The position numbers and the translations under genes were made by a program. Shown piece after piece: positions 1 to 64,000 of a DNA stretch of 64,000 nucleotides (its first letter is position 1; each line of letters opens with the position of its first letter). The notes under the pieces are model-generated. The model searched no databases, had not been told where the DNA came from, and was given only the letters and a program-made list of their open reading frames with translations. Location: contig VJWM01000205.1 of NCBI GenBank assembly GCA_010909165.1, positions 62,001 through 126,000 on the forward strand. The letters are read 5' to 3'. This DNA is from Anthoceros angustus. Lineage: Eukaryota > Plantae > Anthocerotophyta.

Positions 1-64
1 CTTCATTGAGCAGGTCAGGTACTTGAGAGACGAATTGCTTAGTGCTAAATGAGACGATGTCCAG

Positions 65-1706
65 ATGACCATGAATTGGAAATTCAATCTATACCGAGTC
101 TTGGGCTTGATTGAGGACGACGGAGGTCGGGAAGACGATGTGTACAAGCAGAATAAGGTGGACAATCGAACCCACATCTTATGCATTGCCAAACAATGGG
201 GGAAGGTTTGGAAGAATGTGGATCGAATATTTTCAAAATGGGAGGCTGGAGAATTGCCGAGCAGAAAAACATGTTCTCGCCGAACAAGTAAGAAGGGCAA
301 AGGCAAACGGAAGGTACAAGAGGAGGCTAAGGTTGTTGACATCGCACGTCAAGGATATGCTAGCAAAGCCGTGGAAATCGCTCCAAGGATTCCATGGAGA
401 GTGCGGCCGGATACTCATGACGAGAAGGTGTTGTATTATCGACCTAAAAGGTATGGATTACGGAAGAAGTTTCATGTTATACAAGTGGCTATGGTAAAAC
501 ACTTGGGCTGCTCATCATTCAAGAGGTTAGGTGGAATATCCTTTGCATTCGACCGAAATGATAGCTCGGTTCGACGGCATTGGGAAGGTGTGCCATACTA
601 CCCATCGTTTAATTCTCTCATATGTCTGTTTCAAACCCTAACCTTCTTGCGCTGGCCGAGGCCACTTCCACATGTGATGTGGGGACCGAGCCTTCACGGG
701 CCGGCCGCCTTCGATCCACTCCATAGAACTCAAGGGAGGCGCCGGCCGGCCTCACCATGCCTTTGAGATCTACGAGTGCATAATGTCATTGCATTGGTAT
801 GCACTTATACTCTTTTGCCCTGCGAAGAATTGAAGGATATAGACAACTTGCAGAAAATGCCGGAGGACTTCAAAATTTCATTTTCGAGATCAATAATTGG
901 AAGAGTTTGGAAGACGAGCTGCGGGCTGTATACAGATCTTCATGAAGGGCTGCACATTTTTACTGTTCCTGTGACTGAGAAGGAGGTTCATTACCAAGTG
1001 GAGAAGCGAGATATTCTGGAGATGCGGGGCTACCTTCGGGTGAGGAGGTACACACTATTAGTCATGGATGTGCCCAGGCTTTGATATTGGGCCTATGGAC
1101 AAACGGATGGATGCGACTATGTTGAGTACAATTTTCAACAGTTTTCATGAGAAAACCACCGGCGAAGACTTCCGCATGATTGTCATGCATGGAGTGGAGG
1201 AAGCCCACACAGTACGGGAATCGATGCGCAGGTGGTGTAAGAAGGGTGGCCTGGTGTCTTTCGTGTGGGATAAAACCAACATGAGCAATGATAGGGGCGG
1301 ATTTGAAATAGTGGAGTATGTGACTGTCGGATGGGGCTTGAAGGATGGGTGTTCAAAGGATAGAGCTCTGATGATGCCGAATGCCATGCATGGCACTTTC
1401 AACAATGGGAGGTCCGTCATAGGACATGACACTGTGGTAAAGAAGCATGTGTACTTGTCCCATGACAAGTTGGTGGTATGCCCATACCAAAGGCCTCTTG
1501 GGCTGATGATGAAATTAATCAAGACCTTCTCAAAAGAAGGGGACTAGGTGGTGGACGCATGCTCCGGAAGTGGCACAACGGTACTAGCAGCCTTGCTATG
1601 TGGAAAAAACTGCATCGCCATCGAAGCAGACTTACGGTGTGCTGGATACATCCCCCAGCGCATCCACGGATACGAGGTTCTCCCGGATGCTGAACACATG
1701 TCATAA
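65..1706 (+). pseudogene. Disrupted multi-domain gene ending in a beta-class amino (N4-cytosine/N6-adenine) DNA methyltransferase domain; probably transposon cargo; may begin left of the window
   Basis: Joining frames 776-1075 and 1077-1706 gives HYQVEKRDILEM..YTLLVMDVP(x)GF (motif IV-like, frameshift at ~1076) ... CPYQRPLGLMMKLIKTFSKEGD*VVDACSGSGTTVLAALLCGKNCIAIEADLRCAGYI (motifs X-I-II, in-frame TAG at 1545-1547, end TAA 1704-1706). Motif IV before motif I is the beta-class order. Upstream ORF 65-766 is assumed to be the same gene (inference). Confidence 0.75.
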
Positions 1707-1843
1707 TGAAGTTGATGTCTGGAATCCTAATACATTGGAACCGGTTACTCATGCGGCTATTCAGGTCTTGGGGCAATAAGCGGAATCTAAAACTACAAGC
1801 GAATAAGGTGGACAATCGGACCCACATCTTATGCATTGCCAAA
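143..1843 (+). repeat. ~50-bp direct repeat pair (143-193 and 1794-1843) bracketing the MTase region
   Basis: TACAAGC(A)GAATAAGGTGGACAATCG(A/G)ACCCACATCTTATGCATTGCCAAA occurs twice with one indel and one mismatch; both copies translate as NKVDNRTHILCIAK. Confidence 0.9.
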
Positions 1844-2137
1844 AGCTATTCTCACCCAAAGCGTTGTCATCGTTGTTCACCTCCGCTTGGACCTGGCGGC
1901 GTGGGAGGTTGCCATATGATATCGGCTTGTAGTCCTTCCTAACAGCGGGTCTTCATCCTCCTGGCACTCAAAGAAACAACTTGGGCCTTTGAACAAACCT
2001 TTTCACTTATACAAACCTCCTTTGCCCAGAACTGCGAAGGGCCTTTGCGATGGGGCTCGAAGGTAAGATGTCTATCGGTGCCATTTGGCAATGTGCACAT
2101 TTAAAAACGTCCGTCTTGCACTATCATGGCTTCATCT

Positions 2138-2159
2138 AGGCGCCGGCCAGCCGGCGCCT
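2138..2159. repeat. GC-rich hairpin AGGCGCCGGC-CA-GCCGGCGCCT
   Basis: Perfect 10-bp arms with a 2-nt loop, read directly. Confidence 0.9.
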
Positions 2160-2344
2160 GCACCTGTTGTCTCGCTGTGTTTATGCCTCAATTGTGTTGT
2201 TCATGACTTAGTCAGGGGCCAAGAATGGTCCATTGTAAGGAGACTGTGATTGCTTTGCGTGATTTAGGTACCGAGTGGGTTCCGTCAAAGGGGTTCTGCA
2301 ACACCGAAAGGGGGTTCGTATATTAACCTCCTTACAGAATTACC

Positions 2345-2910
2345 ATGTTTGCTCCTTCTTTGCGAGTGCGGCTCTGCCCTCGATGATTCTGGGGTATACC
2401 TTGCTCGTTGTCCCCACGGGGGTCATCGCATTGCCATTCATGACGCCATCCGCGATGTCATGTTCGCCATTGCTCGCGAAATCGGCTACATGGCCTGGAG
2501 GGAGTGGGCGTATACTCTCCGTACATGTCGTTCAAACAGGGCTGACCTGTACCTTGGTTTCGGTGGCAGATGTGGTGGTTACCGATCCTACACGTGACAC
2601 CATCTCCGCTCAGGTCATCACTAACCGTCCAGGTTGGGCTGCTCCTAGAGCAACGGCTCTCAAGGTCCGCAAATATAGCAAGATGCAAGCGGGCCACCTC
2701 TTTATCCCGCTTGCACTAAAAACGTACGGGGCAATGGCTGAGGACTTTGACAAATTTCTCAAGTCCTGTGCCAAAGCTTACCATGCGCGCAGACACGGTG
2801 CGGGGCTGTCTCTCTTGTACTTCACAGCATACTTCCGACAACGAGTTTCAATTGCCCTTCAACGGGCGCTCTCAACGGTGGTCCTCCGCAAGGCGGCGAC
2901 AGTAGGTGAC
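2345..2910 (+). mobile_element. 3' fragment of a CRE-like non-LTR retrotransposon (zinc knuckle plus restriction-like endonuclease domain), frameshifted
   Basis: CECGSALDDSGVYLARCPHGG..IHDAIRDVM..GY..WRE..RADL, then after a frameshift near 2550 ADVVVTDP..KVRKY..FIPLALKTYG..FL..RQRVSIALQRA. This matches the CxC..C..RHD / PD..D..K..KY / F.P.A.ET.G / QR.S..LQR pattern of REL-type LINE C-termini. Confidence 0.7.
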
Positions 2911-3372
2911 GCATCTTCCGCTACCTCCGTGGTTTGCAGGCCGTTTATTCTTCCTAATACGATAATATTCATTCCGGCGGAATATACATCAACCGGCTTT
3001 TGATGTGAATATACGCGAAACTGAATTTTTGATGGGCATTGAAATGCCATATTTGAGCATACCCTGCAGAAGAAGGCACACAATTAGGGTGTCGTATAGA
3101 AGTTTATATCTTTTAGCGGCCCACAGTGGTAGACGAAGGGTTCCTCCTATAGGACAACCATTGTTTTCGATGGAAATGATGCCCGTGTTGTTAGTGCATG
3201 CGATTCGTTAAACAACAATAAATGAACATGGACGACTATCTCTGCAGCAGCATCGAAGGGAATGCATATGGCTATTTCTATATTCGTACTATACATCCAT
3301 TCCAAACATGGTCGACGTCATTATGCACAACAGCCGAGGATATGAAGACCCTAAACATACCGTAAGTGACAC

Positions 3373-3450
3373 ACTTGGGCGCCGGCATGCCGGCGCCCAA
3401 GTCATGCCCTATGGCTACGTGCCTTGGGCACTGGCATGCCAACGCCCAAG
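3373..3450. repeat. Perfect 30-bp palindrome plus an adjacent decayed copy
   Basis: ACTTGGGCGCCGGCATGCCGGCGCCCAAGT (3373-3402) equals its own reverse complement; CTTGGGCACTGGCATGCCAACGCCCAAG (3423-3450) differs only by C>T/G>A transitions. Confidence 0.9.
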
Positions 3451-3821
3451 ATTCATGGTCTTTGGCAATGACTGTTGGACGTCGGACAGACACCCTCCTT
3501 CTGCTAAGAAAACACACGTGAGCTTTGTGTTTCCTTTGTGTCCCACACACAAAACGCGTGTTTTGTGTGTTGGACACCATCTTTGTGAGCGACCAAGGCT
3601 GCGTTGTCATCGGAAGTGTCAAAAGTGGTGTGTTCTTTCTCATTCTCTTGCACAAGCAAGCGACACATGGCCTAATGTATGTAAGTCATAATGTGCATGG
3701 GTGCATGACAAGTGGTTGTAAGCTAAGCGCAGGAGCAGGTGCTTTTGAAGTGCCGTGTTTAATGTGAATTAGTGACTGGACAAAAACTACCAAGCGGCGA
3801 CAACTTTCTCAGAACCGGCGT

Positions 3822-3884
3822 TGTTTATTCCACCAGAATGAATATTATCGTGTTTATTCCACCAGAATGAATATTATCGTGTTT
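3822..3884. repeat. 29-bp tandem duplication
   Basis: TGTTTATTCCACCAGAATGAATATTATCG x2 plus a partial third unit. Confidence 0.9.
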
Positions 3885-4112
3885 CCTTCATATGACATTG
3901 TGGGTGCACTAGGTGACTTCAAGTAGGGAGCTCAATTGCTCCTCTCCACCTCAACCCCCTGGTCCCCTTTGGTTGTCCCCTCTTGGATGGGCTTTTCCCA
4001 TTGTTTTTTCACCTCAATAAAAAATTTTCTCTTCGAAGAGTGTCCCCTTTTGTAAGAATGTCAATGTGCGTAGCCACCTCTTGTAAGAACCCTACGGTGT
4101 TCTTTATGAGTA

Positions 4113-4350
4113 AAACCCTTATGTGGGGCTTCAACGTACACTGTGAAAGGACTTTGACGTATAATATGAAACCCTTCTATGGAGCTTTGACGTACACTGT
4201 GAAAGGACTTTGACGTATACTATGAAACTCTTTTGTGGGGTTTCGATGTAGACTCTGTGAGGCTTTGATGTACATTTTGTGAGGCTTGCATGTACACTCT
4301 TTGAAGCTTAGATGTACATTGTGAAACCCTTATGTGGGGCTTTGATGTAC
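4113..4350. repeat. Degenerate minisatellite (~56-bp unit built from ~20-bp subunits)
   Basis: Recurrent AAACCCTT(A)TGTGGGGCTT and CTTTGA(C/T)GTACACTGTGA blocks. Confidence 0.7.
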
Positions 4351-5579
4351 ACTTTGATATATCTTTAAAATCTTTAAAATTGTGATTAATATTATCATTA
4401 TTTATTAAATATTTATTCTAAATCACCTATAACACCTAAGGTATCATGACCGAAGGAATAGAAAGGCCTAAATACTCTTGGGGCCATTGAAGATAGCTAA
4501 AGTGAAGTGTAGCACCTAAGGTAGTATGGTTACGAAGCAGAAAGAGCCTACATTTATGAAGGCATCAATATCATAAGCATACCTAATAAAAGAAGTAAAA
4601 GTTTATGGAGCCTTGTTTATTGATTAAGTAGACTTTTTCTTCTTCTACACTATCTTCAAAAAGAGAAACAAAGATGCTACAAGGAGTTTGACTTTCTACT
4701 TTTCCCTTCATTCCTTGCTCTCTGTTTGTCTCTCTCTCTCTTAATATAATCTACATCTTTGTTTGCTTCCACTTGGAGACTTGGAAGACCAATGATACAT
4801 GGGAGTTGAACTGGATGATGATAACTTCTACTCTTTTGCTGCAAGTTCAACCTCCTCACTTGCAAGCGCATAAGTTATATTGTTCAACCCTGGATAGAGT
4901 TCTTACGCTTGAAGCAACAAGCCTTTTGCTTCTTCAGGATCGTTTTTTTGTCCATTTTGTTTGAGCAAGTTTAACCAATCTATGAAATTTATTTTCCATG
5001 TTGTCCATAATCCCAACCCAATCAAATAAATCCAAGTAAAAATAAATGCATCCTCCCAACCCAATTAATCAAACCCACAGCAAATACTGGTCAAAGAGCA
5101 AGGAGGGAGGGAAGAGCAAGGATGAGTGCATGTGTGGATGAACAAATTTTAGAGTATGGGAGCCTTTTAAATGCTAGACAAAAATTCTCTTATAAGTACT
5201 TGCACTTACTTTATTATATTTAACTGGGTTTCTTTAATCATATATGTGCATAGTAGGACATGACAAGCTTTCTAAAACGTCTTGTTCTTATTACTATTTA
5301 TAGGTTATAAATCAAAATTAAAATTAAAATTAAAGCTATATTTTATTATCATATGAATTTTACCACTTGCTAAACATAGAAGATCTTCTTTCGCTCTAGA
5401 GGCAAGTTGTTGATGAGCTTAGCCTTGGCGGCTACCCTAGATTCACATCCAACTTCCAAGGAAATTCCTCTCTCACGCCTGTGAAGAAGGAAAAGAGACA
5501 GCCATACACTGAAATATTAGGCTTAAACCCGAAACCCCGTACAACAAATAAAAAGGCCCTAAACCCTGTAGAACAGATT

Positions 5580-5665
5580 AAATTGTTTCATATGGGTTCA
5601 CGAGTCTCCGTGGTAGCGGCAGACGAAATTGTTTCATATGAGTTCACGAGTCTCCGTGGTAGCGG
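5580..5665. repeat. 46-bp-period tandem duplication
   Basis: AAATTGTTTCATATG(G/A)GTTCACGAGTCTCCGTGGTAGCGG x2. Confidence 0.85.
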
Positions 5666-6346
5666 TATCTCACCAAATCATTTTTATGGAATGCGCAGAT
5701 GCACATAGTCTTGTCTGACAATCGGGATGTCCTTTTGACCGGGGGAAGTGGAACCTCACAATGGTATCTTCCTCTCAACACATACTAGTTCCAAACTCCA
5801 AGTAGCCCACCGTCGGAGCACAACTGAATGACTTGTTCGCCCCAATGGCTGACAGCTGCCAACTATTGGTGCTTCCACGTCATACTGGAATGTACACTGA
5901 GGGCGTCCGACAGACAAGGTGGGCTTGAAAAGTCGAAAGCACTTCATTCGGCCCATCCTGCAGCACCTACACATGATGCAGCCTTTCTGCAACCTCTTCC
6001 GTCTGAAAATTTGGAAGCCGTGCCGGATGCTCACAGAAAAATGTTTCATTTATCTCAACCTGTGCTGTACAGGATATCACTGGATGTCCAAAGCAGGACT
6101 CTTAAGTCCTAAGGTTTCATCCCTGTTCATCAATTTTGGGAAAGTTTCATCCCTATTAAAAGGGATTTTCTCGCAACTCAGGAACGCTAGCGGTGCTCAT
6201 CAACTTCAAGCACCCCCAGCGAGCTCAGATGACCCACAGATCGAAGAGCCCCTCTCCACATGACATAGCAGCATTTCGTTAGAGACCACTTTCTACAAGC
6301 TCTTTCAGGTTGGCTGGAGACGAGAATGACTCTGTCAGCAGAAACG

Positions 6347-8067
6347 CTACGAAGTAGGAACCTGCTGCTGCAGCAGCAGCAGCAGCCGGCTAAGCTCCTT
6401 CTTGTTCACCTTCCCCATGGCGTTCCTCGGCAGCTGCTCCCACTGCCTCAACTGATTCGGAATCTTGTAAGGCGCCATCTTCGCAGCGGCCCACTGCGCC
6501 AATTCCTGCAGAGTAATCGGCACGTCCGCCACCAACACCACGCAAATACTCTCCCCGTAATCCTTGTCCGGCAGCCCCACCACAGCACACTCCCGAACAC
6601 TAGGATGCTCCAGCAGCACCGCCTCGATCTCCAGCGCCGAAAGCTTATACCCCCCAGACTTGATAATATCCACACTAGTCCTACCCAGAATCTTCACATA
6701 CCCATCCTCCTCCACCGACACACTATCCCCGGTCCGAAAAAACCCATCCTGCGTGAACGACTCCGCGGTCACCTTCGGCTGCCGCCAGTAGCTCTGAAAC
6801 ATGGACGGGCTCTTCACGCAAAGCTCATCGCCCTCCTCCAAAACCCTCGTCTCCACCCCCGGCAGCGCCGTCCCCACGTACCCCGCGCGCCGCTCCCCGC
6901 GCACGGGGTTGCTCAGCGCCATCCCGAACTCCGTCATCCCGTACCGCTCCAGCAGCGTGTGCCCCGTGAGCTGCCGCCACCGCTCCATCACCGGCTGCGG
7001 GAGCGCGGAAGAGCCGCACATCATGAGCCGCAGCCGGCTCGCCCCGTGCGCGCTCGCGGTCCTCGTCTCCTCGTCCATGGCGTCGTACCCCTGCAGCAGC
7101 CGCACGTAGATCGTCGGCACGCCCGTAAACATCGTCACCGCCCCGGCAGCCGGGGCCAGCCCTGGCCCCGGATACGACTCCCGCCACCGCCGCCACACCC
7201 CGCTGGTGCTGAACTTGGGAAGCATCTCCACCGCCGCGCCCACGTAGAGCGGGGCCAGCAGCGCGTTGATCAATCCATGCACATGGTGCAAGGGCAGGCA
7301 GTGCAGCATCCTGTCCTGCGCCGAGTACTCCCACTGCTGCGCCAGAACCCTGGCCTGCCACGCCAGGCCCGCGTGCGTGTGCACCACCCCTTGGGCCGTC
7401 CTGTCGTCCCGCTCGTGTAGATGATGAGAGCCGCCTTCTCCCCGACCTGCGGCAACCCTGCTCCAGCCCTGGGTCCCGTCCCGCCCCCCCCGTCCTGCGC
7501 CAGGTCCCACAGCAGGAGCTTGGCGGAGCACTTCTCCGCCACCGGGCGGAGCAAGGGCTCGAACTCCCGGGGAGCCAGCACCACGGTGATGTCCGCATCC
7601 GAGAGCACGTGCACCAGCTCCGCCTCCGGGTAGCTGAGGGCGAGGGGCACGGCCACCGCGCCCGCCATCCAGGCGGCCCAAAGCCCGGCCACGAACTCGA
7701 AGCCGGGCTTGGCCATGACCCCGACGCGGGCGCCGCCCTCGGCCCCGGCAGCGGCCAGGTCCGCGGCCAGGGCGGAGGCGGATCGGAGGAGCTGGCCGTA
7801 GGTGTGGGAGCCCTGGGTGGTGACCAGGGCCACGGAGCTGTGCGCCTTGGGCTCCGCCAGGTCCAGGCTCACCTTGAGCACGTCCGGAGTGCCGGCCGCC
7901 GCCATGGCCGTGGCCGCACGGTGCACCATCTTGCGGAGGCGGAGGGAGCTCAGGCCGGGGCCACGGAGGAAGATGCTGCTCCTGCAATGGCTCCTGCTGC
8001 TGATGCTGGTCTTGGAGAAGGAGAGGGCGCAGGGATCCGCACGCAAAGAAGCGTGCGCTGTCGCCAT
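6347..8067 (-). CDS. AAE13: Malonyl-CoA synthetase / acyl-activating enzyme 13-like (ANL adenylate-forming family); single -1 frameshift at ~7387-7390; start codon uncertain (in-frame ATGs at 8163, 8067 and two further downstream)
   Basis: N-half from ORF 7270-8445 (RVGVMAKPGFEFVAGLWAAW..AVPLALSYPEAEL..IIYTSGTTGRPKG) and C-half from ORF 6347-7987 (GVVHTH..LHCLPLHHVHGLINALLAPLY..FTGVPTIY..LLERYGMTE..GFFRTGD..LGRTSVDIIKSGGYKLSALEIE..LPRNAMGKVNKKEL). The halves join if the C4 run at 7387-7390 is C5. Stop TAG at 6347-6349. Confidence 0.9.
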
Positions 8068-8647
8068 TGTAGCCGCATAATTAGGGATGCCACAGAAGAG
8101 AGCCGAGGCGAGGAGACCGCACGCGTGCCTGCTCACCGACCCCTCTCCCCAGGCTGCAATCATCGATGGCTTCCGCCACCTTCCCAGGAGAGAGAGAGTG
8201 AGCCGCACGCCCTTGCCCCCGCTCCCGCCCCGGCGTCTGGACTCTGGAAGCCGCTCCTGCATAAACACATTATTGTAATGAACAGTAAGGTAGTGTAATT
8301 CGTCCGTACGTAATTCTAGGTCCGCTCTGCCCGGTTTCTGTCCGACGAGTCGTGCATCGTGAGAGCTTTGTGGAGGGAGTGATGCCGGCGCGGAGAGTAG
8401 CTGCGCGAGGAGGCGTGAACTCCGAGCTGCTGCATCTGAGTGCAAGTCCGATCCTTGATCTTTGGACTTGGACTCGGGTGCTGCAGCTCAGGGTTTGTGA
8501 AGTGGTGGTGTCTTTTGATGCAGGCGTGGATAGCGCTTTCTTGGCATGCCTGCGAGGTGGCGCTGCCGTTGCCGTTGCCGGGACGATGAGTGACGTGGAG
8601 GTCGAGTGAGGCCCTTCCGCAACTCGGATGTGATGTGGAGGATTTGC

Positions 8648-8655
8648 TAGGGTTT
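8648..8655 (-). promoter_or_regulatory. Telo-box (AAACCCTA) upstream of AAE13
   Basis: TAGGGTTT on the + strand, about 500-600 bp upstream of the candidate starts; function inferred from the known plant promoter motif. Confidence 0.4.
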
Positions 8656-9594
8656 TCTCCGATTGTTGACTATGTAGAACAAATTTCCTTCGTGGCTGCT
8701 ATGCCTTTCTTGGGATCTTTGCTCTGGGAGCTCTTGGATTGAAGCCCGCTTTGCCTGCCTGCCTGGTTCTCTAGGTCAGACAGGTTCTCAGCTGCCGGTG
8801 CGCGCGTACCGCCCGCCACTTCCTAGGCTTTCTTGTGCCTTTCAATTGCGCGGCCAGGGTTTTCTACCAGGGCGGGAAGATTGGCCTGTAACCTGTTGCC
8901 CGTCTGCTTGTTGGCACGGACCTACCATACCGTACGTAATACCCAGCATGTTTGCGCTCCCATGCATGTAATTTTTCTTCATCAATTCGCCTTTCCCTCA
9001 TGGGAAACCCCTCTTCGCGAATGTCAGACTTAGTAGCCGTTAGAAATAAGCAGTAGTTATTGCATAGGGCAACCTTTAGAGAAATCTGAGGAGTAATAAT
9101 TGGGTGTCTCGATGGAGAACTCATTTGCTTAGAAATCGTTTGGCGTAGGAACTACTGTACCTTGTACCTCGTAAGGAAACGAATGGAGAAATCTCGGATT
9201 GGTAACTACCTATGATGAGGGGGAACCTTAACTAGCTGCCCACAAATTAGTAACTACGAGGGGATCGTTGAAAGAAAAAGAGATTAGTAACCACCTTTGA
9301 TCCGGGAGGAACCCTTCAAAGGAATATCTAGGTTATTAGCTATCCAGAAATTAGTAATTACTTCATTGGGAACCCTTAAAAAGAAATCTTAGCCTAAGGG
9401 AGAACGACCCTTTGAGGCCCAAAGAGGGCGAGTTTGTAGTGCTCGTACAAATTCTTATGGAGTGTTGTGTATGACATATGGTTGGAGGAAGGTCTTATCA
9501 GAGGTTTTCCTTTTAGTCTAAGGCCATAGCCTAAAGGGTGTTGAAGACTACACGTAACAAAGGTTAGCCTAGATTCAATGGCATGTTCCTTCGA

Positions 9595-9770
9595 TGAAGT
9601 TGTCTTACATGAGATTGCTCTATGTGACTTTTTCCCTGAAGTTGTCTTAAATGGGAGTGCTGTATGAGATTGTATCCTTGAAGTTGTTTTACATGAGATT
9701 GTTTCCCTAAAGTTGTCTTGTTTGATATTGCTCTATGCAATTGTTTCGTAAAATTCTTGCTTCTTTAGAA
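9595..9770. repeat. Degenerate minisatellite
   Basis: Repeated GAAGTTGTCTTA(C)ATGAGATTG / CTCTATG blocks. Confidence 0.6.
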
Positions 9771-10959
9771 TGACATCATTCTAGGCTGTGTGCTATTTGC
9801 AAGGCATGTATCATGTTGTGTCAGTTGTGTTGTAAGCGGTGTTATTCTGGAGGTATTGTCCAATACTTGTAGCTGATTTTAGAACAAAGTTTTTTTCATT
9901 CAAATTTTTGTTATGTGTCAGGATATGAATAACAACAAGATATGGATACTTCTCAACGACAAATCAATTTATTTATGTTGGCTATGGGCCACAAGTTTAA
10001 TCCGTCACCGTGCCTCAACTGCAAAGTGAAACTCTCAACGGCGGATTAATGTTCCTTGTGGACATATAGTTTTTTGTGACTATAGTGTGTATCAAGTCAA
10101 CATTTGTTATTTTTGTGGTCGGGTCATTGAAACTTCTTACTATCCAATGGATTCATCTCCTATGTCGCCTCCGGTGCCCGAGGCTGGAGTATCTCGGGTA
10201 CCTTTTGTGGCACAAGGGACATCATAGCCGCAAGAGGTGCCAGAGCATATAGAGGTTGGTTGAGCAAAAATGAGTGTGTTAATTAAAAAAATTCTTGATG
10301 CTGGGCATAATTTGAAAAAAAAATGGATCAGTTTGATTTTTATTAAAGTTATTCCTAAACAATCAATAAGATGATGTTTGGTTGAATAAGACTCAAATAC
10401 ACTAGAAAAAACGTATTATAGAGATCTTACTTAAGATATATTATGAAGATATTACTAATGTTAGATTTCCATGTAACTCGGAACATGTCACATAGAAGAC
10501 AAACATTAATTCTGTTTTGTTGGTTCACGTCTCCAAACATGGAGTTTTGCTAGGTCTAATTTTGGATATACTCCATTGTTTCCAACATAGACGATGACAC
10601 AGACACAACTAGAGTGACCAACATATTTTTAATCATTGGGGTGCAAATTGATTTTATTTATACGCAACAATCAGCCTTCTAGGTAGTTGTAGAAAGTTCG
10701 CATGCATCCCCTAAAAAAGAAGTCCGAAAACAAGATGCCAAGGTTGCATGCAAACTATTGAATATTATATTATACCTGAGAACTTCATAAGTGGAAGAGA
10801 TGGGTAACATATGTGATTGGAACATATTTTTACTCTGTAGAAAAAACTTACTTTGATTCATAAAATTGAACACATTAAATTTACCTAGTTATATTCAGAA
10901 AAAATACCTTAAAGTTCTCCTTATGTCCAATGGACAAAATTTATGTGGATTGTGCAGTT

Positions 10960-11280
10960 ATAGACATAATAAATTGAAGACTTTATGATGAAAAAGAGAT
11001 GGAAAACCCATCTACCCTGAGAGAAGGGGGAACAACCCTTAGGAAGGCACGAGACCATGGGGGACTAACCCCCATTGTTGCCGTTATAGACATCAGCAAA
11101 TGTGAAGATAGGAAAATCAAACTTCATTGGAGACTTTATTATGAAAAAGAGATGGGAAAACCCATCTACCCCAAGAGAAGGGGGAACAATGCTTGGGAGG
11201 GCATCAGACCATGGGGACTAACCCTGTTGTCGCCGTTATAGACATTAGCAAATGTGAACATAGGAAAATCAAACTTCATA
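10960..11280. repeat. ~153-bp tandem duplication (two diverged copies plus a partial)
   Basis: AGACTTTAT(G/T)ATGAAAAAGAGATGG..CCCATCTACCC..GAGAAGGGGGAACAA..GACCATGGGGACTAACCC..GCCGTTATAGACAT..GGAAAATCAAACTTCAT at ~10979 and ~11132. Confidence 0.85.
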
Positions 11281-11518
11281 GTGCTTGTATGGAGTGCAAG
11301 ACATAAGGTGGTTGTTTTTAATAACTCTTGTCTCATAAAAAAATAAAATAAACTATTATAATATAAAAATATGTCTTGAATCAAGAAATAATTAGTTTAG
11401 TCACATGGCATAGGAAATAAAATATATTATGACAATGTACAAATGTATCTTGAATCAGAAAATAATTAATATAATAAACAAAAAAGAAAAGAACAAAGGG
11501 ATGTAAAAAATCCATATT

Positions 11519-11586
11519 AACTCCAACAATGGGTAGATGGTGATCAGATCCATTTCAACTCCAACAATGGGTAGATAGTGATCAGA
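11519..11586. repeat. ~38-bp tandem duplication
   Basis: AACTCCAACAATGGGTAGAT(G/A)GTGATCAGATC x2. Confidence 0.85.
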
Positions 11587-13219
11587 TCACCAAATCCCTA
11601 ACCTTGTTGGAAGCTAGCATCCGCCACCAAATTGCTTTTTTCAAAGAGCATGTGGTGTTGGTCGCAGACACAACTTTTATCATCCTCGACTACGCCTAGG
11701 TCGTGACGAATGGCGGGAGAAGTTATATTTTGCTCTCAACCTAGAAAAAGTGTGTTTGGCATATGAAGGTGTCCTATGAGAAGAGCGACATGTTTGGCAC
11801 ATGCAAGTGTTCTTTGAGAAGAGTGACAATGCATGTAGTTTAAGAGTTGGAGACGCGGACCTAACCTAGAAGCTCCATTAAGAGGATAAGTCCAACGTAT
11901 ATACATGTCTAGGCACCGAGTCCTCAAGGTGACTTGGAAGGACATATACTAAGAAGTTCCTTACAATCCAAATAATAACACTCGTGAAGAGTACGACGTT
12001 CAACCAAGTAGAATTTTGGCGAGGATGCTGACCATCAAATGTGGCTCAACCGGGTGCAAGCATTGTGAGAGTTGGTATTTTTGGTGAATAGTGATCGAGC
12101 TTAAAGAACAAATCAACACACACTTATAAGACTGCCTTTGTTAAGCATCGCTTACATGGGTACTTAGATAGGATGCCTCAAGGGAGTGGATGCCCTTGAT
12201 GCATGCCCTTTAGGCACAACATGGTACAAGTTGTTAAGTACCAAGTCCCATGACGAAAATTCTATCCAAGTGGACTTTAATATAATTCTTCTTCTTCTTC
12301 TTCTTAACGAGAGTTGGCTTATTAGTCCAGTGATGATCCATTGATATGAATGAATAATTAAATAACTAAGTAAATACTTAGTATATACAAGACATATTAT
12401 TTTTGTGTAATATCCGTTCACATTTAAACTCGATTGAATTACATGAGAGGAAGGAAAAAAAACCTCTAATCCTCTTGCACCTACTCCTCAGCAAGGAAGG
12501 TGAAACAAGAAACAAACAACAACCTATCCACGACATGTTAAGTGTTATCCCTTTCCTATTTTACCTTTTTCTATTTGCCAATATAAATGCATTGTTGTTG
12601 AAAAGGTCTCTCCATAGGAAAACACTTTGGCAGAATTAATGTTCAAGCGTACTATGATAATGATAAGGTAATATTATTTGCTTGAACATTGTTGGTTTTA
12701 TGATCTCAGTAGTTTTATAAACTTGTGTTCCTCTTGGTATAAACATGTAATGTAATAGATGAGATTAGAGTTTATAAACTTGTGTTCCTCTCGATATAAC
12801 ATTGCAATGCAATAGATAGATTCACTATATCAATGTAACTCTCCTTTCATCATATCATATGGTCTTTCAAAGCTGTGTTATACTACAGTAAATAGATTTA
12901 ATCATACTACGGTAGAAAATTTTTATCTATAATATAGTAAATAAACTTTACAGATTTTTATATTTAATAAAGTGATATAAAGAATATTAGAAACTATCTA
13001 GATATATATCTATTAGTACGGTGGCAGCTACATACCTACCTACATACGTACATATGCTACATTTCTGATTTGCTGAAAGGTGGTGATGTGCAAGGATTTT
13101 GAGAATGAAGCCACCGGTCCACTGGTGGACCCTTCCCACTGGCGGTTAGGAAAGCGGTGCGGCGAAACGTGGATAGTGAGCTACAGTGTTCGCAATAGGG
13201 TTCCGCCAGTTCCGCCCTT

Positions 13220-13227
13220 AAACCCTA
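13220..13227 (+). promoter_or_regulatory. Telo-box immediately upstream of RpoT
   Basis: AAACCCTA ends 21 bp before the first ATG. Confidence 0.5.
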
Positions 13228-13248
13228 GGGTAACGCTTGACTGCTGCA

Positions 13249-16200
13249 ATGGCCTGGTCGACAGTGCTGCCCGGAGCAGGAGCTGCGGCAGCCTGTCCAG
13301 CCAGGAGTCGGCAGTGCAAAAATCGGGTGGCACCGGCACGCAGCGCCAGCGGAGGGAATGGTGCGGGGAGGCTAGGCCCAGGATTGCCAGGTGAGATGTG
13401 GAGAGCAGTCGCCCGGCAGCTCACGCGTTCCACCACCCGCAGGCGCAGCATTCAGGATTTGCATCAGGGGCAGCAGCTGCAGGGACAGCATTGCCAGCAG
13501 CAGCAGGGGCCCTGCCGCGCGTGTCGCAGGTGGAAGAGCTCCGGGGCTGCGTCCGCCTTGGACAGATCCCCGGACCCCAGATGGGGGCCCCCGGGCCGCT
13601 TGGAGGCGGAATTGTGCTCGTCCGGGTCCCGGGACGCCGGGGCTCAGAGACTGAGCTGCCTTGAGGAAAGCGTGTTTGCGCTGGACACAGCCCTGCACAC
13701 CGTGCTGAATTTGCCCTGGATCGCCACGCATGTATTGGATGAACTTCCGGGGCGTGGCGGGGAAATTGGGAATTTCCAGGGCCCCCACCAGCTCAATGCG
13801 GTGGCGGGGACGGCAGAAGCGGCAGAGGAATTGGAAGGGGAGGCGGATTGCCGAAGGTTGATGTTTTGGCAGCGTTCGGGATTGAGGCCCCCGAGCTCGA
13901 GGGAGAAACGGGCATTGTTTCGTGGAAGGAAAGATTATGCGGAGTTGCTCGAGCGGCAGAAGGAGGCGGAAGTGAATGCCTGGACGGCCGCTGCTGCTAC
14001 CTACGGGGCCCTTATGGAGGAAATGTGCAGGAAAAATCTTGCACCGAATTTGCCTTTCGCGCAGTCTCTGCTGCTCGGATGGTTCGAGCCCCTTCGCGAT
14101 GCGATCGAGCGTGAGAAGAAGGGGTTTCTGGCCGGGGAATCCTTCCCGTATAGGTCCGTCTACGGTCCTTTTTTTCTCAAGCTGCCTTCGGATGTTCTGG
14201 CCGTGATAACTATGCACAAGCTCATGGGATTGTGCCTGGAGTTCAACGCGCATGGAAGTGCCACCGTCCGCGTCGTTGCTGCTGCTTTGCAAATTGGCGA
14301 AGCCCTTGAGAATGAGGTGGGATATGGTCGCCACTGACGGGACCCTGTCAGATTCTTTGGCTTGACGAAGGAATGTAGTGAAAGCTTGCGATTTGGCGCT
14401 GTCATTAAGAGTTCTGCCCACTCTTTGGCAGGATTACGTCAGGCAGTTGCTGGCCAAGCCCAAGAAGGGCGAAGTTGACGAAGAGAAGGACAAGGAAATT
14501 GCGCGCGTAAGAACGAAAGTCAAGACCATTGTGAAGTCGGGGAAGCTGAGAAAGCTCCCCTACATTTTCAAGAAGGCACAATCCTCAGAGCCTTGGGGTG
14601 GAGACATTTGTGCTAAGGTATGGGAAGCCTTGGTGTCCCTCCCGGACGTGCCTTTTTGCGATGACGTGACCAGATCTAATGATGGTTTGGATTCAGGTGG
14701 GAGCCCGCTTATTGCAGCTTTTGGTGGAGACAGCTGTTGTTACGCCACCAGCCGGTGAATCCGGGAACGATGTGCCAGAGCATCGCCCAGCATTCAGGCA
14801 CACGTTGAAAATGATGCCCAAGAAAAAGATCAATCTGTAATGCAACGCTGTTTTTGCTGTTAGTTTTTAGGTGTTTCTAGGAAGCTTTGAGGTACAAGTT
14901 ATGACAGCCGATTGTATGGTTTCGCTGTTTTTCGGCAGAGCCAATCGCAATTATGGAGTGATAGAAATGGATCAATTTGTTTACCAAGAGCTAGGAAGAT
15001 CGGTGAGTGATCAGGGTTCGTTGTTCGACTTGCCACACATTTGTCTTGATGTAGAGACACTGTGTGTTGGAGCAAGTCTTCTGCATGTCAAATGCTCAAG
15101 CTTCCTGGCCTGGTTTGTATACTTCCATCTGATCTTACTTCTGCTGTACAGGTCCTCCGTACTGGGATGCCGTACATGCCCATGCTTGTTCCACCCATTG
15201 AATGGACAGGGTAAGCCTCTCTTCAAGCAGTCTGTGTGAAATGATTGTACCCTTTTCTGCGTTTGTTTCTCCCAAATTGTAGACCTAGTTGCGCTGTTTG
15301 GTCTGTTGAGGTCAGTGTCAGTGCAAGGCTGTCTGTTCATGTCCTGAGTTGCAGCTATTCGAAAGGTGCTTATTTGTACCTGAGAAGTGCCATTATGCGC
15401 ACTCATGGATCAAAGGTGCAAGCAAAGGCTATAAAGGAGCATGAAAGGTGCGGCATGACGCCTGTTTTTGAGGTAACTTTGCACGATGATTTGGATAAGG
15501 TCCCTGACGGGCTGGATGTACTTGTTCTTTGCTTCTTACCAATATTTTTTGGGTAGGCTCTTGACACTCTAGGAACCACTGCGTGGCGAATAAATAAGCG
15601 TATTCTTGATGTGGTGGAGGAGCTGTGGAGAAGTGGAGGTGGAGTAGCGAATTTGGTGGACCAAGCTGATGTGAGCATTTGATGCCAGCTTTCTATTTGC
15701 CTAACAGGGTCTAGGTTTTAGCAGGGCTCATGGATGTTGACAATGCTGTGTATCTTGTGTTCATAGGTGGACATACCAGAGAAACCAGACACCGAAGATA
15801 AGGCTCTTTTGGCAAAGTACAAGAGAGAGGCAAGCATTGCGAAGCGCATCAACGGAGAGAGGCACTCATTACGCTGCGACATGAATCTCAAGCTCGAGGT
15901 TTGATTAGTTCGTATTGCTCTTCTATTGTTGGAAGTTCATTATGCTGAGAAATGCCTGGCGAGTGAGAACCTATACAGTCTGGAGTAAAATAGGTCTTTG
16001 TTGCCTGTACTTTTGCAGGTTGCTCAGAAGATGGCTGAGGAGGAATGTTTTTTCTACCCACATAATATAGACTTTAGAGGAAGGGCCTATCCGATGCATC
16101 CTCACCTCAACCACTTGGGGTCTGATGTATCCCGTGGAATATTAGAGTTTGCTGAAGGCCGTGCGCTGGGCCAGAAGGGCTTAAGGTGGCTTAAGATAAG

Positions 16201-18268
16201 CCTTGCAAACCTTTTCGGGGGAGGGGTGGATAAGCTGGCTTTCGATGGCCGGATTGCATTTGTGGACAACAACATGGAGAATGTCTTTGATTCTGCTGCG
16301 AGGCCCTTAGATGGCGATCGGTGGTGGCTTGGAGCAGAATATCCATTCCAGTGTCTTGCGATTTGCATGGATCTGAGGAATGCCCTCATGACAAGCAATC
16401 CTCAGGGCTACATTTCTCACCTACCTGTACATCAGGTGCTTGTCATTGTCCTGGAGTTGGCAGCCTTGTGAAGATTGCAAATGATCCCCACAGTGTCTGT
16501 GAAGATGGTTTAAGTTCTGGAATGTCCTGTGCAGGATGGTTCTTGCAATGGACTGCAACACTATGCAGCCTTAGGGAGGGATCAGGTAAGTTCTTATTGA
16601 ATTCTTCTTTGATACATTTATTTCGTTGATTTTGGGGCAGGATCTAAACATTGGCTGACTGCTGACAGGTTGGTGCTGCTTCAGTCAACCTCATTGCAAG
16701 GCACAAACCTGCAGATGTTTATATGAGCATTGCAAAAAGGTGTACCTTAGAACTAGTCGACTATGTTGTCCATGTCTCAGCCTCGTTTTTTTTTTCATCC
16801 AATCAAAAGGCTTACTCTGTGTCAGGCTGGCAGAGTGCATGCGATTATGGAAAAAGATGCATTGGGGCCTGCAGATTCACGATCTGCACAGCAGGCCAGA
16901 GTATTAATCGGTCAGGTATGTAACCTTGAATGATGTATCTGTGATTCAGAACCATAGGAGGCAGGTGAATTAACATTTGCTGTTTTGTAGGTGGACAGGA
17001 AACTGGTAAAGCAGACTGTGATGACATCAGTGTATGGCGTTACCTTCATAGGAGCTAGGGGCCAAATCATGGCTAGACTAATGGAAAGGAACTGTTTACC
17101 GGAAGGACACAGTGCCTTTGTTGCTGCCAGCTATGCAGCCAGAGTAAGCAGCGGCCTGCCGGCACTGACATTGACGAGTCTTTCATATATGGAAATGGCA
17201 GCGTGGATCAAAATTGTTAGGTGAACCAAAGTCTTAGGCTGAGATGAGGGATGGATGGGATCACAGGTAACGCTGAGTGCCCTTGGAGAGATGTTTAAGG
17301 AGGCAAGATGCATAATGGGGTGGCTTGGTGATTGTGCGAAGGTGATTAAACTAACCCTTTTTGAAGAGCAGCTTAAGATATCCCCTAGGTTGTATCCTTC
17401 TCGGGTTGAAACGTGGGTTTTTGTGGTAGATCATTGCCAGCCAAAACACGCCAGTGCAATGGAAGACACCTCTGGGGCTTCCTGTGGTCCAGCCTTACAG
17501 GAGGGAAGGCAGACATACGGTATTAGTCTTGTCTCGCTTGCCCCTTCTCCATATGGTGCTGTGTAAAGCTTTTTGTTTCTATATATAGATAGCATCGCAT
17601 GTTCATGACTTTCTTGCTCGCAGGTGAAAACATCCTTGCAGGTTCTTTCTTTGAGGAGATTTGACGACCAACCAGTAAGCTGTCTTTCTTCTCTAACCAC
17701 CGTGTGGTGAGGATAAATCTAAGCATCTTACAAACGATTGAACGATGGAACAGGTATCTGTAGTAAGGCAACGTAGTGCATTCCCTCCAAATTTTGTGCA
17801 TTCCCTTGATGGAACGCACATGATGATGACTGCCGTGGCTTGTGGGAAGGAAGGATTGTCATTTGCAGGTACTTTTCCTTAAGTGGTAGCTTGCATGATG
17901 AACTGCTATCAGTTGCTGACTGTTTGTGCAATGGCATCCCGTGCAACTTTGACCAAACCATGTGCCTGCAGGTGTGCATGACTCCTACTGGACTCATGCT
18001 GCCGATGTGGATCGGATGAACCAGATTCTTAGGGAGAAGTTTGTGGAGCTTTATAGCCAACCGATTTTGGAAGATGTACGGGACTGCTCAAGCGCGCCGT
18101 GTTGCACGTTTTAGAGTTTCGCTTCGGTTCTAACCCCTTGCACGGTGGATCTTGCAGCTTCTGAAGGGTTTCAAAAATCAGTTTCCTGATCTGGAGTTTC
18201 CAGATGTACCAGGAAGGGGTGAGCTCGACTTGAAAGAAGTTCTGGTCTCGCCGTATTTTTTCAACTAG
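13249..18268 (+). CDS. RpoT: Nuclear-encoded phage (T7)-type organellar RNA polymerase, 19 exons and 18 GT-AG introns, apparently intact
   Basis: Exons traced in frame: exon 1 13249-14316 ([37 protein letters not shown]), [47 protein letters not shown]|[13 protein letters not shown] (motif A), [14 protein letters not shown] (motif B), [21 protein letters not shown] (motif C), terminal SPYFFN-TAG (18266-18268). Confidence 0.97.
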
Positions 18269-18435
18269 GATGATGACACTGTCCTGCAACGGGGCAGGTG
18301 TACCATATGAAGATGAGTCCCATTCTGTAACATTCTGATTCACATTATAATAAATGTGAAACAACTCTTTCTTGCTTATAAGTTTCAGGTTTTATAACAG
18401 TGTGAAGGCAATTGGCTGGTACCTATAGGCGTCGC

Positions 18436-19701
18436 TCATATATCAAGGGACACGGCAGGAAGCTCCTGGAAGGAGACTTGTTCTCCCACACAGCAAGCCC
18501 ATTGTCGATTAACGGGGTCATACCGTTCAAGATAGTGAGGATCTACATTGGCCTGCTTCACATAGAACATGCCGTTGAACACTTGGCCGCGGCAGGCACC
18601 TCTCATTTGGAGCATGCTTGGGATCTGCTCCCATTCTTGCCGCTGCACGTCAAAAATTTCTGCAAAGGATAACGCCTGGCCATGCGCGTCGTAACCTCCA
18701 GACACTATCAGCTTGGCATGATTCATGGCTTCATCAGCAAAAGCCCCCGACGCAAAGCCGAAACGTGAAGTCCGCATGGCCGGTACTTCACTCCAGCAAT
18801 TCTGGAACAGATCATAAGCATCCACTCTGGCAAACACCACAAACTCGTTCCCTGAGATGAGAGGTGATCTACCACCAACGATGTACACAAGGCCATTGGT
18901 CCCAGCTATCACCCCGAACTGGAGCCGCTGAGGAGCATCCAGTGGGGATATAGAGAGGCAAGCATTCGATCTGAGGTCGTGTGCGTGACCTTGCAAGCAC
19001 CGGAATGCACAATTTTTCGAGTACTCGTTGGCCAAAACAAACGTCCATGGCTCTGTCAGCCCCAGGTCCTTCCGCAGCTGGCGCAGGGAATTGCTTTGTC
19101 CCAGCCGGTACCATCGCTTGCACACCGCTCTCACTCTGTGCAGAAACCTAACGGGAATTCTGGCAAAACATAGCTGGAGCAACTCGTCCGGGACATCGCA
19201 CACCGAAGTTTCCGAGTGCACGCGCAGTAGTGTTAAAGAGGCCGCGGTCGATCCTCCTCCTTCATCCTGCGCACAAGTAAGGTGATTAACCAGCTGAATC
19301 AAGAGCAGTAACAGTTTGAATCAGAGTACAGCGCACTGCCAGGCCAAGCTCCGCAAACCGGGTCAACAGAGCGACAGCAAGAGAAGAAATCGCGCATTCC
19401 TGGACCAGCAAAACACAGGTGTAGAAAGAACGTTCCAGACCGAGCAGCTTTCAAATAACACAAACTGGCCGCATTCAAATGCTTAACGCATCGGCCGGAC
19501 GAGGGAGCACATGAACTGAAATGCAATCCGAGCATGCTGAAGAAACCAACAAAGCAAGCACAAGAAAGGATATTCCACGGGAAAACAAACCCCAGGAATC
19601 TCCCATCACGCCTCTTCCAATTCCGATCCAACAAGCGGCGCTCAAATAGGATCACAGACCTGCTCCAGCCCTGCGCGGCTGCCATCTCTTAGCTGTTGCA
19701 T
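18436..19701 (-). CDS. F-box/kelch-repeat protein (probably 2 exons: 19701-19660 and 19266-18436)
   Basis: F-box DVPDELLQLCFARIPVRFLHRVRAVCKRW followed by kelch repeats (GLVYIVGG..VDAYDLFQNCWSEVPAMRTSR; LIVSGGYD..AEIFDVQRQEWEQIPSM). A phase-0 GT..CAG intron links a 14-codon first exon (MQQLRDGSRAGLEQ); that exon and the C-terminus are inferred. Confidence 0.85.
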
Positions 19702-21741
19702 GAACAGGTGCCGATGCCGATGCCGGTGCAAACGGAAGGGCCAGCAGGCGGCAAAGACAGGGCAAGGCAAGACTGTCCACTACCACGAAAGCGGCGGTCC
19801 AGCTGCTGCGTCTAGAGCGGGAGCCGGTGCAAATTTATCCCGCTCGTAGCTGAGCCGCCGGTTCTCCGGCAGTTATATCCCGTCCCGTTCCACGCGCGAA
19901 AGGAGCTAGAATCCTAGAGCAGCCTTGCGCGATCGTGCGAAACACCGCGTGGAAGTGGCAGATCGTGAGCGGGCAAAAGTGTGCGCCACACTGCAGTGCT
20001 CTCAACCAGTGTCGGGTATCCGCACCGGAGGCGGAGGAGGAAGCGGAGCTCAGATATTGCTGGTTGCGTGAGAACGCGTCGTCGCAGCGTTGCATCGCAT
20101 CGCATCACATCTCATGGCGCTGCATCGCAGCCGTTTCTGACTTTATTAACCGCGGACTCGGCCGGTGCAGGGCGTGGGAGCCCCCACCACCAGTACAGCC
20201 TTAGGTGTTATCTTAGTCGCGGTGCTGGAAAGTTAGCCTGGTCCCACGTGGGAGGGAATCCTGAAATGGCGTGCAGCCATATTCCGAGCATTGTTATGCA
20301 GGCGGCCCGGCACAGGCCGCGGTAACCGCGTCAGTCGCGACCACCAACCTCCACAAACGCCTCCGCCCTGTCACTTTTCCGCTCCTGCATTATCCACCGT
20401 TATGCATACATTAGCGAGCAGAGCCCCATGTGGGCCAGCCATATCGGGTCCCCAGCAGAGCCAAGGACATTCGCCACCTTTTCGGCGATCGATTGCGCCC
20501 GGAAAGCCGACCTCACGGGAAACTAGGAACCACAAGCAGCATTCAGCAGCTGTTGCGCCTGCCAGTGTGCATAGAATGTAGGTTGCACCTTTTGTGTGTT
20601 TCTCTTCTCTTGGCTTGTTGGTTTCTCCAGGTAGGTTCACCTCACCATTCCGCACTGCCGGCCCATGAGGCAGCTCCCCTTCTTCAGATTGGGCAAGGGG
20701 CGTGCCAGGCACATGGACTGTGCTCGCCGGTACGCAACCATATTTGAGTAGAGTACTTGGCCCGATTCCGGACGGACCAAGTACCGGAATTGGCCCCCAC
20801 GGCCTGTAACTCGGACATAAAAGAATGGGGTTTTAAAGAAACTTTAGTGGTTCCTTATGCCATAAGTAATGTTATATAAAGTTAAATATCTCTGGTCAAT
20901 GATAGATTTGGATCCACACATCAAATCACATATAAGATATTATTTTCTAGTCTAATTTGGGTATCTCCATTCCACACAACATTGGGAAACTCAATTTTGG
21001 CTATCTTAAGATACAGGAATTTAATATCCTATGGACGTTAGGGAGACTGGTTTACCAACTCCACACCACCATCAATGAATGCCAGCCTGCCTCTTAAAGT
21101 TCTATTCAAAATTGAGCAGAGAAGCCTCTTTGCTGCTCAAGTTTTCCCCGCCTTCTTCACACATCTTTGTAAACCCAAATTTTGTGAAGGAAGACTTCCT
21201 CTTCCTGAATCCAATCTTCACCTCTCCAGCTCATGTTGTTGCTGCCTGCAACACACATCAAACTCGCTCAACCTCTATGCAAAGAAAGAAGTACCTGAAC
21301 AGGAAGTGCAATTGTGAAAAATGTGTATACTAAAGGGAAGAGCCTTTCTTCCAATCCTTCCACTACAAGTGCCCTTTCCCATCTAGAGTTATGGGAGAGG
21401 ATTGGTATCTCACTGTAGAAAAGAAAGGATCTACCTGTCCTTCCTGTGTTCGCCCTCCCATTATGTCTACACGTTGCTGCCTCAAGCAACCGTTGCTAGA
21501 GAAATTTACAGGCTTGAAGCTTGCACCTTGGCCACAAGAGCTTGAACATCTGTCAACCTTCAACCAGCTTGTACGTCGGAGGACTTGGGAGCTTGAGCTA
21601 TACCACAAGCGACAAGAGGACAAAGGTTTGAAGCTGCTGATTCTGTTGCAGTTCGTACATAGAAGCTTTGTCATATATATTATAGACAGGTTGCATGTTG
21701 TGGCGTAACATGTGCTTTCCTTTCCAATACTAATGCTATAA

Positions 21742-22696
21742 ATGGCCAAGCAAAGCAAAAGAAGGATCCCAAGCAAGAATCGAGTGAGCACTTGTGCTCT
21801 CCAAGTTGGCCTTCCAAACTGGCAAGTGAGATTTCCAAGAAACATCAAACAAAAGACAGGGAATTGGAGCATGGCCACGCTGAAAGAAGCCCTGGCTGCG
21901 CTCGATCGCGGCATGAATCTAAGAGAGGTAGAGCAATATTTCGGGATCTCAAGGAGCACCTTGTCGGATTGGAGGAGAGGGAAAGTTGACGCTCAGCAAA
22001 AGGAAAGGCGGTTGTGTTTAGACTTGTGAGGAGGAAAACCAAGTTGCCACCCCTACATCAATGGGGTGGTAGGCCTACGCCATTTGTGAATGGAATTCCT
22101 AGTAGGCATTGGTGCCAAGGGTTCCTTCGATGCCACCCCTACATGAGGAAAAGAAAGGCCACTGGATTAGAGCCATCAAGAGCAAGAGCTATGAATCCCG
22201 ATGTGATTGCTTCTTTTTATGCACAATTGGCTAGCATCTATGATTCAGTTGATGGCCCTTTTTCAGCATGCAGGATATGGAACATGGATGAAACCAACGT
22301 GCAATAAGGGAGGGAGGGAGCACTTATCATTCTAGGACTGCGTGGCTCTCATGACATGGCTGTCCCCACTGCAGATGTGAAACAATCTCTCACATATGTT
22401 GCTTGTGGCAATGCAGCACGCCACAAACTTCCAGGTCTTTACATTTTTAAGGGGTCGAGCCACACCACGTCCAAGACAAACCTCATGAGGTTTGTCTAGG
22501 AGGAAGGAGCTATTGGCTGTAGGCAAGAGAATGCATTCATAACTGCAGATATCTTCCTACAAGGATTACAGCATTTCCACCGACAAGTTGGCAGCACCAT
22601 GAGCCCAACTTGCAAACATGTTTTGTTGTTAGATGGAGCAAAACAACATTTTTCATTGGAGGCTGCAACTTATGCACAAGAAATGGGCTTGATGTC
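21742..22696 (+). pseudogene. Pogo/Fot1-like (DDE_1) DNA transposase, N-terminal part, disrupted
   Basis: WSMATLKEALAALDRGMNLREVEQYFGISRSTLSDW (Psq-type HTH), WCQGFLRCHP (CENP-B-type HTH), IWNMDET (Asp1), LPGLYIFKG, VLLLDGAKQH (Asp2); contains stops and frameshifts. Confidence 0.9.
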
Positions 22697-23214
22697 TGTG
22701 GCGGGACTTTTGCTGATGGCCAGCCGGGCGCGCACAATCCCGTGTCGTTGTAGGAAGAAGTCCGTTCCCAAGGGAATGATAGGCCGTTTACGCGTTTGGT
22801 GATTCTGTCCTTAGCGCTCGTTCGGTCTCACACACATACTCCTAACTACTCTGGCGTTCACCGTCTGATGGCCAAGCGTTTAGGACCCGTTCGCGTCCGT
22901 ATCGTTCACATACATCCTTCGCATCCGGTCCTTTCCTCTCTCTCACGCTACACTCTTGATCTTAGAAAAGGCCTTGATTCTGTGATCCGGACCTCCTCGT
23001 TCGCGGGCCTCTCGTCCGGGCTCTACCCTCCGGAGTTCCTCCGGCTCAGTCCGTTCGGTGTCGGACGCGGCTCTCGGGGCGAAAACGGATCACGATCACC
23101 CTTCCACACACACACCACAGCGCGTTAAGTCGTCACGGGACCTTGATCAATCTCCCGGGCGCCGTGCACCTTTCGGTGACTCGGGACTCACGTTAGCAAG
23201 AAGACTCACAAAGG

Positions 23215-23300
23215 TGCAAGCGGCATCAACACCAAGAAAGATGCTTTACTAGCCTCGGCCCTCTTATCTGCGCCCAAGGTGGCGTCTTTATTACACCCCT
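23215..23300 (-). promoter_or_regulatory. Conserved putative LTR promoter/poly(A) block
   Basis: GTGTAATAAAGACGCC..CTTGGGCG.AG.ATAAGAGGGCCG..TAGTAAAGCATCTTT..CTTGG is shared between families A and B; family B reads TATAAGA at ~63544. Function is inferred. Confidence 0.55.
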
Positions 23301-23619
23301 ATTACGTGATAGCTCGGTATACCTAATCGCCTACCGGCCTATCCCCTATCTCCTTCCATGGTGTGGGAAGGTCACAGGCCCGCCCGGGTGGTCAATCCCC
23401 GTCTGGCAGTTGTGGTGCACCCAATCGGATGATCCGTGAGGCGGGCCCTCCTCTCCCGGAATCACAGCCGGGTTGGGCTCTGGCGGCAGCGACGCCGTTA
23501 CCACGGCGTCATCCTCCTGGCCCCTCAGGTCGCCCGGTGGGGCCACCACTATCTGCTCCCCTAAGCGTAAGTCGAAGGGGCTCCTCCTTCTTGCCGCGGT
23601 CCTCGAGGTCTGTCTCGAC

Positions 23620-23795
23620 TCCGAACTTGAGTCCGGCTTATTCACAGGTCCGGACTTGAGGTCCGGACTTGAGGTCCGGACCTCGGGGTCCGGACTTGTC
23701 CGGGGGACTTGAGTCCGGACTTATTGTCCGGACTTGAGTCCGGACTTATTCAGTCCGGACTTGGTCGGCCTCCCTGAGTCCGGACAAAGTCGGAC
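23620..23795. repeat. Sub-repeat array inside the family A LTR built on the palindrome AGTCCGGACT (also ~35085-35250, ~47480-47715, ~50060-50235)
   Basis: Repeated GAG(G)TCCGGACTT units with variable short spacers; unit number differs between LTR copies. Confidence 0.9.
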
Positions 23796-23899
23796 TCCAC
23801 CGGGTTTCCTCCCTCACGGGACTCCTCCGTGGCTCTCCTCGAAGTCCTCCTCCCGATCGCGTGACTCGCCGTTGGCCTCCTTCCATGGTGAGGTGCGGG

Positions 23900-26383
23900 G
23901 TGCTTACCTCGATCGCATCCCGCTCCTCGTTCGCTCCTCCATTGCTCCTCTCCGCGCTCCGTCATCTCAAGCAGGGGCCACTAGGGTCCCTGTCTTGTCC
24001 CTTCATCTCCTTGAGCCTTCCGGTCCGTCCGTTTGTGACGTCGAGGCTTCTGCCTTGAGCTCGGCGTGGTAATAGGCAAAGTCAGATCGACTTGTTGAAT
24101 TGCCTCTTCCACGTGTGCGGGCACCGATACTCCCTCCGCCATAAGTGTTAGGTGGCGTCTTTGCCCGGCTTGTTGGGCCACCTCTCTGCCCAGTTGGTGG
24201 GCAGGTACATCGCGAGGCTACGGCCTCGGTCACCTCCTGTGCAGTGCTCCTGCTCGGCTCCGTCGTTTCCTCTCCATTGACTTACCGCCATAGCGGCGTT
24301 CCCTTTCTTTGGACGGCGGCTTCTTTTCTTCCGGTGCTCGCTCCTCCGTTCATTACGGCCTTTAGCTCCGGCTCCTCTCCGGTGAGATACCTCCGTCCAG
24401 GCTCGGACTTCCTCCGGCTCATACAGCACAGCAGCGTCCAACTCCTTGGATAGTCGCGATTTTCCTCCGTCTTGACGGGCGGGCTGCTCTATTCGTGCTC
24501 AGTCGTGGATTCTCTCGTTGAGAATCACTGCTCAAGCGCATCTTGGGTTGTAGCTCAGCGTGTCCTAGTCCTCCATCTGCGCCTCCTCTACTTCCCTGGT
24601 GTACTCGGAGATCTCCTATCTCCCAGTCTTGGCCTCCATCTCCTCCCTGGCCTTGCTCCATAGCCTTTGTCACGGCCTTGAGTTAGCCTCGGTACTGTGA
24701 CTCTCTCCGGTTCGATCACGTCTGTAGTGATCCGGTCGCTCTTTTGCGACTTGCTCCTTCGCCGCCTTTTGGGCCTCGCCCACTTGGCCTCTGGCCGCGC
24801 CTCGCCCGGTCCCAGCTCTCTGCGCGTGCGGGCCTCTTAGCCTCTGCTGCGCTTCCCTCTTTTGCAAAGGTCCTCCGCGCGCTTGGGCCTCTGAGCTTGC
24901 TTGATTCGCCTGGTGAAGAACCTTAACCCGATCTGTGAACCGCGGGCCTCGCGCTCCGCCGGCGTTTCCCTTCCTCGATCCGGCGAGGGACTCCGCCTTT
25001 CCTTTGCCCCTCGGCCGCCTTCACTTGCTCTTGGGTTCCACCATCCTCCTCCGGGTGGCCTCCACTTCCACAGGTCTTCTCCTGTACCACGAGACCCCAA
25101 AGCATTCCGTCCATGGCGGTAGCAGGACTCGCCGTGTTTCTTCCACGGCCACGTGTGAGGCCCCACAAAGTCCGTAGTGGGAGCCGGCATTTCTCGTCCG
25201 CCAAGGACCTCCATACCCGATCGGTCGGTGGGTTCTCGGACCTAATCGGGACCCTCGGTCACAGTGGTGGTCGAGTCTCACCCTCTTGGCCCTCTTGGCC
25301 TCTAACTCCTTTGTGCCCTCTTTCTCACAGGGCTCGGAGGAGGTGAGGGGTCGGGAGCAAGCTCTTTTGCCCCTTCACAGCCGGGGCAGGACGGCTCGGG
25401 GTGTGCGCGTGACCTCCACTCCTTGGGCCACGTCCTTCTGCCCTCCTTACGCCTCTTGACCTCTTGCCACTCCGTGGGCGGGGTAATGCACCTTCGAGGT
25501 CTTTGCGTTGGTAAGCGGCACCGTCTTCCGCCTCTTGGCTCCCCGGGTTCGTCGGGGCTCGGCCGTCGTGGTTGTTATTGTGCCGGTGCGGAGGCCAGCG
25601 CCCTCGGCGCCTCCCTCTGTGCGGCTCGGAGGGCACCAAAAGGAGGAAGGGGAATCCTCCCAAACTTCACAGGTGGTGAGGGGTTCGCTCAGACGTGAGT
25701 CAGGAATCCTCGATCGTCCTCCTCCGAGTCGCTTGGTCTTGAAGGGCGACCCCCCCACCTCAGGCGCCCTTGCACGCTCTACTTGGCGGGGCCTCCGGCC
25801 CCCGGGCGCTCAAGCTCTCCTCCTTGAGCTCGAAATGTCCCCATACATGAATCGGTGTGGTCGGCCGATGAGGCTTCTCGCTCCTTAGCTTGCGTGCCTC
25901 CCACTGGCAGGCGAAGATAATCCTTCCCCGGTCGCTCTCTTCCCATTGGGCGCATGCGAGAATACCAGCAGTTATCACCAAGGTGATCCACCTTGGTGGC
26001 GAGTTCAATGGACAATGATCCGGGCTACCGCCCTTACTCATCCCGGATCGGATATCAACCATCCGTTGGTTGTCGCTGCGTTCGAGCCTCGGCGCGCGGT
26101 GGGCCCTATCTTCCCCGCCTTAAGGGGCTCGGCACCACGCCCCTTCTTCCTCCTTGGGCGGTTGTAGGCCATCCTCGGGACCTCAAGGTCCGCCGCCTCG
26201 GGTCCTCCGGAGGTTCTTGGATCGGACCTCCTTGTTGATCGGTCGACCATTTGGAACGTCCGGATGCCACTCTGCACCAATTCCCACACTTCCTCCGGCC
26301 GGGCCGAAGTCCGGATAGCGCGGGTCACAATGTTGCGCTCCACGGTCCATGGCTCCCAGTTTCCGTCGGCTTTTGGGTGCCAT
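23900..26383 (-). CDS. LTR-encoded extra ORF of family A (unknown function; frameshifted in every copy; 3' end approximate). Other starts at 38588, 40099 and 52847
   Basis: ATG in a strong plant context (AAAGCAATGGCA); consensus MAPK.PTEVWEPW.VERNIVT.RYPDFGP..INKEVRSKNLREDPRRWTLEV.RMAYN.P..NGWLISD..RVRAVARIIV, followed by basic and charged low-complexity segments. Conserved in family B. Confidence 0.7.
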
Positions 26384-26998
26384 TGCTTTCTCCTCCTCTT
26401 GTTCTTTGTGCTGCTGGCGTCGGGCACGATGTTCCTCCTTCGCGCGTTGTTGCTCCAACCTTGATGCGCCCGCTCTGGCGGCCCAAAAGGCGCGCCCGAG
26501 GATTGCGGGCGCAAGGCTGTGAGGATTGCGGAGGCTGCGGAAAATGACCTCCCTCCTTGGCGCTTGTGGAAATGGCTGGGCGGAAGGCGCCTCTTGTCTG
26601 CGCGAGTGCATGGCTTACTCGACCCTCGCCACTTACTGCGGCCTTACGCCGCCGGGCGCGTGAATACTGCCTGCGGCCTCGGCAGGTTACGGTCACCTCA
26701 CATGCCCGACCTCCACTCGGGGCCGTCCGTGGCGCCGCCTCGTCATCCTCACGCCTCGCTCCTAGGTTACTTTCCTGGCGTACTTATCCTGACACAGGTG
26801 GGTTCGGACTTATCCGTTACTCGGCGTAGTCCGGAGCTTGCCATAGTGTGCCGGGGTCCGTTGTTCACTCCAGTCGGAGTATACTCGAGCCTCGTCCGCG
26901 CTACCCCAATTTATTCCTCCTTTTCCGCCTTATTTATCCTTCAATCCTAAAAACAGAAACCCTACTTATTTCTTAACTCCCGAAGTGCATAGCCCACA

Positions 26999-27011
26999 TA
27001 CTCCCCTTCTC
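26999..27011 (-). other. Polypurine tract (further copies at 28314-28326 and from 40722)
   Basis: Minus strand GAGAAGGGGAGTA directly abuts the LTR start TGTGGGCT. Confidence 0.85.
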
Positions 27012-30000
27012 ATCATTGGCGTCTCGCCAACACTAAGCATACTTCTTCACCCGCCACCCGTTTACCAGTGGGCGACTCTCCATCTAGGCGTGGGCCGGAC
27101 CCGTTGTCATATACTTGCACCACTTAGTGCGGACCCATCCATCTCGGTGAAGTTTGCACGGAAAATGCATGTGGCGACTATCATAAAGGAGGCGGGTCCC
27201 CTTCCTTTACATACTCGATTCCGATCGGCGATCGTGCCAAATCTTTTGGTTTTGCACCATGCATCTTGGTGAGCTTCTTCCACATCCTCTGTCTTTGCAC
27301 AAACCCCAAGAGTCGCTCGGTGGCTTTCCTCTTCATCGGTCTCCTTCCATCATTACTCGAAAAGTGGGCACTTCAAACTCTCGGCATTACGGAGAGTGTG
27401 TGGGTCAAGTAAGGGTCCGTTGTGTGGTCACCTTCTCTGCTGTCCGGGCATACGGTCTGCGGATGGCGACTTAGTATCCATCATGGGCGTAGTTCCTGTG
27501 AGTTTATTCGAGGATCCTGCGGATGAGCCCATTTGTCTTCTCTGTCGACCCATTGGCCTTAGGATTGTAGGGTGCCGTCTTGCGATGATTGATGCGAAAT
27601 ACTCCGTCATGGCGGCCACCACATCATTAAGGAAATGGGTTCCCCTATCACTTACCAAGCTGCGGACATCCGTGCGGGTTATGATGTTCTCGTGCGAATT
27701 TGGCCACGGTATTTGCGAGTCCGTTCTTGTACCGCCTCTACCCACAGTGCGGTGATGGCCACCGGGATGTATCTCCTTTGTGTGTGTCTTGTCGTGGGTG
27801 TATGGGTCCAACAAAGTCAATACCCACTTTTGAAGGTGCGGTGCCAATATCGGTACTAGCGGCCCTTTGTGTCGTCGGGGTTGGCTTTCCGATCCGACAA
27901 GCATCACACTTCTTCCTAAGCGGTGGGTGTCCCCATACATTGTTGGCCACCGATCCGCTTCAAAATCTTTTGGTGGTGACTGTCTTGCGTAGTGTCCTCC
28001 CCAATCCTTCGTGCATTCCCACAGCGGCTCCTCTCTGCGGTTGCAAGTACCTTCGTTCTACTCGTCAGGCCCTAATTTGAACACACACCGTTGTACATTA
28101 CGAAGGGTCGAGCATAGTGCACGAATGCCTCCCTCATCCGAGTGATTTTGGAAGCTCCATTCCCAGTACCGCTCTATTTCTTCGTGGGTCGGACGGCGGA
28201 CCCTCCCTTCTCCGCGCTACCCCAATTTATTCCTCCTTTTCCGCCTTATTTATCCTTCAATCCTAAAAAAGCGAAACCCTACTTATTTCTTAACTCCCGA
28301 GTGCATAGCCACATACTCCCCTTCTCATCTGTTGGCGTCTCGCCAACACTAAGCATACTTCTTCACCACCCGTTTCGAGTGGGCAGACTCTCCATCTATC
28401 GTGGTGGGCCGGACCCGTTGTCATATACTTGCACCACTTGATACGGACCCATCCATCTCGGTGAAGTTTGCACGGAAAATGCATGTGGCGACTATCATAA
28501 AGGAGGCGGTCCCCTTCCTTTACATACTCGATTCATGATCGGCGATCGTGCCAAATCTTTTGTTGGTTTTGCACTGCGCATCTTGGTGAGCTTCTTCCAC
28601 ATCCTCTGTCTTTGCACAAACCCCAAGAGTCGCTCGGTGGCTTTCCTCCTCGTCTCCTTCCATCATTACTCGAAAAGTGGGCACTTCAAACTCTCGGCAT
28701 TACGGAGAGTGTCCGTAGGTCAAGTAAGGGGTCCGTTGTGTGGTCACCTTCTCTGTCCGGGCATACAGTGCGGATGGCGACTTGGTATCCCGATCATGGG
28801 CGTAGTTCCTGTGAGTTTATTGATCCTGAGATGAGCCCATTTGTCTTCTCTGTCGACCCATTGGCCTTAGGATTGTAGGGTGCCGTCTTGCGATGATTGA
28901 TGCGAAATACTCCGTCATGGCGGCCACCACATCATTAAGGAAATGGGTTCCCCTATCACTTACCAAGCTGCGGACATCCGTCGGGGTTATGATGTTCTCG
29001 TGCGAATTTGGCCACGGTATTTGCGAGTCCGTTCTTGTCGCCGCCTCTACCCACAGTGCGGTGGTCAGTGCCACGGGATGTATCTCCTTTGTGTGTGTCT
29101 TGTCGTTGTATAGGTCCAACAAAGTCAATACCCACTTTTCGAAGGTGCGGTGCCAATATCGGTACTAGCGGCCCCGTGTCGTCGGGGTTGGCTTTCCGAT
29201 CCGTGACAAGCATCACACTTCTTCCTAAGCGGTGGGTGTCCCCATACATTGTTGGCCACCGATCCGCTTCAAAATCTTTTGGTGGTGACTGCGTAGTGTC
29301 CTCCCCAATCCTTCGTGCATTCCCTAGCTCCTGTCTCTGCGGTTGCAAGTACCTTCGTTCTCCGTCAGGCCCTAATTTGAACACACACCGTTGTACATTA
29401 CGAAGGGTCGAGCATAGTGCACGAATGCCTCCCTCATCCACAGTGATTTTGAGCTCCATTCCCAGTACCGCTCTATTTCTTCGTGGGTCGGACGGCGGAC
29501 CCTCCCTTCTCGCTAAGGCGATTCTCGTAGCTTGGGGTTGTCTGGGCTCCTCGGTTGTACTTTACTGCGGCAACCAATGTCTCCAGGAGCATCTTCACGA
29601 TCTCTCAACACTGCTTTCTGTTTTCAATCGTGAAATCGCATTTTGGTCTTGCCTCCCTTGTCTTGTTTCCACTTGACGTGAACTCCTGCGGCAACAATAT
29701 CCACCTTGCTATCCGTCCGGACAGTCCGCCTTATTCACCGGATGCTTGAAAAAGTGGTCTACATAGAACACAAACTCAGGGGTAGTAGGTAGTGTCGAAT
29801 TTCTTGACGCCATACCGATGCTTGGCTTCTAGTATGTTTTCGTTCAGCGTGGGTGACGCCGTCCGTAGTATATCGGGATAATCCGCTTATCGTCATACGC
29901 TCGGCACTACTCCGATAGCGGACATCTACATACACATGAAATTTCTGCTCGGTCCGGTCCTCTTAGGGCGGTGCGCTTACCAAGGTGTTACGTAAATCCA

Positions 30001-33000
30001 AGGCCTCCTCTCGCTCACGTGACCGGTCCAAACCTCCTCCTTCATGATGGTTACATCAACTTAGCCGCCCTCTTGTAAAGTCCTTAATAAACCGGTAGTA
30101 TCCCACCATTCGAAACCTCGGCTCCTTTAGGTTCGTGGTGGAGGCGGATGACCGGACCTTGTCTGGTCCACCTCGATTCCCGACACCCGATGTCCAAGAT
30201 TCCCTCCGTCATTCCAAAGTAGCATTTCTCGGTGTAGGCTCAATCTCCGAGCGCTCAAGCACCTTCTTAGATGCCCAAGGTGTTTGTCCTGCTCCCCATG
30301 CACACAAAATCATCCAGAATATCTCCATGAAGTCCCTCGAAGTCACGGAAGGCGTTGGTCACCATACGCATGAGCGACCACAGGCGCTCGGTCATCCCAA
30401 AGGCACTTCTCTTGTAGGCAAGCGTACCCCACTCCGTAGTGAAGGTCGTCTTGTCCCCATCAAACTCCCTTAGGTGCAATTGGTTATATCCGGAGTAGCC
30501 ATCCGGAAGGAGTAAGTAGTCCGTCCGACCACCTTGTCCAAAATGTCGTCTCTGAATGGCATCGGAAGTGGTCCTTCTCGTTCGTTGAGCTTCCTCAATC
30601 TTGGCATACCGAATTTGTCTGTGTTTCTTGGGAACCACCACAATCGGTAGCGACCCACTCGATTGTGATGGGGAAAATGATGTCTGCCTCCGGTACTTAT
30701 CAAGGACCTCCTTCACCTTGATCGAATACTTGGGGTTGAGCTTGTATTGTCGGATTGGCACGCTCACGGCTTCGATCTTATGCTCTCCCACTTCTTGAAT
30801 GCCCTTCATGTCCGTGACCTTGAAGGCGAACACCTCATAAAACTCCCCAGGTTGCTTTAGTCCTTCCTTGGTCCGGAGGCATGCCTTTCTTAAACTTGAA
30901 TTTGCTGGGACCTCCACTTCTTCCACGTCGTCCGGGTTCACGTCTCCCGTTCGTCTGCCTCATTCCAAACCCCTCGTCCTCCTCTCGGGATCGTCCTCTC
31001 GCATCCCCATTCTCGAAGAGCTCGTCGGAGGTGAATCGTGTTACTCCTTGATGTCCGCTTTTCCTTGGTCCGACTCTTGTTGTCTCCCCTTGTCTTTGGT
31101 CCGACCTCCTCTTCACTTCCTTCCTCCGGCCCGTTGTGGCGTTTACTCAAAACAATCAACCACTTCCGCGCCAAAGGCATCCATGTAGTCCATCTCCTCC
31201 TCGGACCGGATCTTGGCGAAAGTCGCCTCCTCGGAACTATCTTGTTCGTCGGTGGAGTCCTCCGGTATACCCTTCGGTAGTGCTCACGGTTTCCCACAAT
31301 AGGTGTCCTTGCTCCGGTGATAGCAACCCTCCCTTCTCGCCTTAGGGTCCCAGTCCACCGGCTTGAAGTGAATCTCCTTCCTTCCAAAGTGTAGCTTTGC
31401 AGGCCAACCCGGCCATGGCCGCCCAACACCTCATACCCTAATGGTCCGGCGGTTTGATCACAACAAAATCCGGTTTGTAGGGTGCGCTATGGTGGCCAAG
31501 ACTCGGTTAACTCCCCCGGATCTCTTCTTGACATATACGCCATTCTCGAGTCTTCGTTGAGGTTGAAGGATGTGAAGCCCAATTTTCGTGCCGTGGCTTG
31601 GTGATGAGGTTGACTCGGACCCGTGTCCAGGTACATCCTTGATGATACATCCAATCTCCACTTGTACCCTGGCGCCCCAGGTCGTATGGGACACCACCCT
31701 CACTTCCAACATGCTACCCTTCACGGCTTTGGTGCTCACGGTGGGTTTCCCCTAACGGCCCGGACCTCTTGCCGGTATTTGGGTTATCCCTCGGTTGTCG
31801 AAAGGACACAAGGTGCTGATTCATCATCGGTCGCCACATTAAAGGAGGCTTCTACCCCAATCGAGGATCCTGCTGCGTCCTCATCCTCTCCCGGTCACGT
31901 GTTACGGTATTCTCCGGATGCTTGCGCATTTCCTCCTGCAACATCTCGGTCACCTCCGGACTACGTCCGGTGGAAGCTAACGTCGCCGTCGAGGCACCGT
32001 TCCCTTCTCTCACATCTTGGAGAACTTCCTTGGGTAATCCCTCGGAGGCCCCGTCGCCTCCTTCATCGGTCGGATCCTCTGCTGGTATTTCCGTTTGATT
32101 GCCTTCCTCGGCGTCAGTGCGCTTCCTCGATCTTGTTCTTCTTCAATGGCGCCTTTCGTCGCTCCTTCCTTGACTACAGTAGACACCTCAAGATTTCCTC
32201 CTGCAACATCTCGGTCACCTCCCGGACTACGTCCGGTGGAACGTCGCCGTCGCGGAGGCACCGTTCCTTCTCCATCTGTCGGAGAACTTCCTTGGGTAAT
32301 CCCTCCGTGAGCTGCCGTCCAGCCCTCCTTCATCGGATCCTGCTGGTATTTCCGTTTGATTGCCTTCCTCGGCGTCAGTGGCCTTCCTCGATCTTGTTCT
32401 TCTTCAATGGCGCCTTTCTCGTCGCTCCTTCCTTGACTACAGTAGACACCTCAAGATTTCCACTCCCTTCCTTTCGACACCCCCCGTACCTTCTTGTTCT
32501 TTTCCATCTCGCGTACCTGGGAATCTCTTCCCACTCCATAGAGCATCTTGACTTGCCGTACGGTCTTAGGAGGTGGCGTTGGTGGTCGAGTTCTCCGCTT
32601 GGTGTGGCATATCGTCGTCCTTGTGAGGTTGGGACATAGCGTCTTGCTGTCATATGCCCGGCACCTTGCGATCGCCACCACGCTCGAAGTCCCCATTACC
32701 ACCTCGTTGGAGTGCGGACGCGTTGGAGTAATGGCGATTCCGCGGTTCCAGACCACGCGGCCGTCGGAGGATACGAAGGGCTCCCATGCGGTCTTTGCAT
32801 CGGTGGGGCTCGTTGTATTGAGACCTCCGGTTGGCGGATACATGGTTTTGGGATATCGCGGCCCGGAGGGCTTCACATGCGATAGGCCTCTTCCCATTGC
32901 TCCTCGGCCTCCTCCTCGTATTCGTAGTCCACTTGATGCAGGCCTTGAGGCGGTTGGACTTCGAATGGCCGTGTTCTTGGCACGGCACACGAGATGCGTT

Positions 33001-34118
33001 CGCCGTAGTCGGTGTTTTCCGCGCTCTCGGTCCTTAACTGGTTATCGCGGTCCTCTACTCTCTTTATCACTTTTCCGGTCCTCCGCACTGCTACCTCCTT
33101 TGAGGGAGTCGGGTCGGGGAGCTTCTCGGACGGTCTTGGTGTCACCACCTCCTTCTTACCACCTGCTTCTTTTTGGCGGGGCTTTCTTGCTCTTCTTCTT
33201 GCGGGATACTCTTCCTCGCTAGAGACCTCCGTCTCTTCTTGGACTGCTCCTCCTCCGAAGACACCTCGATTGGTCTTCCTCCTCCTCGAAGACTCTTCCT
33301 CCTCAGTCGAACCCCGTTTCTTCTTCTTCTTCTTGCCTCCTTGGATTTCTTTATCCTCGATGTAGCGATTCCTCGTAGTTTTCGGCCGCTCGACCGCCTT
33401 GCCACGTCCTTCTCGGCTAGCGGCGGGGCGTGCACAGCCATGGGTTTGGCTAGACCGGCGCGAACCACCGTCGCTTGCATCGTGGTATGGGTTGGATGCC
33501 GATCCTCGGGGCATAGAACCGCTCGATGTCTGAGCCCGGCTTCTCCTTCTTCCCTCGCTTGATTTTCCAACTTTGATAATACATACCCCTCACGGTGATC
33601 CTCGAAACCGTTCTAAGAAGGCATTTTCAAAGCTTCAAGCGAGGCGGGTGGGGCATTCTCCGGTGGTCGGTACTTTCTCCGATACCATTGGTTGTCCTCG
33701 GAGAACCCCTTGGAAAATTTGGATGAGGCGTCGACTCCCTCTCCGTTGAAGTTGGCTTTGGACATGAAGTCCTCCACAAAGGTCTCGCATCCGCTCCTTC
33801 TTCCCTCCGAATATGGAGTCGCTTGTTTGGTCGAGGTAGGGGCCATGGCTGCGCCATCGATGGGTTAGGCGTGGTCCTACCTTCTTCCGTTGGCGTCCCT
33901 TGTACCCGTACTCGTCTTGGTCCAATTCGACCACGTTCTCCTCCTCGATCGGTGCTCTCTCGTTGGGTTTGGCGTCTCTCCTCTCACGGCTCGGAGAGCG
34001 AGTGACCACGTCCGATCCTCGGCAGTTCACTCTTGACCGTCGCTCGACGCATTCACTTACCTTCTCTTCCTAAGGGCGCGCTGCGGCACCAGACCGATTT
34101 CATTCCCGAACGCCAAAA
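26999..34118 (-). mobile_element. Internal region 1: gag (~33.9-32 kb), aspartic protease (~31.6 kb), RT (~30.9-30.2 kb), RNase H (~29.95-29.7 kb), integrase (~29.4-28.7 kb, partly duplicated at 27.4-28.1 kb); frameshifted
   Basis: ALKNAFLERF (gag), DGYSGYNQ..DKTTFTTEWGT.AY..AFGM..DDF (RT), HVYVD.SAIG and KKFRHYLL (RH), CDAC..GIDFVGP..LVSDRGTHFLND (IN). Confidence 0.9.
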
Positions 34119-37100
34119 TGTGGCGGACTTTCTTGATGGCGGTAGCGCACAATCCGTGTCGTTGTAGGAAGAAGTCCGTTCCCAAAGGGAATGATAGGCC
34201 CGTTTACGCGTTTGGTGATTCTTACCGTCCTTAGCGCTCGTTCGGTCTCAACACACATACTCCTAACTACTCACAGCGTTCCGTCTGAGGCCGGTATGGC
34301 CAAGCGTTTAGGACCCGTTCGCGTCCGTATCGTTCACATACATCCCCCTCGCATCGATCCTTTCCTCTCTCCTCTCACGCTACACTCTTGATCTTAGAAA
34401 AACGGGTTCTGATCCGGACCTCCTCTCGTTCAGCGGGCCTCTCCGTCCGGGCTCTACACCCTCCGGAGTTCCTCCGGCTCACGCGCGTTCGGTCAGTTCG
34501 GTGTCGGACGCGGCTCGGGGCAACACGGGTCACGATCACCCTTCCTGCACACACCACAGCGTTAAGTCCGTCACGGGACCTTGATCAATCTCCCGGGGTG
34601 CCGTGCACCTTTCGGTGACTCGGGACTCACGTTAGCAAGAAGACTCACAAAGGTGCAGAGCGGCATCAACACCAAGAGAAAGATGCTTTACTAGGCGGCC
34701 TCGGCCCTCTTATCTGCGCCCAAGGCGGCGTCTTTATTACACCCCTATTGCGTGATAGCGGTATACCCTAATCGCCGCCTACCCTATTTTCCCCTATCTC
34801 CTTGTGGTGGGAAGGTCCACAGGCCCCGCCGGAATGGGTGGTCAATCCCCGTCACAGCGGTTGTGGTGCACCCAATCGGATGATCCGTGAGGCGGGCCCT
34901 CCTCTCCCGGAATCACAGCCGGGTTGGGCTCTGGCGGTCGACAACGCCGTTACCACGCGTCATCCTCCCTGGCCTCCACAGGTCCTTGCGGTGGGGCCAC
35001 CCTATCTGCTCCCCTAAGCGTAAGTCGAAGGGGCTCCTCCTTCTTGCCGATCCGGTCCTCGAGGTCTGTCTCGACTCACGAACTTGAGTCCTTATTTCAC
35101 AGGTCCGGCTAGGTCCGACCTTGTCTGGGGTCCGGACCTCGGGGTCGGTTGTCCGGACTTGAGTCGGACTTATTGGTCCGGACTTGGTCGGACTTATTCG
35201 GTCCGGACTTGATCCGGCCTCCCTCAGGTCCGGACAAAGTCCGGACTCACGCCCACCGGGTTTCCTCCCTCACGGGACTCCTCCGTGGCTCTCCTCGAAG
35301 TCCTCCTTCCCGATCGCCCGGTGACTCCCGTTGGCCCCTCCTTCCATGGTGAGGTGCGGGGTGCTTACCTCGATCGCATCCGCTCCCTCGTTCGCTCCTC
35401 CTTGCTCCTCTCCGCGCTCCGTCATCTCCAAGCAGGGCCACTAGGGTCCTGTCTTTGTCCCGTGGCCTTCATCTCCTTGAGGCCTTCAGTCCGTCCGTTT
35501 GCGGCCGTCGAGGCTTCTCGCCGGGGGCTCGGTGGTAATAGGCAAAGTCAGATCGACTTGTTGGTGCCTCTTCCACGTGTGCGGGCACCGATACTCCTCC
35601 GCCATAAGTGTTAGGAGGCGTCTTTGCCCGGCTTGTTGGGCCACCTCTCTGCCCAGTTGTGTGGGCCGGGTATCGCGAGGCTACAAGGCGGCCTCGGTCA
35701 CCTCCTGCAGTGCATGTTGCTCACTGCTCCGGCTCCGTCGTTTCCTCCATTGCCCGGCTTACCGCCGCCGCGCGGCGTTCCCTTCCGCCTTTCTCGGTGG
35801 ACGGCGGCTTCTTTTACCTTCCGGTGCTCGCGCTCCTCCGTTCATTACGGCCTTTAGCTCGCGGCTCCTCTCCAGGCGGTCGGATACCTCGTCCGACTCG
35901 GACTTCCTCCGGCTCATACAGCAGCAGCGTCCAACTCCTTGGATAGTCGCCGATTTTCCTCCGTCTTGACGGGCTGGGCACTCTGCGTTCGTGGATTCTC
36001 TCGTTGAGAATCACTGCTGCTCAAGCGCATCTTGGGTTGTAGCTCCAGCGTGTCCTTCATCCTCCATCTGCTGCGCCTCTCCTCTACTTCCCTGTGCTCG
36101 GAGATCTCTATCTCCCAGTCGGCCTCCATCTCCTCCTGGCCTTGCTCCATAGCCTTTGTGCGGCCTTGAGTTAGCCTCGGTCTGTGACTCTCTCCACGGT
36201 TCGATCACGTCTGTAGTGATCCGGTCGCTCTCTTGGCTCCTTCGCCGCCTTTACAGGCCTCGCCCTTGGCCCCCCACTCTGGCCGGGCCTCCGGTCCGAG
36301 CTCTCTGCTTGTGCCGGGCCTCTTAGCCTCTGCTGCGCTTCCCCTCACTTTGCAAGGTCCTCCGCGCTTGGCCTCCCAGGCTTGCTTTTATTCGCCTGGT
36401 GAAGAACCTTAACCAGTCTGTGAACCGCCGGGCCTCGCTCCGCCACCGGCGTTCCCTTCCTCGATCCGGCGAGGACTCCGCCTTTCCTTTGCCCCTCGGC
36501 CGCCTTCACTTGCTCTTGGGTTCCACCATCCTCCTCGGGTGGCCTCCACTTCACAGGTCTTCTCTACCACGAGACCCCAAAGCATTCCGTCCATGGCAGG
36601 ACTTCGCCGTGTTTCTTCCACGGCGAGTGAGGCCCCACAAAGTCCGTAGTGGGAGCCGGCATTTCTCGATCCAGGACCTCCATCCCTTGATCCGGAGTAA
36701 GTCGGGTTCTCGGACCTAATCGGGACCCTCGGGTCACAGTGGTGGTCAGTCTCACCCTCTTTGGCCCTCTTGGCCTCTAACTCCTTTGTGCCCTCTTTCT
36801 CACAGGGCTCGGAGGAGGTGAGGGGTCAGGAGCAAGCTCTTTTGCCCCTTCACAGCCGGGGCAGGACCCGGCTCGAGGTGGGGCTGCGCGGTGACCTCCT
36901 GCTCCTTGGGCCACGTCCTTCTGCCCTCCTTACGCCTCTTGACCTCTTGCCACTCAGGTGGCGGGGTAAGTCACACCTCGAGGTCTTTGCGTTGGTAAGC
37001 GGCACCGTCTTCGCCTCTTGGCTCCCGGGAGTTCGTCGGGGCTCGGCCGTCGTGGTTGTTGGCATTGTTGCAGCCGGTGCGGGCCAGCGCCCTCGGCATC

Positions 37101-40100
37101 GGCTCCCTCCTGTCTGCTCGGAGGGCACCAAAAGGAGGAAGGGAATCGCCTCCCAAACTTCCACAGGTGGTGAGGGGTTCGCTCAGACGTATGGAGTCAG
37201 GAATCCTCGATCGTCCTCCTCCGAGTCCGCTTGGTCTTGAAGGGCGACCCCCACCTCAGGCGCCCTTGCACGCTCTACTTGGCGGGGCCTCCGGCCCCGC
37301 CGGGCGCCCTCAAGCTCTCCTCCTTGAGCTCGAAATGTCCCCATACATGAATCGGTATGGGGTCGCCGATGGCGAGGCTTCTCGCTCCTTAGCTTGCGTG
37401 CCTCTGGCGGGCAGGCGAAGATAATCCTTCCCAGTCCGCTCTCTTCCCATTGGGCGCATGCGAGAATACCAGCGAGTTATCACCAAGGTGATCCACCTTG
37501 GTGGCGAGTTCAATGGACAATGATCCGGGCTACCGCCCTTACTCATCGGCGGATCGGATATCAACCATCCGTTGGTTGTCCATTGCGTTCGAGCCTCGGC
37601 CGCGGCGTGGTGGCCCTATCTTCCTTCGCCCTCCTTACGCCTCTTGACCTCTTGCCACTCCGTGGGCGGGGTAAGTCGGCACCTCGAGGTCTTTGCGTTG
37701 GTAAGCGGCACCGTCTTCCGCCTCTTGGCTCCCCGAGTTCGTCGGGGCTCGGCGGCCGTCGTGGTTGTTGGCATTGTTGCAGCCGGTGCGGGCCAGCGCC
37801 CTCGGCATCGGCTCCCTCTGTGTCGGAGGGCACCAAAAGGAGGAAGGGAATCGCCTCCCAAACTTCCACAGGTGGTGAGGGGTTCGCTCAGACGTATGGA
37901 GTCAGGAATCCTCGATCGTCCTCCTCCGAGTCGCTTGGTCTTGAAGGGCGACCCCCACCTTGCACGCTCTACTTGGCGGGGCCTCCGGCCTCCGGGCGCC
38001 GCTCAAGCTCTCCTCCTTGGGCTCGAAATGTCCCCATACATGAATCGGTATGGGGTCGATGGCGAGGCTTCTCGCTCCTTAGCTTGCGTGCCTCTGGCCC
38101 AGGCAGGCGAAGATAATCCTTCCCAGTCCGCTCTCTTCCCCGGGCGCATGCGAGAATACCAGGTTATCACCAAGGTGATCCACCTTGGTGGCGAGTTCAA
38201 TGGACAATGATCCGGGCTACCGCCCTTACTCGGTATCCGGCGGATCGGATATCAACCATCCGTTGGTTGTCCATTGCGTTCGAGCCTCGGCGCCGCGTGC
38301 TGGCCCTATCTTCCCCGCCGCCTTAAGGGGCTCGGCACCACGCCCCTTCTTCCTCCTTGGGCGGTTGTAGGCCATCCTCGGGACCTCAAGGTCCATCGCC
38401 GCCTCGTCCTCCGGAGGTTCTTGGATCGGACCTCCTTGTTGATCCACTCCCGGACAAACTGGAACACGTCCGGATGCCACTCCCGCAATTCCCACTTCCT
38501 CCGGCCGGGCCGAAGTCCGGATAGCGGGTCACAATGTTGCGCTCCACGGTCCATGGCTCCCAGACTTCCGTCGGCTTTTGGGTGCCATTGCTTTCTCCTC
38601 CTCTTGTTCTTTGTCTGCTGGCGAGTCGGCACGATGTTCCTCCGCCGCGCGTTGTTGCTCCAACCAGATGCGCCGCGCTCTGTGGCGCCCAAAAGATGGC
38701 GCCGAGCCGGATTGCGGGCGCAAGGGGTATGAGGATGCGGAGGCTGCGTGAGACCTCCCTCCTTGGCGCTTGTGGAAATGCTGGCGGAAGGCGCCTCTTC
38801 GTTGTCCATGGCGGTAGCAGGACCGTGTTTCTTCCACGGCCGCAGTGAGGCCCCACAAAGTCCGTAGTGGGGCCGGCATTTCTCGATCCGAGGACCTCCA
38901 TCCCTTGATCCGAGTAAGTCGGGGGGTTCTCGGACCTAATCGGGACCCTCGGGTCACAGTGGTGGTCGAGTCTCACCCTCTTTGGCCCTCTTGGCCTCTA
39001 ACTCCTTTGTGCCCTCTTTCTCACAGGGCTCGGAGGAGGTGAGGGGTCGGGAGCAAGCTCTTTTGCCCCTTCACAGCCGGGGCAGGGGCCGGCTCGAGGT
39101 GGGGCTGCGCGGTGACCTCCTGCTCCTTGGGCCACGTCCTTCTGCCCTCCTTACCTCTTGACCTCTTGCCACTCCGTGGGCGGGGTAAAGGCACCTTCGA
39201 GGTCTTTGCGTTGGTAAGCGGCACCGTCTTCGCCTCTTGCTCCCTGAGTTCGTCGGGGCTCGGCCGTCGGGTCGTTGTTTTGTTGTTACTGCCGGTGCGG
39301 GCCGCCAGCCTCCGGCATCGGCTCCCTCCTGCTGCTCGGAGGGCACCAAAAGGAGGAAGGGAATCGCCTCCCAAACTTCACAGGTGGTGAGGGGTTCGCT
39401 CAGGGCGTATGGAGTCGGAATCCTCGATCGTCCTCCTCCCAGTCCGCTTGGTCTTGAAGGGCGACCCCCACCTCAGGCGCCCTTGCACGCTCTACTTACA
39501 GCGGGGCCTCCGGCCCCGGGCGCCGCTCAAGCTCTCCTCCTTGAGCTCGAAATGTCCCCATACATGAATCGGTATGGGGTCGCCGATGGCGAGGCTTCTC
39601 GCTCCTTAGCTTGCGTGCCTCACGGAGCAGGCGAAGATAATCCTTCCCAGTCCGCTCTCTTCCCCTTGGGCGCATGCGAGAATACCAGCGGTTATCACCA
39701 AGGTGATCCACCTTGGTGGCGAGTTCAATGGACAATGATCCGGGCTACCGCCCTTACTCGTCGGCGGATCGGATATCAACCATCCGTTGGTTGTCCGTTC
39801 GAGCCTCGGCATCGCTGTGGGCGGCCCTATCTTCCCCTTAAGGGGCTCGGCACCACGCCCCTTCTTCCTCCTTGGGCGGTTGTAGGCCATCCTCGGGACC
39901 TCAAGGTCCATCGCCTCGGGTCCTCCGGAGGTTCTTGGATCGGACCTCCTTGTTGATCGGCAGACCCGGTTTGGAACACGTCGGATGCCACTCTGCAATT
40001 TTGCTTCCTCCGGCCGGGCCGAAGTCCGGATAGCGGGTCACAATGTTGCGCTCCACGAGGTCCATGGCTCCCAGACTTCCGTCGGCTTTTGGGTGCCATT

Positions 40101-40721
40101 GCTTTCTCCTCCTTGTTCTTGTAGGCTGTGGCGAGTCGGGCGCGATGTTCCTCGCCGCGCGTTGTTGCTCCCCAGCGGTGCGCGCGCTCTGGGCGCGCCC
40201 AAAAGATAGCGCCGAGCCGGATTGCGGGCGCAAGGCTGTGAGGATTCGGAGGCTGCGCGGCGACCTCCCTCCTTGGCGCGCTTGTGGAAGTAACTGGGCG
40301 GAAGGCGCCTCTTGTCCGTAGCGCGAGTGCATGGCTTACTCGACCCTCGCCCACTCGGCGCCCGCGCGGCCGCGGGCGTGAATACTGCCTGCCTCGGCAA
40401 GGTTCAGTCTGACCTCTGCATGCCCGACCTCCACTCGGGGCCGTCCGTGGCGCCGCCTCGTCTGTCCTCACGCCTCGCTCCTAGGTTACTTTCCAGGCGT
40501 ACTTATCCTATTTTGACACAGGGGTGGGTTCGGACTTATCCGTTACTCGGCGTAGTCGGAGCTTGCCATAGTGGTCTGGGGTCCGTTGTTCACTCCAGTC
40601 GGAGTATACTCGAGCCTCGTCGCGCTACCCCAATTTATTCCTCCTTTTCGCCTTATTTATCCTTCAATCCTAAAAAGCGAAACCCTACTTATTTCTTAAC
40701 TCCCGAAGTGCATAGCCCACA
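34119..40721 (-). repeat. Family A LTR copy 2 (6.6 kb, inflated by internal duplications of the ORF region at ~36.8-40.0 kb)
   Basis: Starts TGTGGCGGAC next to the PBS and ends ..AGCCCACA next to the PPT; the TEVWEPW and NGWLISD blocks recur. Confidence 0.85.
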
Positions 40722-43700
40722 TACTCCCTTCTCATCATTGGCGTCTCGCCAACACTAAGCATGATACTTCTTCACCGCCACCCGTTTGAGTGGGCAGCGA
40801 CTCTCCATCTAGGCGCCGTGGTGGGCCGGACCCGTTGTCATATACTTGCACCACTTGATGCGGACCCATCCATCTCGGTGAAGTTTGCACGGAAAATGCA
40901 TGTGACGACTATCATAAAGGAGGGCGGGTCCCTTCCTTTACATACTCACGATTCGCGATCGGCGATCGTGCCAAATCTTTGGTTTTGCATCTTGTGAGCT
41001 TCTTCCACATCCTCTGTGTCTTTTCAAAAGTCGCTCGGTGGCTTTCCTCTTCTCGGTCTCCTTCCATCATTACTCGAAAAGTGGGCACTTCAAACTCTCG
41101 GCATTACGGGAGTGTCAGTAGGTCAAGTAAGGGTCCGTTGTGTGGTCACCTTCTCTGCTGTCGGGCCCGCAGTCACGGATGGCGACTTGGTATCGATCAT
41201 GGGCGTAGTTCAGAGTTTATTCGAGATCCTGCGGATGAGCCCATTTGTCTTCTCTGTCGACCCATTGGCCTTAGGATTGTAGGGTGCCGTCTTGCGATGA
41301 TTGATGCGAAATACTCCGTCATGGCGGCCACCACATCATTAAGGAAATGGGTTCCCCTATCACTTACCAAGCTGCGGACATCCGTCGGGGTTATGATGTT
41401 CTCGTCGAATTTGGCCACGGTATTTGCGAGTCCGTTCTTGTCGCCGCCTCTACCCACAGTGCGATGGTCGTTGCCACGGGATGTATCTCCTTTGTGTGTG
41501 TCTTGTCGTGGTATATGGGTCCAACAAAGTCAATACCCACTTTTGAAGGTGCGGTGCCAATATCGGTACTAGCGGCCAGTGTCGTCGGGGTTGGCTTTCC
41601 GATCCGTGACAAGCATCACACTTCTTCCTAAGCGGTGGGTGTCCCCATACATTGTTGGCCACGGTATCCGCTTCAAAATCTTTTGGTGGTGACTGTCTTG
41701 CGTAGTGTCCTCCCCAATCCTTCGTGCATTCCCAGCCGCTCCTGTCTCTGCAGTACCTTCGTTCTACTCCGTCGGCCCTAATTTGAACACACACCGTTGT
41801 ACATTACGAAGGGTCGAGCATAGTGCGAATGCCTCCCTCATCCACGAGTCGATTTTGGAAGCTCCATTCCCCAGTACCGCTCTATTTCTTCGTGGGTCGG
41901 ACGGCGGACCCTCCCTTCTCACGCTAAGTGCCGGTTCTCGTAGCTTGGGGTTCGGTCTGGGCTCCTCGGTTGTACTTCTGCGGCAACCAATGTCTCATCC
42001 AGGAGCATCTTCACGATCTCTCAACACCTGCTCTGACGTGGAAATCGCATTTTGGTCTTGCCTCCCTTGTCTTGTTTCCACTTGACGTGAACTCCTGCGG
42101 CAACAATATCCACCTTGCTATCCGTCCGGACAGTCCGTCTTATTCACCGGATGCTTGACGCAAAGTGGTCTACATAGAACACAAACTCCTTTGGGTAGTA
42201 GGTAGTGTCGAATTTCTTGACATATACCATACCCGGTGCTTGGCGCTAGTTGTGTATTTTCGTTCGCGTGGTGGTCGTCCGCGTAGTATCGGGATAATCC
42301 CCCGCTTGTCGCCGGCTCGGCACTACTCCGATAGCAAAGCGGACACATCTACATACACATGAAATTTCTGCTCGATCCGGTCCTCTTAGGCAGTGCGCTT
42401 ACCAAGGTGTTACGTAAATCCGAAGGCCTCCTCTCTCACGTGACGGTCCAAACCTCCTCCTTCCGATGGTTACATCAACTTAGCCGCCCTTAGTCCTTAA
42501 TAAACCGGTAGTATCCCACCATTCCGAAACCTCTCGGCTCCTTTAGGTTCGTTGGAGGCGGATGACCGGACCTTGTCTGGTCCACCTCGATTCAGCGGAC
42601 ACGATGTCGACAAGATTCCCTCCGTCATTCCAAAGTAGCATTTCTCGGGTGTAGGCTCAATTGAGTCTCGGCGCTCAAGCACCTTCTTAGATGTCCCAAG
42701 GTGTTTGTCCTGCTCCCCATGCACACAAAATCATCCGAATATCTCCATGAAGTCCCTCGAAGTCACGGAAGGCGTTGGTCACCATACGCATGAGCGACCA
42801 CAGCGCTCGGTCATCCCAAAGGCACTTCTCTTGTAGGCAAGCGTACCCCACTCCGTAGTGAAGGTCGTCTTGTCCCGGTCAAACTCCCTTAGGTGCAATT
42901 GGTTATATCCGGAGTAGCCATCCGAGGAAGGAGTAAGTAGTCCGTCCACCACCTTGTCCAAAATGTCGTCTCAATGGCATCGGAAGTGGTCCTTCTCCGT
43001 TCGTTGAGCTTCCTCAATCTTGGCATACCGAATTTGTCTGGTGTTTCTTGGGAACCACCACAATCGGTAGCGACCCACTCGGTGATGGGGAAAATGATGT
43101 CTGCCTCCGGTACTTATCAAGGACCTCCTTCACCTTGATCGAATACTTGGGGTTGAGCTTGTATTGTCGGATTCGGTGGCACCGCTCGGCTTCAAATCGA
43201 TCTTATGCTCTCCACTTCTTGAATGCCCTTCATGTCCGTGACCTTGAAGGCGAACACCTCATAAAACTCCCCAGTGCTTTAGTCCTTCCTTGGTCCGGAG
43301 GCATGCCTTTCTTAAACTTGAGAATTTGCTGGCGGACCTCCACTTCTTCCACGTCGTCCGGGTTCACCGTCTCCGTTCCGTGCCTCGCTGCGTCCAAACC
43401 CCTCGTCCTCCTCTCGGGGATCGTCCTCTCGCATCCCCATTCTCTGAGCTCGTCGGAGGTGAATCGTGTTACTCCTTGATGTCCGCTTTTCCTTGGTCCG
43501 ACTCTTGTTGTCTCCCCCTTGTCTTTGGTCAGGCCTCCTCTTCACTTCCTTCCTCCGGCCCGTTGTGGCGTTTACTCAAAACAATCAATCACTTCGCCAA
43601 AGGCATCCCGCGGTAGTCCATCTCCTCCTCGGACGGCGGATCTTGGCGAAAGTCGCCTCCTCGGAACTATCTTGTTCGTCGCGGTGGAGTCCTCCGAGGT

Positions 43701-46269
43701 ATACCCTTCGGTAGTGCTCACAGTTTCCCACAATAGGTGTCCTTGCTCCGGTGATAGCAACCCTCCCTTCGCACCTTAGGGTCCCGTCCACCTTGAAGTG
43801 AATCTCCTTCCTTCCAAAGTGTAGCTTTGCAGGCCAACCCCCATGGCGCCACAACACCTCATACCCTAATGGTCCGGCGGTTTGATCACAACAAAATCCG
43901 GTTTGTAGGGTGCGCTATGGTGGCCAAGACTCGGTTAACTCCCGGATCTCTTCTTGACATATACGCCATTCTCGAGTCTTCGTTGAGGTTGAAGGATGTG
44001 AAGCCCAATTTTCGTGCCGTGGCTTGGTGATGAGGTTGACTCGGACCCGTGTCCAACGGTACATCCTTGATGATACATCCAATCTCCACTTGTACCACTG
44101 GCCCCAGGTCGTATGGGACACCACCCTCACTTCCTGCTACCCTTCACGGCTTTGGTGCTCCGGCTGGGTTTCCCTAACACCCGGCGGACCTCTTGTCGGT
44201 ATTTGGGTTATCCCTCGGACACGGTGTCATCATCATCGGTCGCCACATTAAAGGCGAGGCTTCTACCCCAATCGAGGATCCTGCTGCGTCCTCATCCTCT
44301 CCCGGTCACCCGTGTTACGGTATTCTCCGGATGCTTGCGCATTTCCTCCTGCAACATCTCGGTCACCTCCGGACTACGTCCGGTGGAAGCTAACGTCGCC
44401 GTGAGGCCGTTCCCTTCTCCTCACATCGGAGAACTTCCTTGGGTAATCCCTCGGCGGGCTGCCGTCAGCCCTCCTTCATCGGTCGGATCCTCTGCTGGTA
44501 TTTGTTTGATTGCCTTCCTCGGCGTCGTGGCCTTCCTCGATCTTGTTCTTCTTCAATGGCGCCTTTCTCGTCGCTCCTTCCTTGACTCTGAGTAGACACC
44601 TCAAGATTTCCACTGACTCCCTTCGTCACCCACCGTACCTTCTTGTTCTTTTCCATCTCGCGTACCTGGGAATCTCTTCCCACTCCATGGCCCCAGCATC
44701 TTGACTTGCGGTCAGGTCTTAGGAGGTGGCGTTGGTGGTCGGGGTTCTCCGCTTGGTGTGGCATATCGTCTCCCCTTGTGAGGGGTTGGGACATAGCGTC
44801 TTGCGTCATACCCGGCCCACCGAGCCACCTGACGCTCGAAGTCCCCATTACCACCTCGTTGGAGTGCGGACACGCGTTGGAGTAATGGCGAGATTCCGCG
44901 GTTCCAGGACCACGGCCGTCGGAGGATACGAAGGGGCTCCCATGCGGTCTTTGCATCGGTGGGGCTCGTTGTATTTCGGACCTCCGGTTGGCGGATACAT
45001 GGTTTTGGGATATCGCGGCCCGGAGGGGCTTCACATGCACGATAGGCCTCTTCCCATTGCTCCTCGGCCTCCTCCTCGTATTCGTAGTCCACTTGATGCA
45101 CCGGCCTTGAGGCGGTTGGACTTCGAATGGCGTGTTCTTGGCACCGGCACACGATGCGTTCGCACCGTAGTCGGTGTTTTCCGCGCTCGGTCCTTAACAC
45201 AGTTTATCGCGGTCCTCTACTCTCTTTATCACTTTTCCGGTCCTCCGGACTGCTACCTCCTTTGAGGGAGTCGGGTCCGGTGAGCTTCTCGGACGGTCTT
45301 GGTGTCACCACCTCCTTCTTACCACTTCTTTTTAGCGGGCCTTTCTTGCTCTTCTTCTTGCGGGATACTCTTCCTCGCTAGAGACCTCCGTCTCTTCTTG
45401 ACGTGCTCCTCCTCAAGACACCTCCGATTGGTCTTCCTCCTCCTCAAGACTCTTCCTCCTCGAGTCGAACCCGTTTCTTCTTCTTCTTCTTGCCTCCTTG
45501 AGCGGATTTCTTTATCCTCGATGTAGCGATTCCTCGTAGTTTTGGCTCGACGCCCCACGTCCTTCTCGGCGGCGGGGCGTGCACAGCCATGGGTTTGGCT
45601 AGACGGCGCGAACCACCGTCCGCTTGCATCGTGGTATGGGTTGGATGCCGATCCTCGGGCATAGAACCGCTCGATGTCTGAGCGCTTCTCCTTCTTCCCT
45701 CGCTTGATTTTCCAACTTTGATAATACATACCCCTCTGGTCGATCCTCGAAACCGTTCTAAGAAGGCATTTTCAAAGCTTCAAGCGAGGCGGGTGGGGCA
45801 TTCTCCGGTGGTACTTTCTCCGATACCATTGAGCATGTCCTCGGAGAACCCCTTGGAAAATGGATGAGTGCGTCGACTCCCTCTCCGTTGAAGTTGGCTT
45901 TGGACATGAAGTCCTCCACAAAGGTCTCGCATCCGCTCCTTCTTCCCTCCGAATATGGAGTCGCTTGTTTGGTCGGTAGGGGCCATGGCTGCGCCATCGA
46001 TGGGTTAGGCGTGGGTCCTACCTTCTTCCGTTGGCGTCCCTTGTACCCGTACTCGTCTTGGTCGACAATTCGACCACGTTCTCCTCCTCGATCGGCGGTG
46101 CTCTCGTTGGGTTTGGCGTCTCTCTCTCTCACGGCTCGGAGAGCGCGGTGACCACGTCCGATCCTCTGACGGTTCACTCTTGGCCGTCGCTCGACGCATT
46201 CACTTACCTTCTCTTCCTAAGGGCGCACTGCGGCACCACGGACCGATTTCATTCCCGGCAGCGCCAAAA
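40722..46269 (-). mobile_element. Internal region 2 (5548 bp): second gag-pol copy, frameshifted
   Basis: Same motifs, including protease VPLDTG..VNLIT..TARKLGF (~44.05 kb), RT DGYSGYNQ (~42.9 kb) and IN LVSDRGTHFLND (~41.35 kb). Confidence 0.9.
46250..46266 (-). other. Primer-binding site, best match tRNA-Asp (further copies at 34101-34115 and 49110-49126)
   Basis: The minus strand reads LTR..CCACA-TTT-TGGCGCTGCCGGGAATG; the complement of the plant tRNA-Asp 3' end is TGGCGCCGTTGCCGGGGA, so the match has a short gap. Confidence 0.65.
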
Positions 46270-48800
46270 TGTGGCGGACTTTTCTGATGGCGGTAGCGCG
46301 CACAATCCGTGTCGTTGTAGGAAGAAGTCCGTTCCCAAAGGGAATGATAGGCCCGTTTACGTTTGGTGATTCTTCTACCGTCCTTAGCGCTCGTTCGTCT
46401 CACACATACTCCTAACTACTCTGGCGTTCCGTCTGAGCCGGTATGGCCAAGCGTTTAAGGACCCGTTCGCGTCCGTATCGTTCATACATCCTCACGCATC
46501 GTCCTTTCCTCTCTCCTCTCACGCTACACTCTTGATCTTAGAAAAGCCGATTCTGTGATCCGGACCTCCTCGTTCGCGGGCCTCTCCGGGCTCTACACCT
46601 CCGGAGTTCCTCCGGCTCACGCGTTCGTCCGTTCGGTGTCGGACGCGGCTCGACGACGGTCACGATCACCCTTCACACACACCTAACTTCTCTGGCGTTC
46701 CGTCTGAGCCGGTATGGCCAAGCGTTTAAGGACCCGTTCGCGTCCGTATCGTTCACATCCCTCACGCATCGTCCTTTCCTCTCTCCTCTCACGCTACACT
46801 CTTGATCTTAGAAAAGGCCGAGTTCTGTGATCCGGACCTCCTCGTCCGGGCCTCTCCGTCGGGCTCTACACACCTCCGGAGTTCCTCCGGCTCACGCGTT
46901 CGTCCGTTCGGTGTCGGACGCTCTCGACGAGCGGGTCACCGGTCACCCTTCCTGCACACACCACAGCGTTAAGTCCGTCACGGGACCTTGATCAATCTCC
47001 CGGGTAGCCGTGCACCTTTCGGTGACTCGGGACTCACGTTAGCAAGAAGACTCACAAAGGTGCAGAGCGGCATCAACACCAAGAGAAAGATGCTTTACTA
47101 GGCGACCTCGGCCCTCTTATCTGCGCCCAAGGCGTCTTTATTACACCCCTATTACGGTAGCCATTTCGGTATACCCTAATCGGCCGCCTACCACCTATCC
47201 CCCTATCTCCTTCGCCCGGCGGGGGGGGAAGGTCACAGGCCCGCCTCGGAATGGGTGGTCAATCCCGTCACAGCGGTTGTGGTGCACCCAATCGGATGAT
47301 CCGTGGCGGGCCTCTCTCCCGGAATCACATCGGGTTGGGCTCTGGCGTGATCGACAAGCCGTTACCACGTCATCCTCCACAGCCTCCTCACAGGTCCCGC
47401 GGTGGGGCCACCACTATCTGCTCCCCTAAGCGTAAGTCGAGGGGCTCCTCCTCCTTCTTGCCGATCCGGTCCTCGAGGTCTGTCTCGACTCGAACGAGTC
47501 GGCTTATTTCACAGGTCCGGCTAGGTCCGACCTTGTCTCAGGTCCGGACCTCGGGGTCGGACTTATTCTGGGGGGACTTGAGGTCCGGACCTCGGGGTCC
47601 GGACCTCGGGTCGGACTTGAGTCGGACTTATCTGGGGTCCGGACTTGAGTCGGACTTATTCTGAGTCCGGACTTGAGTCCGGCCTCCCTCTGGGGTCGGA
47701 CAAAGTCGGACTCCACCGGGTTTCCTCCCTCACGGGACTCCTCGTGGCTCTCCCTCGAAGTCCTCCTGTTCCCGATCGCCTGACTCGCCGTTGGCCCCTC
47801 CTTCCATGGTGAGGTGCGGGTGCTTACCTCGATCGCATCCGCTCCCTCGTTCTGCTCCTCGGTTGCTCCTCTCCGCTCCGTCATCTCCAAGCAGGGGCCA
47901 CTAGGGTCCTGTCTTTGTCCCGTGGCCTTCATCTCCTTGAGCCTTCCGGTCCGTCCGTTTGCGGCGTCGAGGCTTCTCGCTTGAGGGCTCGGCGTGGTAA
48001 TAGGCAAAGTCAGATCGACTTGTTGAATTGCCTCTTCCACGTGTGCGGGCACCGATACTCCCTCCGCCATAAGTGTTAAAAGGTCTTTGCTCGGCTTGTT
48101 GGGCCACCTCTCTGCCCGGTTGTGGTGGGGCCGTATCACGCGAGGCTACAAGGCGGCCTCGGTCACCTCCTGCGGTGCACTGCTCCACTGCTCCGGCTCC
48201 GTCGTTTCCTCTCCATTGCCCGGCTTACCGCCATAGCGCGGCGTTCCCTTCCGCCTTTCGGTGGACCGGCTTCTTTTACGCTTCCGGTGCTCGCTCCTCC
48301 GTTCATTCGGCCTTTAGCTCGCTGACTCCCTCTCCAGTGATCGGATACCTCCGTCCAGGCTCGGACTTCCTCCGGCTCATACAGCAGCAGCGTCCAACTC
48401 CTTGGATAGTCGCCGATTTTCCTCCGTCTTGAGCCGGGCGGAGGCTCTATTTTGCTCGAGTCGTGGATTCTCGTTGAGAATCACTGCTCAAGCGCATCTT
48501 GGGTTGTAGCTCCGTGTCTCTTTATCCTCCATCTGCTGCCGCCTCTCCTCTACTTCCTGTGCTCGGAGATCTCTATCTCCCAGTCTTGGCCTCCATCTCC
48601 TCCTTGGCCTTGCACTCCATAGCCTGTCGAGCCTTATAGCCTCGGTACTGTGACTCTCTCCACGGTTCGATCACGTCTGGTGATCCGGTCGCTCTTTGCC
48701 GCGGCTTGGCTCCTTCGCCGCCTTTACAGGCCTCGCCCTTGGCCTTTCTGGCCGGGCCGCCTCCGCCAGTCCGAGCTCTCTGCTTGTGCCGGGCCTCTTC
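46270..48800 (-). repeat. Family A LTR copy 3 (truncated, with a ~270-bp local duplication at ~46420-46960)
   Basis: Starts next to the PBS at 46250-46266 and dissolves into a mosaic junction at ~48800. Confidence 0.8.
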
Positions 48801-49129
48801 CGCCTCTGCTCCCCTAAGCGTAAGTCGAAGGGGCTCCTCCTCGTCGTTCGCGGGCCTCTCTGAGTCCGGACTTGAGTCCGGACTTGGTCGGCCTCCCTCA
48901 CGGGACCTTGATCTGTGAAGCCGCCTCGCTCGCCACCGGCGTTCCCTTCCTCGATCGGCGGTGCTCTCGTTGGGTTTGGCGTCTCTCCTCTCACGGCTCG
49001 GAGAGCAGGGACCACGTCCGATCCTCTGACGGTTCACTCTTGGCCGTCGCTCGACGCATTCACTTACCTTCTCTTCCTAAGGGCGCACTGCGGCACCACG
49101 GACCGATTTCATTCCCGGCAGCGCCAAAA

Positions 49130-52100
49130 TGTGGCGGACTTTTCTTGATGGCGGTAGCGCACAATCCGTGTCGTTGTAGGAAGAAGTCCGTTCCCAAAGG
49201 GAATGATAGGCCCGTTTACCGCGTTTGGTGATTCTTCGTCCTTAGCGCTCGTTCGTCTCACACACATACTCCTAACTCTCGTTCACGGCCGGTATGGCCA
49301 AGCGTTTAAGGACCCGTTCGCGTCCGTATCGTTCACCATCCTCACGCATCGTCCTTTCCTCTCTCCTCTCACGCTACACTCTTGATCTTAGAAAAAGCGC
49401 GGTTCTGATCCGGACCTCCTCGTCGTTCGCGGGCCTCTCGTCCGGGCTCTACACACCCTCCGGAGTTCCTCCGGCTCACGCGTTCGATCCGTTGATTCGG
49501 ACGCGGCTCGGACGACGGTCACGATCACCCTTCCACACACCACAGCGTTAAGTCGTCACGGGACCTTGATCAATCTCCCGGGTCGTGCTGCTCGGTGACT
49601 CGGGACTCACGTTAGCAAGAAGACTCACAAAGGTGCAGAGCGGCATCAACACCAAGAGAAAGATGCTTTACTAGGCGACCTCGGCCCTCTTATCTGCGCC
49701 CAAGTGGCGTCTTTATTACACCCCTATTACGGTGATAGCCATTTCGGTATACCCTAATCGGCCGCCTACCACCTATTTCCCCCTATCTCCTTCGCCGGTG
49801 GGAAGGTCACAGGCCCGCCTCGGAATGGGTGGTCAATCCCGTCACAGCGGTTGTGGTGCACCCAATCGGATGATCCGTGGCGGGCCCTCCTCTCTCCGGA
49901 ATCACAGCCGGGTTGGGCTCTGGCGGCGGTCGACAGCCGTTACCACGGCGTCATCCTCCTGGCCCCTCCAGGTCCTTGTGGGGCCACCACTATCTGCTCC
50001 CCTAAGCGTAAGTCGAAGGGGCTCCTCCTTCTTGCCGATCCGGTCCTCGAGGTCTGTCTCGACTCAGAACTTGAGTCGGACTTATTCTGAGTCCGGCTAG
50101 GTCCGACCTTGTCTCAGGTCCGGACCTCGTCGGTATTCGGGGGACTTGAGTCCGGACTTGGTCCGGACTTGAGTCCGGACTTATTAAGTCCGGACTTGGT
50201 CGGCCTCTCTGAGTCCGGACAAAGTCGGACTCCACCGGGTTTCCTCCCTCACGGGACTCCTCCGTGGCTCTCCCTCGAAGTCCTCCCATGTTCCCGATCG
50301 TGACTCCGTTGGCCCCTCCTTCCATGGTGAGGTGCGGGGTGCTTACCTCGATCGCATCCGCGCTCCTCGTTCCTCCTCCTTGCTCCTCTCCGCTCCGTCA
50401 TCTCCAAGCAGGGGCCACTAGGGTCCTGTCTTGTGGCCTTCATCTCCTTGAGCCTTCCGGTCCGTCCGTTTGCGCGGTAGTCGAGGCTTCGCCGGGGCTC
50501 GGTGGTAATAGGCAAAGTCAGATCGACTTGTTGGTGCCTCTTCCACGTGTGCGGGCACCGATACTCCCTCCGCCATAAGTGTTGGTGGGCGTCTTTGCCG
50601 GCTTGTTGGGCCACCTCTCTGCCCGGTTGTGGTGGGGCCATATCACGCGAGGCTACAAGGCGGCCTCGGTCACCTCCTGCGGTGCCCTGTTGCTCACACT
50701 CCGGCTCCGTCGTTTCCTCTCCATTGCCCGGCTTACCGCCATAGCGGCGTTCCCTTTCTCGGTGGACCGGCGGCTTCTTTTACGCTTCCGGTGCTCGCGC
50801 TCCCGTTCATTACGGCCTTTAGCTCGCGGCTCCTCTCAGGCGGTCGGATACCTCCGTCCAGGCTCGGGACTTCCTCCGGCTCATACAGCACAGCAGCGTC
50901 CAACTCCTTGGATAGTCGCCGATTTTCCTCCGTCTTGAGAGGCTGGCACTCTGCGTGCTCGTGTGGATTCTCGTTGAGAATCACTGCTCAAGCGCATCTT
51001 GGGTTGTAGCTCCGTGTCTCTTTATCCTCCATCTGCTGCGCCTCCTCTACTTCCTGTGCTCGGAGATCTCTATCTCCCAGTCTTGGCCTCCATCTCCTCC
51101 TTGGCCTTGCACTCCATAGCCTTTGTCGGCCTTGAGTTAGCCTCGGTACTGTGACTCTCTCCACGGTTCGATCACGTCTGGTGATCCGGTCGCTCTTTTG
51201 CCGACTTCCTCCGGCCGCCTTTACAGGCCTCGCCCTTGGCCTTTCTGGCCGGGCCGCCTCCGCCAGTCCGAGCTCTCTGCTTGTGCCGGGCCTCTTCCGC
51301 CTCTGCTGCGCTTCCCTCTTCGCTGCAAGGTCCTCCGCCCGCTTGGCCTCTGAGCTTGCTTGTTTCGGTGAAGAACCTTGATCTGTGAAGCCGCCTCGCT
51401 CGCCACCGGCGTTTCCCTTCCTCGATCCGGCGAGGGACTCCGCCTTTTCCTTTGCCCCTGGGCCGCCTTCACTTGCTCTTGGGTTCCACCATCCTCCTCG
51501 GGTGGCCTCCACTTCACAGGTCTTCTCATACCAGAGACCCCAAAGCATTCCGTCCATGGCGGTGACTCGCCGTGTTTCTTCCACGGCCGCAGTGAGGCCC
51601 CACAAAGTCCGTAGTGGGGCCGGCATTTCTCGATCCGCCAGGACCTCCATACCGATCCGAGTAAGTCGGGGGTTCTCGGACCTAATCGGGACCCTCGGTC
51701 ACAGTGGTGGTCAGTCTCACCCTCTTGGCCCTCTTGGCCTCTAACTCCTTTGTGCCCTCTTTCTCACAGGGCTCGGAGGAGGTGAGGGGTCGGGAGCAAG
51801 CTCTTTTGCCCCTTCACAGCCGGGGCAGGCCGGCTCGAGGTGGGGCTGCGGTGACCTCCTGCTCCTTGGGCCACGTCCCTTCGCCCTCCTTACGCCTCTT
51901 GACCTCTTGCCACTCGTGGGCGGGGTAAGTCGGCACCTTCGAGGTCTTTGCGTTGGTAAGCGGCACCGTCTTCCGCCTCTTGGCTCCCGTTGAGTTCGTC
52001 GGGGCTCGGCGTCGTGGTTGTTGGCATTGTTACGGTGCGGGCCAGCGCCCTCGGCATCGGCTCCCTCCTGTCGCTCGGAGGGCACCAAAAGGAGGAAGGG

Positions 52101-53480
52101 AATCGCCTCCCAAACTTCACAGGTGGTGAGGGGTTCGCTCAGGCGTATGGAGTCAGGAATCCTCGATCGTCCTCCTCCGAGTCCGCTTGGTCTTGAAGGG
52201 CGACCCCCACCTCAGGCGCCCTTGCACGCTCTACTTGGCGGGGCCTCCGGCCCTTGGGCGCCCGCTCAAGCTCTCCTCCTTGGGGCTCGAAATGTCCCCA
52301 TACATGAATCGGTGTGGGGTCGATAAGCGAGGCTTCTCGCTCCTTAGCTTGCGTGCCTCTGGCAAGGCGAAGATAATCCTTCCCGGTCGCTCTCTTCCCC
52401 GGCGGGCGCATGCGAGAATACCAGCGAGTTATCACCAAGGTGATCCACCTTGGTGGCGAGTTCAATGGACAATGATCCGGGCTACCGCCCTTACTCGGCC
52501 GGCGGATCGGATATCAACCATCCGTTGGTTGTCGCTGCGTTCGAGCCTCGACGCCGCGGGCGGCCTATCTTCCCGCCGCCTTAAGGGGCTCACCGCCCCT
52601 TCTTCCTCCTTGGGCGGTTGTAGGCCATCCTCGGACCTCAAGGTCCATCGCCTCGGGTCCTCCGGAGGTTCTTGGATCGGACCTCCTTGTTGATCGGCAA
52701 ACTCCGGACGTTTGGAACACGTCAGATGCCACTCTGCACCAATTCCCTGCTTCCTCCGGCCGGGGCCCGAAGTCCGGATAGCGCGGGTCACAATGTTGCG
52801 CTCCACGGTCCATGGCTCCCAGACTTCCGTCGGCTTTTGGGTGCCATTGCTTTCTCCTCCTCTTGTTCTTTGTAGGCTGGCGAGTCCGTGGCACGATGTT
52901 CCTCCTTGGCGTTGTTGCTCCAACCTTGGCGGTGCGCGCTCTAAATGGTGCGCCCAAAAGATAGCGCGAGCGGATTGCGGGCGCAAGGGGTATGAGGATG
53001 CGGAGGCTGCGTGAGACCTCCCTCCTTGGCGCTTGTGGAAAATGCTGGGGAAGGCGCCTCTTCGTTGTACGCGAGTGCATGGCTTACTCGACCCTCGCGC
53101 TTACTGCGGCCTTACGCGCCGCGCGGCCGCGGGCGTGAATACTGCCTGCGGCCTCGCAGGTTACGGTCTACCTCTGCATGCCCGACCTCCACTCGGGGCC
53201 GTCCGTGGCGCCGCCTCGTCATCCTCACGCCTCCGCTCCTAGGTTACTTTCACTGGCGTACTTATCCTATTTTGACTGGAGTGGGTTCGGACTTATCCGT
53301 TACTCGGCGTAGTCAGCTTGCCATAGTGTCGGGTCCGTTGTTCACTCAGTCGGAGTATACTCGGAGCCTCGTCGGCTACCCCAATTTATTCCTCCTTTTC
53401 CGCCTTATTTATCCTTCAATCCTAAAAAAAACAGAAACCCTACTTATTTCTTAACTCCCCAGGGAAGTGCATAGCCCACA
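49130..53480 (-). repeat. Family A LTR copy 4 (5' LTR, 4351 bp)
   Basis: PBS at 49110-49126 on the left and the TSD on the right. Confidence 0.9.
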
Positions 53481-53944
53481 ATGTCATCTGCATGCGAAGC
53501 CACACCACCCATGGGTTACAACCTCTAGATTTTGGGGTGTTTAAATCATTCAAAAGTGCCTTGAAGGTAAGAAAAGAAGCATATATGAGGATTGAGGGGA
53601 ACAAAGAAAGAATGCCTCCAAAAATTCTTGGGCAGCATCTTGTGAGTTAGGCAGTCAAGGATTCAATTACAGCAGAGAACCTAATTGCTGGTTTTCAGAG
53701 CTGCTAGTATATGGCCATTAAACACTAGTGCAATGGACTGCAATTTGGTCCTTCAATCCCTCATAGGAAAGAATGGGCAGGGAATGGATAGTGGAGAGAT
53801 AATATGGAAAGCCTGCAGGATCTTGGGCAGGACGTAATAGCTGCAGGTGAGAGTCGGCTACATCATAAAGAAGGCGATATGGAAAATGCACAGGATCACC
53901 TGCAGGAGGATGAAGTTGCTGAAGTTAAATGTCTCAAAGCCTTG
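53481..53944 (+). pseudogene. Pogo/Fot1-like transposase, C-terminal continuation after the LTR block
   Basis: Removing 22697-53485 restores DVICMRSHTTHGLQPLDFGVFKSFK (SHTTH.LQPLD Asp3 motif), then ITAENLIAGF; the frame is cut again at 53944 by family B. Confidence 0.9.
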
Positions 53945-54686
53945 TGTGGACTGTGGACTCTTCCCTTTGGTAGATAATAAGCTAGGTTTTGTTTTTTTTC
54001 GTAAGTGTGGAGTGGAAAATAAGGCGAAAAGGGAGAAATAAGGTCGGAGTAACTTCGGACTGCACTCCGGAGTAGGCAGAGAGACTCCGGACTGCACTCC
54101 GGAGCGGTTACGGATGACACTCCGGAGCGGATACAGCCCGCACTTCGGAGTACACCGCGGTAAGTCCGGACTACACTCCGGAGTAAGTCGTGATAAGAGC
54201 GCCAAGGAAAGTAACTTGGGAGTTGGAAGCGTATTTTGACAGGAGGGGCCACGTGGGCCGGTCTTTGAGAGGTGGGGACAGCATGGACCAGACCGTAGGG
54301 TTGCCAGGTGGCCGTTATGCGGTATTCACGCTCAAATAGGGCCTTGACATAATTCTAGAGTACACGGTTGGCGGTACCAGTGTAAGGCTAGAGTACGCGG
54401 TAGCATAAGGCTAGAGTAAGCTATACGAGGCCTCGATTCTGACAGTGAAGGCGCCCATCCGCTTGGACGCCGCCACCCTGAGCGAAGGTCATTCTTTCAG
54501 GCAACCTCGCGACGGTTTTCGCAATCTCTCGCGCTTAGACACCCCGCTCTCTGGCGTTGTCTCTTCAAGCGCCCGAGCGTCCTTGCGAGTAGCTTGCCTT
54601 TGCGACTGGAGCGACCGACTCAGCGACGGGAGAACGGAGAGTTGCGGAGCCTCAACCCTCAGCAGCAGAACAAGAGGAACACAACA

Positions 54687-56345
54687 ATGGGGCCCAAGAA
54701 GGCGACGGAAGTGTGGGAGCCCTGGCGCTTGGTGGAACGAAACATCGTCACCAAACGCTATCCTGACTTTGGACCTTGGCTGGAGGAGGCAGAGGAGTTG
54801 GTAGAAGACTGGCACTGGATATCTTCCAGGCTGTCTGGACCTTCGATAGCGTCGCTCTGGTCTGAGAATACGCTCGGAAAATGTTGGCGGTAGCGAACAA
54901 GGAGGTCCGCTCCAAGAGTCTGAGGGAGGACCCCAAGAGGTGGACCGTGGAGGTCCTGAGGGCGGTTTACAATCACCCAGTTGAAGAAATTGGGCGCGTA
55001 GTCCCGGAGCCCCTTAAGGTGAGGGGGAAGGTGGAAGCAGCAAGGGCGGCGCTCTTGAGGCCGGGGACGCAGCGGTCCTCAAACGGTTGGTTGATATCGG
55101 ACCTGCTGGACAGGCGGGTGAGGCGGTGGCGAAGGTCGCCGTCCTTTGGAACATGCCGCCACCCGTCGGGTTCAGTGGGCAGCGTAGTCTGTGATTAGGC
55201 TGGCGTCGACGCCAGCTCCCTCCCGTGGCGCCTCTTCCATGGCGGCAACCACACCCCAAGGATCTGTCCCCAGGAGAGGTAAGAGGGCTAGCTCCAGGAC
55301 CCCCTCATCACTTTCAAGCCCCAAGAGAAGACGGGCGGAGAAGGAGTTAGCGGCCAAGAGGGCCAAGGAGGTGGAAGGTTCGGACCAGAACACTTAGGAC
55401 CTGAGGGTCCTGATTAGGTACGGAGATCCCAGTCCGGCCTCCTCGGACAGATGGGGTCCTTAGCAGAGATGCCCGCGCCCACGACAAACTTCTGGTGCCT
55501 CCCAGTGGCCGTGGGGAGACACGGTGAGTCTTGCAAGTCATGGACGGTATGCTCAGGCCTCTGCAGCAGCGGAAGACCCGAAGTGGAGGCCACCAGGAGG
55601 CGGATGGTGCCTCGAGGGGTGGAGGCGGCCCAAGCGGGGAAGAAGGCGAGTCCTCGCGAGAATCGAGGAGGCGTCGGGCGGCGGAGGAGGCAGTCCATTC
55701 AACAAGATCGGACCAAGATCCTTGGTGTCAATCAGTGGAAACAAGCAGAGGCAAAGCGAGGACCTTGACGGAGAAGTGGCCGGAGGAGGCCGAGCCGGGA
55801 GGCAGCAGGCTAGGGACTCATGAGGCCTCGGCGAGCAACGCCAAGCTGGGAGGCTCGGGGAAGGCGGCGGAGGCGGCGGAGGCGGCAAGCAGGCGAGGAC
55901 CACTCAGGATCGGGATGGAGGTGGAGGCGGCGGAGGCGGCCTGCCAACTTGAAGGCGAGCGGATGGCGGGCAGCACGAACAAGCCGTCAGAGGAGAGGGA
56001 GGCCAACAACCGGGAGATGGAGGATCTCCGAACGGTCAAGGACGGAGGCGGCGAGATGGAAGACCGCAAGGAGACTTTGGGCTGACTCAAGTGGACCGTG
56101 GAGCAGGGACCTCTAAGGAAGAATTGAGGACCACGAAGGCAGGAGATAGAGCTCCGGCTCTGTTGGAGGCGAAGAGGTGGCGAACAAGGAGTAGGACGCC
56201 GAAAGGGAGAAAGACTTGGATGAAGCAAGAGCCGGGAGCCGGACCGCCTAGGAAGGAGAGGTGCGAGAAGTGACGAGGCATCTTTGGCGGCCTCAAGAGA
56301 TTCCGGCTCCAGTTGCGAGCTTTGCGATAGATGGCGGAGCTTCAA
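54687..56345 (+). CDS. LTR-encoded extra ORF of family B, first copy (frameshifted; second start at ~56448; further partial copies at ~58.9-59.6 and ~61.0-62.5 kb)
   Basis: ACAACAATGG start context; MGPKKATEVWEPWRLVERNIVTKRYPDFGP..ANKEVRSKSLREDPKRWTVEVLRAVYNHP..NGWLISD..KRRRAEKELAAKRAKEVEGSD. Confidence 0.7.
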
Positions 56346-58554
56346 GCGCCCGGCGTCCTGCGAGTAGCTTGCGCCACTGACTGGGCGACTCGGCGGAGAG
56401 AGGAGAGTTGAGCCTCAACCCTCGGCGGAACAAGAGGAACACAACAATGGGGCCCAAGAAGGCGGCGGAAGTGTGGGAGCCACAGGCGCTTGGTGGCGAA
56501 ACATCGTCACGCTATCACGACTTTGGACCTTGGAGGAGGCGAGGAGTTGGTAGAAGGCAGCCTTTGGATATCTTCCAGTATGCGGACCTTCGATAGCGTC
56601 GCTCAGTGCGAGAATACGCTCGGAAAATGTTGGCGGTGGCGAACAAGGAGGTCCGCTCAAGAGTGAGGAGGACCCCAAGAGGTGGGCCGTGGAGGTCCCG
56701 AGTGATTTACAATCACCCGAGTTGAAGAAATTGGGCGTAGTCCGGAGCCTTAAGGTGAGGGGAAGGTGGAAGCGCAAGGCGCTCTTGAGGCCGGGGGCCT
56801 TGGTCCTCAAGCAGTTGGTTGATATCGGACTGCTGGACGAGGCGGGTGAGGCGTGGCGAAGGTCATCGTCCTTTGGAACATCTTGGCCACCCGCTTAGGC
56901 GGGGTTCAGCCGGGGCAGATAGTCTGTGATTAGGCTGGCGTCGCGACCGCCAGCTCCCTCCCCGTGGACGCCTCTTCCACTGGCAGCAACCACACCGAGA
57001 TCCCTGTCCCCAACCGGGAGAGGTAAGAGGGCTAGCTCCAGGACCCCCTCATCACTTTCAAGCCCCAAGAGAAGACGGGCGGAGAAGGAGTTAGCGGCCA
57101 AGAGGGCCAAGGAGGTGGAAGGTTCGGACGAGAACACTTAGGACACGAGGTCTGATTCGTCTGAGATCCCAGTCCGGCCTCCTCGGACAGATGGGGTCCT
57201 TAGCAGACGAGAGATGCCAGCCTGACAAACTTCACAGGTGCCTCCCAGTGGGTGTGAGGAGACACAGGCAGTCTTGGCCGTCATGGACGGTATGCTGGGG
57301 CCTCTGCAGCGAAGACCCGAAGTGGAGGCCACCAGAGGCGGATGGTGCTGCTCGGTCAGTGGAGGCGGCCAGGAAGAAGGCGAGTCCCGAGAATCGAGGA
57401 GGAAGCGTCGGGCGGCGAGAGGGAGGCAGTCCATTCAACAAGATCGGACCAAGATCCTTGTCGCGACAGTGAAGCAAGCGCAGAGGCCCAAGCAAAGGCG
57501 AGGACCTTGACGGAGAAGTGGCCGGAGGAGGCCGGGAAGCCGAGGCAGCGAGCAGGCTAGGGACTCGGTGAGGCAGCTCGGCGAGCAACGCCAAGCTGGG
57601 AGGCTCGGGAAGGCGGCAGGAGCCGGCCGTGCAAGCAGGCGAGGACCCACTCGGAGGTCGAGAGGAGGGAGGCGGCGGAGGCGGCCTGCCAACTTGAAGG
57701 CGAGCGGATGGCGGGCAGCACGAACAAGCCGTCAGAGGAGAGGGAGGCCAACAACCGGGAGATGGAGGATCTCCGAACGGTCAAGGACGGAGGCGGCGAG
57801 ATGGAAGACCGCAAGGAGACTTTGGGCTGACTCAAGTGGACCGTGGAGCAGGGACCTCTAAGGAAGAATTGAGGACCACGAAGGCAGGAGATAGAGCTCC
57901 GGCTCTGTTGGAGGCGAAGAGGTGGCGAAACAAGGAGTAGGACGCCGAAAGGGAGAAAGACTTGGATGAAGCAAGAGCCGGGAGCCGGACCGCCTAGGAA
58001 GGAGAGGTGCGAGAAGGAGGCATCTTTGGCGGCCTCAAGAGATTCCGGCTCCAGTTGCGAGCTTTGCGATAGATGGCGGAGCTTCAAGCAGGATGAATGG
58101 TAGGGCAAGAGCTCTAAGCGAGCAAAAGTTCTTTGGTCCAGTGCAGGCGGCGGAGGCGGCGGAAGGAGAACGCCATGGCGTGGTTAAATGCGAAGCGGAG
58201 GCGGAGCACGCGGAGCGACCTACTACCACGCCGAGCTCCTTAAGGCCTTGGAGGTCCCGTCAAATCGACGGACCTCCGGATGGATCAGAGGGAGGGGGAG
58301 GAGATGAAGGTCCCGGGGATAGTACAGCCACTGGGACCTTAGTAGCGCTATTCGGGGACAAGGGCAGCAGCGGGGAGGAGCCTCAGGAGGAGTAGGACGA
58401 GGCAGACACAACGAGGCATGAGGTAAGCCGGCCGCAACCCTCCAGGGAAGGCGAGGGGCAGGGGCCCCGAAGGGGTGGAAGAAATCAGGAGACCCGAGGC
58501 AGTGAGGGGTCCGATGGCGAGGACGGACCCCGGTGGAGAAGTTCAAGGGCATGT

Positions 58555-58860
58555 GAGTCCACGAGGTCCGGACTTAAATAAGACGGACCGAGGTCGGACT
58601 TGAAATAAGACCGGACCGAGGTCCGGACTTGAAATAAGACGGACCGAGGTCCGAACCCAGTCGAGGCTGGACCACGAGGTCCGGACTCGGAAATAGGCGG
58701 ACCAGTCCGGACTCAGTCGAGGCCGGACCCGAGGTCCGGACTCAGTCGAGTGGACCCAGGTCAGGACTCCAGTCGAGACCCGAGGTCCAGGACTCAGTCG
58801 AGGCCGGACCCCGAGTCCGGACTCAGTCGAGGCCGGACGAGGTCCGGACTCGGGAGGGGA
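58555..58860. repeat. Family B sub-repeat array (also ~60040-60350 and ~62885-63205); a second ACTCCGGAGT array lies at 54055-54185
   Basis: Units such as GAGGTCCGGACTCAGTCGAGGC(C/T)GGACC and GAGGTCCGGACTTGAAATAAGAC(C)GGACC. Confidence 0.9.
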
Positions 58861-59175
58861 ATCACCACCGACCGCCAAAGTGAGCGTCACCGTGGTCCCA
58901 CAGGTGGACCCACTCGGAGGTCGAGAGGACGGAGAGGGAGGCAGTCCATTCAACAAGATCGGACCAAGATCAACCCGGTGTCTTAGCTGAAGCGCAGAGG
59001 CCCAAGCAAAGGCGAGGACCTTTGCGAGACGGACCCCGGTGGAGGGAGGAGAGGAGGAAGCGAGCAGGCTAGGGACTCGGTGAGGCAGCTCGGCGGCAAC
59101 ACCTGGGAGGCTCGGGAAGGGGCGCGGAAGCCGGCAGCAGCGAGCGAGGACCACTACGGGCGGGATCGGACCGGT

Positions 59176-59232
59176 GGAGGCGGCGGAGGCGGCGGAGGCG
59201 GCGGAGGCGGCGGAGGCGGCGGAGGCGGAGGC
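59176..59232. repeat. (GAGGCGGCG)n microsatellite
   Basis: About six 9-bp units read directly; encodes EAA repeats in the ORF frame. Confidence 0.85.
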
Positions 59233-62200
59233 GGCGAGAGGAGAGGGAGGCCAACTGGCGGAGATGGAGGATCTCAGGCCACGGTGCAAAGGGCGGAGGC
59301 GGCGAGATGGAAGACCGCAAGGAGACTTTGGGCTGACTCAAGTGGCAAGTGGGCAGGCAGGGACCTCTAAGGAAGAATTGAGGACCACGAAGGCAGGAGA
59401 TAAAGCTCGGCTCTGTTGGAGGCGAAGAGGTGAAAACAAGGAGTAGGGGCGTCGCGAGGGAGAAAGACTTGGATGAAGCAAGGAAGCGGAGTAGGACCGC
59501 TAGGAAGGAGAACGAGTAGCCGGAGGCATCTTTGGCGGCCTCGAGATTCCGGCTCCGGTTGCCGAGCTTTGCGATAGATGGCGGGCTTAGGATGAATGGT
59601 AGGGCAAGAGCTCTAAGCGAGCAAAAGTTCTTTGGTCAGTGCGGCCAGGCGAAAGGCGGAGAGGAGGAAGCAGCGCCGTGCGTAAGTTGGCGGTGCGAGA
59701 AGCGGAGGCAGCAGCGGGGCGACCTACTACCACGCCGAGCTCCTTAAGGCCTTGGAGGTCCCGTCAAATCAGCGGACCTCCGGATGGATCGAGAGGAGGG
59801 AGGAGATGAAGGTCCGGGGATAGTCGTACTGGGACCTTAGTAGCGCTATTCGGGGACAAGGGCAGCGGGGAGGCCTCGGGAGGAGTAGGGCAGGCCCAGG
59901 CAGCGAGGCATGAGGTAAGCCGGCCGCAACCCTCCGGGGAAGGCGAGGGGCCGAAGGGGTGAGAAGAAATCAGGAGACCCGAGGCAGTGAGGGGTCCGAT
60001 GGCGAGGACGGACCCCGGTGGAAGTTCAAGGGCATGTGAGTCGGACCACGAGGTCGGACTTGAAATAAGGCCGGACCACAGGGTGGGACTTGAAATAAGA
60101 CGGACCACGAGGTCGGGACGTAAGACGGACCACGAGGTCCGAACCCAGTCGAGGCTGGACCACGAGGTCCGGACTCGAAATAGGCGGACCAGTCCGGACT
60201 CAGTCGAGGCGGACCCGAGGTCCGGACTCAGTCGAGGCCGGACCCCGAGTCCGGACTCAGTCAGTGGACCCGAGGTCAGGACTCAGTCGAGGCCGGACCC
60301 CGGTCCAGGACTCAGTCGAGGCCGGACCCAGGTCCGGACTCGGGAGGAGAGGAATCACCACCTGCTCGGAGCGATGCTGGTGGTCCACAGGCGAGGACCC
60401 ACTCGGAGGTCGAGAGGACGGAGGGGATGTGGTGGTTACAGCAGTTGTCGGACCGCCCTTGATAGCTCAACAGCGAGTCTCGGGAAGGAAGGGCCCGCCT
60501 CGCGGATCATCGATTAGGTGCGCCCTATCGAGAGCTAGGATTGGGCCACCAGTATGAACCAAGGCACTCCAGCCCCACCGCCAGGCGAGATAGGCGGAAT
60601 AGAGAATACTAGGTGGCGAGCTAGGGCACATTGGTGCTACCTCGAGAATAGAGTGTAATAAAGGCGCCGCCCTTGGGCGTAGTATAAGAGGCGGGGCTGC
60701 TCTAGTAAAACATCTTTTTCTTGGGGTGGAATCTGCGTTTCCTTATAGACCCTTGTGCGTCTTTGCTAACGTGAGTCTGAGTCATTGGGCGGGCACGGCC
60801 CCAAGAGATTGATCAAGGTCCCGTGGCCGGACCCTAACGTGTGGTGGTGTGCGGGCGAATGATCGAGACCCTTGCTCTTCCACAGTAGGGGACCCCGGTC
60901 GGACTTGAAATAAGACGGACCACGAAGGCAGGCGGAGGCGGCGGAGGTCGGACTCGGGAGGCGGAGGCGGCGGAGGCGGAGGCGGCGGAGGTCCGCTCAA
61001 GAGTGAGGAGGACCCCAAGAGGTGGGCCGTGGAGGTCCCGAGTGATTTACAATCACCCGAGTTGAAGAAATTGGGCGTAGTCGGAGCCTTAAGGTGAGGG
61101 GAAGGTGGAAGCGCAAGGCGCTCTTGAGGCCGGGGGCCTTGGTCCTCAAGCAGTTGGTTGATATCGGACTGCTGGACGAGGCGGGTGAGGCGTGGCGAAG
61201 GTCATCGTCCTTTGGAACATCTTGGCCACCCGCTTAGGCGGGGTTCAGCCGGGCAGATAGTCTGTGATTAGGCTGGCGTCGCGGCCAGCTCCCTCCCGTG
61301 GGCGCCTCTTCCACTGGCGGCAACCACACCGAGATCCCTGTCCCCACCGGAGAGGTAAGAGGGCTAGCTCAGGACCCCTCATCACTTTCAAGCCCCAAGA
61401 GAAGGCAGGCGGAGAAGGAGTTAGCGGCCAAGAGGGCCAAGGAGGTGGAAGGTTCGGACGAGAACACTTAGGACACGAGGTCTGATTCGTCTGAGATCCC
61501 AGTCCGGCCTCCTCGGACAGATGGGGTCCTTAGCAGACGAGAGATGCCAGCCTGACAAACTTCACAGGTGCCTCCCAGTGGGTGTGAGGAGACACAGGCA
61601 GTCTTGGCCGTCATGGACGGTATGCTGGGGCCTCTGCAGCGAAGACCCGAAGTGGAGGCCACCAGAGGCGGATGGTGCTGCTCGGTCAGTGGGCGTGGCC
61701 AGGAAGAAGGCGAGTCCCGAGAATCGAGGAGGAAGCGTCGGGCGGCGAGAGGGAGGCAGTCCATTCAACAAGATCGGACCAAGATCCTTGTCGCGACAGT
61801 GAAGCAAGCGCAGAGGCCCAAGCAAAGGCGAGGACCTTGACGGAGAAGTGGCCGGAGGAGGCCGGGAAGCCGAGGCAGCGAGCAGGCTAGGGACTCGGTG
61901 AGGCAGCTCGGCGAGCAACGCCAAGCTGGGAGGCTCGGGAAGGCGCGGGAAGCCGGCCGCAACCCTCCGGGGAAGGCGAGGACCACTACGGCGGGATCGG
62001 ACCGGTGGAGGGAGGCGGCAAGCGGCAACTTGAAGGCGAGCAGATGGCGTGCGGGCGAGCACAGACAAGCCGTCAGAGAGGAGAGGAGGCCAACAACCGG
62101 GAGATGGAGGATCTCCGCAGACAAAGGACGGAGGCGGCGGCGAGATGGAAGACCGCAAGGAGACTTTGGGCTACGGTCGTGGAGGAGGCAGGGACCTCTA

Positions 62201-64000
62201 AGGAAGAATTGAGGACCACGAAGGCAGGAGATAGAGCGGCTCCGGCTACATTGGAGGCGAAGAGGTGGGGCGGCGAAACAAGGAGTAGGGGCGTCGGAAG
62301 GAGAAAGACTTGGATGAAGCAAGGGAGCGGAGTGCGGACCGCCTAGGAAGGAGAGGTGCGAGGTGAGGAGGCATCTTTGGCGGCCTCAAGAGATTCCGGC
62401 TCCGTTGCCGAGCTGCGATAGATGGCGGAGCTTCAAGCAGGATGAATGGTAGGGCAAGAGCTCTAGAAGCGAGCAAAAGTTCTTTGGTCCAGTGCAGGCG
62501 GCGGCGGAAGGAGGCAGCTGCGCCATGGCGTAAGTTGGCGGTGCGAAGCAGGCGGAGGCGGAGCACGCAGCGACCTACTACCAGCTCCTTAAGGCCTTGG
62601 AGGTCCCGTCAAATCGACGGACCTCCGGATGGATCGAGAGGAGGGAGGAGATGAAGGTCCGGGGATAGTCGTGTGGGACCTTAGTAGCGCTATTCGGGGA
62701 CAAGGGCGGGAGGAGCCTCAGGAGGAGTAGGACGAGGCAGACACAACGAGGCATGAGGTAAGCCGGCCGCAACCCTCCAGGGAAGGCAGGGACGAGGGCC
62801 CCGAAGGGGTTGGAGAAGAAATCAGGAGACCCGAGGCCGGTGGGTCCGATGGCGAGACGGACCCCCAGGTGGAGAAGTTCAAGGGCATGTGAGTCCGGAC
62901 CCTGAGGTCCGGACTTCGGAAATAAGACCGGACCCTGAGGTCCGGACTTCGGAAATAAGACCGGACCGAGGTCCGGACTTGAAATAAGACGGACCGAGGT
63001 CCGAACCCAGTCGAGGCTGGACCACGAGGTCCGGACTCGGAATAGGCGGACCAGGTCCGGACTCAGTCGAGGCGGACCCGAGGTCCGGACTCAGTCGAGG
63101 CTGGACCACGAGGTCCGGACTCAGTCAGTGGACCCGAGGTCCGACTCAGTCGAGGCTGGACCCGAGGTCCGGACTCAGTCGAGGCGGACCCGAGGTCCGG
63201 ACTCGGGAGGAGAGGAATCACCACCGACCGCCAAAGTGAGCGTCACCGCTGGTGGTCCCACAGGTGGACCCACTCGGAGGTCGAGAGGACGGAGAGGGGA
63301 TGTGGTGGTTACAGCGGTTGTCGGACCGCCAGAGCTCAACGAGTCTCGGGAAGGAAGGGCCCGCCTCGCGGATCATCGATTAGTGCGCCCTATCGAGAGC
63401 TAGGATTGGGCCACCAGTATGAACCAAGGCACTCCAGCCCCACCGCCAGGCGAGATAGGCGGAATAGAGAATACTAGGTGGCGAGCTAGGGCACATTGGG
63501 CTACCTCGATAGAGTGTAATAAAGACGCCGCCCTTGGGCGTAGTATAAGAGGGCCGGGGCTGCTCTAGTAAAGCATCTTTTTCTTGGGGTGGATACCGCG
63601 TTTCCTTGTAGACCCTTGTGCGTCTTTGCTAACGTGAGTCCTGAGTCATTGGGCAGGCACGACAGCCCCAAAGAGATTGATCAAGGTCCTGGTGACGGAC
63701 CCTAACGTGTGGTGGTGTGTGCAGGGGCGAATGATCAGAGACCCTTGCTCTTCCACAGCCGGGGACCGACGTTGGACGGACCGAAAGCAGCGTGAGCGGT
63801 GGAACTCGGGAGGCGTATGGAGCCGGACGGAGGCATGGTAGAGCGGCGGAGGCGGGCACGGGCAGCCTACTACCAGCTCCTTAAGGCCTTGGAGGTCCCG
63901 TCAAATCGAGCGGACCTCATGGATCGAGAGGAGGGAGGAGATGAAGGTCCGGGGATAGTCGTACTGGGACCTTAGTAGCGCTATTCGGGGACAAGGGCGT

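Follow-up and report, generated by a model that had tools for sequence, protein, structure and literature searches.

The locus and its long terminal repeats

The window, the whole stretch of 64,000 nucleotides that was analysed, is plant DNA and falls into two parts. Up to 22.7 kb it has clean host reading frames, and from 22.7 to 64 kb it consists of repeats; their copies share 83–93% of positions, are interrupted by numerous small gaps and in several places jump back. A Ty3/gypsy insertion, family A, occupies 22697..53480 on the (−) strand. Its target was a decayed DDE_1 (pogo-like) transposase gene on the (+) strand, which is split by the insertion (22003..22696, resuming at 53481–53950), and the TSD ATGTC is found at 22692..22696 on the left and at 53481..53485 on the right. 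The self-alignment of family A jumps back at 28212, 32198, 37624, 38804, 46682 and ∼48940, and the 30.8 kb represent either a single element partly duplicated by the assembly or a tandem array of the form LTR-internal-LTR-internal-LTR.

On the (−) strand, the 3′ LTR (TGT..ACA) is 4302 bp as assembled, 22697..26998, and the 5′ LTR is 4351 bp as assembled, 49130..53480, its outer end coinciding with a step in the depth of the accurate public run X1. A middle LTR copy, 34119..40721 (−), carries two internal duplications that are likely assembly artefacts. LTR 3′ ends, ..CCGCCACA, were located at 22697, 34119, 46270 and 49130, the last three being followed by TTT and the TGGCG.. PBS. LTR 5′ starts, TGTGGGCTATG (TGTGGG), were located at 26998, 40721 and 53480, the first two immediately preceded by a purine tract. 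This PPT, 26999..27030 (−), stands ∼40 bp behind the integrase stop with a GCGAG(G)ACGC-type motif upstream, and the module is repeated at 40722–40755. PPT and LTR start lie ∼40–55 bp past the pol stop, and the extra ORF described below is within the LTR. The PBS is present on the (−) strand in three noisy copies (34097..34115, 46248–46266 and 49108–49126), which resemble the PBS of a relative, L005, and which may be of the tRNA-Asp type. Use of a tRNA-Asp primer is described for the Athila lineage (PMC1142308).

Gag-pol, 27060..34000 (−), was located by tblastn with P0001 in the order gag-PR-RT-RH-INT, its integrase part being duplicated by the assembly. Neither a chromodomain nor an additional RNase H was seen in the window gag-pol; the RH match ends at 42089 and the INT match starts at 41816, a spacing as in P0001, whose Pfam domains include no aRH. 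The marks of a Ty3/gypsy element are present: direct LTRs with TG..CA ends, TSD, PBS, PPT and the PR-RT-RH-INT order, collinear in tblastn with P0001.

The outer LTRs, 22697–26998 and 49130–53480, align over their full length with 3989 matches, 110 mismatches and 455 gap columns, and the differences between family A LTRs are at the level of error. Up to 53487 (7 bins) the summed depth of X1 was 573–5398, and past that point (23 bins) it was 0–29. The original prediction of a ∼4.3-kb LTR fixed by its PPT, PBS and TSD marks was thus borne out by the end-to-end alignment, the drop in depth and the split DDE_1-like gene. An LTR boundary downstream of the ORF was also looked for, and in copies A1, A4 and A2a no second LTR start (purine tract + TG) was found in the part of the LTR that follows the ORF, again in agreement with that prediction. 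LTR and internal bins had X1 medians of 1270 and 1276 (about 1:1) and means of 1897 and 1230 (about 1.5:1), these being sums and not copy number. The 4.3-kb repeat is accepted as the LTR with high confidence. For the genomic RNA, a candidate TATA region would lie at 23261..23292 (−), the counterpart in a second family, B, being TATAAGAG at ∼63545.

A reading frame within U3

The extra ORF starts at 26383, its ATG 615 bp inside the LTR, and a conserved N-terminal core covers 25800..26383 (−). A likely continuation, 23930..25799 (−), comprises a linker and a charged, probably coiled-coil part, for which selection was not significant. Coding-like blocks conserved between families A and B extend to ∼23950, and the block at ∼23973 looks coding, with 7 synonymous versus 3 non-synonymous changes. 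An ORF inside U3 had been predicted. Its start is indeed within the LTR, but no copy in the window has a continuous frame, every one being broken by indels.

The condition of the sequence bears directly on these breaks. The repeat part shows ∼290 indel places in 12.1 kb when compared with X1, and its integrase copies, set against a clean relative, are broken 17–20 times in ∼260 codons, which indicates that it is unpolished long-read sequence. The depth of X1 is that of a high-copy family, with 3115 of 7104 X1 contigs placed on the stretch at an identity of at least 99%. Integrase, which needs to function in so abundant a family, is broken at ∼7 per 100 codons, a density equal to that of the extra ORF, and the breaks in the latter can therefore be explained by read errors. 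A continuous frame of ∼800 codons (length estimated) is likely to exist in accurate family A copies.

Family B LTR sequence follows at 53945..63852 (+) as 3–4 overlapping noisy copies from the host DNA on. It aligns from the first LTR base of family A, at ∼53945–53952, abutting host DNA, and one X1 contig spans the junction of B and host without intervening letters. Family B had been thought to keep the same ORF. In favour of this, its ATG at 54687 (and another at 56447) was found, and the ATGs at 26383 (A1) and 54687 (B1) have similar contexts and similar N-termini; against it, the distance between two shared anchors is 751–782 bp in four A copies and 254–270 bp in three B copies, so that ∼510 bp present in 4/4 A copies, among them the final third of the core, are absent from 3/3 B copies. 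The family B insertion is probably defective because this part of the ORF is missing.

Selection was examined in frames set by the ATG of B1 itself and by its longest open stretch, each compared with four A copies. pN/pS was 0.08–0.14 (24–28 gap-free codons) and 0.29–0.42 (47–55 codons) with zero stops, while alternative frames gave 0.64–4.6 with stops present. The synonymous bias against B1 gave Fisher p values of 9e-7 (A1) and 7e-8 (A4). Shuffles scored by the best of three frames were as low, per 1000, in 12 cases for the N-terminal part, 153 for the middle, 293 for the C-terminal part, 745 past the ORF and 23 for all ORF runs together. In no region of the ORF did two tests detect a period of three among the A/B mismatches, though these tests were run without a positive control and are weakened by first-position Arg/Leu changes and alignment noise. 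The pattern of substitutions shows purifying selection, as read from the sequence comparison, on the first ∼140 codons. The prediction that synonymous A/B differences reflect selection on the protein therefore stands for this N-terminal part and does not reach significance for the middle and C-terminal parts. In a second run, X2, which may be RNA, only four records matched, in short pieces that say nothing on expression. We infer that the extra gene is read as a short transcript of its own, with a promoter among the leading 600 bp of the LTR; the leader before the start was free of ATG in 4/4 leaders with a located ATG, and a clear TATA was seen in one relative, L003, alone.

Relatives, their layout and the predicted fold

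A metagenome integrase scan gave 63 loci, in 26 of which the sequence behind pol was inspected. Mutually homologous ORFs were found behind pol in four of the 63 (L002, L003, L005 and L030), with a more distant one in L006 (hhalign of A6 versus L006, E 0.002, probability 14%), and six more related proteins have lengths of 492–704 aa, three of them beginning MAP(K/R) like family A. When a profile of nine relative cores was run against 2293 stop-free window stretches, the cleanest piece of the core without stops, 54866..55195 (+) in family B, was alone below E 0.4 (E 1.1e-4). Comparison of window and relatives by hhalign was weak, and frameshift-tolerant scoring placed one of eight window copies above noise. 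The window ORF is likely kin to the 630–742-aa ORFs of the relatives. A resemblance to retroelement-derived proteins of bryophytes had been suggested at the outset, and kinship with extra ORFs of related elements from non-seed plants is supported by the profile match.

The integrase tree had 23 rows, with L036, L040 and L044 left out as distant, and was rooted on Athila-like and conifer rows. The window groups with L001, P0001, L002, L003, L004, L005 and L030 (90.5/84), the tree leaving the order within the group unresolved, and its integrase clade (99.4/100) is separate from the Athila-like rows of seed plants on which the tree was rooted. Grouping of the three same-layout elements as a clade is not supported (8.5/29, 87.5/67).

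The layout differs among these relatives. L005 is a complete circular unit of conventional order: a purine tract without TG, a 742-aa ORF, PPT + TGT, an LTR of ∼990 bp and a PBS. Its first module is common to L030 and L004. In L001, L002 and L003 the LTR-proximal module of L005 comes directly after pol with TG next to it, an order that the window shares. The extra ORF begins 570 bp (L002) and 500 bp (L003) past that module, L003 having TATATAA at −167, and a clean 630-aa ORF is present among these relatives of the same layout. L002 also has one purine tract + TGT at 5361, without the upstream motif, and the LTR limits of L002 and L003 are inferred, since a second LTR is absent from both contigs. 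In L006, two TGT modules flank the ORF. During reverse transcription, a shift of the plus-strand priming site relative to an ORF suffices to make an internal gene a U3 gene. An extra PPT is known from Athila4 and Calypso (PMC2829016). A takeover by such an upstream extra PPT is not favoured here, as the module behind pol in the window and L001–L003 resembles the LTR-proximal module of L005 and not the first module of L004, L005 and L030. Judging by the type of the module, the gene and the LTR-proximal module may have swapped order, rather than the first PPT simply having taken over.

Pfam gave zero matches for the LTR pieces (27 window proteins), none for DUF1985 in window pieces or relatives, and none to PF10536 or PF04195; PF03078 and PF20167 were not reached at the curated cut-off by window pieces or by nine aligned relatives, with sub-threshold PF20167 matches in L006 (E 2.5e-4) and L017 (E 2.9e-3). 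A word-index search with noisy window pieces yielded 0/2232 candidates, and nothing was found with such pieces in the Atlas, viral contigs or prokaryote genomes. A profile search of 1.84 billion representatives returned two matches, which were rejected, both being long bacterial-looking repeat proteins. For the relatives' ORFs, the Atlas gave Transposase_32/ATHILA in 23 of 30 cases at 0.91. The best structural match of a modelled relative's core was DNA-bound VANC21 (PDB 9lnk), covering most of the domain at 15% identity. A sequence search of the PDB found no match to VANC21, Foldseek against the PDB and BFVD and a second look found no match, and the single-sequence model of the L006 ORF reached a pLDDT of only 34.6. 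Judging by the modelled core, the extra protein probably has a VANC/PMD-type fold, and the findings favour a protein of VANC fold that is Transposase_32/ATHILA-like over an accessory protein of retroviral type.

A candidate target motif and a possible role for the U3 gene

Tandem repeats on the palindrome GTCCGGAC, 23646..23785, hold 9/15 of the TCCGGA words of the LTR. An unbiased hexamer scan ranked TCCGGA at the top for both L002 and L003 and in fourth place for A1, and it occurs 0–5 times each in 17 other scanned loci, with none in L005. Within the pol of L002 and L003 the word is commoner than in synonymous shuffles, and it is spread through their coding DNA, whereas in the window the enrichment is absent from the internal region. 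The CpG observed/expected ratio is 0.8–1.1 in TCCGGA-rich elements versus 0.12 in the pol of L005. Elements in which no extra ORF is visible likewise have top hexamers that exceed synonymous shuffles. Binding of the motif by the extra protein, together with anti-silencing, is a tentative reading with slightly less than an even chance of being right.

The reading preferred, to which we give about an even chance, is that of an Athila-like element whose U3 gene encodes a VANC-like DNA-binding protein that would recognise the element's own TCCGGA-core repeats and likely block silencing. The 4.3-kb LTR beginning right behind the integrase stop would place the extra gene in the U3 of both LTRs, its short transcript would come from a promoter within 600 bp of the LTR start, the VANC-fold core would bind the TCCGGA motif, the coiled coil may bring about oligomerisation, and silencing would be relieved locally near bound clusters of the motif. 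As U3 is copied to both ends, each new copy would receive two doses of the gene, and a solo LTR would keep gene and binding sites.

A real U3 gene could have another job: activating transcription like retroviral Tat/Tas/Tax, aiding nuclear import, targeting integration or serving as a particle chaperone. TCCGGA would then be a site for a host factor or a signal for packaging of the RNA. Likeness of fold says nothing on function, the motif is palindromic, PMD/MAIN kin are described as acting in gene silencing and against Polycomb (PMC13547354; bioRxiv 2024.09.27.615353), and regulatory roles have been proposed for extra ORFs generally (PMC7264820, PMC11963269). However, the best structural match of the modelled core, over most of the domain, is VANC21 bound to DNA, and the motif lies in tandem repeats and throughout the coding DNA of L002 and L003 with little loss of CpG; such another job is considered unlikely. 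Less likely still is that the ORF functioned in an ancestor and is now a decaying passenger of the LTR, the A/B synonymous bias being old. The ∼510 bp missing in B, the middle and C-terminal parts without significant selection, the null periodicity tests and the lack of an intact copy in the window would fit such decay, but integrase is broken equally often, which argues for read errors, the same-layout relatives hold a clean 630-aa ORF, and X1 has the depth of a high-copy family with contigs at least 99% alike. That the 4.3-kb repeat is no working LTR, the true one being its last ∼1 kb with the ORF before it and the rest due to tandem copies, split repeats or mis-assembly, is very improbable: the many assembly jumps, an X1 depth (as sums, not copy number) that is not 2:1 between LTR and internal bins and the conventional layout of L005 with its 990-bp LTR would suit it, but the TSD and split host gene lie at the ends of the long LTR, B begins at the same base in host DNA with an accurate contig bridging, depth drops at 53480, no PPT + TG was found near 23600–23900, and 26998 is preceded by a module of LTR-proximal type.

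The U3 gene with its probably VANC-like product may be set beside known systems. Retroviruses have U3 genes, as in MMTV sag and the overlap of HIV nef, whose accessory coding sequence is copied to both ends; the window ORF is much longer, and kinship in sequence or fold is not expected. The window element is like Athila in that no extra RNase H or chromodomain was seen and in having a TGGCG-type PBS a few bases from the LTR and an extra sense ORF after pol. The relatives' ORFs resemble ATHILA ORF-1 PF03078 and Transposase_32 PF20167 (PMC6317226, PMC7264820, PMC11728184), and Transposase_32 is described as related to Athila ORF1 (PMC11728184). In Athila, however, the extra sense ORF lies between pol and the 3′ LTR, while that of the window is inside the LTR. 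A review places extra ORFs in the internal region (PMC7264820), and those of Retand are reported as antisense and internal (PMC11963269). Phygy (PMC6317226) is similarly a non-chromovirus of a non-seed plant whose polyprotein fills nearly the whole internal region, but it is described there as short, without extra ORFs and with NCGN targets, in contrast to the 4.3-kb LTRs and 5-bp ATGTC TSD of the window element. CRM group A (PMC3059260) is likewise a plant Ty3/gypsy group with coding sequence in the 3′ LTR, but there the end of the polyprotein is reported to run into the LTR, whereas the window has a separate gene with its own ATG ∼600 bp inside.

VANC21/VANC of VANDAL (MuDR) is encoded by a DNA transposon (PMC5735166; PDB 9lnk) and the window ORF by a retrotransposon LTR. 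VANC is described as binding short motifs in tandem repeats (PMC5735166); the VANC21 motif is found in non-coding regions, whereas that of L002 and L003 fills coding DNA too. A resemblance of VANC to MAIN/PMD is reported, and pentamers are predicted for VANC as well as for the Athila domain (PMC13547354; bioRxiv 2024.09.27.615353). According to the same sources the plant mobile domain proteins (MAIN/MAIL1, retrotransposon PMD-A, PMD in Ogre and Transposase_28 in Retand) are structural kin of VANC. They are comparable in being extra ORFs of OTA elements (PMC6317226), but are described in internal regions, and PF10536/PF04195 had no match here. The element is placed as a Ty3/gypsy of an Athila-like clade with a U3-encoded extra gene that may well work like VANC, and it is not classed as Athila, Phygy or VANC because it lacks a defining feature of each. 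A literature search of listings and abstract openings, mostly outside the subscription journals, gave no report of a whole extra gene within a plant LTR or of a VANC fold for Athila-type ORFs.

The function of Athila-type extra ORFs is described as unsettled (PMC7264820), and the effect of Athila ORFs on the epigenetic state of the element as still to be investigated (PMC12844716). It is conceivable, at somewhat worse than even chances, that a clade of Athila-like elements of non-seed plants carries a sequence-specific, VANC-type anti-silencing U3 gene beside its binding repeats, each copy and each solo LTR being a complete cassette able to act in trans on all of the family, and that the "env-like" Athila/Transposase_32 ORFs are generally DNA-binding anti-silencing proteins of VANC fold and not envelope relics. 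A VANC-like fold together with a candidate target word would allow the function of Athila-type ORFs to be tested directly by assays of DNA binding and methylation. With an entire gene in U3, the meaning of a solo LTR changes, and annotation tools that seek extra ORFs only around pol, or that report short LTRs, may overlook this layout. If true, sequence-specific anti-silencing would extend beyond the DNA transposons of eudicots.

Layout of the extra ORF in the relatives

Among the relatives found by the integrase scan of metagenomes, L005 (1-10852) is complete, was assembled as a circle and has the conventional layout, in which pol is followed by a purine tract without TG, a 742-aa ORF, a PPT with TGT at 6575, an LTR of ∼990 bp and the PBS. 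In L006 (3324-5719), a PPT-like module with TGT behind it stands on either side of a 554-aa Transposase_32-like ORF, an arrangement which is possibly an intermediate state.

A short inverted repeat of the TGTG..CACA type was seen in several relatives at the LTR opening or after pol, L002 (2526-2547) being one example; in L003, L010, L011 and L022 it lies just behind pol. L040, L041, L042, L044 and L048 form a more distant Ty3/gypsy group, whose ORFs behind pol are akin to one another, are of another kind and gave no match in a Pfam search.

Enriched hexamers

The top hexamer of L005, AGCGCT (14 versus 1.7), was found mainly outside pol. CCAATT was enriched along the whole of L006 (44 versus 13.5). 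The Athila-like elements L017, L020 and L021 showed strong enrichment of hexamers, pol included. The L020 hexamer was GGTCGA and that of L017 was TTGACC (69 versus 21; 22 inside pol versus 4.0 in synonymous shuffles).

Insertion site, host genes and a candidate splice acceptor

Both LTR families struck a single decayed DDE_1 (pogo-like) transposase gene (22003-22696 and 53481-53950), their insertions being ∼470 bp apart and in opposite orientations. Host genes named by eye from their translations, an acyl-CoA ligase-like gene (6347-8487, minus strand), a phage-type organellar RNA polymerase gene (13234-∼17000, plus) and an F-box/kelch gene (18436-19320, minus), have clean frames, and sequence errors in the window seem to be restricted to repeats. 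These genes point to a land plant, likely a bryophyte.

Both families have, ∼50 bp into the LTR, a T-rich stretch with AG at its end, located at 26940-26960 (minus) in family A and 53975-54006 (plus) in the diverged family B. This candidate splice acceptor could serve to produce a subgenomic RNA.
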